Of a stretch of 64,000 nt of DNA, positions 1-64,000 are shown piece by piece. Every line of letters begins with the position of its first letter. The first letter of the stretch is position 1. The notes beneath the pieces were generated by a model, which was given only the letters and a program-made list of their open reading frames with translations, did no database searches and had not been told where the DNA came from. The stretch is taken from the sequence record NC_023719.1; one strand, 5' to 3'. The translations under genes were made by a program, and so were the position numbers.

Positions 1-1
1 T

Positions 2-169
2 ATTTACTATACAAAAGTTAAATCCGGTAAGTTTTTATTTCCATGTAAGAAGAAAATATTAGTTAGACTTACTGTCGAAGAAGAATTATTTGTTTTAGAA
101 TGTATGACAAAAAATTTGGATTTACAAAAACTAACTATGGGATACGAATATGAAATAGAATATAAATGA
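2..169 (+). CDS. 5'-truncated member of the tandem ~95-aa paralogue family
   Basis: Manual translation IYYTKVKSGK...EEELFVLECMTKNLDLQKLTMGYEYEIEYK* matches the family C-terminal signature; not in the ORF track. Confidence 0.8.
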   Translation: MYYTKVKSGKFLFPCKKKILVRLTVEEELFVLECMTKNLDLQKLTMGYEYEIEYK

Positions 170-178
170 GGTTAAATT

Positions 179-457
179 ATGGTAAATAGGGGTGCGTACG
201 AAAAACTAGCTGATGTACAAATAAAAGGCGGCATCATTAAAGATCTTGTAAAACAAGATATAGAGTCAATATCAGATATAGAGATTTATCATAAGAAAGT
301 TAAAACTGGTAAACGCTATTTCTCTCGTAAAAAAGACGTAAGAGTTATTAAATTTATTATACGTAGTGAAGAGTTATTTGTTATTGAATGTATGACTAAG
401 AACTTAGATTTACAAGAATTAGCAGGCGGAAATGAGTATGAAATAGAATATAAGTGA
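179..457 (+). CDS. Hypothetical protein, tandem paralogue family
   Basis: GAGG RBS; shares KVKTGK, EELFVIECMTKNLD and EYEIEY motifs with neighbours. Confidence 0.85.
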   Translation: MVNRGAYEKLADVQIKGGIIKDLVKQDIESISDIEIYHKKVKTGKRYFSRKKDVRVIKFIIRSEELFVIECMTKNLDLQELAGGNEYEIEYK

Positions 458-466
458 GGGGAAATA

Positions 467-751
467 ATGTCTCAAAGTACAACATTCGATGTATTGCATA
501 ACGCAGCGATTGAAGCCTTTATTAAAAAGAAAGTTGAAGAAAGAGATTTAAAATCTATATTAGAAGTGGAAGTTCGTTTTAAATCAGTTAAAACTGGTAA
601 AAAAGTTTTCTTTTTCTTTTCAAAAAAGAAACAAATAGGTATTGTGAGATTTAAGGTTAATGAAGAGTTGTCTATTATAGAACACATGACAAAAGGATTA
701 GATTTTAAAGAATTAGCGGGTAAAAGAGAATATGAAATAATATACGTTTAA
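467..751 (+). CDS. Hypothetical protein, tandem paralogue family
   Basis: GAGGGG RBS; SILEVEV, VKTGK and EELSIIEHMTKGLDFKELAGKREYEIIYV motifs. Confidence 0.85.
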   Translation: MSQSTTFDVLHNAAIEAFIKKKVEERDLKSILEVEVRFKSVKTGKKVFFFFSKKKQIGIVRFKVNEELSIIEHMTKGLDFKELAGKREYEIIYV

Positions 752-775
752 GAAACAAGCGAGAGGAGAAGAACT

Positions 776-1075
776 ATGACTAAAGGCGAAATGTCTAATA
801 GAGATAAAGTTACTATTTTAAGAAATGCAGCTATTAAATCTTCCGTTAGAAAAAATATTGAACAAAGAGATTTAGAATCCATATTGGAAGTAGAAGTTTG
901 TTTCCAAATAGTTAAAACTGGTGAATACGTTTCACTAGTTGAAAATAGAGATGAAGCAGTAACTATTGTGAGATTTAAAGTCGATGAAGAATTATCTCTC
1001 ATAGAGCATATGATAAAGGGATTAGACTTTAAAGAATTAGCGGGTAAAAGAGAATATGAAATAATATATGTTTAA
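776..1075 (+). CDS. Hypothetical protein, tandem paralogue family
   Basis: AGGAG RBS; C-terminal half nearly identical to 467..751. Confidence 0.85.
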   Translation: MTKGEMSNRDKVTILRNAAIKSSVRKNIEQRDLESILEVEVCFQIVKTGEYVSLVENRDEAVTIVRFKVDEELSLIEHMIKGLDFKELAGKREYEIIYV

Positions 1076-1085
1076 GGAGCTTTTT

Positions 1086-1367
1086 ATGTCTGATAAAAAT
1101 GATTTCCATAGATTATTTAACAGTTTAGATATACAAAGAATTATGGATACAATTTCAGAGAAAAAATTCAAATCAATATTAGAAGTAGATATTAATTACA
1201 AGAAAATCCCAACGGGTAAAAAATTTCTTTTTTTCCAACGTAAAGAGATGATTTTTATTTTCAAATTTAAAGTTAATGAAGAGCTTTCAATTATTGAGCA
1301 TATGACAAAAGGCTTGAATTTCCAAGAATTAACAAAAGGTTGTAAGTATGAAATAGAATATGTATGA
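1086..1367 (+). CDS. Hypothetical protein, tandem paralogue family
   Basis: Start moved to ATG 1086 behind AAGGAG; SILEVDI, PTGK, EELSIIEHMTKGLNF, YEIEYV motifs. Confidence 0.8.
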   Translation: MSDKNDFHRLFNSLDIQRIMDTISEKKFKSILEVDINYKKIPTGKKFLFFQRKEMIFIFKFKVNEELSIIEHMTKGLNFQELTKGCKYEIEYV

Positions 1368-1377
1368 GGTGTTTAAA

Positions 1378-1668
1378 TTGCCTAACGATAAAGAGATAGA
1401 TGAATTCTATTTTAGTGCTATTCATTTTTTGATGGAACATTCAGTTAGAGAAGGTCCATTTAAAAGTATTGAAAAGGTAGAAGTAATAAGTAAAGAATTT
1501 AAATATACAAGGTTTTGTTTCACTCTCAAGAAATCTGTAACAGTTGTTAAGTTTGTTGTAAATGAAAGTATACTTGTTGCTGAAACTTTAATGAATAATT
1601 TAAATATTGAGAATTTCTTGAATTCTATATGTGGAAAGGAATACAAATGGGAAATTGAGTATATTTAA
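1378..1668 (+). CDS. Hypothetical protein, divergent member of the tandem paralogue family
   Basis: TTG start behind GAGGTG; SIEKVEV, VNESILVAETLMNNLN, WEIEYI align with the family. Confidence 0.7.
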   Translation: MPNDKEIDEFYFSAIHFLMEHSVREGPFKSIEKVEVISKEFKYTRFCFTLKKSVTVVKFVVNESILVAETLMNNLNIENFLNSICGKEYKWEIEYI

Positions 1669-1684
1669 TAAGAGGTGAATTGTT

Positions 1685-2227
1685 ATGGACCTTTATGAAG
1701 CTGGTAATATAAAGAGTCTTGAAAACCGGATAAAAGACACAATTTGGGTAGATAGTCAATCTTCTATTCAATATTTAATAAAAAAGAAGTATTTCCGTAA
1801 AAAAGTGATAAAAGATAAAGGTACTAAAAATGAATATGTTAGTTATTTCTTTTTTAGGTATAAAGAAGATAAGATGTTATTTATGAAAGAATATTACAAA
1901 AAATTATCAAAGACAGATGGTATAAGAGAAATACATGATAAAATTGGTTTATTATTTGGTTACCCGCCAAAGGCTGTGCAAAAATTTCACTCTAGAGATT
2001 ATACTTCCAACATTTATTTTAATTTTTGTGGTATGGTTTTCTCTTCTTACCCTGAGACAATTATAGAAGACGTGAAATGGCTTCTATTAAATAAACCTTT
2101 GATAGAAGGAGAAGTTATTGAAATAGAAAAAGGGGTTATCACTCTTAAAAGAGAATCAGTTACAATTGGAGATTATGATTGGGAAAGAAAGTTGCAAAAT
2201 TTAGTTTTAAAGTATAGTTCTAATTAG
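1685..2227 (+). CDS. Hypothetical protein
   Basis: 180-aa ORF, GAGGTG RBS, packed in operon; no family recognised. Confidence 0.7.
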   Translation: MDLYEAGNIKSLENRIKDTIWVDSQSSIQYLIKKKYFRKKVIKDKGTKNEYVSYFFFRYKEDKMLFMKEYYKKLSKTDGIREIHDKIGLLFGYPPKAVQKFHSRDYTSNIYFNFCGMVFSSYPETIIEDVKWLLLNKPLIEGEVIEIEKGVITLKRESVTIGDYDWERKLQNLVLKYSSN

Positions 2228-2242
2228 AAAGGAGAGTTATTT

Positions 2243-2851
2243 GTGGATTGGGGAGAAACAAAACTTAAAAGCATAAAAGAAGAGATATTGTATGTGTTTC
2301 CGTTTGGTTCAAAAGTTTATGGAAATGTTACAAAAAATTCTGATACAGATTTGATTGTAGTTGTTAAGGGCAACGAAGAATTGAAATATCAAATATGCGA
2401 TGATGACGGTGATATTCACGTGTATAGTAGAAAAACGTTTGAGGGATTAATAGATAGACATGATATCTCTGCATTAGAGTGTATTTTTTCTAACGATACA
2501 GATTTTGATTTTGTGTTAGATTTTGAGAAATTAAGAAGATCGATTTCTGCAGTTGCGTCTAATAGTTTTGTAAAGTGTAAGAAAAAATTAACTTCAGGCT
2601 CAGATTATAACCCGTACATAGCAAAGAAAAGTATGTTTCATTCAATAAGAATACTTGAATTTGGAATTCAAATTGCTAAGTATGGTAAAATTACAGATTT
2701 TGGTTGCGCCAATCACTATTATGAAATGCTGTTGGAGATGGATGATTGGGGAACTATTAAAAATTATTTTCAACCAATTGCAAATAAATTGAAATCTGAG
2801 TTTAAAAAATTAGCACCTTTAGATAAAGATATATATAACAAAAAATGGTAG
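2243..2851 (+). CDS. Pol-beta superfamily nucleotidyltransferase
   Basis: FPFGSKVYG-x(6)-SDTDLIVVV (hGS...DxD) signature and a later DIHVY strand. Confidence 0.8.
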   Translation: MDWGETKLKSIKEEILYVFPFGSKVYGNVTKNSDTDLIVVVKGNEELKYQICDDDGDIHVYSRKTFEGLIDRHDISALECIFSNDTDFDFVLDFEKLRRSISAVASNSFVKCKKKLTSGSDYNPYIAKKSMFHSIRILEFGIQIAKYGKITDFGCANHYYEMLLEMDDWGTIKNYFQPIANKLKSEFKKLAPLDKDIYNKKW

Positions 2852-2867
2852 AAAAGAGTGTGAACAT

Positions 2868-3239
2868 ATGGGTTATTTAAGTTTTTCTGACGCAAAAGAT
2901 GAAAGAAAGAAACTAGTGAATGGTTGGACTTATATTGAAAAAGCGCTTCCTGGATCTAAAGATGTATTACAACAAATATGTGCTATGTTAACTTTAGCCC
3001 ATTCTCCAACTTCTGTTCGTCAAAATAAAAAGAGTGAAAAGAAGAAAAATCTCGTAGTATATAAGTATCATATTGTTTTTGAAAATGGTAAGAAATTCGC
3101 TACTATTTATATTGATATAAATAATAAAGATAATTATAAAGTTAGATTGTTTTATAAAGATAAGAAACCACATGAAGCAAAAGTTGTTGGATTCTCTACT
3201 TTAGATGAATTACAAGAACATATCGCTGATTTCTTATAA
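2868..3239 (+). CDS. Hypothetical protein
   Basis: 123-aa ORF in operon. Confidence 0.65.
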   Translation: MGYLSFSDAKDERKKLVNGWTYIEKALPGSKDVLQQICAMLTLAHSPTSVRQNKKSEKKKNLVVYKYHIVFENGKKFATIYIDINNKDNYKVRLFYKDKKPHEAKVVGFSTLDELQEHIADFL

Positions 3240-3250
3240 GGAGAATATAA

Positions 3251-3640
3251 ATGAAAAAAAGATTGAAAAGAAAATCTAATAGTATATTAAATGTCAATGA
3301 TATATGCGTTAATTACGATTATGTACATGGTGCGTTAGAAAATATTACTTTTGGTCGCATTAGTCAATCAGAAGGACAACCTTTAGAAATATGGAAAGCA
3401 GAGGATGGTAACTTGGTTTTAATTAACGGTTACCATCGCTTTGTAGAAGGTATATTGAAGGGTTTAAATGAGTTTGATGTTATTTATGTTGAGTATGATG
3501 ATGAAAATAAAGAATATATTGATGAGTATAATCCTTCAGCATATGATTTCCTTAATAAGAATTCAAAATATAGAGGGTTAGAAGATTTCAAGAGTGAAGA
3601 AGAATTAGATGAACTCGCATCACTACTATTAGAAGGGTAG
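3251..3640 (+). CDS. ParB/sulfiredoxin-like domain protein with basic KRLKRKS leader
   Basis: QPLEIWKAEDGNLVLINGYHRFVEG resembles the ParB/Srx P-I-x-V...L-I-D-G-H-H-R motif. Confidence 0.6.
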   Translation: MKKRLKRKSNSILNVNDICVNYDYVHGALENITFGRISQSEGQPLEIWKAEDGNLVLINGYHRFVEGILKGLNEFDVIYVEYDDENKEYIDEYNPSAYDFLNKNSKYRGLEDFKSEEELDELASLLLEG

Positions 3641-3647
3641 GTAAATT

Positions 3648-3836
3648 ATGAAAAAGATTGAAACTTTACAAGATGTATCAGATTTTGTTGAAAAAGTAAA
3701 TAGTGTTTCAATAGATAACATAAATGATCTTTTTAAGCAATTAGAAATAAAGAAACAAAATGGTGAAAATGTAGATAAACAATTTGAAATGTTAGAAAAT
3801 TTTAAGAAAATGAAAACAATTTTTAACTCTAATTAG
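3648..3836 (+). CDS. Small hypothetical protein
   Basis: 62-aa ORF packed between neighbours. Confidence 0.55.
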   Translation: MKKIETLQDVSDFVEKVNSVSIDNINDLFKQLEIKKQNGENVDKQFEMLENFKKMKTIFNSN

Positions 3837-3849
3837 TAAGGAGATTTGC

Positions 3850-4137
3850 ATGGAAAAGATATATGAAGCTTTAAAAGGTGTAGTAGCTTCTGTTAAGTTG
3901 ATAAACCCTAATTTAAGTGATGAATTAGAGTTGGAATATAATGAAATTCAAGTTCGTTTTGCAAATAGCACTAATATGTTTTATTTTATAGAATTTGAAG
4001 ATGGGAAACTAAAGGTTTATGACTATGTGTTTTTAGATGGGCAAAAAAGAATTTACAATAATGTCGATTCTTTTATTAGTCATATAGAATTTAATTTTTC
4101 ACAATTAGTAAGTATAATTGAAAAAATATCAAAGTAA
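3850..4137 (+). CDS. Hypothetical protein
   Basis: AAGGAG RBS, 95 aa. Confidence 0.65.
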   Translation: MEKIYEALKGVVASVKLINPNLSDELELEYNEIQVRFANSTNMFYFIEFEDGKLKVYDYVFLDGQKRIYNNVDSFISHIEFNFSQLVSIIEKISK

Positions 4138-4153
4138 AGAAAGAGGTATTAAA

Positions 4154-4984
4154 ATGTCTAGAGATCAATTAGCTAAAATAGCAAAAGAAACAATTGAAAT
4201 CGTAAAAAAAGGCAGTTATGTAAATAAAAAGAAAAAGACAATATCAGTCAAAGATGATGTGGATTTTTCTGTAAAAAATACTAAGTTGTATTCACCAGAA
4301 GATGGAGATGAGTTACTTAAAAATTTAACTCAAAATGATATTTTACATCAAACAAAATTTGAATGTAAAAATGAAACAACTTTATTTGCTGCAAAGAGAC
4401 TATTAGATGAAGGTTTTAATAATGTAGTTGCTTTAAACTTTGCTTCAGCAAGAAATCCAGGTGGAGGTTTCTTAAAAGGGTCTTCAGCACAGGAAGAAAG
4501 TTTAGCAAGGTCTTCTGCATTGTATGATAGTATTTCTCAAATGAGAGAAATGTATGATTACAATTCTAAAAATAAGAGTGGATTATACTCTGACTATATG
4601 ATTTACTCGCCTTCAGTACCTGTATTTAGAGATAACACAGGGGAGTTACTAGAAAAAAGTTTTAATTGCTCCTTTGTTACTTCTCCGGCTGTTAATTTAA
4701 AAGTTTTACAACAGGAAGAAAAACAAAAGGCTAGAGTTGTCATGGAGCAACGAATCAGAAAGATACTTACTGTGGCACTAGAAAATAATTGTGATGCTAT
4801 TGTGCTTGGAGCGTTTGGTTGTGGTGTATTTGGAAATAGACCAGTAGATGTAGCTCAGATTTTTAGACAAGTTTTGAATAGTACACAGTTTAAGGGCAAA
4901 TTTAAAAAAGTATCATTTGCAGTTTACGACAAGACTCCTAATAAACAAATTTTTAATGTTTTTAAAAATACCTTTGGGAGATAA
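4154..4984 (+). CDS. Bacterial-type poly(ADP-ribose) glycohydrolase-like macrodomain (TIGR02452/DUF2263 family)
   Basis: LNFASARNPGGGFLKGSSAQEESLARSSAL (GGG-x6-8-QEE) and IVLGAFGCGVFGN motifs; start at ATG 4154 behind GAGG. Confidence 0.9.
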   Translation: MSRDQLAKIAKETIEIVKKGSYVNKKKKTISVKDDVDFSVKNTKLYSPEDGDELLKNLTQNDILHQTKFECKNETTLFAAKRLLDEGFNNVVALNFASARNPGGGFLKGSSAQEESLARSSALYDSISQMREMYDYNSKNKSGLYSDYMIYSPSVPVFRDNTGELLEKSFNCSFVTSPAVNLKVLQQEEKQKARVVMEQRIRKILTVALENNCDAIVLGAFGCGVFGNRPVDVAQIFRQVLNSTQFKGKFKKVSFAVYDKTPNKQIFNVFKNTFGR

Positions 4985-4991
4985 TTGATAT

Positions 4992-5222
4992 ATGGGTATT
5001 ACATTATATAAGATGAGGAAAATGATAGAAGATCATGAGTATGTTGAAGAAATGATAGATATGAGTGATTGGTATCTTGGTAAAGTATATTTACGCCTTA
5101 AATGTAATGATAAATACATTGCAGATATTTTAAGTGGTAACAATGAATTAGACGAATACATTAAACAAGTCAGTTTACTTGTGCCGTATAATTGTACTAT
5201 TGAATATGATATAGAAACATAA
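4992..5222 (+). CDS. Small hypothetical protein
   Basis: 76-aa ORF followed by a terminator. Confidence 0.55.
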   Translation: MGITLYKMRKMIEDHEYVEEMIDMSDWYLGKVYLRLKCNDKYIADILSGNNELDEYIKQVSLLVPYNCTIEYDIET

Positions 5223-5247
5223 GCAAACAAATTTTGTTTGCTTTTTT
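5221..5247 (+). terminator. Intrinsic terminator
   Basis: AAGCAAAC/GTTTGCTT stem followed by a T-run. Confidence 0.7.
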
Positions 5248-5275
5248 AATAAACATTTTTAAAGGGGATTTGGGG

Positions 5276-5680
5276 ATGTATAAGGCTACTGGTAAAATAG
5301 TATTTAATCCCGTAACAAGAGAAGGAGATATGCCAGATAAGTTATGGTGGGTGATGGTAGAATGCCCTCATGATATTATCGAATATTATAGGTATTGGGT
5401 AACTAAAAACAAAAACTTTAAAATAAGTTACCCACTATTTGGATCACATATATCTATCATTAGGAACGAAGAGCCACCTGATGAATTTAAACACTTGTGG
5501 GGTAAGAGAAATGGTATGGAAGTTGAGTTTACCTATACTCCAGACTTTGAAACAAACGGAAACTACTGGTGGTTAAAAGTGGATTGTCCACAATTAGATG
5601 ATATTAGAGAAGAGTTGGGTTTACCTAGAAAGCCTTTTTTTGATTATCATTTAAGTATAGGTAAACTCATAAGGGTATAA
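5276..5680 (+). CDS. 2H phosphoesterase superfamily protein
   Basis: Two HxS motifs, SHISII and YHLSIG, about 70 aa apart; start at ATG 5276. Confidence 0.7.
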   Translation: MYKATGKIVFNPVTREGDMPDKLWWVMVECPHDIIEYYRYWVTKNKNFKISYPLFGSHISIIRNEEPPDEFKHLWGKRNGMEVEFTYTPDFETNGNYWWLKVDCPQLDDIREELGLPRKPFFDYHLSIGKLIRV

Positions 5681-5731
5681 TTAACGCAATCAATATTCTT
5701 ATTAAGTTAAAAAGCAATGGAGGTGTAGTTA

Positions 5732-5935
5732 ATGAAAAAATTGATTAGTAAGTTTAAATCTTTTTTTGAGAGAGTTGGAGAACTTTTATTTAAAATTTTA
5801 GATCGTAGAGTATCTGTAGCTAAAGTAGCAAAAGCTGAAGATCTTGTAATTAGTAATGCTTCTTTAAAAAATATAAAAAGGGGAATGAGAAAAGTTTATA
5901 ATGAAGTGTATGGTGCCAGAGAAGATAAAAAATAA
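5732..5935 (+). CDS. Small basic hypothetical protein
   Basis: GGAGG RBS, 67 aa. Confidence 0.6.
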   Translation: MKKLISKFKSFFERVGELLFKILDRRVSVAKVAKAEDLVISNASLKNIKRGMRKVYNEVYGAREDKK

Positions 5936-5950
5936 AAAGAGGTGAAAGTT

Positions 5951-6238
5951 ATGCCAGGCGCTGTTAGATTAAATGATACGTGTAGTGGACATGACGATTT
6001 TGGTTCAAGACCTAATAATCAAGCGAGTACAGACGTGTTTGTGAATGGTAGAGGTGCTCATAGACAGGGAGATTCTTGGGCTGTACATTGTAACCCTGTT
6101 CCATCATGTCATGGCGGCAATGCTGCAAATGGAAGTCCTAATGTTTTTGTAAATGGAAAACCAATGTGTAGAATTGGTGATAGCGTGAATTGTGGTTCCA
6201 CAATGGTTAATGGTTCGAGTAATGTTTTTGTTAATTAA
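5951..6238 (+). CDS. PAAR-repeat spike-tip protein (T4 gp5.4-like)
   Basis: MPGAVRLND, VFVNGRGAHRQGD and VFVNGKPMCRIGD repeats with conserved His/Cys. Confidence 0.9.
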   Translation: MPGAVRLNDTCSGHDDFGSRPNNQASTDVFVNGRGAHRQGDSWAVHCNPVPSCHGGNAANGSPNVFVNGKPMCRIGDSVNCGSTMVNGSSNVFVN

Positions 6239-6266
6239 ACATTAATAGAGAAGAGGTTAGTAATAG

Positions 6267-6503
6267 ATGGGTATATTTGAAGAGATTTCTACATTTATTA
6301 AGATGGTTATTAAATCACCTATGAGAATAGTTTGTAAGAGAAAAAAAGATCATGATTGGTATAAACGTGGTGGTGGTTTTAACATTTTTGGAACTAAATA
6401 CCCTTATATTTGCAAAAAATGCGGTTGTAGAAGTAATGGTACCTTTGATGATTTAAAGAAGAAAGGGTTTAAAGGTAAAGCGAAAATTTATATTAAAAAA
6501 TAA
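6267..6503 (+). CDS. Small protein with possible zinc ribbon
   Basis: C-x5-H-D-W...YICKKCG pattern. Confidence 0.55.
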   Translation: MGIFEEISTFIKMVIKSPMRIVCKRKKDHDWYKRGGGFNIFGTKYPYICKKCGCRSNGTFDDLKKKGFKGKAKIYIKK

Positions 6504-6551
6504 TCTGTTAAATTAGATGACTATTTTACAGATAATATATTTATCAAATAA

Positions 6552-7056
6552 TTGAATTTCAATGCAGTTGACCACGTTTGCAAGGTGGGTAAACGTAATT
6601 TAGTAGGGCTATATCGGTATCGCTGCTGGATATAGGGAAAAATTACGTGGATAAGGACTAGTATCCTCGTGGAGTTCAGCGATAGAACAACTTCCCATGT
6701 TTGAAATTCAAAATGTCCCTAAGTTGCTAGGGGTTATTGAAAAGCAACCGGGTTAGAGAGGCTCATATAAGATACGGTATGAGTTGTAAGAGCTAAGAAG
6801 CCATTGTAAATTCTCTAATCAGGAGTGATGTTCACATGATAGGGCTTAGTGAACTAAATAAAATATGCTTAGTATCAATAAATTTAAGAGGTGAGAACAA
6901 TGTAGTACTTAACTGTGCTATTACCCCTATTTTCACAATTTTTAACGGGGGATTCCTTTTCAAGTTTGTTCTTAATAAACTTTGAGCCGATCGATGGTTA
7001 AAAGACGGAAAATTGTAAATAATTAAGCTGTCCTTCTGCGGAAGGACTAATTTTTT
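6552..7056 (+). ncRNA. Candidate large structured (ornate) non-coding RNA
   Basis: ~550-nt gap with no long ORF, visibly more G/C-rich than other intergenic gaps; many nested helices (6552-6562/6701-6711, 6593-6601/6640-6648, 6751-6760/6811-6820 and others), two loop pairings, ending in an intrinsic terminator. Confidence 0.75.
7030..7056 (+). terminator. Intrinsic terminator closing the candidate ncRNA
   Basis: GTCCTTC-TGCG-GAAGGAC followed by TAATTTTTT. Confidence 0.8.
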
Positions 7057-7084
7057 GTCAAAATTATGTTCTAGGAGTGTAGAT

Positions 7085-8068
7085 ATGAATAACGTATTTG
7101 ATTATGAAGATATTCAATTGGTACCAGCAAAGTGTATAGTTGAGAGCCGTTCCGAGTGTGATACATCTATTAGTTTAGGGAATCGAAAATTTAAATTACC
7201 AGTAGTTCCATCTAATATGCAAACGATTATTGATGAGAAAATAGCTGCTTATTTAGCAGAAAATGGCTATTTCTATGTAATGCATAGATTTGAACCCGAG
7301 ACTAGACTTGATTTTATTAAAGATATGCAAACTCGCAACTTATATGCTTCTATTAGTGTTGGTGTAAAAGAAGAAGAGTATCAATTTATTAATCAATTAG
7401 CTGATGAAAAACTTGTTCCAGAATATATCACTATTGATATAGCTCACGGACATTCTAATGCTGTTATTAAAATGATTCAACATATAAAGAAGATGTTACC
7501 AAATAGTTTTGTTATTGCTGGTAATGTTGGTACACCTGAAGCTGTTCGTGAACTTGAAAATGCAGGCGCAGATGCTACAAAAGTTGGTATTGGCCCAGGT
7601 AAAGTATGTATTACTAAAATCAAAACTGGTTTTGGTACTGGCGGCTGGCAGTTAGCTGCATTGCGTTGGTGTTCAAAAGTAGCTACTAAACCAATAATTG
7701 CTGATGGTGGTATTCGTACTAACGGTGATATTGCTAAATCTGTACGTTTTGGCGCTTCAATGGTTATGATTGGTTCGCTATTTGCGGGTCACGAGGAATC
7801 ACCAGGTGAGACGATAGAAAAAAATGGTAAATTATATAAAGAGTATTTTGGATCCGCTTCTGAATATCAAAAGGGTGAAAAGAAGAACGTTGAAGGAAAG
7901 AAGATACATGTAGAATGTAAAGGGAGTTTGAAAGATACGTTGATTGAAATGGAACAAGATCTTCAATCTTCAATTTCTTATGCTGGTGGTAAAGATTTAT
8001 TAGCAATTAGAAATGTAGATTATGTCGTTGTTAAGAACTCCATTTTCAATGGAGATAAAAGTTATTAG
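7085..8068 (+). CDS. guaC: GMP reductase
   Basis: [36 protein letters not shown] and [16 protein letters not shown] as in Bacillus-type GuaC; ATG 7085 behind AGGAG. Confidence 0.95.
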
Positions 8069-8079
8069 GAGGTTATTAA

Positions 8080-8334
8080 ATGCTTTCAGATACAAAACAA
8101 ATGTATAGTTTTATCAAGATGAGAGGTTTCAAACAATCAAAAGATGTACTAGGTACTTATTTTGATAAAGGTGATCACAAGCTAACAATTAATAAACAAG
8201 CTGGTTGGTTTATTTGTTATTATAATAGAAAATCTGGAATGTCATGGCAGTTAATAGCTAAAAGCCAAACTCTTGATAATTTCTCTTCAGCTTTAGGTTG
8301 GGTTGTTCAAGAAATACAGAAAAATCAACTATAA
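8080..8334 (+). CDS. Hypothetical protein
   Basis: GGAGG RBS, 84 aa. Confidence 0.65.
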   Translation: MLSDTKQMYSFIKMRGFKQSKDVLGTYFDKGDHKLTINKQAGWFICYYNRKSGMSWQLIAKSQTLDNFSSALGWVVQEIQKNQL

Positions 8335-8349
8335 GAAAGGCGGTTTAGA

Positions 8350-8829
8350 ATGATAACAGCTTTTAGAAGTGATTTAACTAAATTGCAAAACGTAGATTAT
8401 ATAGTGAACGCTGCGAATGCAAAAGGTCCCATGGATTCTGGAATAGCTGGGGCAATAAGAATAAATGGTGGAACTGAAATACAAGATGCTGCAATGTTAA
8501 TATGTTCTAAATTAAATTATCAACCTGGAGATATTTATGTTACACATGCTGGTAGATTATCATTTAAGAAAATAATTCACCTTGTAACAATGGAAAACCC
8601 AGGTGGAGTAACTTCATATGATATTGTTAGAAAATGCCTTCAGAATTTAATTTTATACTGTAAAGTTAATAATATTAAGAAAATCGCTTTACCAGCTTTA
8701 GGTACAGGTGTAGGTGGTTTAGATATTGATAAAATAGCAGGAATTTTTAAAGAAATATTGGGTAGTGTAGAAGAAATAGAGTTTTTAGTTGTAGATATTG
8801 ATCCAATGTTTATTTACAATTTTAAATGA
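8350..8829 (+). CDS. Macro domain protein (ADP-ribose binding/hydrolase)
   Basis: DYIVNAAN, GIAGAI-x3-GG, IIHLVT and IALPALGTGVGG macrodomain motifs. Confidence 0.9.
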   Translation: MITAFRSDLTKLQNVDYIVNAANAKGPMDSGIAGAIRINGGTEIQDAAMLICSKLNYQPGDIYVTHAGRLSFKKIIHLVTMENPGGVTSYDIVRKCLQNLILYCKVNNIKKIALPALGTGVGGLDIDKIAGIFKEILGSVEEIEFLVVDIDPMFIYNFK

Positions 8830-8863
8830 AATAAGTTGTTTTAAGAAAGATTATTTGATGTAT

Positions 8864-8900
8864 ATAGGATATAGCTAGTTTAGCTATATCCTATTTTTTT
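8864..8900 (+). terminator. Intrinsic terminator
   Basis: 14-bp perfect stem ATAGGATATAGCTA/TAGCTATATCCTAT plus T-run. Confidence 0.8.
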
Positions 8901-8928
8901 GATTTTAATATTGAAGAGGGTGTTTATA

Positions 8929-9849
8929 TTGAAAAGATTAAAGAGACAATCAAAAGTATTTAGACAATCAAGATTGAAAAAGAAATCTTGGGATGCAGTG
9001 AGTTTAAAACACTATACTAGTACCCAACATTTTATCGAGATAATGAACGAAGGCCAAATAACTCCTGGTGGTTACAATGGGAATATCTCAGGTGGTGGAC
9101 ATGTTAAGTATTTATCGATGAGTGATGGCAGCAATACTACAAAAAAAATGTCACCATCAGAAATAGATAGATTATTCTCTAGTGATTTATGGGAAATTGA
9201 TAAAGATTTATTGAACTATGTGAATGAAACGAAAGATACTGATGAATGGTACTCAAAACAAATTAATGTAAATATTATTCAACCTAGTCATGATCAAAAT
9301 GGTGTTTATTTAACTAATAGGTCTGATGAAAATGATTACGGAAAAGAAGCTGTTAATAATGGTTTAAGTGACGATTATCCTAACTTTGAAATAACTTTAG
9401 AATTTAATGTTCAAACTGATGCATTAGGTCCTGACTTAGATGATGGTAAAATAGATAAAGAGAGCGAAACTCCACTTTGGAGACAAACTATTGATTCTAT
9501 AGGTCAGTGTGTACATTATGGTCCTATTTCTATTGACTCAATTAGCCAAGTGATAATAAAGGATTATGGTCAAATAAATGGATATGAAATGAGGTTTTCA
9601 GATAGAGATAATTTTTTAAGTTGGGCTAGTGAATTTATAAGTTTTGAACAAGGTTTAAGTGCAGCAGATGCATATTCGCAAATTCAAAAAATGTATGAAG
9701 AATTTGACAATTATTATGAAGAAGAAGACTTTGATGATGAAAATATTAATATCAACGACGATGATGATTTTGATGATGATGATATTGATTTTGACATAGA
9801 TGATTTCGAATTCCCTGAAGATGAATTAAATGATGATGATTTAAAGTAG
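8929..9849 (+). CDS. Putative ADP-ribosyltransferase-fold protein, paralogue A, with basic leader and Asp-rich tail
   Basis: LKHYTS..EGQITPGG, GVYLT, ITLEFNV..LGPD, HYGPISIDSI resemble the H-x-T / VYL[ST] / GPI pattern of Tpt1/KptA-Arr-like ART folds; TTG start behind GAGGGTG. Confidence 0.55.
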   Translation: MKRLKRQSKVFRQSRLKKKSWDAVSLKHYTSTQHFIEIMNEGQITPGGYNGNISGGGHVKYLSMSDGSNTTKKMSPSEIDRLFSSDLWEIDKDLLNYVNETKDTDEWYSKQINVNIIQPSHDQNGVYLTNRSDENDYGKEAVNNGLSDDYPNFEITLEFNVQTDALGPDLDDGKIDKESETPLWRQTIDSIGQCVHYGPISIDSISQVIIKDYGQINGYEMRFSDRDNFLSWASEFISFEQGLSAADAYSQIQKMYEEFDNYYEEEDFDDENININDDDDFDDDDIDFDIDDFEFPEDELNDDDLK

Positions 9850-9914
9850 TTAAAATTGTAAAGATTAATCAAACTTATTCATATAATTATCTTGTCTAAG
9901 AAGGAGGATGAATA

Positions 9915-10751
9915 GTGAGCAACGCAGATATACAATATAATAAATTAGTATCTAACATTCTATTAAATGGATTGTGGGATAAAGATCAAGAAGTAAGAAC
10001 AAGATGGAAAGATGGTACCTCAGCTTACTCTAAAAGTATAATAGGGGCTCAGTTTAAATTTGATAATTCTGAAGTTCCAATTCTTACAACAAAAGAAGTA
10101 AAATGGGAAGCTGCTATTAAAGAAATCTTATGGATTTGGAAACAAAAAAGCAATGTAGTGCAAGATTTAAAAGATGTTGGTGTAAATATTTGGAATGATT
10201 GGGAATTAGCTGATGGCACTATTGGTAAAGCGTATGGGTATCAACTTGGCAAAAAATGTTTAAATTTAAATGGCGAAAAAGTAGATCAAGTTGATTATTT
10301 ATTACACAATTTAAAAAACACTCCCGCTTCCAGACGACACATTACTACATTATGGTCTATAGAAGATTTAAATGATATGAGTTTAACTCCTTGTGTTTGG
10401 AAAACTCAGTGGTTTGTAAAACAAAATAAATTGCATTTAATTGTAGAAGCTCGTTCGAGTGATACAGGTTTAGGGTTACCATTTAATATCTTTCAATACA
10501 ATGTTCTACAGAGAGTATTTGCTCAAGTTTTAGGTTATGAATTAGGCGATTATGTTTTCAACATTGGGGATGCCCATATCTACGAAAGACATATTGAACC
10601 TTTAACTTCTCAATTGGAATTACCTCAACATGATGTTCCAACTTTATGGATTAATCCAGAAAAGAAGAACTTTTACGATTTTGACATATCAGATTTCAAA
10701 TTAATTGGTTACGAGCATGGTCCTTTCATTAGATTACCAATAGCTATTTAG
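9915..10751 (+). CDS. thyA: Thymidylate synthase
   Basis: PILTTK, LTPC catalytic Cys, ARSSDTGLGLPFN and GDAHIYERH motifs. Confidence 0.95.
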   Translation: MSNADIQYNKLVSNILLNGLWDKDQEVRTRWKDGTSAYSKSIIGAQFKFDNSEVPILTTKEVKWEAAIKEILWIWKQKSNVVQDLKDVGVNIWNDWELADGTIGKAYGYQLGKKCLNLNGEKVDQVDYLLHNLKNTPASRRHITTLWSIEDLNDMSLTPCVWKTQWFVKQNKLHLIVEARSSDTGLGLPFNIFQYNVLQRVFAQVLGYELGDYVFNIGDAHIYERHIEPLTSQLELPQHDVPTLWINPEKKNFYDFDISDFKLIGYEHGPFIRLPIAI

Positions 10752-10762
10752 GAGGGTAAGAT

Positions 10763-11242
10763 TTGATTAATTTAATAGTAGCTTTAGATAAAAATAATCT
10801 AATAGGTAAAGATAATGACCTCCCTTGGCGTTTGCCTAGAGATTTACAGTACTTTAAGTCAAGAACTTTAAATAGTCCTATTGTTATGGGTAGAAAAACT
10901 TTCCAATCGCTTCCAGGTTTGTTACCAGATAGACAACATGTCATTTTAACGAAAAGTGGATATGCTGTAAGAACGCCAAGAGCTGAATCTCATTCTTCAG
11001 TTGAAAGTGTATTAGAAAAATTTAAAGACAAAGATATATACGTAATTGGTGGTTCTGAAATCTTTAATTTGTTTTTATCTTATGTAGATAGAATGTATGT
11101 TACTTACATCGATGAAGAATTCGAAGGAGATACTTATTTTCCAGATGTTTTAGATAATTGGAAAATGGTATCTAATGAAAAAGGGATAAAAGACGACAAA
11201 AACCCTTATGATTATTACTTTAGAGTATATGAAAAAAAATAA
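10763..11242 (+). CDS. dfrA: Dihydrofolate reductase
   Basis: LIGKDNDLPW, IVMGRKTF, YVIGGSEIF and EGDTYFP motifs; follows thyA. Confidence 0.95.
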   Translation: MINLIVALDKNNLIGKDNDLPWRLPRDLQYFKSRTLNSPIVMGRKTFQSLPGLLPDRQHVILTKSGYAVRTPRAESHSSVESVLEKFKDKDIYVIGGSEIFNLFLSYVDRMYVTYIDEEFEGDTYFPDVLDNWKMVSNEKGIKDDKNPYDYYFRVYEKK

Positions 11243-11329
11243 ATTTATAATTTTTAAAAGGTATTTTTTGGATTATAATTTTGATTTCTCGTCCCTATTA
11301 TGTATATGTAATGGGGAGGGGAAATTCAA

Positions 11330-11689
11330 ATGAAACGTCTTATTAAAAAGTCAGAAAAGACTTATGAAACTAAGAATGATAATAATGAAGTTGAACAGCG
11401 TGAAGAAGTAGATAATGAAGTTCATGAAGAAGTACAAGAAACAAATCATGAAGAAGTACATCCTGCAGATATGGAGAGAGAAGACCCTTATCTTGGAAGA
11501 TATGTAGAAATCACAAATCGTAGATCAAAGTATTATGGTTATCACGCAAGAGTAGATGATAAATTTTATACTGATAGATATAAAATTTACTTAGAACCAA
11601 AAAGAAGTGATGACGATGGTGGAAAAGGGTATATTATCAATTTTGTAGGTGTAAATGTTGCTTCTAACTGGTTTACTGTTGTTGAGTAA
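11330..11689 (+). CDS. Hypothetical protein with KRLIKKS leader, acidic linker and SH3/KOW-like C-terminus
   Basis: MKRLIKKSEK start; E/H/V-rich linker; GRYVEITNRRSKYYG..ARV strand pattern. Confidence 0.65.
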   Translation: MKRLIKKSEKTYETKNDNNEVEQREEVDNEVHEEVQETNHEEVHPADMEREDPYLGRYVEITNRRSKYYGYHARVDDKFYTDRYKIYLEPKRSDDDGGKGYIINFVGVNVASNWFTVVE

Positions 11690-11705
11690 GGGGAGATTAG
11701 TAAAA

Positions 11706-12029
11706 ATGACTTTAGATGAAATGCAGAAATGGTTTGAACTTTTTGCGGAAAAAGAAGGATGGCTCGAACATAAAAGTTTCGTGGATATTGGTTTTTTATT
11801 AGAAGAAGCTGGCGAAGTTGCAAGAGAAGTTCGGAGACACGAGATCGGTAGGCATGCACACGTAGATGAGAATGGTATGTCTAATAATGAAATGAAAGAA
11901 AAGTTAGCAGAAGAAATAGGAGATACATTACAGGCTCTATCAGTAATAGCATCTAGATATGATATTTCTCTAGCAGAAGCATTTAATATTCATAAAGAAA
12001 AAGTAATTAGAGAATATGGTGATATGTAA
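11706..12029 (+). CDS. MazG-like nucleotide pyrophosphohydrolase
   Basis: LLEEAGEVAREV...LAEEIGDTL (ExxE...ExxD) signature; start at ATG 11706. Confidence 0.85.
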   Translation: MTLDEMQKWFELFAEKEGWLEHKSFVDIGFLLEEAGEVAREVRRHEIGRHAHVDENGMSNNEMKEKLAEEIGDTLQALSVIASRYDISLAEAFNIHKEKVIREYGDM

Positions 12030-12082
12030 GTTGTACCGTTAATAATTATTTTTCTTTTTAAAACAGAAAGAGGTTAAAAATA

Positions 12083-12667
12083 ATGGCGAATAAAACTCGC
12101 ATATACTTTGACTGTGAATTTACAGGCTTACATCAAAATACAACTATGATTTCAATTGGGTTACTTGCTGATAATGGAGATTATTTTTATGCTGAGTTTA
12201 ATGACTACGATAGAGATCAAATAAACGACTGGTTAAAGGATAACGTACTAGCTAATTTGTTTTTCTTAAAACAAGTTGAAGAAAGACAATTAGTTTTTCC
12301 TAAGTCTATGAAAGTTGAAAAATATTTGATGTGTGGAAACACTAATCAAGTTGTTGAAAGATTAAAAGAGTGGTTGTCGAAATTTGAAGAAATAGAGATA
12401 TGGTCTGATTGTTTATCTTATGATTGGGTTCTATTTAATCAACTGTTTGGTGGAGCGCTCAATATACCAAAAAACATTTACTATATACCATTCGATATTT
12501 GTACGCTCTTTAAGATGAAAAATGTTGATCCAGATATTAGCAGAGAAGAATTTGGGAAAAATCACATAAGAGAAGATAACTATTTTAAATCTAATGTTAA
12601 AAAGCATAATTCTCTATGGGATGCATATTTAATAGAAGCTTGCTATAATAGATTGGAGGAAAAATAA
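12083..12667 (+). CDS. DEDD 3'-5' exoribonuclease (RNase AS/DUF5051-like)
   Basis: YFDCEFTGL, ISIGL, YDWVLF and HNSLWDA motifs. Confidence 0.8.
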   Translation: MANKTRIYFDCEFTGLHQNTTMISIGLLADNGDYFYAEFNDYDRDQINDWLKDNVLANLFFLKQVEERQLVFPKSMKVEKYLMCGNTNQVVERLKEWLSKFEEIEIWSDCLSYDWVLFNQLFGGALNIPKNIYYIPFDICTLFKMKNVDPDISREEFGKNHIREDNYFKSNVKKHNSLWDAYLIEACYNRLEEK

Positions 12668-13143
12668 TGGTAATGCCGTATAGTAACAAAACTATTCAAC
12701 ATCAACTAGATCTTTTTGACTCACCTATTGATTGGACGATTGATCAAAGTTATAATCCTGAAATCAAAAAATTAGAAAACACTATTAAGGGTATTTCTGA
12801 TAATATGCGTCAACAAATGCTTATTCTCCAAGGTTTAATTTTAGAATTACAGGGAAAAGCTAGTAACACTGGGAAATTTGACAAAAAATTATACGAAGAA
12901 ATAATGAAATATGCTGAAGTAGTTGAACAAACAAAGTCGACTTTAGGCGGTTTTAATGAATCACTAAATGGAGTAAAAGATATTATTGATTCTTTACAAG
13001 TAGGGCAAGAATTATTAGATGGTTTTAACGAATATAAAGAGAAACAAAAAGTGCGGCACCAAGATTTTTTCGTCGGTGGGGCAGACACTTTCATATCAGA
13101 TAATGTTAGAAATTATACTTTAAAACATAAGTTATATTTATAA
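12667..13143 (+). CDS. Hypothetical coiled-coil protein
   Basis: Overlaps the upstream stop; heptad-like composition. Confidence 0.65.
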   Translation: MVMPYSNKTIQHQLDLFDSPIDWTIDQSYNPEIKKLENTIKGISDNMRQQMLILQGLILELQGKASNTGKFDKKLYEEIMKYAEVVEQTKSTLGGFNESLNGVKDIIDSLQVGQELLDGFNEYKEKQKVRHQDFFVGGADTFISDNVRNYTLKHKLYL

Positions 13144-13170
13144 ATGTAGGTAAGGAAAGGGAGATTTGTT

Positions 13171-13473
13171 TTGAATTTTGATCCAATTAAGGAATTAAAA
13201 GATTTAGTAGTAGAAATAGAGGGAAAAGTGCCAACGGATATTATTGATTTATTAGATAAAAAAGTTGAGTATTACAAATCAAATGGTATTCATGATAGAA
13301 TGCACATTGGGAAAACGGATTGGGATCTAGTTAGTGCATCTGAATGGTTACTTAGTATGTTTATCGGAATTATTAAAAAGGGAAAAGAAGATAAACGAAA
13401 CTTTAATGTATTTGGTAATTGGTTAGAACACGTGTATCACTTCGTTATTAATAATAAACAAGGTTTTAAGTAA
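13171..13473 (+). CDS. Hypothetical protein
   Basis: GGGAG RBS; followed by a terminator hairpin near 13474-13497. Confidence 0.65.
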   Translation: MNFDPIKELKDLVVEIEGKVPTDIIDLLDKKVEYYKSNGIHDRMHIGKTDWDLVSASEWLLSMFIGIIKKGKEDKRNFNVFGNWLEHVYHFVINNKQGFK

Positions 13474-13574
13474 AGAGAGGTTTTCCTCTCTTTTTTTACA
13501 TAAAAGTGAATTAATTGTTATTACATTTTAACTCTTCTATATTCTTTATATGAATAGAAAGGAGGGGGAAAGTT

Positions 13575-13910
13575 GTGAGTGATTTTGATAAAACATTAAT
13601 GGGGAACATTGATGATGTTTTAAGAGATTTGCAAAATACAAAAGGGGTACGTTTAGATAAAGATAAAGTTGAGTTTTTAAAAATGATTTCAAAAACAAAA
13701 TACTCTGGACTAACAACTCCAAAACTAGTATCTTCAATGAATTTTTTAAAAGAGAAAAACGACGAATGGTTTGTTGAGCTATTAGATGATGGATTAGTTG
13801 AAAAGATTTCTTATCAAGCCCCTACAAGTAAAGTCAGACAAACATTTGAAGGTTGGTTTATCACTACTGCAGGAAGAAAAGTCTTAAAAGATGTCTTAAA
13901 GAAAATGTAA
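13575..13910 (+). CDS. Possible winged-helix DNA-binding protein
   Basis: LLDDGLVEK...WFITTAGRKVL resembles a wHTH wing and terminal helix. Confidence 0.45.
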   Translation: MSDFDKTLMGNIDDVLRDLQNTKGVRLDKDKVEFLKMISKTKYSGLTTPKLVSSMNFLKEKNDEWFVELLDDGLVEKISYQAPTSKVRQTFEGWFITTAGRKVLKDVLKKM

Positions 13911-13989
13911 GAGACAGTTAAACTCTGTCTCTTTTTTGATTAATATATAGGTATATTTAAATTTTCCAAATAAGAGAGGAAGTATACCT

Positions 13990-14466
13990 ATGAAACAATT
14001 TATCGAAGAAAAAGACATTTATATCGAAATGATGCAGCAATTAAAGGACAAATTCCATGACACGCTAGGTCACATTTTTGTTGATGAAATTTTAGTTATG
14101 ACAGATACTGAGTTTGAAATTAAGCCACCACGTGGAAAAGGTGGAGAAGATCCAAGTGAAGAAGCGATTGCGAAATGGGAAGATAAAAAACGTAAAGCTT
14201 GGAAATTTGAAATGAAGAAAATTCCAAAGTTATATCGAGATGCGCTTGATAAAAATAAAGAATTTGTTCTTATTGTTCGACAAAGCCTAGTTAAAGAATT
14301 AACAGATGCACAGGTTATTGCTCATGTTTATTCTGAAATGCGTAAAATCAATCATGAATATAAATTACAAAAACCAGATGTTCATACATTCTCTGATTTA
14401 GCGGAAAAATTAGGTCGTTCGGATTGGGACTCTGCTTATGATCTTCCTAATATTTTAGAAAATTAA
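13990..14466 (+). CDS. Phage metallopeptidase-like domain lacking HExxH, paralogue A
   Basis: LGHIFVDEI...EFVLIV...HVYSEMRKI...KPDVHTFSDLAEKLG aligns with 24493..24951. Confidence 0.5.
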   Translation: MKQFIEEKDIYIEMMQQLKDKFHDTLGHIFVDEILVMTDTEFEIKPPRGKGGEDPSEEAIAKWEDKKRKAWKFEMKKIPKLYRDALDKNKEFVLIVRQSLVKELTDAQVIAHVYSEMRKINHEYKLQKPDVHTFSDLAEKLGRSDWDSAYDLPNILEN

Positions 14467-14470
14467 GTGG

Positions 14471-14833
14471 GTGTTTAATTTGGATCAAGAGTTAATAGAT
14501 ATTCGACAAGATTTATTAAATATGCAACACCAAATAGCAAATTTAAGTATTTCAATTGAGAATTTAAGTAATCAAAATTTTACTCAACAAAACAATATTA
14601 ACATGATGGCTCAATCTATAAATATGCAAATTCAACTTTTAAATCAGATGAATCAAGTAATTAGCAATCTTACAAATAAGTTATCAGATATGGAGATTAA
14701 TTTTGATAATTCCGATAACTTCACTAAAGATATAATTGATGGCCAAAACGTTATTTTAGCTGAAATTAATGAGTTAAAGAATTCCATAGAAGGAATTCGA
14801 TTCTATATGTTAAATAGCAACTCAAATTTCTAA
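14471..14833 (+). CDS. Asn/Gln-rich coiled-coil protein
   Basis: Long heptad repeat. Confidence 0.6.
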   Translation: MFNLDQELIDIRQDLLNMQHQIANLSISIENLSNQNFTQQNNINMMAQSINMQIQLLNQMNQVISNLTNKLSDMEINFDNSDNFTKDIIDGQNVILAEINELKNSIEGIRFYMLNSNSNF

Positions 14834-14938
14834 TGTTATATTTTTCAACAGATGCCTATATTTTAAATATTGAATAGTTTCAAACAAAAGGCATGTGTTA
14901 GTTCAAAATAATCTTAGAAATTGGTGGTGAATTGGTAA

Positions 14939-15184
14939 ATGAAGTCTTCAAAGAGAGTTGATGAAAGAATCGTTAAAGATTATCGAATAATTGATTCTGC
15001 TTGGGATGAATTCTCTGATTACGTTGGTGAACATAATATAGGAACACCTTTGACTGTTAAACAATTTGAAGAAATATTTAGTAAACTAAATAGAAACAAT
15101 AAGTTTTCGCCAATGAAGGATTATATTTTGGAATCTTTCAGGAATGATTGTTATGCATGGCCATTTGTAGAAAAGAACCAATGA
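14939..15184 (+). CDS. Hypothetical protein
   Basis: 81-aa ORF behind GGTGGTG. Confidence 0.55.
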   Translation: MKSSKRVDERIVKDYRIIDSAWDEFSDYVGEHNIGTPLTVKQFEEIFSKLNRNNKFSPMKDYILESFRNDCYAWPFVEKNQ

Positions 15185-15265
15185 TTTATTGGTTCTTTTT
15201 TTTTAAAAAAAGCGGAAAAATACATATAATTCTTTTAATTAAAAAGAGAAAGGTTTGTTGTATCT

Positions 15266-15820
15266 TTGAAAAAACGAGGTTATTTAGAAATTATTTCAGG
15301 CGGAATGTACTCCGGCAAAAGCGAAGAATTAATAAGACGATTAAAAAGATGTAGTTTTGCAAATATTAAATTTCAATTATTTAAACCAGAAATTGACAAT
15401 AGGTATAGCGAGAACAAAGTAGTAACGCATGATAAAGATTCACAACTAAGCGCTCTATCAGTTAGTACTCCAAAAGAATTGATATCACTAGTTGAATCAG
15501 ATACTACGGTTGTTGGTATTGATGAAGTTCAATTCTTTGATGAAACAATTGTTGAAGTAATAGAGCAATTAAATGAAAAAGGTATAAGAGTCGTAGCTGC
15601 TGGATTAGATATGTATAGTACTGGGGAACCATTTGGTTCAACTGGAATTTTGATGGCAAAAGCTAAGTACGTAAGTAAACTACACGCAGTATGTGTAGTA
15701 TGTGGGAATAACGCTTATATTTCTAAGGCTATTAGTGAGAATGATAGTGCTAATAATGAAAGTACAGTTAAAGTTGGAAGCGTCGGGGATTATGTTGCAG
15801 TATGTGAAAATTGTAAATAA
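15266..15820 (+). CDS. tdk: Thymidine kinase
   Basis: GGMYSGKSEEL P-loop, GIDEVQFF, AGLD and CVVCG...CENC zinc site. Confidence 0.95.
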   Translation: MKKRGYLEIISGGMYSGKSEELIRRLKRCSFANIKFQLFKPEIDNRYSENKVVTHDKDSQLSALSVSTPKELISLVESDTTVVGIDEVQFFDETIVEVIEQLNEKGIRVVAAGLDMYSTGEPFGSTGILMAKAKYVSKLHAVCVVCGNNAYISKAISENDSANNESTVKVGSVGDYVAVCENCK

Positions 15821-15844
15821 AACAAATACAAAGGGGAGACACTT

Positions 15845-16192
15845 ATGTCAAAAGAAATAGGGAAGCAGGCGATAGTAACTGATCATGGCAGTCGAAGAAT
15901 AAAAGATAGACTAGGATTAAGCAAAAAAATAGCAGATAAGGTATCTCAAAAAGCGTTAGAGAACGGTGTTAGTCATAGTGAAACAAAGGGTAGCTTTAAA
16001 AAATATATAGATGCTTTATATTTAAAACATAAAAAAGCTAATAATATTAAGATTTATCACAGAAAGATTTATTTGTTTAGAAATGAAGTATTAATCACAG
16101 TATTAAATTTACCTAATAAATATTCTGTGGTTGCAGATAAATTACAAAGAATTAAAAACCAAGAGAAAGAAAAAACAAAAGAGTCTCAATGA
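15845..16192 (+). CDS. Hypothetical basic protein
   Basis: GGGGAG RBS; VTDHGSRRIKDR; followed by a terminator. Confidence 0.65.
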   Translation: MSKEIGKQAIVTDHGSRRIKDRLGLSKKIADKVSQKALENGVSHSETKGSFKKYIDALYLKHKKANNIKIYHRKIYLFRNEVLITVLNLPNKYSVVADKLQRIKNQEKEKTKESQ

Positions 16193-16379
16193 CTCTTTTT
16201 TATTTTGAAAAATTTTCTAAAATATTTTGGTATTTTTTCATGAAATCCATCATACATTGTATTATAAAGAATTATTATTTAGTGTTATATTTTCAATAGT
16301 TTTTAATAATATTAGTAATTATAATAATTTGTCTTCTTTTAAGAAAAAGTGATATTTTAATAAATTTAAAGTAGAGGGA

Positions 16380-16685
16380 GTGGTGAGATTGTTATGTATA
16401 AATTGTTTGCAAAATGCTACAAATAAACTTATAGCAGATGACATTATCATCCTTGAATATTTGAATAATCAGGGGGCAACAATTCCACAATGTACTATGT
16501 CAAGAGAAACTATAAAAGAAGAATTGAAGATGACAAATCATAAGTGTTATTCGTCAATTAGTCGTTTAGAATGTTTAGATATGATTGAACGTAAAGTTGG
16601 TACAAAATCAAGTAGATATTTTATTACAAAGAATGGTCAACATGTTTTGTATTTGGTGAATGATAAATTACAGGAGGTTGAATAA
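16380..16685 (+). CDS. Winged helix-turn-helix protein (TubR-like by position)
   Basis: MSRETIKEELKMT..CYSSISRLECLDMIER...YFITKNG wHTH pattern; abuts the tubulin gene. Confidence 0.65.
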   Translation: MVRLLCINCLQNATNKLIADDIIILEYLNNQGATIPQCTMSRETIKEELKMTNHKCYSSISRLECLDMIERKVGTKSSRYFITKNGQHVLYLVNDKLQEVE

Positions 16686-17816
16686 ATGGCTGGTACTAAA
16701 ATTGGTTTTCTTTGTTTTGGTGAAGGCGGTTCAAATGTTGGAGAGTATGCTGCTCAAAAAGGTTTTCCAGTAGTTGCAGTCAATAGCGCTAAAATAGATT
16801 TAGAAAAAATAAAAATAATTCCAAAAGATTGTAGGATTCACTTGGATGGCTGGGAAGGTGCTGGCAGAAATAGAGATGTAGGTAGGGAAGCAGTTCTATC
16901 TCACGCAGAAACAATCTTTGAAAAGATAAAAGATAAATTTAAAGATTGTGACATGGTGTTTTCAGTAGCTTCAACAGCTGGCGGTACAGGTTCAGGATCT
17001 TTAGCGGTTGGTATCGAACTTCTTTCAGAAATAAATAGTAAAGTTGGAGCGATAACTATTTTGCCAGACAAAAATGAAAGCCCAAAAGCTCATATGAATT
17101 CTTTAGAATGTTTCTCTGAGTTAAGCCAATACGAACAATTGAATAGTACGTTTATCATTGATAATGAAAAAGCAAATCAAGTATTTAAAGGCAAAGACAA
17201 AATTCAAATTTATCAATTATCTAATAATCAATTGATTGACAATTTAGCGGAAATATGCTCACTAACCGATCAACACGCTTTAGTTTCAAATTTTGATAAA
17301 AATGATCTACTTGAAATACTAAGTGAACGAGGAACCACTATAATTAGCAAGATAACAATACCAACAGAAGAATTGAAAGATGAAGTAGAAATTGTTAATG
17401 CAATTAGAAAATCTTGGGAAACTGTTTGTTCTTCTGACATTGGTGATGGGCAAATAGTAAAAGCTGGTGTATTTGGTAAAATACCAAAAGAATTAACTTC
17501 AATGATAGATTCAAGAAAAGTTTTTGAAGAAATTGGAATGCCATATGATATAATTGAATCTTACTATTTGAATACTGAACACTCTAATCATTGTATTTTC
17601 TATACTATTCTTTCTGGATTATCCTACCCAATTGAAAGATTGAAACAAATAGAAAGTGAAGTACAGATGATTGAACAAGAATTGATTAATAGAGTAGAAG
17701 TTTCTAGGACCCAAGTTTTTTCAACTAATAATTGGAACTCTAAGTTTAAACGACCTGAACAAAAACAAAATGTTAAAACATCGTTAAGTGATAGATTAAC
17801 AAGATTTACTAAGTAA
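16686..17816 (+). CDS. Tubulin/FtsZ-family GTPase (TubZ/PhuZ-like)
   Basis: FGEGGSNVG, GAGRNRDVG, AGGTGSG tubulin signature, IIDNEK and NFDKND T7-loop-like motif. Confidence 0.9.
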   Translation: MAGTKIGFLCFGEGGSNVGEYAAQKGFPVVAVNSAKIDLEKIKIIPKDCRIHLDGWEGAGRNRDVGREAVLSHAETIFEKIKDKFKDCDMVFSVASTAGGTGSGSLAVGIELLSEINSKVGAITILPDKNESPKAHMNSLECFSELSQYEQLNSTFIIDNEKANQVFKGKDKIQIYQLSNNQLIDNLAEICSLTDQHALVSNFDKNDLLEILSERGTTIISKITIPTEELKDEVEIVNAIRKSWETVCSSDIGDGQIVKAGVFGKIPKELTSMIDSRKVFEEIGMPYDIIESYYLNTEHSNHCIFYTILSGLSYPIERLKQIESEVQMIEQELINRVEVSRTQVFSTNNWNSKFKRPEQKQNVKTSLSDRLTRFTK

Positions 17817-17821
17817 TATTT

Positions 17822-17852
17822 AACAAGAGAGAATATTCTCTCTTGTTTTTTT
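17822..17852 (+). terminator. Intrinsic terminator
   Basis: AACAAGAGAGAA/TTCTCTCTTGTT stem plus T-run. Confidence 0.8.
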
Positions 17853-17879
17853 TATTGTTAGAATAAGGTTGGTGATACT

Positions 17880-18977
17880 TTGAAAAAAATCTACTTTTTT
17901 AAAGATGGGCATAAAGATATGCATAATTACTTGGGTAAAAAAGGCGCAAACCTATGCGAAATGTATAATATGGATTTGCCAGTACCAAATGGATTTATTA
18001 TACCCACATACTTAAATAGAGAAACAAAAGAATTAAGAAGAGAAATAGAAAATGCAATTGAAAAACTTGGAGGTAGGTTAGGAGAAGATTTATTTGTTTC
18101 AGTACGTTCAAGTGCTCCCACCTCAATGCCAGGAATGATGGATAGTTTTTTGAATATAAGTAATTATGATGACTTATTTAATTCTATAGAGCTAGTGGTT
18201 AATTCATGGAACAATAAAAGAGCTGTTACTTATAGGGAAAATAATGGTATCTCTGAAGGAGTGGGTACAGCTATAGTAATACAAAAAATGATCTTTGGAA
18301 ATAAAGACGAGAATTCTGGTTCTGGAGTTGTTTTTAGCAGAAATCCTAATAATGGAGAAGAAGGACTAGTCGGGGAGATATTGTTTAATTCTTTTGGTGA
18401 GGAATTAGTGCTTGGTAAAAAGACACCACTTTCAATTACTATATTAAAAGAAAAAATGCCCAACGTTTATACATTATTGGAAAATATATCAAAAAAGCTT
18501 GAAACTCATTTTTCATCTATGCAAGAAATAGAATTCACTATTGAAGAAAAAGAGTTATATGTATTGCAGACAAGAGAAGTAAAAAAGAAAAACAAAATAG
18601 TTAAGTTTAAAATAAAAGAAAAACAAAAAAATCCAATAACAATAGGTATAGCATCTTCTTATGGAGCGGCTACAGGGTTAGTTGTTTTTGATTCAAAGAA
18701 AGCAGTAGAATTAAAATCAAAAGGTAAAAACGTTATTTTAGTAAGACTTGAGACTAGTCCCGATGACATTGAGGGAATAATCGCTTGCGATGGCATTGTA
18801 ACTTTACAGGGTGGAGCAACTTCTCATGCAGCTGTTGTTGCTAGAAGTATGAATAAGCCATGTATTTGTGGCTGTCAATACTTAGATGTAAATGAATTAG
18901 AATGGATAACAATTGAAGGTCAAACTGGTAAAGTTTTTCTCGGTGAGTACGATTTAGAAATAGATGATAGTCTATAA
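17880..18977 (+). CDS. Truncated pyruvate phosphate dikinase-like protein (ATP-grasp plus phospho-His domain only)
   Basis: LGKKGANL..PVPNGF, VSVRSSAPTSMPGMMD, EFTIE..LQTR and GGATSHAAVVAR; ends without the C-terminal PEP/pyruvate barrel. Confidence 0.85.
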   Translation: MKKIYFFKDGHKDMHNYLGKKGANLCEMYNMDLPVPNGFIIPTYLNRETKELRREIENAIEKLGGRLGEDLFVSVRSSAPTSMPGMMDSFLNISNYDDLFNSIELVVNSWNNKRAVTYRENNGISEGVGTAIVIQKMIFGNKDENSGSGVVFSRNPNNGEEGLVGEILFNSFGEELVLGKKTPLSITILKEKMPNVYTLLENISKKLETHFSSMQEIEFTIEEKELYVLQTREVKKKNKIVKFKIKEKQKNPITIGIASSYGAATGLVVFDSKKAVELKSKGKNVILVRLETSPDDIEGIIACDGIVTLQGGATSHAAVVARSMNKPCICGCQYLDVNELEWITIEGQTGKVFLGEYDLEIDDSL

Positions 18978-19093
18978 TATATCATTCTTATATTATTTTT
19001 TACTGATAATTTAATTTAAAATATATTTCTATTTTAATTAATATAAATATATAGTAAATATATTAAGAATAAGAGAAAGAGAGGTGTTTTAAA

Positions 19094-19177
19094 ATGGGTT
19101 GCAAATGTAATGATTGTTGTTGTGGGTGCGAATGCAAAGATTGTGAAAATGGATGTTGTGATAAAAGTGAAGAATAA
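19094..19177 (+). CDS. Metallothionein-like 27-aa peptide
   Basis: MGCKCNDCCCGCECKDCENGCCDKSEE* (10 Cys); GAGGTG RBS at 19081; terminator directly downstream; below the ORF-track cutoff. Confidence 0.7.
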   Translation: MGCKCNDCCCGCECKDCENGCCDKSEE

Positions 19178-19187
19178 ATAATAAATG

Positions 19188-19219
19188 AGTCGATTAGTTA
19201 AAATCTAATCGACTTTTAT
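19188..19219 (+). terminator. Intrinsic terminator
   Basis: AGTCGATTAG/CTAATCGACT stem plus T-run. Confidence 0.75.
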
Positions 19220-19245
19220 TTATTATTTAAACATGAGGTGGTAAC

Positions 19246-19662
19246 TTGACTAGAAATATGATAGTAGAAATAGAAGAGTTTATAGATTCGTTAATAATAA
19301 TGCACAATATTATTAATGAAAACAACATAAGTTTTGAGTTAAAAAAATCAGATAATGGTGTATTAACTTTATTTTCTATTAGTGGAAATTTAATTATAAA
19401 TTCAATTAATGTAATAAAATTAGTTACAGTAACCGCAGAAGAAGATTTTTCTTGCACAGCGATGTGTGAAGTAAGTAGATTCAGTCCATTTTATAGAAAG
19501 TTACTAGACTATAAGAGCTCTCACGCTGGTTATATGAATTTAGATTTGGATAATTATCATAAAAAGTTTGAGTATAACTTTAGAGATTTAAAAAATTTTA
19601 ATGATTTCTTTATGAAAATGATATGGGACGTTTTTATCTCTAACTTTATTTCTTCAAAATAA
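19246..19662 (+). CDS. Hypothetical protein
   Basis: GAGGTGG RBS, 138 aa. Confidence 0.6.
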   Translation: MTRNMIVEIEEFIDSLIIMHNIINENNISFELKKSDNGVLTLFSISGNLIINSINVIKLVTVTAEEDFSCTAMCEVSRFSPFYRKLLDYKSSHAGYMNLDLDNYHKKFEYNFRDLKNFNDFFMKMIWDVFISNFISSK

Positions 19663-19747
19663 ACTTTTTAAAAACCATATAATTGATATATAATATATTG
19701 CAACTCTTATTTTAGATTTGAATTTTAAATAATAGGAGTTGTTTTTT

Positions 19748-20587
19748 TTGAAGAGATTAAAGAAAAAAGCTTGGGAAACCATTGAATTATATCATCACAC
19801 TAGTTCGCAGTTTTTTATGCAAGTGATGGAAGAAGGGCAACTTACTTCTGGTGGATACAATGGCAACATATCTGGAGGAGGTCACACTAGTATTTTCGAT
19901 GTATTTAGCGATGAAGACCCTTCATCTAATATATATTACCCTTTAATAATTTTAGATGAAATGATAAAAGTACCTAGTGATGATAAAAAAGTTACTAAAA
20001 CATTAACTGATTTAGTTAATAAAATGAAAGAAGAAAACCCTGATTGGCAATCTGAAGAAATAGAAGTAAGTGAGACTAAGCCTAGTGGAAACGAAATAGG
20101 CGTTTACTTAAGTAGTGATAAATACAATTCTGTTGGTTATGCTGAAGATGCAGTTTCTAAAGGCGATACAAGTAAATTAAACTTTGAAGTTACATTAGCT
20201 ATTAAGGTTCAAACTGATGCTTTAAGTCCGGATTACGATGATCTAGTTAGCCTTGAGTTAGATATTGATGATAGAAGTTCTGTTCCACTATGGAAACAAT
20301 CACTTAATCAAGTTGAACAGTGTGTTCATAATGGACCTATTGATTCTGAAAGCATAGTTAGTGTTACTTTTCATAGTTTAGAAAATGCTTATAATGATTC
20401 TGATGGGAAGTTTAATGATGAAGATGAATTTACTGAATTTGTAAGTCAATATATTAAAGAAGATGAGCCTATGTCTACAATGGAAGCGTTAAGTCAATTA
20501 GCTTTGATGGATTCAGAATATGCAAATACAGAAAGTTTAGTGATGTCTTCAAAGAAAATAAAGAGATTAAAAAAGTTTAATAAATAA
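19748..20587 (+). CDS. Putative ADP-ribosyltransferase-fold protein, paralogue B
   Basis: LYHHTSS..EGQLTSGGYNGNISGGGH, GVYLSS..VGYAEDAV, VQTDALSPD, HNGPIDSESI; clear paralogue of 8929..9849. Confidence 0.55.
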   Translation: MKRLKKKAWETIELYHHTSSQFFMQVMEEGQLTSGGYNGNISGGGHTSIFDVFSDEDPSSNIYYPLIILDEMIKVPSDDKKVTKTLTDLVNKMKEENPDWQSEEIEVSETKPSGNEIGVYLSSDKYNSVGYAEDAVSKGDTSKLNFEVTLAIKVQTDALSPDYDDLVSLELDIDDRSSVPLWKQSLNQVEQCVHNGPIDSESIVSVTFHSLENAYNDSDGKFNDEDEFTEFVSQYIKEDEPMSTMEALSQLALMDSEYANTESLVMSSKKIKRLKKFNK

Positions 20588-20666
20588 TAATTATTTAGTG
20601 ATTTTGTTAACTATTTATCGCTATTTTTATATAAATATATATCATATAAAAAAGGAGAGAATAGAT

Positions 20667-21236
20667 ATGAAACAACTATCACTAGGAAAGAAAATAGCAG
20701 TTGGTGTAGGTGCTATATTAGTATTTTTCATAATCGTTGCAGCAATTGGTTCTACTACTTTATGGAGTCAGCGTGGAAAGGTAGTAAAATTAGAAAACAA
20801 GATTGAAGCACGATATAACTTCAATAAATCAGATTACGATAAAATGTGGAAGACGTTTGTTGAAACTGCTAAAGTTACAGAATTACAAGCTGAGCAATTT
20901 AAAGATGTTTATACTGAATTAATTTCTGGACGATATGAAGACACAGATCTATTGTTTAAAATGGTTCAAGAATCAAACCCACAATTGGGAACTGAAGTAT
21001 ATACTAATTTGCAAAGACAAATCGCTGCAGATAGATCAACTTTTAACAATAACCAAAAAGCAATTCTCGACATTATTAATCAATACAATAATTACATTGA
21101 ACACGATGCAATTATTATAGCATTTATTACAAACCGCAAACCTATCGATAGTAGCAAGTATATTATCACTTCAGAAAGAACAGAAAAAGCATTTGAATCA
21201 GGCAAAGATGAAGTTATTGATTTGCAAAGCAAGTAA
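20667..21236 (+). CDS. LemA-like membrane-anchored protein
   Basis: N-terminal TM helix then LFKMVQESNPQL..YTNLQRQI...INQYNNYI, matching the LemA helical pattern. Confidence 0.55.
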   Translation: MKQLSLGKKIAVGVGAILVFFIIVAAIGSTTLWSQRGKVVKLENKIEARYNFNKSDYDKMWKTFVETAKVTELQAEQFKDVYTELISGRYEDTDLLFKMVQESNPQLGTEVYTNLQRQIAADRSTFNNNQKAILDIINQYNNYIEHDAIIIAFITNRKPIDSSKYIITSERTEKAFESGKDEVIDLQSK

Positions 21237-21286
21237 CAAATAGTATTAACTCTGTAAAATGTATAGTTATTTTGGGAGGTATACAA

Positions 21287-21433
21287 ATGGACAATGAAAT
21301 GTTCAAATTATTTGTTGAGAAGGTTGTTAACAATGAGTATTTGACAGATACAGAAAAGCTCAATGCCATTAAAGGATATTTAAATGATCCAGAAAATCTT
21401 ATCTATAATATGGTTCTAGATAAGAAAGAGTAA
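21287..21433 (+). CDS. Small hypothetical protein (48 aa)
   Basis: GGGAGG RBS; MDNEMFKLFVEKVVNNEYLTD...; manual translation. Confidence 0.55.
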   Translation: MDNEMFKLFVEKVVNNEYLTDTEKLNAIKGYLNDPENLIYNMVLDKKE

Positions 21434-21468
21434 TTATATAAACTCCTAAAAATGAGAGAGGTAATAGT

Positions 21469-22626
21469 ATGTTTTGGATTCCATTACTTATTCTAGGGAT
21501 ATTCATTATAGCTCTAGAAATTATCTTTACGCATAATTGGTTAAGGGCAATATTGATAATTGTAATAACAGCTTTTTTATCTGCTGCTACAATTGGGATT
21601 GATTATACTATTCAAACTACAGATACAGAAGTTTGGTCTGGGAGCGTTATAGAGTGGAGTCACGATGAAGAGTGGGATGAATGGCATCCACCAGTTACAA
21701 CGTGTACAACTGATTCAAATGGAAAACAAAATTGTACAACAACTCCAGGATATTGGGAACACCACTATGCTGAAAATCACATAAAAACTTCTGATAAAGG
21801 ATGGATTTATGTTGATAAGTCTCCAGATGGAAAACGATTTGATGACAATTGGCCAAATGATAGTTCAGTGCTAAAGAAATATTGGCCAGAAGGTACGCCT
21901 ACTGCATCTAGACATACTTACACGAATAAAGTAAATGCATCTTACAGTATCTACAAACATAAAGATGTTGATTTAGAAAAGTTTCCTGACTTACCTAACT
22001 ATCCAGACAAAGTAAGAGATAAAATGTTTATTGATAGAATAATCGGTAGTGTTCCAAATAAGGAGAAAGCAAGTGTATTGTTATCTCACCACAATACAAG
22101 ATTAAATAAACAAGTACCAGATCCAGAAAGAGAAAACAAAACTCGTTCTTGGAAACAAGTAAATATGATTTTTGTTAATGTTGGTGAAAATAAGTCTGAA
22201 GATTATGGTTTCGCTTTACAAGACAGTTGGGAAGGCGGAAATAAGAACGATTTCGTTGTATCTTTCAGTATGAACTCTGATGGAACTCTAAATTGGGTTT
22301 ATCCTTTTAGTTGGTCTGAAGTGGAAATACTAAAGTTAGAAGTAAGAGATTACATGATGGATCTTAAGAAAATTAATGACTTTGTTCCTGTAGTTGAAAA
22401 GGTTTCAACAATGGTTGAAGAAAAGTTTGAAAGAAAAGAGTTTGCTGATTTTGATTACTTACAAATTGATCCAAGCAATGGTGTTATTGTTCTAATTTGG
22501 GTATTTAGTATTTTAGCTATTATTGTAAATGCTTTTCTAATCTTTAAAGAAAAGCAAGATCAAAGCAATAGACGTAATACTGACAGACTTTATAATCCGC
22601 ATAGGTACTATAATCCAAGAAAATAG
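21469..22626 (+). CDS. Membrane protein with a large extracellular domain (TPM-like C-terminal part possible)
   Basis: Two N-terminal and one C-terminal TM helices; CTT..NCTT hairpin; WEGGNKNDFVVSF motif. Confidence 0.65.
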   Translation: MFWIPLLILGIFIIALEIIFTHNWLRAILIIVITAFLSAATIGIDYTIQTTDTEVWSGSVIEWSHDEEWDEWHPPVTTCTTDSNGKQNCTTTPGYWEHHYAENHIKTSDKGWIYVDKSPDGKRFDDNWPNDSSVLKKYWPEGTPTASRHTYTNKVNASYSIYKHKDVDLEKFPDLPNYPDKVRDKMFIDRIIGSVPNKEKASVLLSHHNTRLNKQVPDPERENKTRSWKQVNMIFVNVGENKSEDYGFALQDSWEGGNKNDFVVSFSMNSDGTLNWVYPFSWSEVEILKLEVRDYMMDLKKINDFVPVVEKVSTMVEEKFERKEFADFDYLQIDPSNGVIVLIWVFSILAIIVNAFLIFKEKQDQSNRRNTDRLYNPHRYYNPRK

Positions 22627-22640
22627 GAAGGGTGTTATAA

Positions 22641-22964
22641 ATGATTTGTGATACTAGAGACTTAAGAACTTCGTTAAAGCTAAATCAGGTTGCTGTTTGT
22701 ATCGATGAGCCAACACAAAAAGTCTATTGTTCGGAACAAGGTTTATTTCAAATTACGAATACGGGAACATCATTAGAATTCAGACCATCTTTATTTGAAG
22801 ATAAAAAGTGGTATATCGATGAAAAAGATGTAAATGTTATGTCTGATAATGAAATGAAAGTAAAACTGGAAGAATTAAACACTAAGCAAATAAAAATAAT
22901 TTCAATTGCGGTTTGCGTATTATGGTTTGTTTTTGTTGGTGGATGTACAATAGTAAATGCATAA
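22641..22964 (+). CDS. Hypothetical protein with C-terminal TM helix
   Basis: Hydrophobic C-terminus IISIAVCVLWFVFVGG. Confidence 0.6.
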   Translation: MICDTRDLRTSLKLNQVAVCIDEPTQKVYCSEQGLFQITNTGTSLEFRPSLFEDKKWYIDEKDVNVMSDNEMKVKLEELNTKQIKIISIAVCVLWFVFVGGCTIVNA

Positions 22965-23026
22965 ATATTTAAATAAATTAGAATATTTACTAATATTTAC
23001 AAATATCTTTTAAAATTTAAGAATAT

Positions 23027-23060
23027 AAAAAAACCTCTTAGAAAAACTAAGAGGTTTTTT
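23027..23060. terminator. Bidirectional intrinsic terminator between convergent genes
   Basis: A7-CCTCTTAG/CTAAGAGG-T6 with A- and T-runs on both sides. Confidence 0.85.
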
Positions 23061-23883
23061 AAATTAGATTTTCAAATGTTGTAAAGTGACATTTTAAATC
23101 TGAAGAATGTTTATCTATGAACTTAGAATAGTAATTATTTAGTTTGCTAAGTCTCTTTCTGTCGTTTAAGATGAAAATTATTGGTATAGTTACAGGAGCT
23201 TCGAATGGTTGCCAATCGTGACACTTGAAGTCAGAGCTATTAAAAAAATAATTATGATAAGCATCTATCTTCTTGTTGAGTACATCTTGATTTTCCGTAG
23301 ATAAGTCAATTTCAAAAAATGCATAATTGTCGTTTTCATTGTTAAGCCAATATGAAAAACAATCTGGTCTAATTTCGTACTCTTTTGATCCTACAGAATA
23401 CTTTAGTTTTATTTCTTGTTTCCAATCAAGTACTTCATATTTACTAGCTAACCCAGAAAATACCTCACTTACAGCAACAGTATGTCTCCATTTTTGGTTT
23501 AATTTTTTAATAGGTCTGAATAGTTTTATATCTAATAGTTTTGATCCAGGTCTTGTTAGTACATAATGATATTCCGAAGAGCCTTCCCCTATGGATAATC
23601 TTGGAGAAAATCTATCTACACACCCTAATGAGAATAATTTTTTCATAGTTTTTAAAGTTGATTTATCTGGTGAGTTACTATCTGGATAAAATATCTTAGC
23701 TATTTGAGAAGTAGTAACTATTTTGTTCATGTTGATCATTTTGAGTATTTTGATATCTTTGTCATTAAGCCTAAGTTTAAGTTCGTTTATATAGTGAGCA
23801 TTAGACTTTTTAACTGCTTCTTCGTGTAAATCTCTTAGCTTTCTATTCCTCTCCATTAATAGACAAACATCAGACGTAATCAT
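23059..23883 (-). CDS. Replication-relaxation family protein (putative relaxase)
   Basis: N-terminal wHTH (VTTSQIAKIFY), HTVAVSEV, IRPDCF, FFEIDLSTE and KIDAY motifs; the only convincing minus-strand gene. Confidence 0.85.
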   Translation of the reverse strand: MITSDVCLLMERNRKLRDLHEEAVKKSNAHYINELKLRLNDKDIKILKMINMNKIVTTSQIAKIFYPDSNSPDKSTLKTMKKLFSLGCVDRFSPRLSIGEGSSEYHYVLTRPGSKLLDIKLFRPIKKLNQKWRHTVAVSEVFSGLASKYEVLDWKQEIKLKYSVGSKEYEIRPDCFSYWLNNENDNYAFFEIDLSTENQDVLNKKIDAYHNYFFNSSDFKCHDWQPFEAPVTIPIIFILNDRKRLSKLNNYYSKFIDKHSSDLKCHFTTFENLI

Positions 23884-23934
23884 AAATAACCTCCTTTTAT
23901 TATATAGATATTCTAATTAATCAAAAATGATACC

Positions 23935-24065
23935 AGAAATTGGTTAATTTCTATGGTTAATTTCTTTTGATATTAACTGTGATGTGTCTCCAACTATAAA
24001 CAGTTGATGGATTTTTAAGGCGTGACCGTGCAAATCCTTCCTATCTCATTTTCAATGAGATGGAA
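23935..24065. promoter_or_regulatory. Cluster of inverted and direct repeats upstream of the relaxase (candidate oriT or operator)
   Basis: IR 23935-23941/23946-23952; 12-bp direct repeat TGGTTAATTTCT at 23941 and 23954; IR 24009-24014/24032-24037; IR 24043-24050/24054-24061. Confidence 0.4.
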
Positions 24066-24195
24066 CCTTGAGGAGGTTGGTGATAAAAAAAATGAAAAAT
24101 TTCTCAACGAAAAACTTTTTATTTTTTTGTGTCTCTTTTTTCGTCGTGGTGAATATAATGAAAATATAACAAAGAAAAAAAGATGGTGATAAATT

Positions 24196-24378
24196 TTGTT
24201 AGATAAAATAGAAGATTTAACTTTAGAATTTCTATTTGTTATTACTGATTTTGTTTATAAGATAGTAATTAACATAATAGAAAATTATATTGTTACAAGT
24301 GATGTCTGGCCAAAGTTGATTTTTGTAGGTATTATTTTCTGGATGTTTAAGAAGAAAAGAGTGGTGAGGAAAAAATAG
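24196..24378 (+). CDS. Small membrane protein
   Basis: 60 aa, TM helix followed by basic KKKRVVRKK tail. Confidence 0.5.
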   Translation: MLDKIEDLTLEFLFVITDFVYKIVINIIENYIVTSDVWPKLIFVGIIFWMFKKKRVVRKK

Positions 24379-24492
24379 ATAATTTCCTTATTATATAGGA
24401 AGGAAAAATAAATTTCTAATTCTTTGTAACATTTGATATTATTGTGAATATATTGATAATATAAGGTGGAAAATAAAAGGAGGAAACATAAC

Positions 24493-24951
24493 ATGGCTGA
24501 GTATTCGTTTGCTGATAGTAAATATGAGTCATTGGCTCAAGATTTAATTGATGCAGACCCAATTGATTTAGGTCATATCGATGTTAGTGCAATTGCTTTT
24601 CTGAATAAAGAAGAGAAAAATCCAAAGTGGCCTTTTAGAATAATACCAATAAGAGAACCACTAACTATGTTAACTAAGTTTGAGTATTACGTTGAAATAT
24701 GCGAATCACTATTAGAAAATGCAACTAAAGAACATATCGAATTACATATCTATAAAATTCTAAGACAAATTGATAAAGAGAGTGGAAGAATCATACATCC
24801 AAATGTTATTGAGTTTAGCGACATAATAGATTTGTTCGGTTATGACTGGCAAGAAAAGAAAATGTTACCTTCTATTATAGATCAATTAGATGCAAAGACA
24901 GTTGCAAATACTTTGGTAGGTAACACTAGTGGACCGCCTAGCGTAATTTAA
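24493..24951 (+). CDS. Phage metallopeptidase-like domain lacking HExxH, paralogue B
   Basis: LGHIDVSAI...FEYYVEI...HIYKILRQI...HPNVIEFSDIIDLFG; ATG 24493 behind GGAGG. Confidence 0.5.
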   Translation: MAEYSFADSKYESLAQDLIDADPIDLGHIDVSAIAFLNKEEKNPKWPFRIIPIREPLTMLTKFEYYVEICESLLENATKEHIELHIYKILRQIDKESGRIIHPNVIEFSDIIDLFGYDWQEKKMLPSIIDQLDAKTVANTLVGNTSGPPSVI

Positions 24952-24970
24952 AATAAAGGAGAGAAGGTAA

Positions 24971-25435
24971 ATGAAAAAACATTACGAAGTAGTCGGGACT
25001 ATTGCGGAGTTAGATCTTAGGGAGTTAATAACTGAAAAAGAAAATAGCTTCGACGTTAATAAAGAAAAATTAAAGTTTATAGTTTCTGCAGCACTTTCAA
25101 CTCTAATATTTTCATTAGTTTTTCAGGATCCATCTTTAGCAGCTAATGGTGAAATGATACAAACTGCTTCTTCCAATTTTAAAACTCCTACACAGTTAAA
25201 TCACATACTGGAATTTGTTAGTTGGATAATCGATTTATTGAAATACATTTTATCGGGAATTGCAGGTTTAATTTGTACATTCGCTGGTTATAAGTGGGCT
25301 ACATCTTTAGAAGGTAATGGCCAAGAAGCTGCTAAGAAAATTCTAAAGAATGCATTTGTAGGTGGCGTAATAGTTTGGACAGGTTCTTCAATAGCTGGAT
25401 TCTTTGTGGATAAAATGAATGAAATATTAGGGTAG
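24971..25435 (+). CDS. TrbC/VirB2-like pilin precursor
   Basis: Signal-like segment ending PSLAA, then two TM helices split by GYKW..EAAKKILKNAFVG. Confidence 0.6.
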   Translation: MKKHYEVVGTIAELDLRELITEKENSFDVNKEKLKFIVSAALSTLIFSLVFQDPSLAANGEMIQTASSNFKTPTQLNHILEFVSWIIDLLKYILSGIAGLICTFAGYKWATSLEGNGQEAAKKILKNAFVGGVIVWTGSSIAGFFVDKMNEILG

Positions 25436-25449
25436 TTTGGAGGGAGAAA

Positions 25450-25587
25450 ATGAGAGACCCATATAGTAAGATATTTGTTTATACAGTCGCAGGATTTTGC
25501 GGCGTTGCTGGTTTTATCATAACATATATTGCTATTGGTTATCTATTTAAGCCGGCGGAAACTTGGATTGAAAATAAAATGAGATAA
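25450..25587 (+). CDS. Small single-TM protein (45 aa) in the conjugation module
   Basis: GGAGGGAG RBS; MRDPYSKIFVYTVAGFCGVAGFIITYIAIGYLF...; manual translation. Confidence 0.55.
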   Translation: MRDPYSKIFVYTVAGFCGVAGFIITYIAIGYLFKPAETWIENKMR

Positions 25588-25621
25588 AAAATAAAAATTG
25601 ATAAAATAAGGGGGAAATTTA

Positions 25622-25771
25622 ATGTTTACTACTATTAGTGCAGTTGTTGGGACTGTTTTTCAATTTTATGTTGCCTCTAGAGTTTGCGTAGGTATTTTCA
25701 AAAATGTAAAAAACAAGTTAGAGAGTAATCAAGTTGAAAGTGAATCTCTAGACAGTAAGAAGGTGATTTAA
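25622..25771 (+). CDS. Small hydrophobic protein (49 aa) in the conjugation module
   Basis: AGGGGG RBS; stop abuts the start of the VirB6-like gene; manual translation. Confidence 0.5.
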   Translation: MFTTISAVVGTVFQFYVASRVCVGIFKNVKNKLESNQVESESLDSKKVI

Positions 25772-26731
25772 GTGGATTGGAGCTTAGGGATAACGGAATC
25801 TATTAAAAAAGAAGTCGGTGAAAGTTGGGAATTAATAAAAGAGAATATTGGAGATTTCTTCCTATATTTATCACAACAATTACAAGAAGGAGCAAATAGT
25901 TTTTTAGCAGAAATGCTAGATTTCGTACTCTATACTCCTTTAGTAGCTGATAATGAAATCATTTTATCTATTTGGGCGACAGTTAGAATTATTTCATTTG
26001 CACTCATTGGTGTAATGTTCGTTTGGGAAGGATTTAAGAAAGTTATTTCAACCGACAATATTATAAGACATGTGGAGTTTAAAGAAATGTTTGTAAGGAT
26101 GGTTTACGGAATAGTATTAGCTGTTTTTAGCTTAGACATTATTGATTTGATGATTAACTTTAACAATGTTTTAATCGATACAGTGAAAAGTTCTTTCCCA
26201 ATGACATTAGAATCTAAGTTAAATATAAATGGAGTATTCAGCTTCCTTATGGTATTAGCTTTAGTAATAGTTCAAGTTGTATTAGGAATAAAACTCGTCT
26301 TACAGTACTGGATGCGTATAGCAGAGATATGGCTCATGGCTGTATTAGGTCCTCTGGTATACGTACTATGGATAAACCCTGGCTCGAAATTAAGTGGAGT
26401 TTTATCGCAGTGGGTAAGCAGGCTTACAACTACAATATTTACTACATTCATATGGGCTTTAATTTTAGCAATTTATTCTGGTATGGTGAGTATGATAGCT
26501 TCTGCTGGCATGTTAGCTGGTTTCCCTACTCTAGGTCCAATTGCAGGAATTTGTTTATCAATAGCCATGTTGCTAATTATGATTGAAACACCAGCATTCT
26601 TAAGGAGTTTTATGGACAACCAACCTAATGCATTGCATTTAGTTAAGAAAGTTTATACCAACGTTAAATCAAGTACGCCTATGGGGTTTGCTAATAAAGC
26701 TGCTGGATGGATACTACCTAGTAAAACGTAA
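25772..26731 (+). CDS. VirB6/TrbL-like polytopic membrane protein
   Basis: Multiple TM helices with RIAEIWLMAVLGPL..VLWINP and QWVSRL, typical of Gram-positive VirB6-like proteins; gene context. Confidence 0.7.
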   Translation: MDWSLGITESIKKEVGESWELIKENIGDFFLYLSQQLQEGANSFLAEMLDFVLYTPLVADNEIILSIWATVRIISFALIGVMFVWEGFKKVISTDNIIRHVEFKEMFVRMVYGIVLAVFSLDIIDLMINFNNVLIDTVKSSFPMTLESKLNINGVFSFLMVLALVIVQVVLGIKLVLQYWMRIAEIWLMAVLGPLVYVLWINPGSKLSGVLSQWVSRLTTTIFTTFIWALILAIYSGMVSMIASAGMLAGFPTLGPIAGICLSIAMLLIMIETPAFLRSFMDNQPNALHLVKKVYTNVKSSTPMGFANKAAGWILPSKT

Positions 26732-26835
26732 TTTATTTAAATTACGTTTTTTTATTTTTTTAAATTATTTACCATATTTTAGGTCATTTTTCATCGTTAG
26801 TGAATATAATAATTATATAAGGAGGAGGAAATAAT

Positions 26836-27213
26836 ATGATAGAGAAAGAACCATTATGTGCTATACCAAGAAATTTAAATGAGCCAGATACTATTATCCA
26901 CTATCCTGTAAAGTTAAATTGGAAACAAATTAGTTATATTTGCGTAGGTGTAGCGGGAGCATATTTTGCTTTTCAAACTGGGTTACCTATTGAATATAAA
27001 ACTGCTTTAATGGCTGGTAGCGTTGGAACTTCATTAGTTACTAGTTTAATAAAATATGAAGATTCTACTATTGATGAATTGGTAATTGATAGTTTGCACT
27101 ATGCTCAGAAGAAAAATATCTATAGACAACTAGAGAAACGAGGTGCAATGAATGTCAAATTCAACTCTTATGAAGAAAAAATCACCGGAGATTATGCCTT
27201 TTCAGAGTTCTAG
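26836..27213 (+). CDS. PrgI-like (VirB3-analogue) membrane protein
   Basis: IPRNLNEPD..KLNWKQISYI plus two TM helices, directly before the VirB4-like gene. Confidence 0.7.
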   Translation: MIEKEPLCAIPRNLNEPDTIIHYPVKLNWKQISYICVGVAGAYFAFQTGLPIEYKTALMAGSVGTSLVTSLIKYEDSTIDELVIDSLHYAQKKNIYRQLEKRGAMNVKFNSYEEKITGDYAFSEF

Positions 27214-28843
27214 TCTCCGCAAAGTATTAAAGGTTTCATCAGTCAATTTAGGGTTTAAATCCTACAATGATAAACTTGCTATTGTTGAAAATTTCGGTAG
27301 ATTTTTAAACTCTTTAACTCATCCTATACAAATAGTTAGTGATACAAAGTTGATAAATCCAGATGAATGGCTATTAAAAATGCCAGATCAAGATTATTAT
27401 GAATTCTTAAAAGACTTAGTAAACTCTAGTAATGTTTCAGAGAAAATATTTTACATAGCTTATACTGCGCAAGATGAGTCAGAATTAAAGATAATAACAG
27501 ATGCTTTAAGGAGTGGAATTAAAAGGTGTCGTCTATTGGCAGAAGAAGTTGAACCCGAAATTTCACAAAGCATACCAGTGCTTAAACCAGGACATGTTAA
27601 AGTTGGTGATTGGTATAATCATACTTTGATAGTAAAGAATTGGCCACATAGCTGCGTATCGGGTTGGTTAGAAAACCTGTACAATTTAGACAAAAACATA
27701 ACTTTATCAATGTTTATAGAGCCACAAAATAAACAAGATTCTATTAAATACATTAGCAAGAGACTAGCAAGATTGCAATCTAACTCAATTATTAAAGATA
27801 AAGAAAATAAAACTAATGGCGAAGAAGATGAAAGTATTGCAACTGGTCTAAATATGAGAGAAGAACTAATGAGAAATGAAGGTAATTTCTTTTTCGTTAG
27901 TTATTACATTACTGTTAAAGCAAAAAGTTTAGAACAATTAAAAAGAGATACAAAATTTGTAAAAACTATTTTAAACGGAATGATGATTGAAACGTCTAAA
28001 GCTACTTTAAGACATGATGATGGATATAGATGTTCACTCCCACTTATGCAAAATAACCTTCGTTCTAAAGCTGCGTATACATTCACAACTACCCCACTAA
28101 AGAGATTTTTCCCTTTTATGTCTGCTAATATAGTTGATAAAGGCGGAATAATGATTGGTAGCAATTTATTAAATAATTCATTAATTTTCTTAGATCACTT
28201 TAGTTATTCAACAGCGAGTATGGTTGTTATAGGAAAGACTGGTTCTGGTAAATCATTTACTGTAAAAGCTCAAATAGATAAGCTGGTAAAACAGGGAGTG
28301 GAAGTAACTGTTTTAGATATAGAAAAAGAATTTGATAGGATGCAAAAGCATAAGAATTTAATAGTAAAACACTTTGGGACCAAGGTTGAACAGTACAAAC
28401 AATTCTTATTTGACTATTGGGAAGAAGTAAATAATGGACCTAAAAAACCAAGATTTTTAGTAATTGATGAGTTTTGGAGCTATAAAAAAGATCCGGAAAT
28501 AGCTGATTTATTGCAAAAAATGGCTAAGTTAGGAAGAAAGAGATGGTTAGGTATTTGTCCGATTACTCAAGAAGTAAATGATATGTTAAGTGATGAATTC
28601 TCTAAGAGTCTAATAAATAATTCCAGTATAAAAATTATTTTACAAATTGATCCTAATCAAAGAAAATTAGTACAAGAAACTTTTGGTTTGACAGATTCTG
28701 AAGTATCTTTCTTAATTGGTGCATCTGAGGGTGAAGGAATATTGTTCGCAGGTACAAATCATGTGCAATTTAAAACAATTGTATCAGATAAACAATATGC
28801 GCAAATAACGACAAAGCCACAGGAGTTATATCAAGTTAGTTAA
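27152..28843 (+). CDS. virB4: VirB4-like conjugation ATPase (compact)
   Basis: Walker A IGKTGSGKS, Walker B FLVIDEFW, K..RKRW..ITQ, INNSSIKIIL and FGLTDSEVSFL..GEG motifs. Confidence 0.8.
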   Translation: MSNSTLMKKKSPEIMPFQSSSLRKVLKVSSVNLGFKSYNDKLAIVENFGRFLNSLTHPIQIVSDTKLINPDEWLLKMPDQDYYEFLKDLVNSSNVSEKIFYIAYTAQDESELKIITDALRSGIKRCRLLAEEVEPEISQSIPVLKPGHVKVGDWYNHTLIVKNWPHSCVSGWLENLYNLDKNITLSMFIEPQNKQDSIKYISKRLARLQSNSIIKDKENKTNGEEDESIATGLNMREELMRNEGNFFFVSYYITVKAKSLEQLKRDTKFVKTILNGMMIETSKATLRHDDGYRCSLPLMQNNLRSKAAYTFTTTPLKRFFPFMSANIVDKGGIMIGSNLLNNSLIFLDHFSYSTASMVVIGKTGSGKSFTVKAQIDKLVKQGVEVTVLDIEKEFDRMQKHKNLIVKHFGTKVEQYKQFLFDYWEEVNNGPKKPRFLVIDEFWSYKKDPEIADLLQKMAKLGRKRWLGICPITQEVNDMLSDEFSKSLINNSSIKIILQIDPNQRKLVQETFGLTDSEVSFLIGASEGEGILFAGTNHVQFKTIVSDKQYAQITTKPQELYQVS

Positions 28844-28858
28844 GGAAGGAGTGTAATT

Positions 28859-31336
28859 GTGTTTAGTAAAAAAATTGAATATCCTAAAGATAGTATTGTC
28901 ATTAAATTGGAGAATGATATTGAATCTACTCATGATGATAGATCTAGTGAGGTTGAGAGTTTTTGGTCTAGTATTCATGGGTTACAAGATAAAAAAGAGC
29001 GACCAACATTTTCTTTTGAGATATTAAGTGACAAAAAAGGAGCAGCTTTTTATCTAGCTATACCTAAAAGATTTCAAAGTATAATTGGTAAAAAGTTAAA
29101 TGCAGTTTATCCATATATAGAAATTAAAGAAGTTGCTGATCCAGTTAAAGAGTTTAGTCCTAAGATAGATGAACACGTTTATAGTTGTGAGTTAAAGTTA
29201 ACAAATCATGAATCTTTTAATTTAAAGACATCGGGTTTAAGTAAGACATTTTTAAATAATTTATTAAATACTATGAACCATTTTAATGAGGATGATTCAT
29301 CATTAGTGCAAATTTTAATAAAACCGTTACCAGAATCTTGGAATCATAAAGCTCAAAGAAATTCAACTAGAGCAAGGGCAAAAAGTTTTCATAGTTCAAA
29401 TCCAATTGTAAAAGGATTAATGTTGATAGTAGATTTACTAGTAAGCTCGGTAATGTTAGTACTTGATTCAACAGTTACTAATGGACAACTTAAAAAATCA
29501 TTTAAAGAAGTATCCGCAACAACTACTAAAACAGAAAAAGATGATAAATTTTCAAAACCCTGTTTTAATGTTTCAGTTAGGATTGCATCTAAATCAAAAG
29601 ATGCAATTGTAGCAGAACAAACAGCTAAGAGTATATCAACAGTGTTCCAAAATTTAGATAGTGAAAACAAACTAAGACCTAAAAAAATAACTTTTAAATC
29701 TATAGAAGAAAGGTTTGAAGAACCAAAGACATTTAAAAATAGCGCGTTAAATGTACAAGAAATGTCCCAGTTTATACATTTACCTGGGAAAGGTGTATCC
29801 GCTGATAATGTCGGTAAAGGAAATGTAAAAATGCCATATGACAAAAATGTTCCATCTAAAGGAATAGTTTTTGGATATAGCCCGCAAAAAGATAATAAAC
29901 CTGTTGCTTTCCCTATGAAAGTTATTTCTTTAGAAAAATACGACGAATTATATGACGAATATGAAAAGCTAATCGATAACTTATGTAAGCCTAGATTGGT
30001 TTTAGGTCAAATGGGTACTGGGAAAAGTGAGTGGGTAGTTAATTATACTCTTAGTTTAATTAATGCGGGACTATCTGTAATTATTGTAGATCCTAAAAAT
30101 GATACTCAAGAAAGGTTAATACAATCAATATCTGAAGATAAAATAGATAAAATTGACTACTTAAATTTAGGAGATTTAATATTCCCTCCTGGTATGAATC
30201 TGCTGAGACGTAGAAACCCTGGCGACCCAACTGAAATATCATTAATTGTACAATCTTTAATAAGCTTCTTTAAGAAAGAATTTGGACGTTCGTGGGGCTT
30301 TGCGATGCAGCAATTAATTATGATGACTGGTAATGCTATCTTATTAGATGAAGTCGCAACTCTATACGAATTCCAATTAATGTTAACTAATAAAGAGTAT
30401 AGAGCAAAAATGATAGACAAGATAGAAGCGAAAATAGCTGAAAACTCTGGTGGTAAAGCAATGTTAAAAGAGTTACTACAATTCTGGAAACAGTTTCATA
30501 GTTGGCCAGAAAAAAATCAAATGGATCGCATTAGTTCCACAATGAATAAGATAGGCGTATTTATGAGTAATAGAATTGTAAGAGCTATAGTGTCTCAAGA
30601 AGAAAGTTATGATTTTAGAAAAGCTGGAGATAATGGAAGAATAACTATTGTTAATATTCCTGATGGAGAATTGCAAGATGAAAATAGAGAACTATTAGCA
30701 TCATTTATAAATAAAGCTATTTGGTTAGATTTCCGTTCGCGAGCATCTATGCCTATAAGAAAACGTTATCCAACTATGTGGTTAATTGAAGAAGCACACA
30801 TGGTTATGGATACTGAATTTATACCTGTCTTAACTCAATCTCGTGGATATCGTTTAGGCGTAACAGTATTAACTCAAGGCTTAACGAACTTTGATAATAA
30901 AGGTATGAGTGAACTTAAAGATTTAATTTTAACTAACTGCAAAAATAAAGTAGTTTTCCGTGTTGGGCCACAAGATGCTCGCGCATTAGCGGAAGAATTC
31001 TCTCCACTTACTTCATATGATTTAATGAATTGTCCAGATTATCATTTCTATTCTAAGATACTACTTGAAGATGGTAAAGTTTCAGATGTGTTCTTTGCGA
31101 ATTCACCACCAGTAGCACCTGAATTAAGAGATTATCAGAAATACAAAGAAGCAAGTAGATCTGGTAAATATACAATAGATGAAATAGAGGATAGACTAGA
31201 TTCAAGACATAACTTAGAAGATACATCTTCTATAATGAATTTAGGTTTATCTATGGAAGAGGAAAAAACAATTGTTAAAGAAGAAAAACCTAAAAAGAGA
31301 AGGGCTAAGCCAGGTCTAGAGTTTTTAGATAATTAA
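28859..31336 (+). CDS. virD4: VirD4/TraD-like type IV coupling protein
   Basis: Walker A LGQMGTGKS, IIVDPKND, Walker B LIEEAH, QSRGYRLGVTVLTQ and NCKNKVVFRVGPQDA. Confidence 0.8.
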   Translation: MFSKKIEYPKDSIVIKLENDIESTHDDRSSEVESFWSSIHGLQDKKERPTFSFEILSDKKGAAFYLAIPKRFQSIIGKKLNAVYPYIEIKEVADPVKEFSPKIDEHVYSCELKLTNHESFNLKTSGLSKTFLNNLLNTMNHFNEDDSSLVQILIKPLPESWNHKAQRNSTRARAKSFHSSNPIVKGLMLIVDLLVSSVMLVLDSTVTNGQLKKSFKEVSATTTKTEKDDKFSKPCFNVSVRIASKSKDAIVAEQTAKSISTVFQNLDSENKLRPKKITFKSIEERFEEPKTFKNSALNVQEMSQFIHLPGKGVSADNVGKGNVKMPYDKNVPSKGIVFGYSPQKDNKPVAFPMKVISLEKYDELYDEYEKLIDNLCKPRLVLGQMGTGKSEWVVNYTLSLINAGLSVIIVDPKNDTQERLIQSISEDKIDKIDYLNLGDLIFPPGMNLLRRRNPGDPTEISLIVQSLISFFKKEFGRSWGFAMQQLIMMTGNAILLDEVATLYEFQLMLTNKEYRAKMIDKIEAKIAENSGGKAMLKELLQFWKQFHSWPEKNQMDRISSTMNKIGVFMSNRIVRAIVSQEESYDFRKAGDNGRITIVNIPDGELQDENRELLASFINKAIWLDFRSRASMPIRKRYPTMWLIEEAHMVMDTEFIPVLTQSRGYRLGVTVLTQGLTNFDNKGMSELKDLILTNCKNKVVFRVGPQDARALAEEFSPLTSYDLMNCPDYHFYSKILLEDGKVSDVFFANSPPVAPELRDYQKYKEASRSGKYTIDEIEDRLDSRHNLEDTSSIMNLGLSMEEEKTIVKEEKPKKRRAKPGLEFLDN

Positions 31337-31360
31337 AAAGGGACGAAAGTTCCTTTTTTT
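31336..31360 (+). terminator. Intrinsic terminator ending the conjugation module
   Basis: AAAAGGGAC-GAAA-GTTCCTTTT (with a G-U pair) plus T-run. Confidence 0.75.
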
Positions 31361-31361
31361 A

Positions 31362-31390
31362 TTTACATAAAATATTGATTTTGATATAAT
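31362..31390 (+). promoter_or_regulatory. sigmaA-like promoter
   Basis: TTTACA-N17-TATAAT. Confidence 0.7.
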
Positions 31391-31421
31391 TAAAATATAA
31401 TATAAAGAAGGTGGAATTGTT

Positions 31422-31838
31422 ATGGTTGAAGAGATACTAATACAACAGTTGTATAGCGCTAGCTTACTTAGAAAAGAAATGTATAGTATTGAAGATGTAT
31501 TGTCAAAGCGCGTAGAATCATACTTTAAAAGTAAAGATTCTAAAGTAGATTTTGATGGTGATTTGATAAAAATGAATTCTCAAAGATATGAAGTTTTTGA
31601 TTTAAAAGGTATAATTTGCTGTAGTTGTGGATTAGAAGGTAGATTTTTTGCAAAAGAAAGAGGTAATGAGAGCTACCCTTATCATTTTAATTTATATGCT
31701 GTTAATGATAAAGGCGAGGAAGTACTTATGACTAAAGATCACATTGTACCAGTTTCAAAAGGTGGTAAAAATCACATTAGTAATTATCAAACCATGTGTA
31801 TTATTTGTAATGAAAAAAAGGGAAATCAAGAGGTTTAA
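31422..31838 (+). CDS. HNH endonuclease
   Basis: CCSCG...TKDHIVPVSKGGKNHISNYQTMCIICNEKKG. Confidence 0.85.
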   Translation: MVEEILIQQLYSASLLRKEMYSIEDVLSKRVESYFKSKDSKVDFDGDLIKMNSQRYEVFDLKGIICCSCGLEGRFFAKERGNESYPYHFNLYAVNDKGEEVLMTKDHIVPVSKGGKNHISNYQTMCIICNEKKGNQEV

Positions 31839-32296
31839 GTAATAATCTTTTTAGATAGAATTTCCATTGTAAGGATGATTTTCTTTGTTTTAATATTTAT
31901 TATTACCATGTAAAAAATATGGCTCAGAATTGAATCTAGTGATTTTAATGACAGAGTTTATATAGAATATCATTATAAAAAGGAAAATAGATTAAATCTA
32001 TTTTCCTTTTTTTGCGTTTTTTACATAAATAAGACGCACTTATTGTTATAATTACATATTAATTGTATTGGAATGAAATAAGCTTAGTTTGTTTTTTACT
32101 CTTTATTGGATTTTTTTTAAGAAAGTTGTTATAATTCATCAAAAAAATCCTATACTATTGATAGGTGAATGTAAAAATTATTCATTTTTTAAAGAGCTAT
32201 CTACTAAGTGAAATTAGACAGCTTCGTTATGTATAGAAAAATTGCATATTATCACTTTTCAAAAAGTGTTTTTTAAAAAGATAGGAGGCGTTACAT

Positions 32297-32809
32297 TTGT
32301 ACTTAGTGAAATCGAACGGGAATTACCATATCGTTATTTCAGATATTGATGTTTCCATTTCACCTTTACAAAGCGTTGAAATTGAAGATAACGTTTTTGA
32401 AAATTCTTCACACGCTAAAGATTTACTTGATAATAAGTTTATAGTAGCTGAAAAAGTTACTAAATTACCGAAAGTAGAAGAAAAAAAGAAAACTGAAGTT
32501 AAGAAAGAAAAAGCTGAAGTTTTCGTCGCTAGAGAAACAAAGAAAGTTGAAGAAGTTGAAAATGTTTTTGTAGCAGAAGTGAAAGAAGCTAAAACTAAAG
32601 CTAAGGCTGAAGTTGGAGCGGAGCAAGAAGTCATTACTAAAGAAGAAGTTTCTAAAGAGGAAACTAAAGCTGAGGTAAAACCAGTTGCTAAAAAGACTGA
32701 AGTTAAAAAAGCTGAACCTATTAAAGAAGAAGCTAAAGTTGAAGCAACTGAGGAAGAAAAAACTACTAAAAAAACTGTTACTAGAAGAAATACTAGAGCT
32801 AAAAAATAA
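32297..32809 (+). CDS. Lys/Glu-rich low-complexity protein, probably virion-associated
   Basis: Small N-terminal beta domain then KE/AE repeats; GGAGG RBS. Confidence 0.65.
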   Translation: MYLVKSNGNYHIVISDIDVSISPLQSVEIEDNVFENSSHAKDLLDNKFIVAEKVTKLPKVEEKKKTEVKKEKAEVFVARETKKVEEVENVFVAEVKEAKTKAKAEVGAEQEVITKEEVSKEETKAEVKPVAKKTEVKKAEPIKEEAKVEATEEEKTTKKTVTRRNTRAKK

Positions 32810-32823
32810 GGGGGATATTTTAA

Positions 32824-34083
32824 ATGTCAAAAAAATTAAATTGGTTAGATAAATTCGCTCAAGAGCAAGCTGAAAAACAAACAATGAAGAAGGTAGCATC
32901 TACTAAAAAAGTTGCTAATCAAATTATCGTAAGTCCAGAAGATGTACCAAGTGCTGAAGAAGGATCTACAATTGAGTTTAATGGTGAACAATTTAAAGTC
33001 GTAGACGCTAATTTCTCTGATGAAGTTGGCCCAGGTGTAGTATTAGAAAGAGCTGCTGCTTACGAAAATTTACAAGGTAATCCAATGGACGTTTCTATGG
33101 GTACACAAAGTGCTGGTATGGTACCAGCTTCTAATAATGGTCAACAATATCACTATGATTTAAATAACAATACTCAACAAACTTATAGCATTGAAGAAGA
33201 TGCTCAATATGGTATGTCTTCTGCACCAGCTACTGAACAACAAATTGCAGGGGAAAACGCAGTAGATCGTACAAATGTTCCAGGTAGATACACTCCATCG
33301 CCTGATTTAAGTTCTGCTAATGGTGTGGCTACTCCAGGTATGCCTACTGCTCCAGCGCCAGTTTCAGTTGATGCGCCAGCTGCAGCTCCAACAACTGAAC
33401 CAGCTCCAGCTGCTGAAACTCCAGTGGGAGATACTACAACTACTGAAGAACTAACTGTTGATGAAACTACTGAAACTCCAACTGAAGACAAAACTGAAGA
33501 AAAAGAAAACAAAATTCTTTCTAAAGTTAAAAGTTCTCTTCCAAAAAAAGAGAAAAAAGCAGTTTCTAAAAGAACTGCAATGAATACTTCTATTATCAAC
33601 TTAGCTTCTGATGTTTCTGATGCTATTGTTGCTGAAACTGAAGATGTATTAGAAGATGCTGAAGAAACAGTTAAGCAATTAGTTCCTTCACATTTAGCTA
33701 CAAAAGCTCTTCAACTATTAGAAGCGGAATTAGAAGAAGAAGGTATCGAAGCTTTATTTGATAAAGCTGATTCTTTAAGTAAAACTGCTGGTGAAGAAGA
33801 AGATTGTACTGAAGAAGAAATGAAAGAAATTGTTAAAAAAGTTGCTGAAGCTGTAGTGGAAGATATGGAAAAAACTCTTGCTGAAGCTGATGAAACAATG
33901 GATGAAGAAAGAGAAACTTTAGCTGATGGTGAAGATCAATTTGAATTAGAAGCTAAATTAAAAGCTATGGTTGAACGCAAATTACATGCTAAAGGTATTT
34001 ATACTCGTTTCGCTCGTACAGCTAAAAAAGCTCCAAAGAAAACAATTGCTCAAAAAATTCGTGAAGCTCGTAAAAATCGCTAA
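32824..34083 (+). CDS. Acidic low-complexity protein, possible scaffold or internal head protein
   Basis: Pro/Ala/Thr linker, Glu-rich helices, recurrent K/R-x-A motifs; highly biased codon use. Confidence 0.55.
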   Translation: MSKKLNWLDKFAQEQAEKQTMKKVASTKKVANQIIVSPEDVPSAEEGSTIEFNGEQFKVVDANFSDEVGPGVVLERAAAYENLQGNPMDVSMGTQSAGMVPASNNGQQYHYDLNNNTQQTYSIEEDAQYGMSSAPATEQQIAGENAVDRTNVPGRYTPSPDLSSANGVATPGMPTAPAPVSVDAPAAAPTTEPAPAAETPVGDTTTTEELTVDETTETPTEDKTEEKENKILSKVKSSLPKKEKKAVSKRTAMNTSIINLASDVSDAIVAETEDVLEDAEETVKQLVPSHLATKALQLLEAELEEEGIEALFDKADSLSKTAGEEEDCTEEEMKEIVKKVAEAVVEDMEKTLAEADETMDEERETLADGEDQFELEAKLKAMVERKLHAKGIYTRFARTAKKAPKKTIAQKIREARKNR

Positions 34084-34174
34084 TTAAAATAAAAACTTTT
34101 ATAATTTGTATTTTATAAGCAGATACTATAATTTAGTATCTGCTTTTTATTTGCTATTAAGGAGGCGGTTTAAA

Positions 34175-35323
34175 TTGTCGAAGATTTATCATAGAGGTCA
34201 AGATTTATTTTTATATGTGCAATTTAAAGATGAACAAAATAAACCATTAATTGAAATAGAAAGTCCAGTATTTACTATTAGTTATGAGAAAAATGGCGAC
34301 TACTATACTCTATTTGAGGAGCAAGAATTATTTCCGTTAGATCAATCACAAGGTGAATATTGTTTTAATATATCTTTGCCTGAAAATGCAGAGTACTCAA
34401 TATACGATATAGAATATTCTGCTAATACAGTGGACGGAAAAGTGGCGAGAGTGAATGAGAATTTCCATGTAATCCCTAAATCTGAAAAATACGCAGATGC
34501 AATAAAAGTTTATGGTTTTATTCACCAAACGAGAGTAGGTTATCCATTAATTAGTGCTATAGTTAAAATAAAGTTAGTAGATAATTCAAAAATTGTAGCA
34601 GAATCATATACTAACTTTGATGGTAGGTGGGAAGCATACTTATATCCAGGCGAATATGTTTTTGAATTTTGGAAATTCGGATTTAAAAGCGAAGAAATAG
34701 TAGCGCAAATTGGTGTTGAACATACTGAAATACAATTTGACAATGTTTCTTTAGAATCAGAAAATGAAATTAATACTGGCAATGGCATTTATACTATCTC
34801 AGATAATTTTGTTACTAGAGAAGGAACACCTTTAGAAGGTTTAACGGTTAAAGCGATAGATGTTCTAAAGATTGGTACGAGTAAAGAAGTTGCCGCGCAA
34901 GACATAACAAATAATAGTGGTGAATATAGAATATATTTAGACCCAGGTATCTATTTGCTTAAAGTAAATGGTAATTCACTATTAGAAGATTTTTCTCAAA
35001 CTTTCAGATTAAGAATAGAAGACAATGGGAAATTCACATTGGAGAATTTAACGCAAAATGTTGGAGTCCCAGCAGACGATCTAATGGTAGATCAAGGTAG
35101 TGGAAGTGTAACTATAGAAGATTATATAAAAGATACAAATGGAACTCCTATAGTTGATGTTCAAATTTGTGTATATAGAAAAAATGATATTAATACTTTA
35201 GTAGCGCAAGACTACACGGACCCAGCTGGAAAGTGGGCTGTGCATTTGGATCCTGATACTTATATATTTGAGTATTACCACCCAGAGTTCCATGAATTCC
35301 AAGAGGAAAAGCAAGTTAAGTAA
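34175..35323 (+). CDS. Virion structural protein with three transthyretin/CarboxypepD-like Ig repeats
   Basis: Repeats VAESYTNFDGRW..LYPGEY, AAQDITNNSGEY..LDPGIY and VAQDYTDPAGKW..LDPDTY. Confidence 0.65.
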   Translation: MSKIYHRGQDLFLYVQFKDEQNKPLIEIESPVFTISYEKNGDYYTLFEEQELFPLDQSQGEYCFNISLPENAEYSIYDIEYSANTVDGKVARVNENFHVIPKSEKYADAIKVYGFIHQTRVGYPLISAIVKIKLVDNSKIVAESYTNFDGRWEAYLYPGEYVFEFWKFGFKSEEIVAQIGVEHTEIQFDNVSLESENEINTGNGIYTISDNFVTREGTPLEGLTVKAIDVLKIGTSKEVAAQDITNNSGEYRIYLDPGIYLLKVNGNSLLEDFSQTFRLRIEDNGKFTLENLTQNVGVPADDLMVDQGSGSVTIEDYIKDTNGTPIVDVQICVYRKNDINTLVAQDYTDPAGKWAVHLDPDTYIFEYYHPEFHEFQEEKQVK

Positions 35324-35492
35324 GTATTAAATTTAATAAAAATTTAAATAAGATTATTGTTGAGGAGTGTAATAAATCTCAGTAGTAATCTTATTTTTTT
35401 TATGAAGGAATCAATATTGATTTGATTTTCTTGATTGAAAGAGAGAGTGTTAATAGTAAAAAAAATAAACACATAATAAGGTGGGCCACTTT

Positions 35493-36290
35493 ATGAAAAA
35501 TGAAGAGAGATACAAAGGCTATATTCAAGTAGATAACGATAAACTTGCTTCCTACTACGAAGGAAAAAATTTAGATGAACTATGTGCGAATCAATATTTA
35601 GTAACTGAAGATGGGCATGTTGTTAAATTTAATTGAGAAAGAATTGTTCATTTGAATTTACCAGAAATGAAAAACTTTAAAGCCAAAAACATCCATCAAA
35701 AGATGGCACTCGATTTATTACATGATAAGAGCACTCCTGCAAAATGCTTGGTAGGTATTGCGGGTTCAGGTAAGACAAGATTAGCTATTCAATATGGTTT
35801 ACATTTATTAGCAGAAGGCGACATTCAAAAAATCTTTATTACTCGTAACCCAGCTACTGTCGGTGAATCAATTGGTTTTTTACCTGGTGATAAGTCTGAA
35901 AAAATAAACTTTATCACACAACCAATTTTAGATAACTTAGAAAATGGTGAATTTGGTCTAGCACACATGATACAAAAAGAACAATTAGAATTTGATGCTC
36001 CAAACTTCTTACAAGGTCGAGATATCCGCCATGCATTAGTTATTGTAGACGAAGCTCAAATGATGGATAGAGCATTGGTGAAAATGCTTGGAAGTCGTGT
36101 TGGAGAAGGTTCACAAATTGTTTTTGTTGGTGACTATGAACAAGCATTCGATAAAAGATATAAAGGCGAAAATAACGGTCTATTGCACATGATTAATGCG
36201 CTTAAAGGCGAAAAAATCTTTGGCGTAATGGAACTTCAAGATAGCGTGCGCGGACCTGTAGCTGAAATGTTCGCTAAAATGGACATTTAA
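35493..36290 (+). pseudogene. phoH: PhoH-family ATPase interrupted by an in-frame TGA at 35634-35636
   Basis: GIAGSGKT, GFLPGD, LQGRDI and IVDEAQ motifs; upstream 47-codon ORF from ATG 35493 is in the same frame, separated by one TGA. Confidence 0.7.
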
Positions 36291-36370
36291 ATATATCATC
36301 ATAATAAATAGTTATTTTTTAAAACCCCTCTTCTATTCTCTTATTAAAAGAATAAAAAAGGGGTTTTATC

Positions 36371-36829
36371 GTGCCTACAATAAAGAATGTTTCAAATAAT
36401 AATATCATTATTTTTAATAAGATACTCGAACCTGGGAAATCAACAAATATTAATCGAGTACAATTAGATGAAATAGAAGATCTTATAAATAGCGAACAAT
36501 TAAAAATTGAACCACGTCAAAATAAGAAAGTAGAGAAGCCGAAAATGGAGACTGCAGCTATTGTAAATGAAATAGATAAGGAACAATTCTTAGAAGTAAA
36601 AGAGAGATTAATTCCAGCGTTTTTCAGTTTACATTTAAATGAAAGTTTAACTAAAGAACAATTAAAAGACTTGATATGGTTTTTTAAAAACGTTGGACCT
36701 ACATCTCAATTAGAAGATGAAGTTAAATCTTTAATGAATGATGTTGCTTCTGGAGAAGAATTAGTTGAAGTGCTTTTAAATAACTTATACCCTGAGTTAA
36801 TTAATAGTTATTTGAAAAATAATAATTAA
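36371..36829 (+). CDS. Hypothetical protein, probably structural
   Basis: 152 aa; N-terminus loosely resembles that of 32297..32809. Confidence 0.6.
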   Translation: MPTIKNVSNNNIIIFNKILEPGKSTNINRVQLDEIEDLINSEQLKIEPRQNKKVEKPKMETAAIVNEIDKEQFLEVKERLIPAFFSLHLNESLTKEQLKDLIWFFKNVGPTSQLEDEVKSLMNDVASGEELVEVLLNNLYPELINSYLKNNN

Positions 36830-36917
36830 TTAGTAAAGAAATTTTTATTTGAAGTTCGCTTATTATATTTATGGTAGACTGTAAAGTTTACTATTATATA
36901 GTTAGGGGTGATATTCT

Positions 36918-37139
36918 ATGGCTAAGTACAAATTAAAAGGCAATATCGATGGAGTAGAGCAAGTTTTCCTAGTTTTACACGAAAAAGGAAAAGATACTCA
37001 AATGTTAACTATGGTTGAAGGCGTTGAATACGAACTTACTTTAAACCAAGTAAACATGTTACCAAAAGACAAAGATGGTAAAGTTATTGGTTTATTTGAA
37101 GAAGTCGTAGCACCACCAGAAGTAGACCCAGAAGGTTAA
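36918..37139 (+). CDS. Small hypothetical protein
   Basis: AGGGGTG RBS, followed by a terminator. Confidence 0.65.
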   Translation: MAKYKLKGNIDGVEQVFLVLHEKGKDTQMLTMVEGVEYELTLNQVNMLPKDKDGKVIGLFEEVVAPPEVDPEG

Positions 37140-37257
37140 TAGTACTAAAAAGAAGCAAGATAAAACTTGCTTCTTTTTTATGAATAATAATTGTTAATTT
37201 TGATATTTATTTATAAGACGACAATAGTCGTTAAAAAAAATATTGGAGGTGTTAAAT

Positions 37258-37797
37258 ATGGCTGTTATTTTAACTCCCATTAATCAAGTAGCTTCTCACC
37301 CTACATCAAAAAGAGAAAGAGAATTGATTCAACAACTAAGAGTTATGCTTAAAGATTTACCTCAAGACGTAAATAGAACTTTAAACACATTAGTTGAAGA
37401 AGATAGAGGTGAACGCTGGTCAGATATGCAATTGTTGATTTATTTGCAACAAGCTATTGCAGATATTAATGCTGAACCGGCTCATACTAGTTATGAACTT
37501 GATAATTTTCCGGAACCATGGAAAGCGTGTGTTATTAATGGTTCAATGATCTTCGCTTTAATTGCGGAAGGTATCCTTCAGGTGGGTGAACAATTTTCGT
37601 ATTCGGATAATGGTATTTCATTATCTATCAATCTTGCTCAAGGTTATCAGTCTATGGCTCAAATGCTTTTAGCAGGCTATACTCAATTGAAGAAAGATAT
37701 TAAACGAGCTATGAGACCAACTGCCGCTGGCGTTAAGTCGAGTCCAGCTCCGGTGCGAATTAGATCTTATGCTCCGCGTCAGTGGACGTATAGATAA
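37258..37797 (+). CDS. Probable head-tail adaptor (neck) protein
   Basis: LRVMLKD...WSDMQL..YLQQAIADIN...FSYSDNGISLS helical neck-protein pattern; ATG behind GGAGG. Confidence 0.5.
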   Translation: MAVILTPINQVASHPTSKRERELIQQLRVMLKDLPQDVNRTLNTLVEEDRGERWSDMQLLIYLQQAIADINAEPAHTSYELDNFPEPWKACVINGSMIFALIAEGILQVGEQFSYSDNGISLSINLAQGYQSMAQMLLAGYTQLKKDIKRAMRPTAAGVKSSPAPVRIRSYAPRQWTYR

Positions 37798-37838
37798 TAA
37801 TCATTTAGTGATGGAAAGAGGCTATATGCCTCTTTTTA

Positions 37839-37867
37839 TTTACATAAAATCAATAATATGATATAAT
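37839..37867 (+). promoter_or_regulatory. sigmaA-like promoter
   Basis: TTTACA-N17-TATAAT with TG near -10, right after a terminator. Confidence 0.7.
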
Positions 37868-37904
37868 ATCTTTATAAGGAAATAAAAGAAAGGAGAAAAA
37901 AGTA

Positions 37905-38225
37905 ATGGGGGCTTTTTATAAAAAAACATGTCCAATATGTAATAATAAATTAACTAAAGAGAGGGTTAATTCAGTTAGGCGAATAGAATGTCCTAATCAA
38001 TGTTATGGTTACTTCAGATTTTCATCACAAGATGAATTGTATCAAGTGCAGGTTAGGGTTTTTGGGAAGTCGTTTGATGTATATAATGTAATTCAGGGCA
38101 ATAGGAAAACATATAAACAAACAAGCAATATTACAAAAGAAATAAATTACTGGAAAGAAGATGAACGATATCTATTAAAATTATTGACAATAGATAAAAA
38201 TGAACGTCTTCAGTGGCCAAAGTAA
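37905..38225 (+). CDS. Hypothetical protein with zinc-ribbon N-terminus
   Basis: CPICNN...ECPNQC. Confidence 0.65.
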   Translation: MGAFYKKTCPICNNKLTKERVNSVRRIECPNQCYGYFRFSSQDELYQVQVRVFGKSFDVYNVIQGNRKTYKQTSNITKEINYWKEDERYLLKLLTIDKNERLQWPK

Positions 38226-38301
38226 TAAGAGACCCATGGTCTCTTTTTTTTTATGTTTTGATTTTTACAATTGCGGAAGATTTCTTTGTTAATAAAAATT
38301 G

Positions 38302-38330
38302 TTTACAAAATCACAAAAATATGGTATAAT
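38302..38330 (+). promoter_or_regulatory. sigmaA-like promoter
   Basis: TTTACA-N17-TATAAT. Confidence 0.7.
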
Positions 38331-38371
38331 AATATTATAAGGAACAAAGAAAAATTAAGGAGGGGAATCAA

Positions 38372-39505
38372 GTGGTAAATTATGTTGTTTTAGATCTTGA
38401 AGCAAATAATGATGAAATAATTGAAATTGGTGCTATAAAATTAGATAAGAATTTAAAAACCATTGGTAAGTTTAGGACGTTTGTAAAACCTCTTAATCAA
38501 ATTAGGCTTTCTAGTTTTATAAGAGACTTAACTAAAATAAAACAAGTAGATATTGATAATGCCAAAACTTTTGACAAGGTTTATGATAAGTTTTTAAATT
38601 GGGTAGGGAATGATTCTATCATAATAACTTGGAGTAATACTGATAAGTATTTCTTAAATAAGGAATTTAATAGATACAAAATTACAAATAAAGATATTTT
38701 TAAAAGATTCTTAAATATCCAGAGAAGGGTTTCGCAAATTTTATTAAGTAATGATGAAGTAGGGTTAAAGCGCGTTTTGAAGAAATTAAAAATAGAACCC
38801 CGTGGTCAATTTCATAGGGCTTTAGATGATGCTATTAATACGTCTAGGGTAATGGTGAAATTATTTAACTTATTAGGTCAATTCAATATTACAAAAAATG
38901 GTTATGCAGTTTTGAACACTGAGGGACCTACCAAAATAGATAAACAACGCTACAAAAATCAAATGAATAAACTCACTATGGGAGAGTTAGAAGAAAGAAT
39001 TAGCGTACTTAACTCTGTTATGGATAGTGAATTCGAGAAAGAAAAAATTGAAAAAAAATACTTATTTAGTATTACTAGCGAGAAATATAAAATAATAAAA
39101 TCTATTTGGATGGAGAAAAAGAAATTAGAGATACTAACATCTCAAGATATGGATATTGCGCAAATAATTTTATTCACTAATAATGTCAATAGATTGTTTA
39201 CTCATAAAAATGAATTTATATTAAAAAACAATTTAGATGAAAAAGAGTTGCTTTTTGATAAAGAAAGTCAAAAAGAAATTAAACGACTAAAGACAGTGGC
39301 TAAAAGATATAATAAGATTGATTATTTAGAAATAACTAAAGAAGCAGTAATAAAAAATTATAAAGCTATTGTTTCTTTAATCCATAGAATACTTATGACT
39401 CCATCTTTTAATGTCAATTATAAAGAAGATTTGTCAGAAATTTTAAAATCTACCGAAAGAAAATTAAGCAAATTAATTACAAGTCGTGGGAAGGTGGCTA
39501 GTTAA
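38372..39505 (+). CDS. DEDDh 3'-5' exonuclease (KapD/ERI1-like) with C-terminal extension
   Basis: VLDLEA, IIEIGA, TWSNTD and FHRALDDA motifs. Confidence 0.85.
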   Translation: MVNYVVLDLEANNDEIIEIGAIKLDKNLKTIGKFRTFVKPLNQIRLSSFIRDLTKIKQVDIDNAKTFDKVYDKFLNWVGNDSIIITWSNTDKYFLNKEFNRYKITNKDIFKRFLNIQRRVSQILLSNDEVGLKRVLKKLKIEPRGQFHRALDDAINTSRVMVKLFNLLGQFNITKNGYAVLNTEGPTKIDKQRYKNQMNKLTMGELEERISVLNSVMDSEFEKEKIEKKYLFSITSEKYKIIKSIWMEKKKLEILTSQDMDIAQIILFTNNVNRLFTHKNEFILKNNLDEKELLFDKESQKEIKRLKTVAKRYNKIDYLEITKEAVIKNYKAIVSLIHRILMTPSFNVNYKEDLSEILKSTERKLSKLITSRGKVAS

Positions 39506-39841
39506 GTGGATTATAAACCCATGTTAATTGAAGCATTAAAAGAAATAGATAAGTGGTATAGCATAAGAAATGAATTGCGTTTAAATGAAAATGAACTTTT
39601 TTATATTGATTTCTATAGAGATATACGCGCTAATTGTTCTCTTATTCGTTCAAAATTTAAAAGTTGGAATACCGTAGAATATGTAAGTAATATGGGCTAT
39701 AAACTTCATAGTGAAATAAAAGAATTCATAAGACTAATTAGCCCACTTATAGAGAGTAATCCTGCTCACAAAGATAAGTTGGGAGAAATAAAAGATAATT
39801 TAGAGACATTGATTGTGATATTTGAATTATCTGATTGTTAA
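39506..39841 (+). CDS. Hypothetical protein
   Basis: Abuts the upstream gene; 111 aa, helical. Confidence 0.6.
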   Translation: MDYKPMLIEALKEIDKWYSIRNELRLNENELFYIDFYRDIRANCSLIRSKFKSWNTVEYVSNMGYKLHSEIKEFIRLISPLIESNPAHKDKLGEIKDNLETLIVIFELSDC

Positions 39842-39856
39842 AGAAAGGAGATTAAG

Positions 39857-40213
39857 ATGATTGAAAGGATTAATGAATATAATTATGAAAAATTTAAAGA
39901 AATGATTTATGAGATAAGTCAAAATAAATATAGAATGTTTGGACATTTAAATAGGTATCTTTTAACTTTAGAACAAGAAAAAATCGCAAGGAGAATAGAA
40001 TCACTTGTAAAGACTGTCGCTAGATATAATGTACAGTTGCGAGTGATGAAAGATTTCCCTCAATTAAATGACTTTAAAGGTGAATTGAGTGACTTAAGTT
40101 ATGTAATTAGAGAAACTAAATCAAATGAGGGACTCCAAAATGAATACTGCTTCTTAATAGAAAAATGGGAGAGTGATTTAATTAGCTTAGAAATAATGGT
40201 CGCGCTAAACTAA
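39857..40213 (+). CDS. Hypothetical protein
   Basis: AAGGAG RBS, 118 aa. Confidence 0.65.
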   Translation: MIERINEYNYEKFKEMIYEISQNKYRMFGHLNRYLLTLEQEKIARRIESLVKTVARYNVQLRVMKDFPQLNDFKGELSDLSYVIRETKSNEGLQNEYCFLIEKWESDLISLEIMVALN

Positions 40214-40282
40214 AAATGGTGTTAAAAAAAATTAAAAGCCTTCTTATAATATATGTATATTATATTATGAGGAGGCTTTTTT

Positions 40283-41287
40283 ATGACGACAGAAATGAAA
40301 AAATACATGGATATCCCACGACTTGGACACAAAACAACAGTAGATTATTTTTCGCACATTGCATCTAAAGGGCTTGAAATTCAAATTGGTGTTAAATTAG
40401 ATGGTTCAAATGGACAATTTGAAGTAAATGAAAAAGGAGAGTTACTTGTTTATTCACGAAATCACTTGTTAGATGAAGAAAACAACTTACAAGGATTTTA
40501 TCAATACGTGACTGAAAAAGTTGATCCTGCAAAAATACCAGCAGGTTTCAAGATTTTTGGTGAATGGCTAGTGCCACACAAAATAGTTTATCCAAAAGAT
40601 ATGTATCGACAATTTTATTTATTCAGCGTTTATGATTCGAATAATAAAGAATACATTTCACCTAAGTCTGACACTTATAAACAAATTTCAAATTATATTG
40701 TTGGCGAATTAGGAATGAAGTCTGAGATTATTTTATATGAAGGTATTTACCAAGGGGTAGGGCATATCGGTGAAATATTGAAAAAAGTTACACGTGATGA
40801 TGAAGAGTATGTTAATAAAGAAGTAGAATCTATTGATGATGTTTTCCATGAAGGCATCGTAATTAAAGCTCACGATTATCGCGATCGATATGGTGATCAA
40901 TTGTTTGTAAAAGTTGTTGGCGAACGTTTTAAAGAAATCAAGAAAGTAAAATATAAAAATAAATCAAAAGGTCCTGATACTTCTGTTGAAGGTCAAATTG
41001 TTGAATTTGCAGTTACAGAAGCGCGGGTTGAAAAAATGCTTTATAAATTAGTTGATGAAGGCATTTTGACTCCAGATTTTACTTTGGAAGATATGAATAC
41101 AATTGCTAAAAACTTACCAAAACGAATTTATGAAGATGTTTTCAAAGAAGAAGCAGATACAATCGCCGATCAATTTGGAGAATACGATATTAAAGCGGTA
41201 GGTAAAAAATTAAACGGCAAAGCTTTATCGTTAGCAAAAGTTATTATCAACAATCGAATTGAAGAAAAATTGAAACAAATGGAATGA
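40283..41287 (+). CDS. RNA ligase, Rnl2-like
   Basis: Motif I KLDGSN, III FGEW, IIIa FYLFSV, IV EGIVIK, V FVKV. Confidence 0.8.
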   Translation: MTTEMKKYMDIPRLGHKTTVDYFSHIASKGLEIQIGVKLDGSNGQFEVNEKGELLVYSRNHLLDEENNLQGFYQYVTEKVDPAKIPAGFKIFGEWLVPHKIVYPKDMYRQFYLFSVYDSNNKEYISPKSDTYKQISNYIVGELGMKSEIILYEGIYQGVGHIGEILKKVTRDDEEYVNKEVESIDDVFHEGIVIKAHDYRDRYGDQLFVKVVGERFKEIKKVKYKNKSKGPDTSVEGQIVEFAVTEARVEKMLYKLVDEGILTPDFTLEDMNTIAKNLPKRIYEDVFKEEADTIADQFGEYDIKAVGKKLNGKALSLAKVIINNRIEEKLKQME

Positions 41288-41419
41288 TTTTCACCCTTAA
41301 AACCTACTATTTTTTAAATAGTAGGTTTTTAAGAAGGAAAATACATAAATCAATTTTCTAATCACTCAGGGTGAATTATTTGATTATATAATAATTATAT
41401 TATATGAGGTGTAGATGAA

Positions 41420-41869
41420 ATGAATATTGAAATTTGGACAGATGGAACATCAAGGCCAAAAATGACAAATAAAAAAAATAAAGGGAAAGATGGACATTCT
41501 GCGGGTTCAATGGTTATTAAAAGTAATGACAGCGTATTACTTCAAGAATCTTTTTATCTTGGGGTTATAGATAATAATCAAGCAGAGTATTGTTCATTTA
41601 TTAAAGCATTAAAGTGCGCTATAGATCTAAATGTAGAACATGTTGTTTTTTATACTGATAGTAATTTAATAGAAAAGCAGATGAATAATAAGTATTCTGC
41701 GCATAAAGATTCAATAATTCCTTATTATGATGAGGCAAAGAATTTATTACAATCATTAAAATCATGGGAAGTAGTTTGGATTCCACGGACAGAAAATAGA
41801 GAAGCTGATAAATTAGCTTATGAATTTATTAAACAATGGCAATTAGAAAACATAACAAGAGATATATAA
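41420..41869 (+). CDS. rnhA: Ribonuclease HI-like protein
   Basis: WTDGTS, NNQAEY, YTDSNL and RTENREADKLA catalytic motifs. Confidence 0.9.
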   Translation: MNIEIWTDGTSRPKMTNKKNKGKDGHSAGSMVIKSNDSVLLQESFYLGVIDNNQAEYCSFIKALKCAIDLNVEHVVFYTDSNLIEKQMNNKYSAHKDSIIPYYDEAKNLLQSLKSWEVVWIPRTENREADKLAYEFIKQWQLENITRDI

Positions 41870-41913
41870 AGTCACACATTTTCTATTTTAAATAGAAGAA
41901 GTATTTTAAATTT

Positions 41914-42135
41914 GTGTTTGAGGTGAATGATTTGAGAAGATTGATTAGAAAATTAAATAGCGAAAAAGAGGTTTATGTTCCTCTAAACGAATTAGATGAA
42001 GCAGATGTAAAATTTAATAGATGCCCAATATGTAAGGGTGCTGATGAATTGAAAAGAGAAAATGGTTTTAAACATTGCCCTAATTGTAAATCAAAATATA
42101 AGACTTTTGATGGTAATGTGTATATTGTACAATAG
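41914..42135 (+). CDS. Small zinc-ribbon protein
   Basis: CPIC...CPNC; RRLIRK near the N-terminus. Confidence 0.65.
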   Translation: MFEVNDLRRLIRKLNSEKEVYVPLNELDEADVKFNRCPICKGADELKRENGFKHCPNCKSKYKTFDGNVYIVQ

Positions 42136-42146
42136 GAGGGAGTTAA

Positions 42147-42689
42147 ATGGAAGCACCGCGAATTACTATTTATTATAGGATATTAAGTAATGTTGATGAA
42201 ACTCCAGTAACAAATTTCATGTTTATAGATTCTACGAAAGATTTAACTTTAAATTATGGTCATATTGACCCAACTAAAGGTGGAGAATCTCCTTATATTA
42301 TAGAGTTTGATATATGGAATAATGAACCTGCTTTTGCTGCAGGTATGTTACCAGATAGAGTTAAGGATGCTAAAAATTGTACCTTTGAAGTTTGGGATAA
42401 CGCGAATTTAAATTCTATGAATAATTTAATTAAAGATAAAAAAATGTTTGTACATGCAAGATGTATTACTAAAACTAGAAATTCTAAATGGTTACCTATT
42501 GCTGGAGCGTACGTATCTCTCGACAAAGATGGTATATTTGGTAACGTTGATAAGACTAATGAGGGAGTTTTAAGTGGTCAACCGGGTGGTGATCACACTA
42601 TCATACAAACAAAATTAGTTTTGCCAGAGTTGGTTGGTTACAATAAAAATTTCAATTTCGTATTTAATTTTGGATACGATTACGATTAA
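42147..42689 (+). CDS. Probable virion structural protein
   Basis: Beta-rich 180-aa ORF at the head of the neck/tail cluster. Confidence 0.55.
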   Translation: MEAPRITIYYRILSNVDETPVTNFMFIDSTKDLTLNYGHIDPTKGGESPYIIEFDIWNNEPAFAAGMLPDRVKDAKNCTFEVWDNANLNSMNNLIKDKKMFVHARCITKTRNSKWLPIAGAYVSLDKDGIFGNVDKTNEGVLSGQPGGDHTIIQTKLVLPELVGYNKNFNFVFNFGYDYD

Positions 42690-42719
42690 ATATTAGTTTA
42701 TAAGTTAGGGGGTGGTTTT

Positions 42720-43589
42720 TTGAAAAGAAAAGGTAGTTTTGTAATAAAAGTATCTACGTATAAGAAGAGATTTTCAAGGATAACGTATGCACAATTAACT
42801 AACAATGGTTCTCCAATACAGGTTGTATGCAATGAAGAGGGGATTATTACTACTGCATTATCTGGAAGAATAACAAAATCTCGCTCAGCTTATTCTGATG
42901 GCATAAAAAATGCGAAAATTACAGCGTATAAGGATGGTAAAGTTTATGATTACACTTATACTCATAATGGAATAAATGAAGATGGAGAATATGATGCTAG
43001 GTTAGCTGGTAGTTATTCTTTGTTTTTAGAAAATGGCAAATATGACATAAGAATAGAAAGTGAATTATATAATAGAACTATAAAGAATTATCTTGTTGAA
43101 GATGGAATAAAGCTTTACAGAAAAACAATAAGGATGGGTCAAATAAAAGCTAAATACCCATTAGATGATGTAGTTAGAGAAGGATATTCAATAAATAATT
43201 TAGTTACTTTTGTTTCTTATTCAAAACAAGAGAATTGCGACTATAACGAAGCATTAGAACACACCGCGAAAGAAGCGTTAATAGTTGGTGTAATAAGAGA
43301 TCAGCACAATTTACCAACTGAGGATGCTGAATTAATAGTGGCAGATAGTAAAACAAAAGTTATAAAAGCTTTTATAAGAACTAAAGGAGATGGAAAATTT
43401 TCTTTTGTTTTAGAACCTGGGAAATATGATGTTATCTTAAGATCAACTAAGCATAGTGCGAAAATTGTAAGAGATTATGATTTTGTTGATTTTAGAAATG
43501 GATTTTTGTTAGATTTATTTAATATTGATAATGAAAATTACAATAATTCTTTAAAAAGTGGTGGTGAATGGTTATGGATTTCCAAATAA
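42720..43589 (+). CDS. Virion structural protein with CarboxypepD-like Ig repeats
   Basis: LFLENGKYDIRI and RTKGDGKFSFVLEPGKYDVIL repeats resemble those of 34175..35323. Confidence 0.6.
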   Translation: MKRKGSFVIKVSTYKKRFSRITYAQLTNNGSPIQVVCNEEGIITTALSGRITKSRSAYSDGIKNAKITAYKDGKVYDYTYTHNGINEDGEYDARLAGSYSLFLENGKYDIRIESELYNRTIKNYLVEDGIKLYRKTIRMGQIKAKYPLDDVVREGYSINNLVTFVSYSKQENCDYNEALEHTAKEALIVGVIRDQHNLPTEDAELIVADSKTKVIKAFIRTKGDGKFSFVLEPGKYDVILRSTKHSAKIVRDYDFVDFRNGFLLDLFNIDNENYNNSLKSGGEWLWISK

Positions 43590-44425
43590 ACGAGAGAAGA
43601 TTGCCTGCACCAATAAACATAACTGTTTCTATCCCAAAAGGGCCTGGACATTTATTGATAGTTTGGGATAGCGTTAAAAATCCAGATTTAAATAAGTATC
43701 CAGATGGTGAGCCTAAAATTATAAAAGTTAAATATAACGTATACAGAGGCCTTTCTATAGGTGGTATTTTCTATAAGATGAATAAACAACCATTAGAGCA
43801 ATTACGTTTTGAAGATGAAAAAGTTGGTAGAAACCCTAATACTCAATATTTTTATAAAGTCTCTACTGTTGCGGAATTTGATGATGGTTATGAAAAATAC
43901 GATGTTGAAGGTGAGTTATCTTCACCAGTTATTTTTCACATACCAACTACTAATAAGTGGTTTAAGAAAATAAATGAAAGAAACATGTGGATATTAAAAA
44001 ATACAGGCGTTTTAATGGATTTATATATTAGAAAAACTGATGGAGAACGCTGTGATAAATGTTTAAGTCAAACAAGAGGACAAGGATATGCTGATTGTTT
44101 AGAATGTTTTGGTACTACATATAAAGGTGGATATGAGCCTATGACTCAATTATATGTAAGACAAAAACCTGCAACACAACAATTAGAATTAACTCCTCAC
44201 GGTTATGTTCAAAACAGTACTCCAGGCGCATGGACAATTTCAAATGTTAAACTTACAAATAGAGATTTATTGATTAATCCAGAAGGTAAGATATTCTCTA
44301 TTACGGGTTCCCATGTTAGTCACGCTGCTGGTTATTTGTTTCACCAAGAATTAACAATGAGAGAGTTAGACCCAACAGATAGACTTTATAAAATAAAGAG
44401 AACAACTTTATACCCAGAATGGTAG
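43568..44425 (+). CDS. Probable neck/head-closure protein with FN3-like and Cys4 segments
   Basis: LIVWDSV..YNVYRG..YFYKVSTV (FN3-like) and CDKC...CLECFGT.YKGGY; position before the tail genes. Confidence 0.55.
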   Translation: MVMDFQINERRLPAPINITVSIPKGPGHLLIVWDSVKNPDLNKYPDGEPKIIKVKYNVYRGLSIGGIFYKMNKQPLEQLRFEDEKVGRNPNTQYFYKVSTVAEFDDGYEKYDVEGELSSPVIFHIPTTNKWFKKINERNMWILKNTGVLMDLYIRKTDGERCDKCLSQTRGQGYADCLECFGTTYKGGYEPMTQLYVRQKPATQQLELTPHGYVQNSTPGAWTISNVKLTNRDLLINPEGKIFSITGSHVSHAAGYLFHQELTMRELDPTDRLYKIKRTTLYPEW

Positions 44426-44496
44426 TGTTTTGTGTTAAATATTACAAATAAACTATCTATAATAATTATAGAGATTACAAGTTAGGAGACTAGAGA

Positions 44497-44841
44497 ATGA
44501 GAAGTAGAAAAATTACCATTGAGAATATTACTGGTAAAAGAATTGACGGTATTATTACTAATCAACCTATTGAGTTAACGGATCAACAGTTATCAGCAAT
44601 TGCTGAGGGAGTATTGCAAGTATTGTACAATATGGGGGTTTATTCTGGAGTAGAATTTAATTACGATTTAAAGCTCGATGATGGTACTAAATTTTATGTT
44701 CATGGTACAGACGTAACTGTTTTACCAGCAAATCAAGATTCTTATACTAGACGAATTAGAAATAATAGTCAAGTTGTTTCTAAACAAGATAAAAAAGATG
44801 ATGATTTCTTAAGAGAAATGGAAAAAATGGAAAGAAATTAA
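44497..44841 (+). CDS. Hypothetical protein
   Basis: AGGAG RBS, followed by a terminator. Confidence 0.6.
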   Translation: MRSRKITIENITGKRIDGIITNQPIELTDQQLSAIAEGVLQVLYNMGVYSGVEFNYDLKLDDGTKFYVHGTDVTVLPANQDSYTRRIRNNSQVVSKQDKKDDDFLREMEKMERN

Positions 44842-44995
44842 TAAAATGTTATTTTTATGAAAACCGTAACTTAATTAGTTACGGTTTTTAATTTTGTGAA
44901 AATAGAGCCTGTTATATTTTTATAAAGCTTGAATATACTAAATACGTAATACTGGACTATCTTTGTATTATAAATATCTTTGGAGGTGGTATCAA

Positions 44996-45559
44996 ATGAG
45001 AGCCTCCGCTCTAAAGTATACAAAAGATGTGATAATTGATTTATTGAAAGGTTTTTTAGCGAATTATGAGAATTATCAAAATTTCTGTGAAATAGATTTT
45101 TCTCATGCAATGGTATACGATAAAGAACCTAATGAGTTGAGATCATTTCCATTGGCGATAGTTTCCGGTAGTAATGGACAAGTTATCACTGGTGGGTTAC
45201 AGGATTTTGCTCATGAAATTCACAATCAGTTTGGTGATTTAGTAGCTTACCGTTATGGTGGAATGTATGAGTTTAATATCACTATTGATTTAGGTACTAG
45301 AAGTACGTTTGATAGGGAATTATTTTCAGACTTGATAGCTATGGCGTTAAGGGTTCATTTGAGAAGACATATTGAGAGAGAGGGTATTATCATTAAAGAC
45401 ATGAGATATGGTGGGGAAGCAGAAATACCTTATGATAGTGATAAAGTATATGCTTCTAGTATACAATTTACCACTTGGTCAGAATGGTATAAAGATATTG
45501 ACTTACTTGATATCGCTGATATTAACCTTAATTTTAATAGAGATTTGAATAACCCTTAA
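44996..45559 (+). CDS. Probable tail terminator/completion protein
   Basis: FPLAIVSG...ITIDLGTRSTFDRELFSDLI pattern; directly upstream of the sheath gene. Confidence 0.55.
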   Translation: MRASALKYTKDVIIDLLKGFLANYENYQNFCEIDFSHAMVYDKEPNELRSFPLAIVSGSNGQVITGGLQDFAHEIHNQFGDLVAYRYGGMYEFNITIDLGTRSTFDRELFSDLIAMALRVHLRRHIEREGIIIKDMRYGGEAEIPYDSDKVYASSIQFTTWSEWYKDIDLLDIADINLNFNRDLNNP

Positions 45560-45641
45560 CTATTAAGGAACACGGTAATTATGGTAACTTCTTCTTATTA
45601 GGAGTTAAATATTATAAATGCAATTAAAGGAGGTAACAAAC

Positions 45642-47381
45642 ATGCCATATAAAAAACCCGGCGCTTATGCTCGCTTTGTAAAAACTGCTTCTGCTATAAC
45701 TTCAGTTGGTGCTACTCGAGTTATGGCTATTGTTGGTACTGGTAGAATGTATTTCGATAGTCTTAATGAGAATATCGTAAGAAACAACAAAGCTATTTCT
45801 GATGAATTAGCTCGTAAAGGAGTATATGAAGTTTATGCAGTAACTAATAAATCAGTTAAACCTGCTGATTTAGACCCTAGCAATGAAGCTGTTTTAAAAA
45901 GTAAAGTAAGAGTTTATGAAAAAGATGTTGATTATACTATAGCTGTTGATGAAGCAACTGGTACAGCGAGAATCGTATGGGAAAAAGAGGCTGGTGCAGA
46001 TGCTGTAGTTACTACAGAAACGTTTGCTGACACTCATCCTTTACATGAAATCGTTTCAGCTACTGTTCATGAAGAGCACCTAATTACTGACGGTTCATAT
46101 AGAATTCAATTTACTTATATTGATAGTGCTGATAGCAGCTTTAATACTTTCGCTATTATCAATAATAAAAATGAGGAAGTTCTTGGTGAATATACATTCA
46201 CTAATACTGCTTTAATTAATGTTATCCCAGGCTTAACAATGACTGTAAGAGATTTCTCTGCTGCAAATGTTGGAGATTCTGTTAAAATTGATTGTACAGC
46301 TGCTAAAATTAAAGCTGGTTTGTTCGATGCAGATCAAACAACTTTCTACATTCACTATAACTATAAGAAAATGGATGCAGCTTTAGAACCTAAAGTATTC
46401 TCTGATTACAATAGTGTTGTTGCTGAATATGGTAACTATGAAGTTACTGCTTCTGGTAAAGTTATCAACTCATTATCATTAGGTGCAGAAATCGCATTTA
46501 CTAATGGTGTTACTCCAATCGTGTTAGTACAAGCGAAAAACGATACTGCTTATGAAATCAACACTGCGATTGATAAATTAAGAAAAGATGTTGTTGGAGT
46601 TTCTGTTATTTCAACTATTGTACCATTAAGTACTGCAAATGGTGTACGTTTACACGTATCTGCTCACGTCCTTGATATGTCTGATGAAGAAGTGGGAAGA
46701 GAACGTATGGCTTATGTTGGTATTAATAAAAACGAATCTTATGGCGAAGCTGCTTTACTTACTAAAGGTTTTAATAATGAACGTTTAGTATGTGTAGCTC
46801 CAGGTTCTGCTGTTAAAGAAATTCGTGACTTAGAAACTGGTAAAGTTAGTTTAAGAAATCTAGATGCTAGCTATCTTGCAGTAGCGGTAGCTACATTAGG
46901 TCTTAAAAATGACCCTGCCGAGCCATTAACAAATAAACCAATTACTGGATTCAGTTCAATCGGTTCAGTATATACTGAATTTGAAAAGAACCATATGGCT
47001 GAAAATGGAGTACTTATTTTAGAACAAAGTGGTAACAATATCAAAGTAAGACATGGTATCACTACTGCTGCTACTGAAGTAAATACTGCAGAGATTACAT
47101 TAGTTCAAATTAAAGACTATGTAATTGAATCGGTTAGAAAATATCTTGGCGAAATTTATATCGGTAGAAAATTAATGCCTACTGTTGTAACTGATGTTCA
47201 AACTACATTAACAAATATCTTATCTCAATTTGTATCTCAAGAAGTAATTCTTGGTTACGGTTCAGTAGATGTTGTTCGTTCTGAAGATGATCCAAGAGCG
47301 ATTGATGTTAAGTTTGAAATCGAAGCAGTTTATCCATTAAACTACATCAACATTGCATTCTCATTCTCTGGTGTAAACTAA
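45642..47381 (+). CDS. Contractile tail sheath protein
   Basis: MPYKKPGAYAR N-terminus; C-terminal VRHGITT..EITLVQIKDY..VKFEIEAVYPLNYINI sheath domain. Confidence 0.9.
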   Translation: MPYKKPGAYARFVKTASAITSVGATRVMAIVGTGRMYFDSLNENIVRNNKAISDELARKGVYEVYAVTNKSVKPADLDPSNEAVLKSKVRVYEKDVDYTIAVDEATGTARIVWEKEAGADAVVTTETFADTHPLHEIVSATVHEEHLITDGSYRIQFTYIDSADSSFNTFAIINNKNEEVLGEYTFTNTALINVIPGLTMTVRDFSAANVGDSVKIDCTAAKIKAGLFDADQTTFYIHYNYKKMDAALEPKVFSDYNSVVAEYGNYEVTASGKVINSLSLGAEIAFTNGVTPIVLVQAKNDTAYEINTAIDKLRKDVVGVSVISTIVPLSTANGVRLHVSAHVLDMSDEEVGRERMAYVGINKNESYGEAALLTKGFNNERLVCVAPGSAVKEIRDLETGKVSLRNLDASYLAVAVATLGLKNDPAEPLTNKPITGFSSIGSVYTEFEKNHMAENGVLILEQSGNNIKVRHGITTAATEVNTAEITLVQIKDYVIESVRKYLGEIYIGRKLMPTVVTDVQTTLTNILSQFVSQEVILGYGSVDVVRSEDDPRAIDVKFEIEAVYPLNYINIAFSFSGVN

Positions 47382-47466
47382 TAATTTTAAATCACAACAA
47401 CTGTTATTTGCTAAGGGTTTTTCCCTTAGCAAATAATTATATTAAGTTAAGAGGGGTGAAAAAAGT

Positions 47467-48195
47467 ATGGCAATTCAAAAAGTTAATGGTACGCAATCTG
47501 GTATACATTCAGCATATTCTTCTGCTTCCAATAAAAACTTAAATACTTACCGTGCATCAGGCATGGTCGATATGGAGAACAACCCTGGTGGTTTAGCCAT
47601 TACCACTACCAATATAGAAGTTTGGTCAAATGGCGTAAAAGTAGGTTTCATGCAATCTGCTTCTCCATCAGAATCTCGTAATATTGTGAAAGTACAAGAA
47701 TTAGGAACTGAAGGCGTTGTTCAAGCTGTACCGGGTAACACAAACGGTGGACAATTATCTATTTCTAGGTTCGCATTATATAATTCAACTTTATTTGCTG
47801 CTTTAGGTTTAACACCAAGTGGTACACATAGTGTCCCTACTTCTTTACACACTACTTATAATGCAGCTGAAGATGCTCCTTATAATGTTGGTGCTGGTAA
47901 GAATCCATTTAAAACATTGAAAGACCAAAGAGTTCCAATTGAAATTAAAATGAAAACAAGAAAGCCTATCGATTATTCAGGTTCTGACGGTTGGTATGAA
48001 GAAGCATATGTTGACTGCTGGTTATCTTCATATAGTAAAACAATTGCTTCTAACACAATAACTATTACTGAACAAGCTACAATTCAATACAGTGATATTT
48101 ATGTTGCTCCTGTTAATGATACTATTGGCGGTACAACTGGTAATACTCCGGCTGCAGATAGTAGAAATGCGACTGGTAGAGTACTTAGAAAATAA
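47467..48195 (+). CDS. Tail tube protein 1
   Basis: Follows the sheath; VGFMQS..SESRNI..GVVQAVPGNTNGGQL..R..LY and YVDCWLSSYSK. Confidence 0.8.
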   Translation: MAIQKVNGTQSGIHSAYSSASNKNLNTYRASGMVDMENNPGGLAITTTNIEVWSNGVKVGFMQSASPSESRNIVKVQELGTEGVVQAVPGNTNGGQLSISRFALYNSTLFAALGLTPSGTHSVPTSLHTTYNAAEDAPYNVGAGKNPFKTLKDQRVPIEIKMKTRKPIDYSGSDGWYEEAYVDCWLSSYSKTIASNTITITEQATIQYSDIYVAPVNDTIGGTTGNTPAADSRNATGRVLRK

Positions 48196-48218
48196 TTAGA
48201 AATCGAGAGGTGATATAA

Positions 48219-48785
48219 ATGCCGAATATTTTTAATGATGGTCAAACCCAACATTTGAATTCCCAAAGAGCCTATGGTTGGGACAGAACGGTTAATACTG
48301 ATTTAGCTGCTGGTACTAGAATGGTACCAAACTCCCCAACACAAAATGGTTTATTGCAAACTAGTACGAATATTAGAATAAAAATGAATGGCGATGTTAT
48401 TGGTATGGTTCAATCCTTAGCAGTATCAGAGTCACGTAATATTAATAAGTTGCAAGCAGTTGGTCAAGAGGGTGTTGTTCAAGCCGTACCAAGTAATACA
48501 AATGGTGGTCAATTAACAGTTTCTCGTATTGCATTATACGATAGAAAAATGATTGACGTTACTGGTATTAACAACAATGATATTGGTGTATTTGTTACAT
48601 TACGCCAACAACGTGTTCCATTTGAAATTTCATGTGAAACACCAAGTAATGCCGGCGAAGATACAGTTTTTGGTGATATCACAACATATTATGATTGCTG
48701 GATTTCTTCTTACAGTAAATCATACTCTGTTCAATCTATTACAGTTGCCGAAAACTTAACAATTCAATACTCAGACTTATTATAA
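48219..48785 (+). CDS. Tail tube protein 2 (paralogue)
   Basis: IGMVQS..SESRNI..GVVQAVPSNTNGGQL and YYDCWISSYSK, strongly similar to tube 1. Confidence 0.8.
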   Translation: MPNIFNDGQTQHLNSQRAYGWDRTVNTDLAAGTRMVPNSPTQNGLLQTSTNIRIKMNGDVIGMVQSLAVSESRNINKLQAVGQEGVVQAVPSNTNGGQLTVSRIALYDRKMIDVTGINNNDIGVFVTLRQQRVPFEISCETPSNAGEDTVFGDITTYYDCWISSYSKSYSVQSITVAENLTIQYSDLL

Positions 48786-48787
48786 TC

Positions 48788-48820
48788 AATAGGACTCTTA
48801 AAAGGAGTCCTATTTTATTT
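48788..48820 (+). terminator. Intrinsic terminator
   Basis: AATAGGACTC/GAGTCCTATT stem plus T-run. Confidence 0.75.
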
Positions 48821-48943
48821 ATATTTTGCATTTGCTTGTAATAAATACATAACTTTCAGTTATTCTTTAAATGTAAAACAAAAATGAAAAGATTCTTATT
48901 GAATTCATGAATCTTAAATATACAACGAAGGGGTTTTAAAATA

Positions 48944-49291
48944 ATGAGAAAATCGTTAGAAGATTTAGTATTTGTTGGTAGAATTGAAGAAAGCTTTAAA
49001 GTATACGGAAACGATTTCGTTTTAACTACACTAACATCAAGCGAACAATTATCTGCTACAGCGGCGACTGACCGTTATGATAATTTATCTAGAGTAAATG
49101 CGCTTAAGATTGAAATTCTTGCTCGTTCAATGAAAAAAGTTGGAGATATTGAACTTAATGATTTACAAGAAACTTTAGATTTTGTTGGTACAATGCAAAT
49201 GCCAATGATTAACGAATTGTTTGGTAAATATGAAATTTTACAAAAGAAACAAGAAGAAGCATTAAAGGACTTGAATGAATTAAAAAACTAG
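48944..49291 (+). CDS. Tail assembly chaperone (G-like)
   Basis: Between the tube and tape-measure genes; ends at the slippery heptamer A-AAA-AAC. Confidence 0.8.
   Translation: MRKSLEDLVFVGRIEESFKVYGNDFVLTTLTSSEQLSATAATDRYDNLSRVNALKIEILARSMKKVGDIELNDLQETLDFVGTMQMPMINELFGKYEILQKKQEEALKDLNELKN
49282..49288 (+). other. Programmed -1 ribosomal frameshift site
   Basis: A AAA AAC just before TAG; the -1 frame is open from 49279 into ORF 49327..50046. Confidence 0.8.
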
Positions 49292-50046
49292 CAAGCGACA
49301 CTTATAGTCGTATTCGATGGAAAGTAATGAAAGCCATTGGGTTGCCACCATCTGACCCGCGGGTAAGCCAGATGAATGACGCTCAATGGCTTTGGTGCTA
49401 TTTTAATGAAGTTCAAGATGAAAAGGAAGAAGCAGATAGCTGGAAGTCTCGCTTTGACTATTTAACTTACTTTATTAATTTCGATATGGCTAAAAGTGTC
49501 CATGAAATGAATGGTAATAACAGTAGAAAATCAAAATACCAGCAGGATGGTTTACACGGTAATAGTCAATTCAACAAAGAGATGCGCGCCGCTACTTTAG
49601 GTTATGATCCATCTAGCGGTTTATCAGTTGATGAATTTTTACAAAGTAAATTACAACCCAAAGAGAAATCTGTAGAAGGGGATACAACACCAGACTTAAT
49701 GAATGATAGCTTTGAAGAATTGCTAGCTAGTGGTGGTTTTGTAGAAGTTGCAGATGCGTCTCAAGGAATAGGGAATTCAAAAGAACATGTAGATGACTTC
49801 TTAGATAGAGCATTTGAAGATGAGCGACGAGTAATAATGCAGGATCAGTTAAGAAAACAAGAACAATTAAGAAAACAAGAAATGATGAAAGATGCACCTA
49901 TTGGTATTGAAGAAGAAGATTGGGATAAATTAAACAGCCCTGATGATAGTCATTCTTCATCTAACATAGAAGTTCCAAAAAATGACGAAGAGATAATAAG
50001 AGAGTCAGAAGAACAAGATTTAGATATTTTTGATTTTGATGATTAA
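49282..50046 (+). CDS. Tail assembly chaperone frameshift extension (GT-like)
   Basis: -1 frame reads KKLASDTYSRIRWKVMKAIGLPPSDPR...; no clear RBS before ATG 49327. Confidence 0.75.
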   Translation, partial: KKLASDTYSRIRWKVMKAIGLPPSDPRVSQMNDAQWLWCYFNEVQDEKEEADSWKSRFDYLTYFINFDMAKSVHEMNGNNSRKSKYQQDGLHGNSQFNKEMRAATLGYDPSSGLSVDEFLQSKLQPKEKSVEGDTTPDLMNDSFEELLASGGFVEVADASQGIGNSKEHVDDFLDRAFEDERRVIMQDQLRKQEQLRKQEMMKDAPIGIEEEDWDKLNSPDDSHSSSNIEVPKNDEEIIRESEEQDLDIFDFDD

Positions 50047-50075
50047 CGTTATTGTAAAAAGAGGGTGGTGGTAAA

Positions 50076-53000
50076 ATGAGTGAAAATAAAGTTATCAAAG
50101 CCATTATGGGTCAAATTAATGATTCATTTGAAAAAGTTGAAAACTATAAAATTAATGGTAACGCAGATGGTGCTATTCAAGAATTAGATAAATTAATGGA
50201 TAAACTTGGCGACGTTGAGCAGCAATTTAAAACTGCTGGTGGAGATGCATTCACTAAAAATATCCAAGAATCTTTTGCAAATGCAAAAGCACAAGTTCAA
50301 GATTATATGAACTTCTTAAATAGTTCAAAAGATCAACTTGAATTTGGAGAAATATCCAGAAATGCAGCACAAAACTTTGATAATTTAAAGAATAAATTCA
50401 ACGAATTAAATCAATCATTAAATGGAATTGTCAGCAATCCAGCTTTAGATGATTTCACTAAGAAATTAGAATCTATTAAAGACGTAAATCTAGATATTAG
50501 TGAAAAAGTTAGACAATTCGATAGCCAACTTGGTGAAATGGGTAAGTCTGTAGAGAAGTTAAAACAAAATATAGAATCTCAACTTCAACTTATTGACTTT
50601 GGTAGCATAGGTGGTAATGAAGCTTTGTCGAGTTTTGACAAAGTATTATCATCAATTTTAGAGCGTGTTAATGCAACGAAAGATCAAGTGAATTCAGAAG
50701 TTAGCAAAATGCTTTCTCCAGAACATATTTCATCAGATGGTGCAACTGAAAAGATAAACAGTTTCGTAAACGACGTTAAAAGAATGGGCGAAGAAATCAT
50801 TCAAACAAGTAATGAAATAAAAGCTAGCTTTGGTTCATTATTTTCAAACTTATCTAACGATGTAGATGATAATACTATTTCTATGTTGGAAAGGCTATCA
50901 GATGTAATCGGTTCACTAAAAGATAATAATATAGAGATTAAAAACCCACTCTCAGACTTAATAACTTCATTAAAATCTATTAATGAAAAAGACATTGATA
51001 TGGTAGCTAATTTATCGAATGCTCTAAACGACATGCTAAACATGAAATTTGACCAAGGGAACAATACCGTCTTTGGTATAATGGAACTTAATAATGGTTT
51101 AAACTCTATGAAAAGCACTATTGAAGATGCTGCTAATGTTTTTAAGAGTCTTTTTGATGTTGTTAATAATGACAATTCATTTAATAACTTTGCAAATCAA
51201 ATGAAAGATATGCAAGCTAAGATGAACGAAATGAATAGTGCAATGAATGAAATATCATCTTCATCGATGGCTACTATTAACAGTTTACAAACACAAACTT
51301 CTCATTTATTTAATCCAAGGTACAGTGAACCATTATCTGGAGCTTATGGAGATAACAATATTAATCCAAGAAATCCTAGACCAGATCAATTTTATGGTTC
51401 AGCGGGTTCAATGGGTCAAGATTTTTATCAAGATAGAAGTTACCAAAATATGATGAATCAAATGCATTCTACTCAAAATAATTTAGGTAGAATGTTATGG
51501 AATAACTATGACGAAGAAAGATATGGTCATGGTGGAGATGCCCCTTGGATAACAAGAAGTGGAAATAGAACAAAAGAAGCTTTAATTGAAAACAATGAAA
51601 TATCTGCTTTAATAAATCTTTTAAGTTCAGATAAAGGACTCAAAAGAAGCATTAGAGACTTACCTAACAATGTTAATGCTTACGGCTCTGGTGGGGCAGA
51701 TGATCAATTCGCAACTATCGAAAAACGAGTAGAAAAATATGTTCAAAATATAGAGCAACTATTATCTAAGTTTAGTAATATGAAAAACATAGATGCAGAT
51801 GGTTCTTTTGATGATATTCTATTAGAAATGATTAATAACGGTAAAAACTTTGTTAATAAGTTTGACGATGTATTGAGTGAATTGCCATCAGAAATGAGAA
51901 GAAAGTTAAAAGGTAATAGCACAATTGACGAATATAGAAAAATGGCTGACCAATATAATGCAGAAGCATTAGATAGAACAGTAAATTCAGACCTTAGAGG
52001 TAAATATGCTAGTGAAAATGCTTACACTGGCGATGGAACTGATTTCTTTTTACAAATGCTAAGCGGCTCAAAAATGAAAGGTGGAGCGGCTTCTTTAAGT
52101 TCAGCTATGCAAGGCCTGTCTTCAAATTATGATTATGACCCATCACTACGTTCGAAAATGTTATCAGCTAGTAGCTATAATGATAACATGCTAAGCAGAC
52201 ATGACAAACTATTATCATCTTTGGACGGTGGAGATCATAACTTGATTATGAAAAATGCTACTGAATTCATGGAAAGTGGAAAACTAAGTCTTGGTCAAAA
52301 CACTGGAATCATGAGCAGTTTGGCAGCTTCTTTAAGTACGTCTGGTGGAAAAGATTCTGAGAAAACACTTAGTTTCTTAAAAGATATGGATAGTCAAGCT
52401 AGAGAAACTGGTTCAGCTATTAAAGACATTATGGAGAATCTTATCCAAATGATGGAGTTGAAAGCTGTAACACTCGAAGGTGATGAAAGGTCTAAATTCG
52501 AAGAACAATTAGATAAAATAAAAGAAAAGCTTAAAGGCGTTAATGAAGAAATGGCTCGTTCTTCAGAAATACGCACTGATGCTTTTGTTTCTGCTGCATC
52601 TTCATTTGGTGAAGATGATTATGATAGAGCTGACGATGAATCTATAAGTTATTTATCAAAAAGACATAGTCAAGGTTATAGTAGAATACAGAGAAATACT
52701 AGCAATTTAAGAAGTCATGCTTATGCTGCTAAAATGGCAAATATGTCTGGTAATCCTTTAAGAGGATATAGAAGGGGAGACTTGTCAAATAACAGATTAG
52801 ATAATATATCAGATATATCTAGAGACTTAGAAGCAAGAATGTATAAGATTAATGGTCTTAGATCTGAATTTGACGAAGCAGCAGCCGATCCAACAAGAAA
52901 AGATGAAGCAAGAGATAAATTATATCAATTAAATGACAACCAATCTCAAATGAATAATTTAGCTAAGCAATTAGCTAAGCAAACTCAAATGAGTGATAAA

Positions 53001-56000
53001 GATTTAAAAGATGCTCCACCGGAAGTTAAGAATGTTTATAACGCTGTACAAGAAATGCTTGATTCTACAAAGACTTCAAATGTAGAAATGATGCAATTGA
53101 ACGAATTATTAGGCTTAGATGAGTTAAATGAAGATTTAATTAAAACAAACCAAGAATTAGATAAAGTAAGAAATAGCAATTGGGATAAATTTAAAAGTGG
53201 AATTAAAGATGTAGGGGATACTATTAAGAATAGTATAATTAGTCCTTTACAATCTGTTGGTGGTACTGCTTCTAATTTAGCTAAATCTGGTCTTGGCGCA
53301 ATGGGATTAGGTTCGCTAAGTTCTTTAGCTGTCAATCCATTTAGTTTAAGTAGTATAATGGGTGGAGTATTCTCACTAGCTGGAGATATGTTCCAATCTG
53401 ATATCGCGCAAGGTCAAGCGAAAAACACTTTAAGATCTTCTGAAATGATGGTTTATGGTGCTAATTCCGGTTCCAATGTAAATGATATGATGTCTAGAGG
53501 TTTACAATACCAAGATGATAGTTATGGTCTTATTAACTATTCAGACTTAACTAGAACATATTCAGGCTTAGCTAGTAACGTAGTAGGTCAATACGGTCAA
53601 GCGAGCTCGTTAGCTCAAAAAGATATGAATGATTTCGCAGACACGAGTTTGGCTTTACAAAAAGGTTATGGTATTGGTGAAGGCACTGTTAATGACGCTA
53701 TTAATACATTTTATAAAGAATTAAGAATGAATGTTAACGAAACTGAATACGAATTAGCAAAAATTGGACAAACAGCTCAATCATTAAATGTACCATTTGG
53801 TAAACATTTAGAAAATGTAACTAGTATGGCAAAGCAGTATAAATCTATGGGGTTTGAAGCTGAATATGCAAGTGAAGTTGTTGGTAACTTAATGTTCCAA
53901 CATGGCATGACTTATGACGACGCCTCTAGTATTGCTATGAAATCCGCTAATGCAGTAACTGGAATGAGCGATGGATGGACTGCGTTTACAGGAATGATGA
54001 ACGGATATTCAGGTAATCCATTAGAAGCTGTAGTTGGTCTTCAATATGGTTATAATCAAGATGGCACTATTAAAGACGGTGTTATAGATCAACGAATTGA
54101 AAATCTTCAAACTAAATACAATATGATGAGTATGCTAGGTGGTTCTGCTGGTGATTACGCTGTAGCTAAAACTTTAAGTAATGATGGTTTTAGTAATAGG
54201 GAAGCCGGTATGATTTTAGATGCTATGAAAAATGGCGATACTGATTTCATGAGAGACATGTTTACTAAAAACATGGAAGGAACGCTAGAAGATGGAGAAA
54301 AATTAGATCCTAATAATCCAGATGAATATTTCAAACAAGTATTTGATAAGATTAATCAATCTGCTGAAGAGCAATTATCAGTAACAGAGAAAATACTTGC
54401 AACATATAGACAAGGAATAGATGAAATTGTCTTTGCAAACCAAGATTTATTTGATTCATTAACTCCTTTAATTGGTGTAGTTGATGATTTAATGAGTAAA
54501 CTTGGAGATTTCGTTGGTGGTTTAGATGACTTTATTTCTTCTATGAAAGATATGTATCAAAATAGTTTCTTATCCGACTGGGGTATGAGTGACTTCTTAA
54601 CTGCTGGATTAGTTGGTGGTGGTCTTTATGGCGCTGCTAAGGTTGGTTCTAAAGCATTAGCAAGAAGAGCATTTTCTGGTGGAGGAAGTAGAGGCGGAAA
54701 TTCTAGAAATCGTGGTGGAGATGACGATGATAGCGATAGAAGACGCGGTACAGGTTCCGGTTCTAGAAGTATTGATGTAGATACAGATACTCATGGTAGT
54801 TCCAAATGGTCTAAGTTTAAGAAAGCTGGTAAAGCTGGTGGTAAAGCCGGCTTATTACTTGGTGGTGGAGCTCTTTTAGCCGAAATGCTATTGGGTGGTG
54901 GTGAAGAAGCTTCAGCTGCCGAAAACGATTGGGGTGCTATGCTAGGTGGTAGTGGTTATAACCCTGGTGGAGATTCTGTTGAAACGCCTGAAAGCGTATC
55001 AGTATTAAAAGATATTTACAACTTATTAGCTGGAAATGGAGTTTCTTTAAATCTTAGCGGTGCAACTGGTTCAAGTTCTTCCACAGCTGCAGAAGAAGCC
55101 GCAGCTATCGCTACTGCAACTAGTGGTGGAGCTGGAATGCTGCAAAATGCTCTTTTAATTGGTGGAGCTGGAGTAGTTGGCGGAGGAGCTATGTCTCTGT
55201 ATAGAGATAGGAACAGTAAAGGTGGAACAACTACATTCTTAAATAATTCTCAATCTGCTAGACAAGCTGCTATTGATGCAGAAGATGAAGCGAGAAGAGC
55301 GAGAGTTCAACAATCTTATGAGATGAATAGAGCATCTGGCCAGACCGCTTCTGAAGCTAAATTAAATGCAGATAGGGAAGAATCGCTAAGAAGTAGAAGT
55401 GCGTTTAATAGAATGAGCCAAGCTGACTATGAAGATTTATTTAAAACTAGCAATACTAAGGGAATAAAGGGAGCGTTAAAAGGATTAAAAGGTGTTAAAG
55501 CAGCTCCTGTTATTGGTAGTGCATTAAGTCTTGGTTTAAGTGCATGGCAAGTTAATGATGAGTTTAATGATATTAATGCGTTGGCTCACATGACTGGTGC
55601 AAAAACCGGAACAGCAAAAGCTGGTTCAGTAGGAGATGCTAGTTTATCAGCTACTTTAATGGGACTTGGTGCCGTTGGCGGTTCATTCATCCCTGGGCTT
55701 GGGAATATAGCTGGAGCGATTGTCGGTGGTGGACTTGGTCTTGGTTTAGACTGGCTAGGAGATAAAACTGGCGCTAAAGATTGGGTATTAGACAAATTAG
55801 GTATGGGTAGTGAAGATGTAAAAGATTCGCTAGCTACATCTGGTCAGCAAGCGGCTGCTAAGAGTTATCAGAAGAGAATGGGACAATACGGTTATGGTTC
55901 TATTAATGATGATTTTGCTTTAATAGCTTCAAGTTCTCAGCAAAAACATGGAAAATATTTATCTGGTCTATCTCAAGAAGAAAAAGATGCTTGGTCATCT

Positions 56001-58757
56001 AAGTTCACAGAAGAATATTTATCTAAAATAGCTGATGGAGTCGATCCTTCTAAGGCTGAAGCATTAGCGAAAGATCAAGCAGATAAACTTGTTGAAATTC
56101 AGTTAGGCACAGAGGACGTAAAAGAGTTAAACAAAGAGCAACTTGGTCAAATGCTTGAATTATACTCTTTAACTGGAGAGAATAAAGAAGCTTTATTAGA
56201 ATATAGTGACACATATTTTAAACGCGAAGAAGATTCAAGAAAAGTATTGGACGCAACCTCTGAAGCTACAGGGTTATCTTTAGAGCAATTAATTCAAATA
56301 GGCGAAAGTATGAACCTACTTCCTTCTGAGTTAGCGGCTTTAATAGCGATAAATTCTGGTGGTAGCGATAATGTTAAATCAGCATTTACAAGTAATGCAA
56401 AAATTGAAGACATGAGAAAAGATTTAGAAAAGAACAAAGGTTTATCTAAAGGCACTATTGAAGATACAATTGCTCATATGGTTAGTTCAGCTGGTGACTT
56501 AACAGCCAAAGGGGTAAGCCAAAAAGAAATGTCTAGATATGCTACTTATTATGCTGGAAGTTATCAATCTGGTAAATCAGAAGAAGAAGCAGCAGCTATG
56601 GCTGAAAAGCAATTGTATGCAGATAGACAAGCAGATGAAGTTCTTAATGGTAAAGGTCTAATGTCTAAAGTTTCAAAATATGCTAAAGACCTAGGGTTTA
56701 CTGGAGCTAGAGCGGTTGGTTCAAGTATAACAAACGCTCAAGTAAAAGACGCTATTTCAACTACTGCAGCAGCTTCTGGTATGACTGAATGGCAAATAAA
56801 ACAATCACTACAAAGACAAGGTATTAACGAAAAAATGTTTACTAGTTATCTTTTACAAAATGCGGATAGAGATGACGCTGGTATTAAAGGTAAATTAGGT
56901 AAATCAGAGGTAAGTAAATTCTTAGGTAACAAATCAAACGCTGACGCGATAGGAAGTACGATGGCTAAATCATTAGGTTATAGTGAACAACAATTGGCTA
57001 AAATGGAAAAGTCTTACCAACAAGCAGATGTTCATAAAGAAGAAAATCAAAAGTTCTTAAATGAGAAAATACTTTATACAGAAGAATATCAAGGTAGTAA
57101 TCACAATGACGCTAAAACACAAAGAAAAGATTTGCAAGATTTAAACCAAAAATTTGAAACCACTTTACAAAAATCAGATCAAGAATTTAGAGATAAATTA
57201 CAGGATGCTAAGAAGAAAGCAGACTCTGAAAACACGACATCCGTTGTTGATGCAATTGGTTCATTAGGTACTTTATTAGGAACAAGATTATCAGAACTAG
57301 GCACTGCGTTATCTTCTATGAGTGGCATGGGTGGAAGTGGTGGAATCTATAGTGGCGGTGGCGGAGATCCTACAGCGCTAAAGAAAGCTGACATTAAAAG
57401 TAAATCTTCATTATCTGCTAAAGAACTTGATGCATGGATAGCGTCTAAAGCTCCAAAGAATTCATTGATGTTAGGCATGGGTAAAGCGTTTAAAGAAGCA
57501 GAAGAGAAATCTGGGTTAAACGCTGAATATTTAATTGCTCACGCTGCGCATGAAACTGGATGGGGAACTAGTAGAATAGCAAGAGATAAAGGAAACTTCT
57601 TTGGAATTGGCGCTTTTGATGCAACTCCTTACACTAGTGCATATGGTATGGGCGGTACAGGTAGCAATAAGTACTATGGTGGTATAGTAGAAGGCGCTAT
57701 GTGGATAGCTGAGAACTATGCAAATAAAGGTCAAAACACTTTAGATTCTATGCGTAACAATGGTGGTAAACACGAGTATGCTACTGATCCATTATGGGAT
57801 GAGAAAATTGCTGGTATTTGGGCAGGTGCTCCATCTGCCCCAGGAGGTAGTGGTAGTTATAGCGGAAACGTTGCATCATACTATTTAGGCAATCAATTTA
57901 CTAAAACTTCTGGTTATAAAGAAGCAGGCCGAAAAGATCATATAGGATTAGACTTAGCTGCTCCAGCGGGTACTGATATTTATGCTTTAGCAGCAGGTAC
58001 AGTTAAATCTACTGGTAGTCATAGTTCTGCGGGCAACTATGTTACAATTGAACACGACGATGGCTCGTTAACAAAATATTATCATATGTTAACAAAAGCG
58101 TTAGTTAAAGAAGGGGAAAAAGTAGCAGCTGGACAACACATAGGTGATGTGGGTAGTACTGGTAAAAGTACAGGTAATCACCTGCACTTAGAATATTGGA
58201 AAAATGGACAGCATTATAATCCAAACGATATATTGAAAAAAGTAGCTGGTATAGGCGGATTTAGTGGAGACCCTAATGAAACAGGTGGTACTGGAGCATT
58301 GCAGAAAGCAATAACTGCTAATACCGAAGCTGTTGGTAAAACAACAGATGCTTTAAAATCAAACACTCAAGCTATCTCAAGACCAATATTAACTAATGCT
58401 TCAGCATATGATCCGTTTTCTGGAATACATCCAACTAACTCTTTAGATTATAATAGATATACTTTTGATTTGTATAAGAAAGTTGGAATGGACAATATTT
58501 CTGAGAATGAATCTGGTGTTAATTATCAAGAGTTATCTAAGAAAGCTAGAAACGCATTTGATATTAACGTTAAAACTGCTATTGATCCATCATCACACCC
58601 TAATTTTACTCAATTACTTGATAAACATTTAAAGGTTGCAGTTAAAGCTGCTGTTTCTGAAGCAACTGAAAGTTTAGATAGTAACTATGCTTCTCAGTTT
58701 AGTGAAATTTGGAATACGGTAAGTTCAACAATTGACAATAGTAAAACTATAAAATAG
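50076..58757 (+). CDS. Tape measure protein with C-terminal GH73-like glucosaminidase and M23 peptidase
   Basis: 2893-aa helical/Gly-rich protein after the chaperones; AHAAHETGWG..GNFFGIGA..YATDP and HIGLDLA..YYHM..HLHLE motifs. Confidence 0.9.
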   Translation: MSENKVIKAIMGQINDSFEKVENYKINGNADGAIQELDKLMDKLGDVEQQFKTAGGDAFTKNIQESFANAKAQVQDYMNFLNSSKDQLEFGEISRNAAQNFDNLKNKFNELNQSLNGIVSNPALDDFTKKLESIKDVNLDISEKVRQFDSQLGEMGKSVEKLKQNIESQLQLIDFGSIGGNEALSSFDKVLSSILERVNATKDQVNSEVSKMLSPEHISSDGATEKINSFVNDVKRMGEEIIQTSNEIKASFGSLFSNLSNDVDDNTISMLERLSDVIGSLKDNNIEIKNPLSDLITSLKSINEKDIDMVANLSNALNDMLNMKFDQGNNTVFGIMELNNGLNSMKSTIEDAANVFKSLFDVVNNDNSFNNFANQMKDMQAKMNEMNSAMNEISSSSMATINSLQTQTSHLFNPRYSEPLSGAYGDNNINPRNPRPDQFYGSAGSMGQDFYQDRSYQNMMNQMHSTQNNLGRMLWNNYDEERYGHGGDAPWITRSGNRTKEALIENNEISALINLLSSDKGLKRSIRDLPNNVNAYGSGGADDQFATIEKRVEKYVQNIEQLLSKFSNMKNIDADGSFDDILLEMINNGKNFVNKFDDVLSELPSEMRRKLKGNSTIDEYRKMADQYNAEALDRTVNSDLRGKYASENAYTGDGTDFFLQMLSGSKMKGGAASLSSAMQGLSSNYDYDPSLRSKMLSASSYNDNMLSRHDKLLSSLDGGDHNLIMKNATEFMESGKLSLGQNTGIMSSLAASLSTSGGKDSEKTLSFLKDMDSQARETGSAIKDIMENLIQMMELKAVTLEGDERSKFEEQLDKIKEKLKGVNEEMARSSEIRTDAFVSAASSFGEDDYDRADDESISYLSKRHSQGYSRIQRNTSNLRSHAYAAKMANMSGNPLRGYRRGDLSNNRLDNISDISRDLEARMYKINGLRSEFDEAAADPTRKDEARDKLYQLNDNQSQMNNLAKQLAKQTQMSDKDLKDAPPEVKNVYNAVQEMLDSTKTSNVEMMQLNELLGLDELNEDLIKTNQELDKVRNSNWDKFKSGIKDVGDTIKNSIISPLQSVGGTASNLAKSGLGAMGLGSLSSLAVNPFSLSSIMGGVFSLAGDMFQSDIAQGQAKNTLRSSEMMVYGANSGSNVNDMMSRGLQYQDDSYGLINYSDLTRTYSGLASNVVGQYGQASSLAQKDMNDFADTSLALQKGYGIGEGTVNDAINTFYKELRMNVNETEYELAKIGQTAQSLNVPFGKHLENVTSMAKQYKSMGFEAEYASEVVGNLMFQHGMTYDDASSIAMKSANAVTGMSDGWTAFTGMMNGYSGNPLEAVVGLQYGYNQDGTIKDGVIDQRIENLQTKYNMMSMLGGSAGDYAVAKTLSNDGFSNREAGMILDAMKNGDTDFMRDMFTKNMEGTLEDGEKLDPNNPDEYFKQVFDKINQSAEEQLSVTEKILATYRQGIDEIVFANQDLFDSLTPLIGVVDDLMSKLGDFVGGLDDFISSMKDMYQNSFLSDWGMSDFLTAGLVGGGLYGAAKVGSKALARRAFSGGGSRGGNSRNRGGDDDDSDRRRGTGSGSRSIDVDTDTHGSSKWSKFKKAGKAGGKAGLLLGGGALLAEMLLGGGEEASAAENDWGAMLGGSGYNPGGDSVETPESVSVLKDIYNLLAGNGVSLNLSGATGSSSSTAAEEAAAIATATSGGAGMLQNALLIGGAGVVGGGAMSLYRDRNSKGGTTTFLNNSQSARQAAIDAEDEARRARVQQSYEMNRASGQTASEAKLNADREESLRSRSAFNRMSQADYEDLFKTSNTKGIKGALKGLKGVKAAPVIGSALSLGLSAWQVNDEFNDINALAHMTGAKTGTAKAGSVGDASLSATLMGLGAVGGSFIPGLGNIAGAIVGGGLGLGLDWLGDKTGAKDWVLDKLGMGSEDVKDSLATSGQQAAAKSYQKRMGQYGYGSINDDFALIASSSQQKHGKYLSGLSQEEKDAWSSKFTEEYLSKIADGVDPSKAEALAKDQADKLVEIQLGTEDVKELNKEQLGQMLELYSLTGENKEALLEYSDTYFKREEDSRKVLDATSEATGLSLEQLIQIGESMNLLPSELAALIAINSGGSDNVKSAFTSNAKIEDMRKDLEKNKGLSKGTIEDTIAHMVSSAGDLTAKGVSQKEMSRYATYYAGSYQSGKSEEEAAAMAEKQLYADRQADEVLNGKGLMSKVSKYAKDLGFTGARAVGSSITNAQVKDAISTTAAASGMTEWQIKQSLQRQGINEKMFTSYLLQNADRDDAGIKGKLGKSEVSKFLGNKSNADAIGSTMAKSLGYSEQQLAKMEKSYQQADVHKEENQKFLNEKILYTEEYQGSNHNDAKTQRKDLQDLNQKFETTLQKSDQEFRDKLQDAKKKADSENTTSVVDAIGSLGTLLGTRLSELGTALSSMSGMGGSGGIYSGGGGDPTALKKADIKSKSSLSAKELDAWIASKAPKNSLMLGMGKAFKEAEEKSGLNAEYLIAHAAHETGWGTSRIARDKGNFFGIGAFDATPYTSAYGMGGTGSNKYYGGIVEGAMWIAENYANKGQNTLDSMRNNGGKHEYATDPLWDEKIAGIWAGAPSAPGGSGSYSGNVASYYLGNQFTKTSGYKEAGRKDHIGLDLAAPAGTDIYALAAGTVKSTGSHSSAGNYVTIEHDDGSLTKYYHMLTKALVKEGEKVAAGQHIGDVGSTGKSTGNHLHLEYWKNGQHYNPNDILKKVAGIGGFSGDPNETGGTGALQKAITANTEAVGKTTDALKSNTQAISRPILTNASAYDPFSGIHPTNSLDYNRYTFDLYKKVGMDNISENESGVNYQELSKKARNAFDINVKTAIDPSSHPNFTQLLDKHLKVAVKAAVSEATESLDSNYASQFSEIWNTVSSTIDNSKTIK

Positions 58758-58817
58758 ACTAAAAAGGGGAGAATTATTTTCTCCCTTTCTTAGTATTAAT
58801 ATTATGAGGTGATAAAA

Positions 58818-60272
58818 ATGACTACAGGGCCATTTGCAAATTCTTATGAACCAACTGTTATTCATACTATTAATAGCACTACTATTGGTAGAAAACCAGT
58901 AGATGACATGTGGCAAAATAATGGTGAATCTAATAAGTATTACGAGGCTCAAAAAAGAGCTGATATGTATGCGAAATTAAAGGAAAGAACTCCAATGGTT
59001 ATTGAATATAAACAAACTCCAGATGAGTGGAAATCATTTACAATGTATATTAATCCTGATAGATTATCAATAACTAATCAAAAAGTAAAAGGTAAAGCTT
59101 ATACACGCGGTGGTATATTTTACCATCACTGGGGAGATGATAACCCGATATTAACATTGTCTGGTACTACTGGTTTTTCTGGTATGAAAGGAATTCAGAC
59201 ATTGGAACAGATTTACCATGCTTCTGGTACTTTATTAAAATATCAAAAATTTGGACCTGAAAAATATGCGCAAAGAACAAATTTCCAACCACCTGATGTA
59301 AATTTAAATTCTCCAGTTTCTGTTGTTGAAGCCGCTATGAATAAAACAACAACGAGTTTGGTTGAAGCATTAAAAGGTTTTGTTGAAAAAGATTCAGCAA
59401 AAAAAGAAAAATGGGAAGAATATAAAAATTTACAAAAACAACTTGAAGAAGCACAAAAAAATAGCACTAATAGTGTTACTGACAAACTTCATATTGCATC
59501 TATAAACTTAAAGCAAAGAAGGCTAAGAGAAACTTACGGTTTCCCAGAAGGAAGTTATTATAACTTATCTAAGACAACTCTACCTAATAATGAAAAAGAA
59601 ACAAACAATCAAAAAGCGTTGAGTTTGGTTGCTATCAATAATTATATGGCTTTAAATAAAGTGGGAGATATACTTTCTAAAGTTAGAAAAGCAGAAGAAG
59701 AGGTAGATAAGACAGTGGCGAATAATAAAACTATAACTTCTGCTAATAATTATAAAAAAATAGCTTCAACTGTATTTAAAAATAAACTCCCAGGTATTGA
59801 TAATGAATTAATATCACAATTAGCAAGTCAAAAAGCATCTTACTATAAAGCTGGGACAGAAGATATTCGTATTTTAAACGGTGATTCAAGTCCTTACTCA
59901 AATTTACAAGATAGTCCAATACCATATAGAGAAGATTTAACTGGGCAAATGGTTCAAATATCGCAAGACAGAACTGCAGCTTTAGAGTCTTTTATGCAAG
60001 ATATGGCTAAATTGGAAGAAACTGAAAAAAAATACTATGAAGAATTAAGAGATAATGCTTTTGATGATGTTATGGATGATGTAAACGACGAATGGAAACC
60101 AAGGGTAATATTTATTTACTTTGATAATAAAGCTTATATGGGACATTTTGATGCATTTTCTTATTCGCAAGAAGCAGCTAATCCGTACTATATAAGATAT
60201 GAAATGAGAATAACAATCACTAAAGAGATATTAAGTACAAAGAAAGAGAATAAGATTAAAAAGTTAACATAA
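58818..60272 (+). CDS. Baseplate/tail-tube initiator-like protein with a large helical insertion
   Basis: MYINPDRL..TRGG..HWGD..LTLSGTTG N-terminal half and YMGHFDAFSYSQEA..YEMRI C-terminal half; position after the TMP. Confidence 0.6.
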   Translation: MTTGPFANSYEPTVIHTINSTTIGRKPVDDMWQNNGESNKYYEAQKRADMYAKLKERTPMVIEYKQTPDEWKSFTMYINPDRLSITNQKVKGKAYTRGGIFYHHWGDDNPILTLSGTTGFSGMKGIQTLEQIYHASGTLLKYQKFGPEKYAQRTNFQPPDVNLNSPVSVVEAAMNKTTTSLVEALKGFVEKDSAKKEKWEEYKNLQKQLEEAQKNSTNSVTDKLHIASINLKQRRLRETYGFPEGSYYNLSKTTLPNNEKETNNQKALSLVAINNYMALNKVGDILSKVRKAEEEVDKTVANNKTITSANNYKKIASTVFKNKLPGIDNELISQLASQKASYYKAGTEDIRILNGDSSPYSNLQDSPIPYREDLTGQMVQISQDRTAALESFMQDMAKLEETEKKYYEELRDNAFDDVMDDVNDEWKPRVIFIYFDNKAYMGHFDAFSYSQEAANPYYIRYEMRITITKEILSTKKENKIKKLT

Positions 60273-60296
60273 TAAAGGCTTAAAAGAGGTGACATT

Positions 60297-62819
60297 ATGG
60301 CAAATACGGAAATAAAACATACCGTAAAAAAGGGTGATACCCTTTGGGATATAGCTAAGAAATATCTAGGTGATGGTACAAAATGGAAAGAAATTTACAA
60401 TTTAAATAAGAGTCAAATTAAAGATCCTCATTGGATATACCCTGGTCAAGTATTTATCATTAAAAAAGGTGAAACCGTTGTACCTGTCGCTAAGCCTCCA
60501 GCACCTAAACCAGAGCCAGCTCCTGTGCAGTCTTCAAAAGTTGATCCATTAAAGTTATCTTATGAAAATAGATATAGTAGAACAAAAGAACTAGATAGTA
60601 CACAACATGATCCAAGTCAAATGAAAATTGTAGACTTCAAACAAGATTATACTGTTGTTGTACGTAAAAAATTATATTACGCTATAAATCAAGATGATAA
60701 CGAAAAATATATAAAGATGTTTCAACTTAATAATTTTATGCAAATTAGAACATCAAACTCTGTTTACGGTAAAGGTTCAGCTAGTATAACAATAAAAGGC
60801 GGAGAGAGAGTTGTAGTAGCTGATAAAGATGTTATTAAAGAAAAAACTGGTGGATGGAAATTTGAAACATTTTTAGCAAGTTGGAATAGTATTATGCACG
60901 AAACATCTGGTAAGGAAGAAAATGGAATAGAATATAATAACACAATGAAAGTTAGAGAACATAAATATGGATGGGCTTATGCTGAAAAATGTGATATTGA
61001 ACCTATGGATGAAGTTTACATTTTTTCTAAAAGTAGAAAGCTAAAAAATAAAGATGGTTCTTATCCTTTTAAACAAATATTCTTTGGCTACATTACAGCA
61101 GTAACAAAATCTTATACTGCTGGACAAACTGGTCCAATGATAAGTATACAAGTTGATGATCACTTAAAACTTTTAGATATATCTAGGGTTGCTAATAGAC
61201 CTGCGCTAGATATGACGACTGTTGTCCCAGGGTCTAGACTTGATGGTCATGGTTTCTGGGTATTAGAAGATGATTATAGATACAATGGTATTAATCCTGA
61301 TACTTTAGAACCATTAAGTTCGGGTGCAAGTTTCGTGTTAACGAATTCATTTGCTGGTCTAGAGGCACATAAGATAATTAAACGTTTATGCATCGAGGCT
61401 GGAATACCTCTTAACAAATTAACTCAAAGAATAGAACAAACTGAACGAGTACCGTTTGCTGTTCAGATAAGGGAAAATTTTGGCGACATATTTAGTGGAG
61501 ACTTTGAAAAACGATTAACCTATTGCGAAAAAGCAGCTAATGTCTTAAATTTTGAATTTTTTGCTGATGAAGAAGGCAACATAGTATTTAAAATACCAAC
61601 ATGGAATATAGGCGTAAATAGAAAACCGCTAAACAATTGCGGTCAAGATGTTACTTATTTATATGATGTAGGAGGAGCTCTACATAGAGAACCTCAAAAG
61701 AAAGAATATGAAACAAAAGAAGTAACTAAAACTAAAACTGTGCAGAAAACAACAAAACAAGCGATAACACATACTGTGAAAAAAGGAGATACTCTTTGGG
61801 ATATAGCCGCTAAATACTTAGGTAAACCAACTCTTTGGCCTCAAATTTACAATTTAAATAAGAGTCAAATTAAAGATCCTCATTGGATATATCCAGGGCA
61901 AGTATTTACAATTCAAAAAGAAGTAACTCAATCTGTACAAGAACAATATGTTGAAAAAATTAAAGTTGAAAAAAAATCTGAACCAGTCGATAATTCTAAT
62001 AATCCTTCTGTTTCTAAGATGACTGATAAGCTGATACCAGTAGCGTACCCATGGGAGATTATTTCTTTCACTTTTACCGATACAGATAAAGAAGTGTATA
62101 CTGCTGCAACTGTAACGGCAGATACTCCACTTATTAGTTTAGCAAACGAAGGTGTAGTAATGGCGGTTACTAGAGCAGTTCAAGATCCTGGCTTAATTGC
62201 AAAATTCGGCGTTAGAGTAGCTCCACCCGTAACGACTCCATTAGTGGGAGGATATAAGGGCGCAGAAATATATGCTAATATGCAAATTATAAGGTCATTA
62301 GCTAATAGATATACTGGAACTCTACAGATGGTAGAAGAATCTTCAATAAGGGTGGGAGATCCAATAAGATTCCATATTTATGATGAAATACCATTTGCAG
62401 AACAAATGGCTAGAGATAAGAAAAATGCTAATAGTGAAAAAAATGCGCAAGCTGTATTTTATGTTGATCAAATTGATAGATCAATTTCAATTAATGGTGT
62501 ATCAACAATGTCATTATCGTTAAAAGCGGGAAGAATGATGGGTATGCCATCTATATATGATAAATGTACAGAACTTTATAGACCATTCTTTGAAAAGAGT
62601 GCAGATTTACCGCAAACGCCTGAAGATCCAAAAGTTTCTCAAGCTGGTGGAACTTATAAAGTTAAAAAAGGAGATTCTTTATGGAAGATAGCTGTAACTG
62701 TTTATGGAAATGGCGCTAAATGGAATGTAATTTATGAAGCGAACAGGAAAGATATGAAACGAGGTCCTTTAACTCAACCCGATAGGGTTTATGAAGGTCA
62801 AGTCTTAAAAATACCGTAA
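60297..62819 (+). CDS. Baseplate hub protein with three LysM domains
   Basis: HTVKKGDTLWDIA twice and YKVKKGDSLWKIA; hub-like FFADEEGNIVFK and IRVGDPI..FYVDQIDRS. Confidence 0.8.
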   Translation: MANTEIKHTVKKGDTLWDIAKKYLGDGTKWKEIYNLNKSQIKDPHWIYPGQVFIIKKGETVVPVAKPPAPKPEPAPVQSSKVDPLKLSYENRYSRTKELDSTQHDPSQMKIVDFKQDYTVVVRKKLYYAINQDDNEKYIKMFQLNNFMQIRTSNSVYGKGSASITIKGGERVVVADKDVIKEKTGGWKFETFLASWNSIMHETSGKEENGIEYNNTMKVREHKYGWAYAEKCDIEPMDEVYIFSKSRKLKNKDGSYPFKQIFFGYITAVTKSYTAGQTGPMISIQVDDHLKLLDISRVANRPALDMTTVVPGSRLDGHGFWVLEDDYRYNGINPDTLEPLSSGASFVLTNSFAGLEAHKIIKRLCIEAGIPLNKLTQRIEQTERVPFAVQIRENFGDIFSGDFEKRLTYCEKAANVLNFEFFADEEGNIVFKIPTWNIGVNRKPLNNCGQDVTYLYDVGGALHREPQKKEYETKEVTKTKTVQKTTKQAITHTVKKGDTLWDIAAKYLGKPTLWPQIYNLNKSQIKDPHWIYPGQVFTIQKEVTQSVQEQYVEKIKVEKKSEPVDNSNNPSVSKMTDKLIPVAYPWEIISFTFTDTDKEVYTAATVTADTPLISLANEGVVMAVTRAVQDPGLIAKFGVRVAPPVTTPLVGGYKGAEIYANMQIIRSLANRYTGTLQMVEESSIRVGDPIRFHIYDEIPFAEQMARDKKNANSEKNAQAVFYVDQIDRSISINGVSTMSLSLKAGRMMGMPSIYDKCTELYRPFFEKSADLPQTPEDPKVSQAGGTYKVKKGDSLWKIAVTVYGNGAKWNVIYEANRKDMKRGPLTQPDRVYEGQVLKIP
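60391..60439 (+). repeat. 49-bp exact direct repeat, copy 1 (LysM1)
   Basis: AAATTTACAATTTAAATAAGAGTCAAATTAAAGATCCTCATTGGATATA, also at 61843-61891. Confidence 0.9.
61843..61891 (+). repeat. 49-bp exact direct repeat, copy 2 (LysM2)
   Basis: Identical to 60391-60439. Confidence 0.9.
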
Positions 62820-62825
62820 TTTATC

Positions 62826-62858
62826 AAACAACTCTTAATTTTAAGGGTTGTTTTTTTA
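62826..62858 (+). terminator. Intrinsic terminator
   Basis: AAACAACTCTTAA/TTAAGGGTTGTTT stem plus T-run. Confidence 0.75.
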
Positions 62859-62959
62859 TTTTGTAAAATAAAAAGTGATTTAATAACTATTTATTTTAGT
62901 AGGAGTATGAAAATAGATAATGCAAATGTTTTTCAAATAACAATAAAAGAAAGTTAAAG

Positions 62960-63973
62960 GTGATTAATGTGAATGTAAATAATTCATCTAGTGAAGGCAA
63001 CCAAATAGCATCGGGACCATCTTCTGGATTCGTTAGATCAACAATGACAAGTAATTCAGCAAATAAGCCTGTTTATGATGGAAAAGTTGATGAATACGGT
63101 AGCGTTAGACTAAGAATTGGTATTGTTGATAACCCTATGATAAAAAGAAATGCTGGTTCTAAAATAGAACCAACTGACCCATACAATATTGTCAATTTAA
63201 GAACTGGACATATAACAGTTAGATGGGCAGAGCAAGATGGTGGAGTAGTTAGGTCTTCTTCGTTTGGTTCATATGGAAAAGAAGGAGAGACTTCTGATAA
63301 AGAATCATTGGCTCTTACTCACCCAATGATATGGGCTAATGATAGTAATTGGTGCGGCATGAACTACTTACCGCCTATTGGTTCAGTTGTAGTAGTAGGT
63401 TTTAGAAAACATAATCAACCAATAGTGTTAGGCTATATACAGCCACATTATGAAGTTGTTACTGATATAGAATTAGGGGAAATAATGAATAAAGGTTTTG
63501 GTAATAATACTTCTCACTGGAAAATGCATGATGAACAAGAACATAAGGCTTGGGTAATGCAAAATGAATCAAGACCTGTAAAACATTTAAAAGATCAAGA
63601 TGGTAGGAAATATGAATGGAAACCCGCTCCTTATACTGTCGGATTAAAACTTAGATTAAAAGCTTGGATTGATCCATTTAACCCAGATGATAAAAAAGAA
63701 ATGGTAGAAATATATGCATATAAAATAAAAGATGGTGTTTTGTTGCATCATAGCTCATTAGAGGTAAGACCTGAAAAAGTGCACACGTGGTCCGAAGATC
63801 CTATAAATGGAAAAGTTCGTTCAGAACAAGTCATAACTCCAAGCTATGCTAAAATCGGAACATCGAAGACAGACTCTCCATCTTCATCATCTACTACTTG
63901 GTCACCTGGTTCTATAGTATCTGATGCAACAGACTTAATAAAAATGACAGCGGGAGTAATACAATTAAATTAG
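62960..63973 (+). CDS. Baseplate central spike (gp5/VgrG OB-fold-like)
   Basis: GMNYLPPIGSVVVVGF OB-fold motif; follows the hub gene. Confidence 0.65.
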   Translation: MINVNVNNSSSEGNQIASGPSSGFVRSTMTSNSANKPVYDGKVDEYGSVRLRIGIVDNPMIKRNAGSKIEPTDPYNIVNLRTGHITVRWAEQDGGVVRSSSFGSYGKEGETSDKESLALTHPMIWANDSNWCGMNYLPPIGSVVVVGFRKHNQPIVLGYIQPHYEVVTDIELGEIMNKGFGNNTSHWKMHDEQEHKAWVMQNESRPVKHLKDQDGRKYEWKPAPYTVGLKLRLKAWIDPFNPDDKKEMVEIYAYKIKDGVLLHHSSLEVRPEKVHTWSEDPINGKVRSEQVITPSYAKIGTSKTDSPSSSSTTWSPGSIVSDATDLIKMTAGVIQLN

Positions 63974-64000
63974 AGGTGTAAGGGATGAGTATAGATGTTC

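Follow-up and report, generated by a model that had tools for sequence, protein, structure and literature searches.

The window analysed here, a stretch of 64,000 nucleotides, comes from Bacillus phage G (100% identical to JN638751/NC_023719; record position = window position + 62000), a giant phage whose hosts are Bacillus/Lysinibacillus. Between two terminator-like hairpins, both located exactly where the original prediction had placed its bounding terminators, lies a module (23027-31360) that runs from gp146 to gp156 with its gene set intact. Virion genes had been placed 1 kb from it; the nearest annotated one, gp142 (20667-21236), ends ~1.8 kb away. The features of the module and its surroundings are as follows, in window coordinates:

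16380..16685, plus strand: gp137, ~100-aa ORF abutting the tubulin gene; candidate winged-helix adaptor (TubR-like), outside the module but associated with it
16686..17816, plus strand: tubulin/FtsZ-like GTPase gene (Pfam Tubulin, 4.5e-17), the cytoskeletal partner gene
23028-23060, no single strand: left boundary hairpin, terminator-like, 14 pairs, readable on both strands
23059..23883, minus strand: gp146, Replic_Relax, MOBC-type relaxase-like; winged helix plus PD-(D/E)XK-type nuclease domain
23884..24492, no strand: divergent control region between gp146 and gp149
23941-23966: tandem 13-mer in the control region
24022-24189: gp147, annotated small ORF in the control region
24196-24378: gp148, annotated small ORF in the control region
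24433-24460: sigma-70-like site in the control region
24493..24951, plus strand: gp149, PhageMetallopep-like cytoplasmic protein (Pfam, 5.6e-5)
24971..25435, plus strand: gp150, VirB2/TrbC-like T4SS pilin-type membrane protein
25450..25587, plus strand: gp151, single-helix membrane protein, 45 aa
25622..25771, plus strand: gp152, single-helix membrane protein, 49 aa
25772..26731, plus strand: gp153, TrbL/VirB6-like polytopic channel protein
26836..27213, plus strand: gp154, PrgI/VirB3-like small membrane protein, overlapping at its 3' end with the beginning of gp155
27194..28843, plus strand: gp155, compact VirB4 ATPase, 549 aa (ORF open from 27152)
28859..31336, plus strand: gp156, coupling-protein-like ATPase, 825 aa
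31335-31358, plus strand: right boundary hairpin, terminator-like, directly after the gp156 stop codon
31422..31838, plus strand: gp157, HNH homing endonuclease (Pfam HNH_5, 2.3e-11), a neighbour outside the machinery

The module is inherited within the phage G lineage

The giant relatives that share the module are uncultured. Six phage-G-like lineages (L003, L004/L005, L006, L007, L008 and L009) keep its gene order and content, with VirB4 at 49-75% identity. A reduced form occurs in the more distantly related L010 and L011, the latter having a tail-sheath gene downstream. The module is syntenic in all eight of these related contig lineages, some of whose contigs reach 558 kb; gp157, by comparison, was found in phage G and L009 only among the relatives compared. 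Neither a relaxase-like gene nor gp149 is present at the L010 and L011 locus, so DNA nicking is perhaps not integral to the core machine. Across the module genes dN/dS is 0.07-0.45 (most 0.1-0.3) with synonymous sites saturated, and pN lies far below pS for each gene. The GC content of the module (0.307, vs 0.312 for the window) and its strand skew are like those of the flanks. The module thus belongs to the phage genome, as had been claimed, and these data show that the phage G lineage has passed it on vertically, with purifying selection acting on its genes.

The original prediction had proposed synteny across related phages as a check, and had named a chimeric assembly or an independent ICE as what would overturn it. 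Beyond the bacterial ancestry of the genes, nothing favours an assembly chimera or the recent insertion of an independent ICE or plasmid fragment, and we give this reading a negligible probability: five independent assemblies with long reads have been published for phage G, the same module occupies the same place in the eight related contig lineages, its composition matches the flanks, neither an integrase nor flanking direct repeats were found at the module, and the closest non-phage VirB4 is at most 33% identical. Synteny, in short, refutes such an origin, and inheritance has been vertical.

The module encodes the core parts of a conjugation-type system

The membrane components comprise five proteins. 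gp150 matches T4SS_pilin (3.7e-6; 27.4 bits against a cut-off of 26.6) and TrbC/VirB2 (6e-4), and consists of a membrane helix (signal-anchor), an Ala-x-Ala site and two more hydrophobic helices; T4SS_pilin is matched by 9/9 members of its family, SPO1 gp29.1 included. Homologues of gp151 were found in L006, L008, L009 and L010, and the position of gp152 is held in relatives by ORFs of 44-52 aa. The polytopic gp153, with six hydrophobic segments, matches TrbL_4 (1.8e-11; 44.4 bits, cut-off 27), is 43-71% identical to its relatives and has 147 relatives among 1.84 billion representative proteins. Pfam matches and hydrophobic segments hence bear out the pilin-like, small transmembrane and VirB6-like genes of the original prediction. 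Its PrgI-like gene stands at the level of the family, in which an invariant N-terminal motif precedes two moderately hydrophobic helices and 6/9 members match Pfam PrgI (best 2.4e-5), but not for phage G gp154 by itself, which matches nothing in Pfam.

Both ATPase families have invariant Walker A and Walker B residues, in agreement with the intact motifs noted earlier. gp155 is a VirB4, as anticipated: it matches the NCBIfam CD1110-family VirB4 (2.6e-51), and its family profile matches the solved VirB4 C-domain 4ag5 (5.8e-20) and TrwK (8e-8). Its 26 close homologues come from metagenome contigs only; beyond them, identity falls to ≤33% over half the length, and its nearest non-phage relatives include a Patescibacteria-like VirB4 (P0029, locus L019). 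No module gene is better conserved than gp156 (56-77% identity in relatives), whose similarity to gp155 is confined to the P-loop region. The N-terminal domain of gp156 is of the alpha/beta type (Pfam DUF8128), residues ~182-207 form a hydrophobic helix, and the P-loop domain carries an insert that is entirely helical. The VirD4-like assignment holds at the fold and superfamily level: the AlphaFold model (pLDDT 83) matches TrwK/VirB4 (E 2e-15) and the coupling protein TrwB (E 7e-12, TM 0.60-0.66 on target), as well as HerA, DotL and, at E 1e-45, a Bacillus phage JL protein. Sequence searches carry it less far, in that 38/42 gp156 relatives match TraG-D_C weakly (best 8e-6), no Pfam cut-off was passed in the library searched, and no PDB sequence matched below 1e-4. 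gp156 also lacks the usual VirD4 N-terminal two-helix membrane domain, which counts against a DNA-translocation machine. Both proteins had been annotated as T4SS-like before this analysis, and both are absent from the virion proteome (PMC12484599), which argues for action inside the cell.

gp146, divergent to the remaining module genes, matches Pfam Replic_Relax above the curated cut-off (4e-25) and phrog_9381 (4.5e-89), and has counterparts in six relatives (37-59% identity), in which several acidic positions and one lysine never vary. Its fold model is moderate (pLDDT 69) and its nuclease fold matches are weak (E > 0.02). PF13814 is a MOBC relaxase class in CONJscan terms, with VirD4-type coupling proteins as partners (PMC5357655), and has a PD-(D/E)XK fold (PMC3424549). 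In the control region, gp147 and gp148 lack conservation among the relatives and are doubtful as genes. Neither an inverted repeat common to the relatives nor another candidate transfer origin was found, so that no such origin can be named. gp149, missing from the gene list of the original prediction, is a conserved module member in the phage G subclade (42-72% identity across six relatives); it has no hydrophobic segment, and the metal-binding histidines of its HxExH stretch differ between relatives. Overall, the module genes belong to the core class of Gram-positive (monoderm) conjugation/T4SS parts, as predicted.

A filament gene is physically linked to the module

The phage G tubulin is 40-55% identical to those of relatives. 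Its gene adjoins the relaxase-like gene in L003, L004, L007 and L008, directly or with one small ORF between, and lies directly upstream of the T4SS genes, co-oriented with them, in L010 and L011. Adjacency in four relatives and two more distant lineages shows that the module is physically linked to a filament-forming gene, in line with the link drawn by the original prediction. ORFs at the gp137 position recurrently give weak winged-helix matches (TrmB, DUF4364, DUF3116, and S10_plectin in L010), of which only the last passes its Pfam cut-off. Among large phages the module always occurs with a filament gene, a tubulin in phage-G-like genomes and an actin-like Alp/ParM in SPO1, 0305phi8-36 and Thrax1; that one filament type can stand in for another, unrelated one speaks for a functional link.

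A rival reading is plasmid-like maintenance, in which the filament, Replic_Relax protein and ATPase would position the genome, nick and replicate it, and anchor it at the membrane while the phage persists as a carrier or pseudolysogen; the channel genes would then provide the anchor only. This accords with the name Replic_Relax (plasmid replication and relaxation), with the RefSeq label 'replication initiation by nicking' and with the common use of actin-like and tubulin filaments in partitioning plasmids. Thrax1, a large temperate siphophage, has the pair next to ParM, together with a tyrosine recombinase and a replication initiator, and the Kirov paper takes the Replic_Relax protein and ParM as plasmid-prophage features; deletion of the 0305phi8-36 operon, moreover, leaves lytic growth intact. 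We nevertheless consider maintenance unlikely: VirB4, VirB6, VirB3, the pilin and exported wall hydrolases have no partition role, yet are conserved under selection, and L010 and L011 retain channel and ATPases without the relaxase-like gene at the locus. A carrier or lysogenic state has never been seen for phage G, and no plasmid DNA match was obtained.

The original prediction had gone further, to a phage-plasmid existing in three modes, namely as virions, through conjugation and as a plasmid partitioned by tubulin. The conjugation-type set and the tubulin gene with its small winged-helix partner are indeed present and linked, but we regard this lifestyle as highly improbable, given that there is no plasmid replicon, no integrase, no DNA match in 72,556 plasmids and no centromere-like repeat array near the phage G tubulin gene. 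Lysogeny has gone unobserved in 50 years, and the 'temperate' call consists of a software prediction and one transposase.

A proposed role as a DNA-translocation machine

The phage G module has no VirB8/TcpC-like gene, stand-alone wall hydrolase or adhesin, confirming the absence of the first two from the original list and counting against transfer. In L003 and L006 the module itself includes a gene for an exported M23 peptidase, phage Thrax1 has one next to its ATPase gene, and a CHAP hydrolase occupies the equivalent position on a non-phage contig (L018). The presence of wall hydrolases within the modules of relatives argues that the machine must traverse the cell wall, and in phage G the hydrolase missing from the module could possibly be provided by phage lysins.

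Proteins are exported by many T4SS, and the module might deliver proteins or signals into neighbouring cells, or interfere with plasmids or rival phages, with no DNA substrate. The relaxase-like gene is absent from the L010 and L011 locus, and the Patescibacteria system with which the pilin is shared mostly lacks relaxases. This reading appears very unlikely to us, as no effector-like gene is conserved within the module and the relaxase-like gene is found in all six phage-G-subclade lineages, SPO1, 0305phi8-36, Thrax1 and L018, in each case alongside the coupling ATPase.

DNA might instead move inwards, either by pulling in the long genome after expression of its leading end or by ComB/Ced-like uptake of outside DNA; DNA import is known for some T4SS. 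The module lies ~26-34 kb from the physical left end of the non-permuted 499.9-kb genome (calculated from the published terL position), and genes from that end are all transcribed rightwards. Like the phage system, archaeal Ced and bacterial ComB importers have a VirB4/HerA-type ATPase, a polytopic membrane protein and small membrane proteins, and weak NCBIfam matches to CedD (1.4e-11) and CedB (2.2e-8) were obtained. These matches are, however, far below cut-offs and far weaker than those to VirB4, and a relaxase, which the importers lack, is unexpected. Nor is the near-end position conserved, the related operon spanning 118-125 kb in 0305phi8-36 (219 kb in all) and 92-97 kb in SPO1 (132 kb); the normal growth of the 0305phi8-36 deletion argues that this operon is unnecessary for genome entry in that phage. 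We therefore judge inward movement to be quite unlikely.

Relaxase and coupling-type ATPase together point to DNA as the substrate, and the best explanation of the phage G module is a phage-owned conjugation-type (monoderm T4SS) DNA-translocation machine. That it serves as an accessory, relaxase-coupled exporter of DNA into an adjoining cell compartment is a tentative reading, one we place just short of probable. In the infected cell, gp150, gp151, gp152, gp153 (VirB6-like) and gp154 (VirB3-like) would form a channel in the cytoplasmic membrane, onto which gp155 (VirB4) would dock to supply power. gp146 would bind and nick phage DNA at some site, tubulin and its small winged-helix partner would deliver the DNA to the machine, and gp156, held at the membrane via its hydrophobic helix, would take the DNA-protein complex and pump the strand through the channel. 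The likeliest destination would be an adjoining compartment, namely a neighbouring or sister cell, or the forespore in these spore-forming hosts. By analogy with 0305phi8-36, the module is probably dispensable for laboratory lytic growth. Further points count against this reading: in the literature, transfer of phage DNA by such a machine has been demonstrated for no phage, and lytic infection leaves little time for moving a 500-kb genome. The missing relaxase-like gene at the L010 and L011 locus, the failure to find a candidate transfer origin, the moderate gp146 model with its weak nuclease matches, the non-conjugative roles ascribed to the pilin-sharing Patescibacteria T4SS and the retention of the ATPase in small phages weigh on the same side. 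If true, the reading would mean an accessory means of spreading or persisting independently of virions, which would suit virions 0.6 micrometres long that are probably poor diffusers. Our analysis suggests that phage G-like viruses are able to pass DNA through the host membrane with no virus particle involved.

Comparison with known systems

A 'DNA translocation operon' has been described in two Bacillus phages, as ORF200-207 of 0305phi8-36 and gp27.3-gp29.1 of SPO1 (Pathria et al. 2012, PMC3357382). The idea of virion-free spread is not new, since that paper put it forward for the 0305phi8-36 operon; deleting the operon caused no laboratory growth defect, and HHpred tied its relaxase to CloDF13 MobC (4.4e-22). 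The phage G module shares with it homologous Replic_Relax genes (gp146 with SPO1 gp27.3 and 0305phi8-36 ORF200), a coupling-type ATPase without the classical membrane domain (gp156 with SPO1 gp27.4), a pilin-like gene (0305phi8-36 ORF204 and SPO1 gp29.1) and the VirB6-like gene (gp153 with 0305phi8-36 ORF203, E 3e-7). Tiny membrane ORFs, a filament gene in or beside the operon, spore-forming Bacillales hosts and products that are not virion proteins are also common to both. By contrast, the phage G clade adds VirB4 and the PrgI/VirB3-like protein, neither of which was found in those phages, as well as gp149; it has tubulin in place of an actin-like protein, its relaxase gene is inverted and upstream, and gp156 has gained a hydrophobic helix. 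Judged by homology and gene content, the phage G module is the fullest, VirB4-containing version of this operon. In small phages, TP-84 for example, the ATPase and a membrane protein are all that is kept, so the ATPase may be able to function independently.

With monoderm conjugation systems (MPF_FATA/FA: pCF10 Prg/Pcf and the Tn916/ICEBs1 family) the module shares a CD1110-like VirB4, PrgI-like and TrbL/VirB6-like proteins, a coupling ATPase and a MOBC-class relaxase, and a wall hydrolase is shared on the phage side by relatives of phage G; PrgK of pCF10 likewise has a LytM/M23 domain. Phage G differs in lacking a VirB8-like protein, an adhesin and a hydrolase of its own, in a VirB4 that is ~200 residues shorter, in a VirB2-like pilin that classical MPF_FATA systems do not have, in a coupling ATPase with a DUF8128 N-domain rather than two N-terminal membrane helices, and in being carried by a lytic virus.

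In Patescibacteria T4SS, T4SS_pilin-type VirB2 genes adjoin virB4 and occur with PrgI-like and VirB6-like genes, much as in the module; VirB8 is usually undetectable, relaxases are mostly lacking, and non-conjugative roles are thought likely (PMC12102498). Those systems are chromosomal, often near dnaA, and often have pilin arrays, whereas the phage module combines a single pilin gene with a relaxase-like one. A further parallel is L018, a non-phage metagenome contig of 10.9 kb and 50% GC, which carries, in the same order, a pilin, a VirB6-like protein, a two-helix protein, VirB4, an exported hydrolase, a DUF8128 coupling ATPase and Replic_Relax. It differs in base composition, in identity (20-31%), in a VirB4 split into two ORFs, in a hydrolase that is CHAP rather than M23, and in having no filament gene. 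The occurrence of this gene order on an unrelated contig shows that the module descended as one unit from a compact conjugation-type system.

A complete-looking inner-membrane T4SS gene set in phage G

At 100% identity, the region belongs to Bacillus phage G (JN638751/NC_023719, 497.5 kb, Donellivirus gee), in which it spans gp146 to gp156; adding 62000 to a window position gives the position in the record. A module enclosed by two terminators had been predicted here, and hairpins lie exactly at its bounds:

23028-23060, terminator-like hairpin, left bound of the module
31335-31358, terminator-like hairpin, right bound of the module

Together with matches from Pfam, NCBIfam and family profiles, the pattern of hydrophobic membrane segments, and Walker A and B residues that are invariant in both ATPase families (gp155 and gp156), these hairpins bear out the gene set read in the original prediction, intact Walker motifs included.

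We compared the module with a CONJscan-style definition of a conjugative T4SS, comprising a VirB4, a coupling protein, a relaxase and class-specific channel genes. The VirB4-family ATPase with an intact P-loop is gp155, which matches Pfam TraG-P-loop/AAA_10/DUF87; searched against the PDB, a profile of gp155 and six relatives recovered the solved VirB4 C-domain 4ag5 (5.8e-20) and TrwK (8e-8). Its NCBIfam match to the CD1110-family VirB4 (2.6e-51, 175 bits) falls under the equivalog cut-off of 325 bits, which assigns gp155 to this family but not as an equivalog. The PHROGs family containing gp155 (phrog_2666, E 5.9e-272; window 27194-28843) is labelled 'terminase large subunit' although gp155 is a VirB4, and automated phage annotation will therefore mislabel its relatives.

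Channel proteins adjoin virB4. The VirB6/TrbL-like gp153 has six hydrophobic segments and matches Pfam TrbL_4 (1.8e-11, 44.4 bits, cut-off 27), while Pfam PrgI is matched by 6 of 9 members of the VirB3/PrgI-like gp154 family (best 2.4e-5), phage G gp154 on its own being unmatched. The pilin-like gp150 matches Pfam T4SS_pilin/TrbC, with T4SS_pilin found in all nine members of its family, and its sequence shows an anchor helix, then an Ala-x-Ala site and another two hydrophobic helices; one membrane helix each is present in gp151 and gp152.

A relaxase of a recognised MOB class would be supplied by gp146, which matches Pfam Replic_Relax (PF13814, 4e-25), a domain counted as MOBC by CONJscan (PMC5357655). 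We therefore regard gp146 as a putative MOBC-class relaxase. Its assignment as a nuclease draws on Pfam and the literature, since the fold model is moderate (pLDDT 69) and its PDB matches are weak, none reaching E 0.001. Seven loci were searched in their divergent regions for a transfer origin; the repeats there were AT-rich pairs that are not conserved, and the search found no inverted repeat shared among relatives in the divergent region of the module. One contig of a phage-G-like relative, L008, carries two divergently arranged Replic_Relax genes (4465-5307 and 5587-6327) instead of a single one.

Overall, the module comprises a seemingly complete set of inner-membrane T4SS genes together with a relaxase-like gene of the MOBC class. 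The two gaps named in the original prediction are also present: within the phage G module there is no candidate for a VirB8-like scaffold (PrgL/TcpC/TraM type), all conserved module proteins being assigned otherwise except the cytoplasmic gp149, and no exported peptidoglycan hydrolase. As a candidate for the missing wall hydrolase, the PhageMetallopep-like gp149 was rejected for want of an export signal and of a conserved metal-binding motif. In two relatives, an M23 peptidase gene with an N-terminal signal or anchor (1e-28 to 1e-30) lies inside the module, between the relaxase-like gene and gp149 in L006 and between the TrbL-like and PrgI-like genes in L003. The only M23 match within the window (57921-58268) is inside a 2893-aa ORF (window 50076-58757), whose C-terminal part is 36-37% identical to the relatives' M23 peptidases; this ORF is probably a virion-borne wall-degrading tail protein.

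gp156 is a coupling-protein-like ATPase

The last module gene had been described as VirD4-like. In gp156 itself Pfam yielded only weak DUF87 and TraG-D_C matches, none above cut-off, with weak TraG-D_C in 38 of 42 relatives, and TrwB_AAD_bind was found in a distant homologue (P0134). Precomputed annotations assign its N-terminal alpha/beta domain to Pfam DUF8128. Because profiles of 7 and of 42 sequences gave no significant match in the PDB, gp156 was placed solely by fold comparison. An AlphaFold model built with 42 homologues as input (pLDDT 83) matches full-length TrwK/VirB4 (E 2e-15) and the soluble domain of the coupling protein TrwB (E 7e-12, TM 0.60-0.66 on target), as well as HerA and DotL, and its P-loop domain carries an all-helical insert. 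Most phage G subclade members have a hydrophobic helix near residues 182-207 that the more distant clade lacks, and N-terminal membrane helices of the coupling-protein kind are absent. The TrwB/TrwK-type fold thus upholds one part of the earlier description, while the absence of these helices and of any Pfam match above cut-off does not; on the model, gp156 appears coupling-protein-like, rather than a proven VirD4. The idea that gp155 and gp156 are close paralogues was rejected, as hhalign found only the P-loop region in common.

ATPases of the gp156 type also occur on 106 plasmids in PLSDB, including large plasmids of the Clostridium botulinum group and C. sporogenes, and MOB-suite typing as reported in PLSDB is 'non-mobilizable' for 101 of them. 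With the PHROG terminase label, this suggests that standard typing tools miss this system.

The module and its flanks are conserved in phage-G-like relatives

There are 26 close homologues of gp155 (41-80% identity; 413-575 aa except one 328-aa fragment), all from metagenome contigs, some of 117-558 kb; beyond these, identity is at most 33% over half the length. An IMG/VR scan returned phage G itself as its single match, and a 191.6-kb relative contig has been deposited as a 'Bacillales bacterium' MAG. In six loci of phage-G-like relatives (L003, L004/L005, L006, L007, L008 and L009), gp146, gp149, gp150, gp153, gp154, gp155 and gp156 are kept in common order, as are the flanking phage genes for thymidine kinase, tubulin, gp158-160 and PhoH. 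The best-conserved module gene is gp156 (56-77% identity). For every gene pN was far below pS, with dN/dS of 0.07-0.45 in pairwise comparisons of three genomes at which synonymous sites are saturated.

A second gp156 clade, 34-45% identical over the full length, leads to two more distant lineages, on a 110-kb contig (L010) and a 73-kb contig with a tail-sheath gene downstream (L011). Both share the order tubulin, pilin-like, (tiny ORF), TrbL-like, PrgI-like, VirB4 and gp156-like, with neither a relaxase-like gene nor gp149 at the locus.

Synteny across related phages had been proposed as a check on the original prediction, and it extends over the module and both flanks. The hallmarks of an ICE, namely an integrase, flanking attachment repeats and breaks in composition or synteny at the ends, are lacking; annotation and a Pfam scan revealed no integrase within or adjoining the module, and GC content is 0.307 in the module against 0.312 in the window. 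Conservation, flank synteny, purifying selection and matching GC therefore exclude a chimeric assembly or a recent ICE, and we give such an origin practically no credence.

Several further features of these loci were observed. In some lineages, genes for homing endonucleases (HNH, GIY-YIG), or inverted ORFs without assignment, lie between genes of the module:

window 31422-31838, phage G
7237-7956, L008
5408-6295, L009
11390-11806, L009

A homing endonuclease gene adjoins the pilin-like ORF of L008, which shows one truncation. On the 3' side of the module, gp159 and gp160 (window 32824-35323) are present in all related lineages, the gp159 homologue being two ORFs in L010 and L011; both proteins are without an export signal, and gp160 has CarboxypepD_reg/Ig-like repeats. 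Just upstream of the module, gp144 (window 21469-22626, 385 aa, phrog_2087) has hydrophobic helices at both ends and no counterpart in related loci. Between the tubulin gene and the module of phage G, gp139 (window 17880-18977, 365 aa) combines a pyruvate-phosphate-dikinase nucleotide-binding domain (1.8e-46) with a PEP-utilising mobile domain (1.5e-21), and is missing at that position in relatives.

The nearest non-phage VirB4 relatives include two loci. One, L018 (1-10853), is a 10.9-kb metagenome contig of 50% GC that encodes, in phage order, a pilin, a VirB6-like and a two-helix protein, VirB4 (divided once, into two ORFs), an exported hydrolase of the CHAP type, a DUF8128 coupling ATPase and Replic_Relax. 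Since this contig keeps the set and its order, the components of the phage module descend jointly from a conjugation-type system. Relatives of the L018 VirB4 occur on contigs of up to 156 kb. The other, L019, is a Patescibacteria-like chromosomal T4SS beside dnaA, with pilin arrays. The related Patescibacteria system has non-conjugative readings; for the phage machine, a role in protein secretion or competition seems to us improbable.

A filament-forming gene adjoins the module

In every large phage examined, a filament-forming gene adjoins the module: tubulin in phage G-like genomes, and actin-like Alp/ParM in SPO1, 0305phi8-36 and Thrax1. Thrax1, a 167-kb siphophage, has ParM, small proteins, M23 peptidase, coupling-like ATPase, Replic_Relax and recombinase in that order. 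In small phages, TP-84 for example, the ATPase and a membrane protein are all that is present. In phage G a gp139-gp145 block, some of it not conserved in relatives, separates the tubulin gene from the module. This recurrent pairing of a tubulin or actin-like gene with a coupling-type ATPase offers a hypothesis for phage cytoskeletal proteins outside nucleus-forming phages.

A role in plasmid-like maintenance is unlikely in our estimation, and the phage-plasmid lifestyle originally proposed is very improbable. A tubulin gene is present with, 5' of it in phage G and relatives, an ORF of ~100 aa with weak winged-helix matches, but this pair does not define phage-plasmid membership. A comparison with 72,556 plasmids (PLSDB) gave no DNA match; nor were there convincing centromere-like repeats around the tubulin gene, and the 'temperate' label of phage G is a software prediction, lysogeny never having been observed.

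Homologous operons in SPO1 and 0305phi8-36

The 66 phage records with a gp156 homologue by tblastn come, with one weak exception, from phages of spore-forming Firmicutes, and SPO1 gp27.4 is among the homologues (8e-23 over 86% of the length). In a viral fold library gp156 matched a Bacillus phage JL protein (E 1e-45), as well as 0305phi8-36 and Slash. Similarly, gp146 matched SPO1 gp27.3 (2e-10), which adjoins gp27.4, and ORF200 of 0305phi8-36 (2e-7), while gp153 is homologous to ORF203 of the latter phage (E 3e-7).

A 'DNA translocation operon' was described in lytic phage 0305phi8-36, and a similar one noted in SPO1, by Pathria et al. 2012 (PMC3357382). The operon encodes a homologue of VirB6, an MreB-like protein, a coupling ATPase that lacks a membrane domain, and a relaxase for which HHpred showed a relationship to CloDF13 MobC (4.4e-22); deletion of ORF200-207 caused no growth defect, and the authors speculated on particle-free spread between biofilm cells (PMC3357382). 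Our own scans added pilin-like genes to both operons (ORF204 in 0305phi8-36, gp29.1 in SPO1) and confirmed actin-like Alp domains in ORF207 and gp27.9, respectively. Spores are known to trap SPO1 genomes, a context in which the ParM gene 27.9 has been mentioned (PMC12991052).

Possible function of the module

The 2025 phage G paper describes a linear, non-permuted 499.9-kb genome with terL (record position 1) at physical position 440572. By our calculation from this, the physical left end is at about 59 kb of the record, some 3 kb ahead of the window, which places the module ~26-34 kb from that end. Near the calculated left end, window 179-1668 holds five consecutive ORFs of 92-102 aa, which may be a tandem small-gene family. 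A near-terminal location speaks for inward DNA movement during genome entry; however, it is not common to the SPO1 or 0305phi8-36 operons, and the deletion phenotype in 0305phi8-36 also counts against this role, which we judge distinctly unlikely.

Export of DNA is the reading we prefer, at somewhat short of even confidence: as an accessory function, the machine would carry relaxase-processed DNA from the infected cytoplasm to an adjoining compartment (a neighbouring cell or the forespore). Our confidence is held down because transfer of this kind is not known for any phage, phage G lacks both the VirB8-like part and a hydrolase, no relaxase-like gene lies at the L010/L011 locus, and the Patescibacteria system can be read otherwise. 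The broader proposal is more doubtful, namely that across a giant Bacillales phage clade, and in reduced form in SPO1-like and 0305phi8-36-like phages, a filament-guided, relaxase-coupled T4SS might pass the genome virion-free to a neighbouring cell or developing spore. Lytic viruses would then possess a second route of transmission, free of particles.

Were the machine to move phage DNA, the boundary between virus and conjugative element would be blurred. A strictly lytic giant phage would have a means of transmission or persistence that bypasses receptors and virion diffusion, and the persistence of 0.6-micrometre virions in soil and biofilms might be explained in part. Independently of DNA transfer, the module serves as a conserved marker for a megaphage lineage.

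Comparison with known systems

GenBank notes gp155 as a 'type IV secretory pathway protein', and the 2025 phage G paper describes gp155 and gp156 as TraC- and TraD-like, not in the virion proteome and of unknown phage function (PMC12484599); relaxase-, pilin-, TrbL- or PrgI-like genes go unmentioned in its text (0 occurrences of the words). New here are the recognition of the full set in phage G, including relaxase-, pilin-, VirB6- and VirB3-like genes, the finding that uncultured contigs of megaphage size conserve it, the M23 genes that relatives carry within the module, the swap between tubulin and actin-like partners, and the same-order non-phage counterpart.

Phage G differs from SPO1 and 0305phi8-36 in having a VirB4, which was not found in either, and dispensability for laboratory lytic growth is known only for 0305phi8-36. 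With both operons phage G shares a Replic_Relax/MobC-like relaxase gene and a homologous coupling ATPase without a membrane domain, with 0305phi8-36 also a VirB6-like gene, and with both a cytoskeletal gene, which in phage G is tubulin rather than actin-like.
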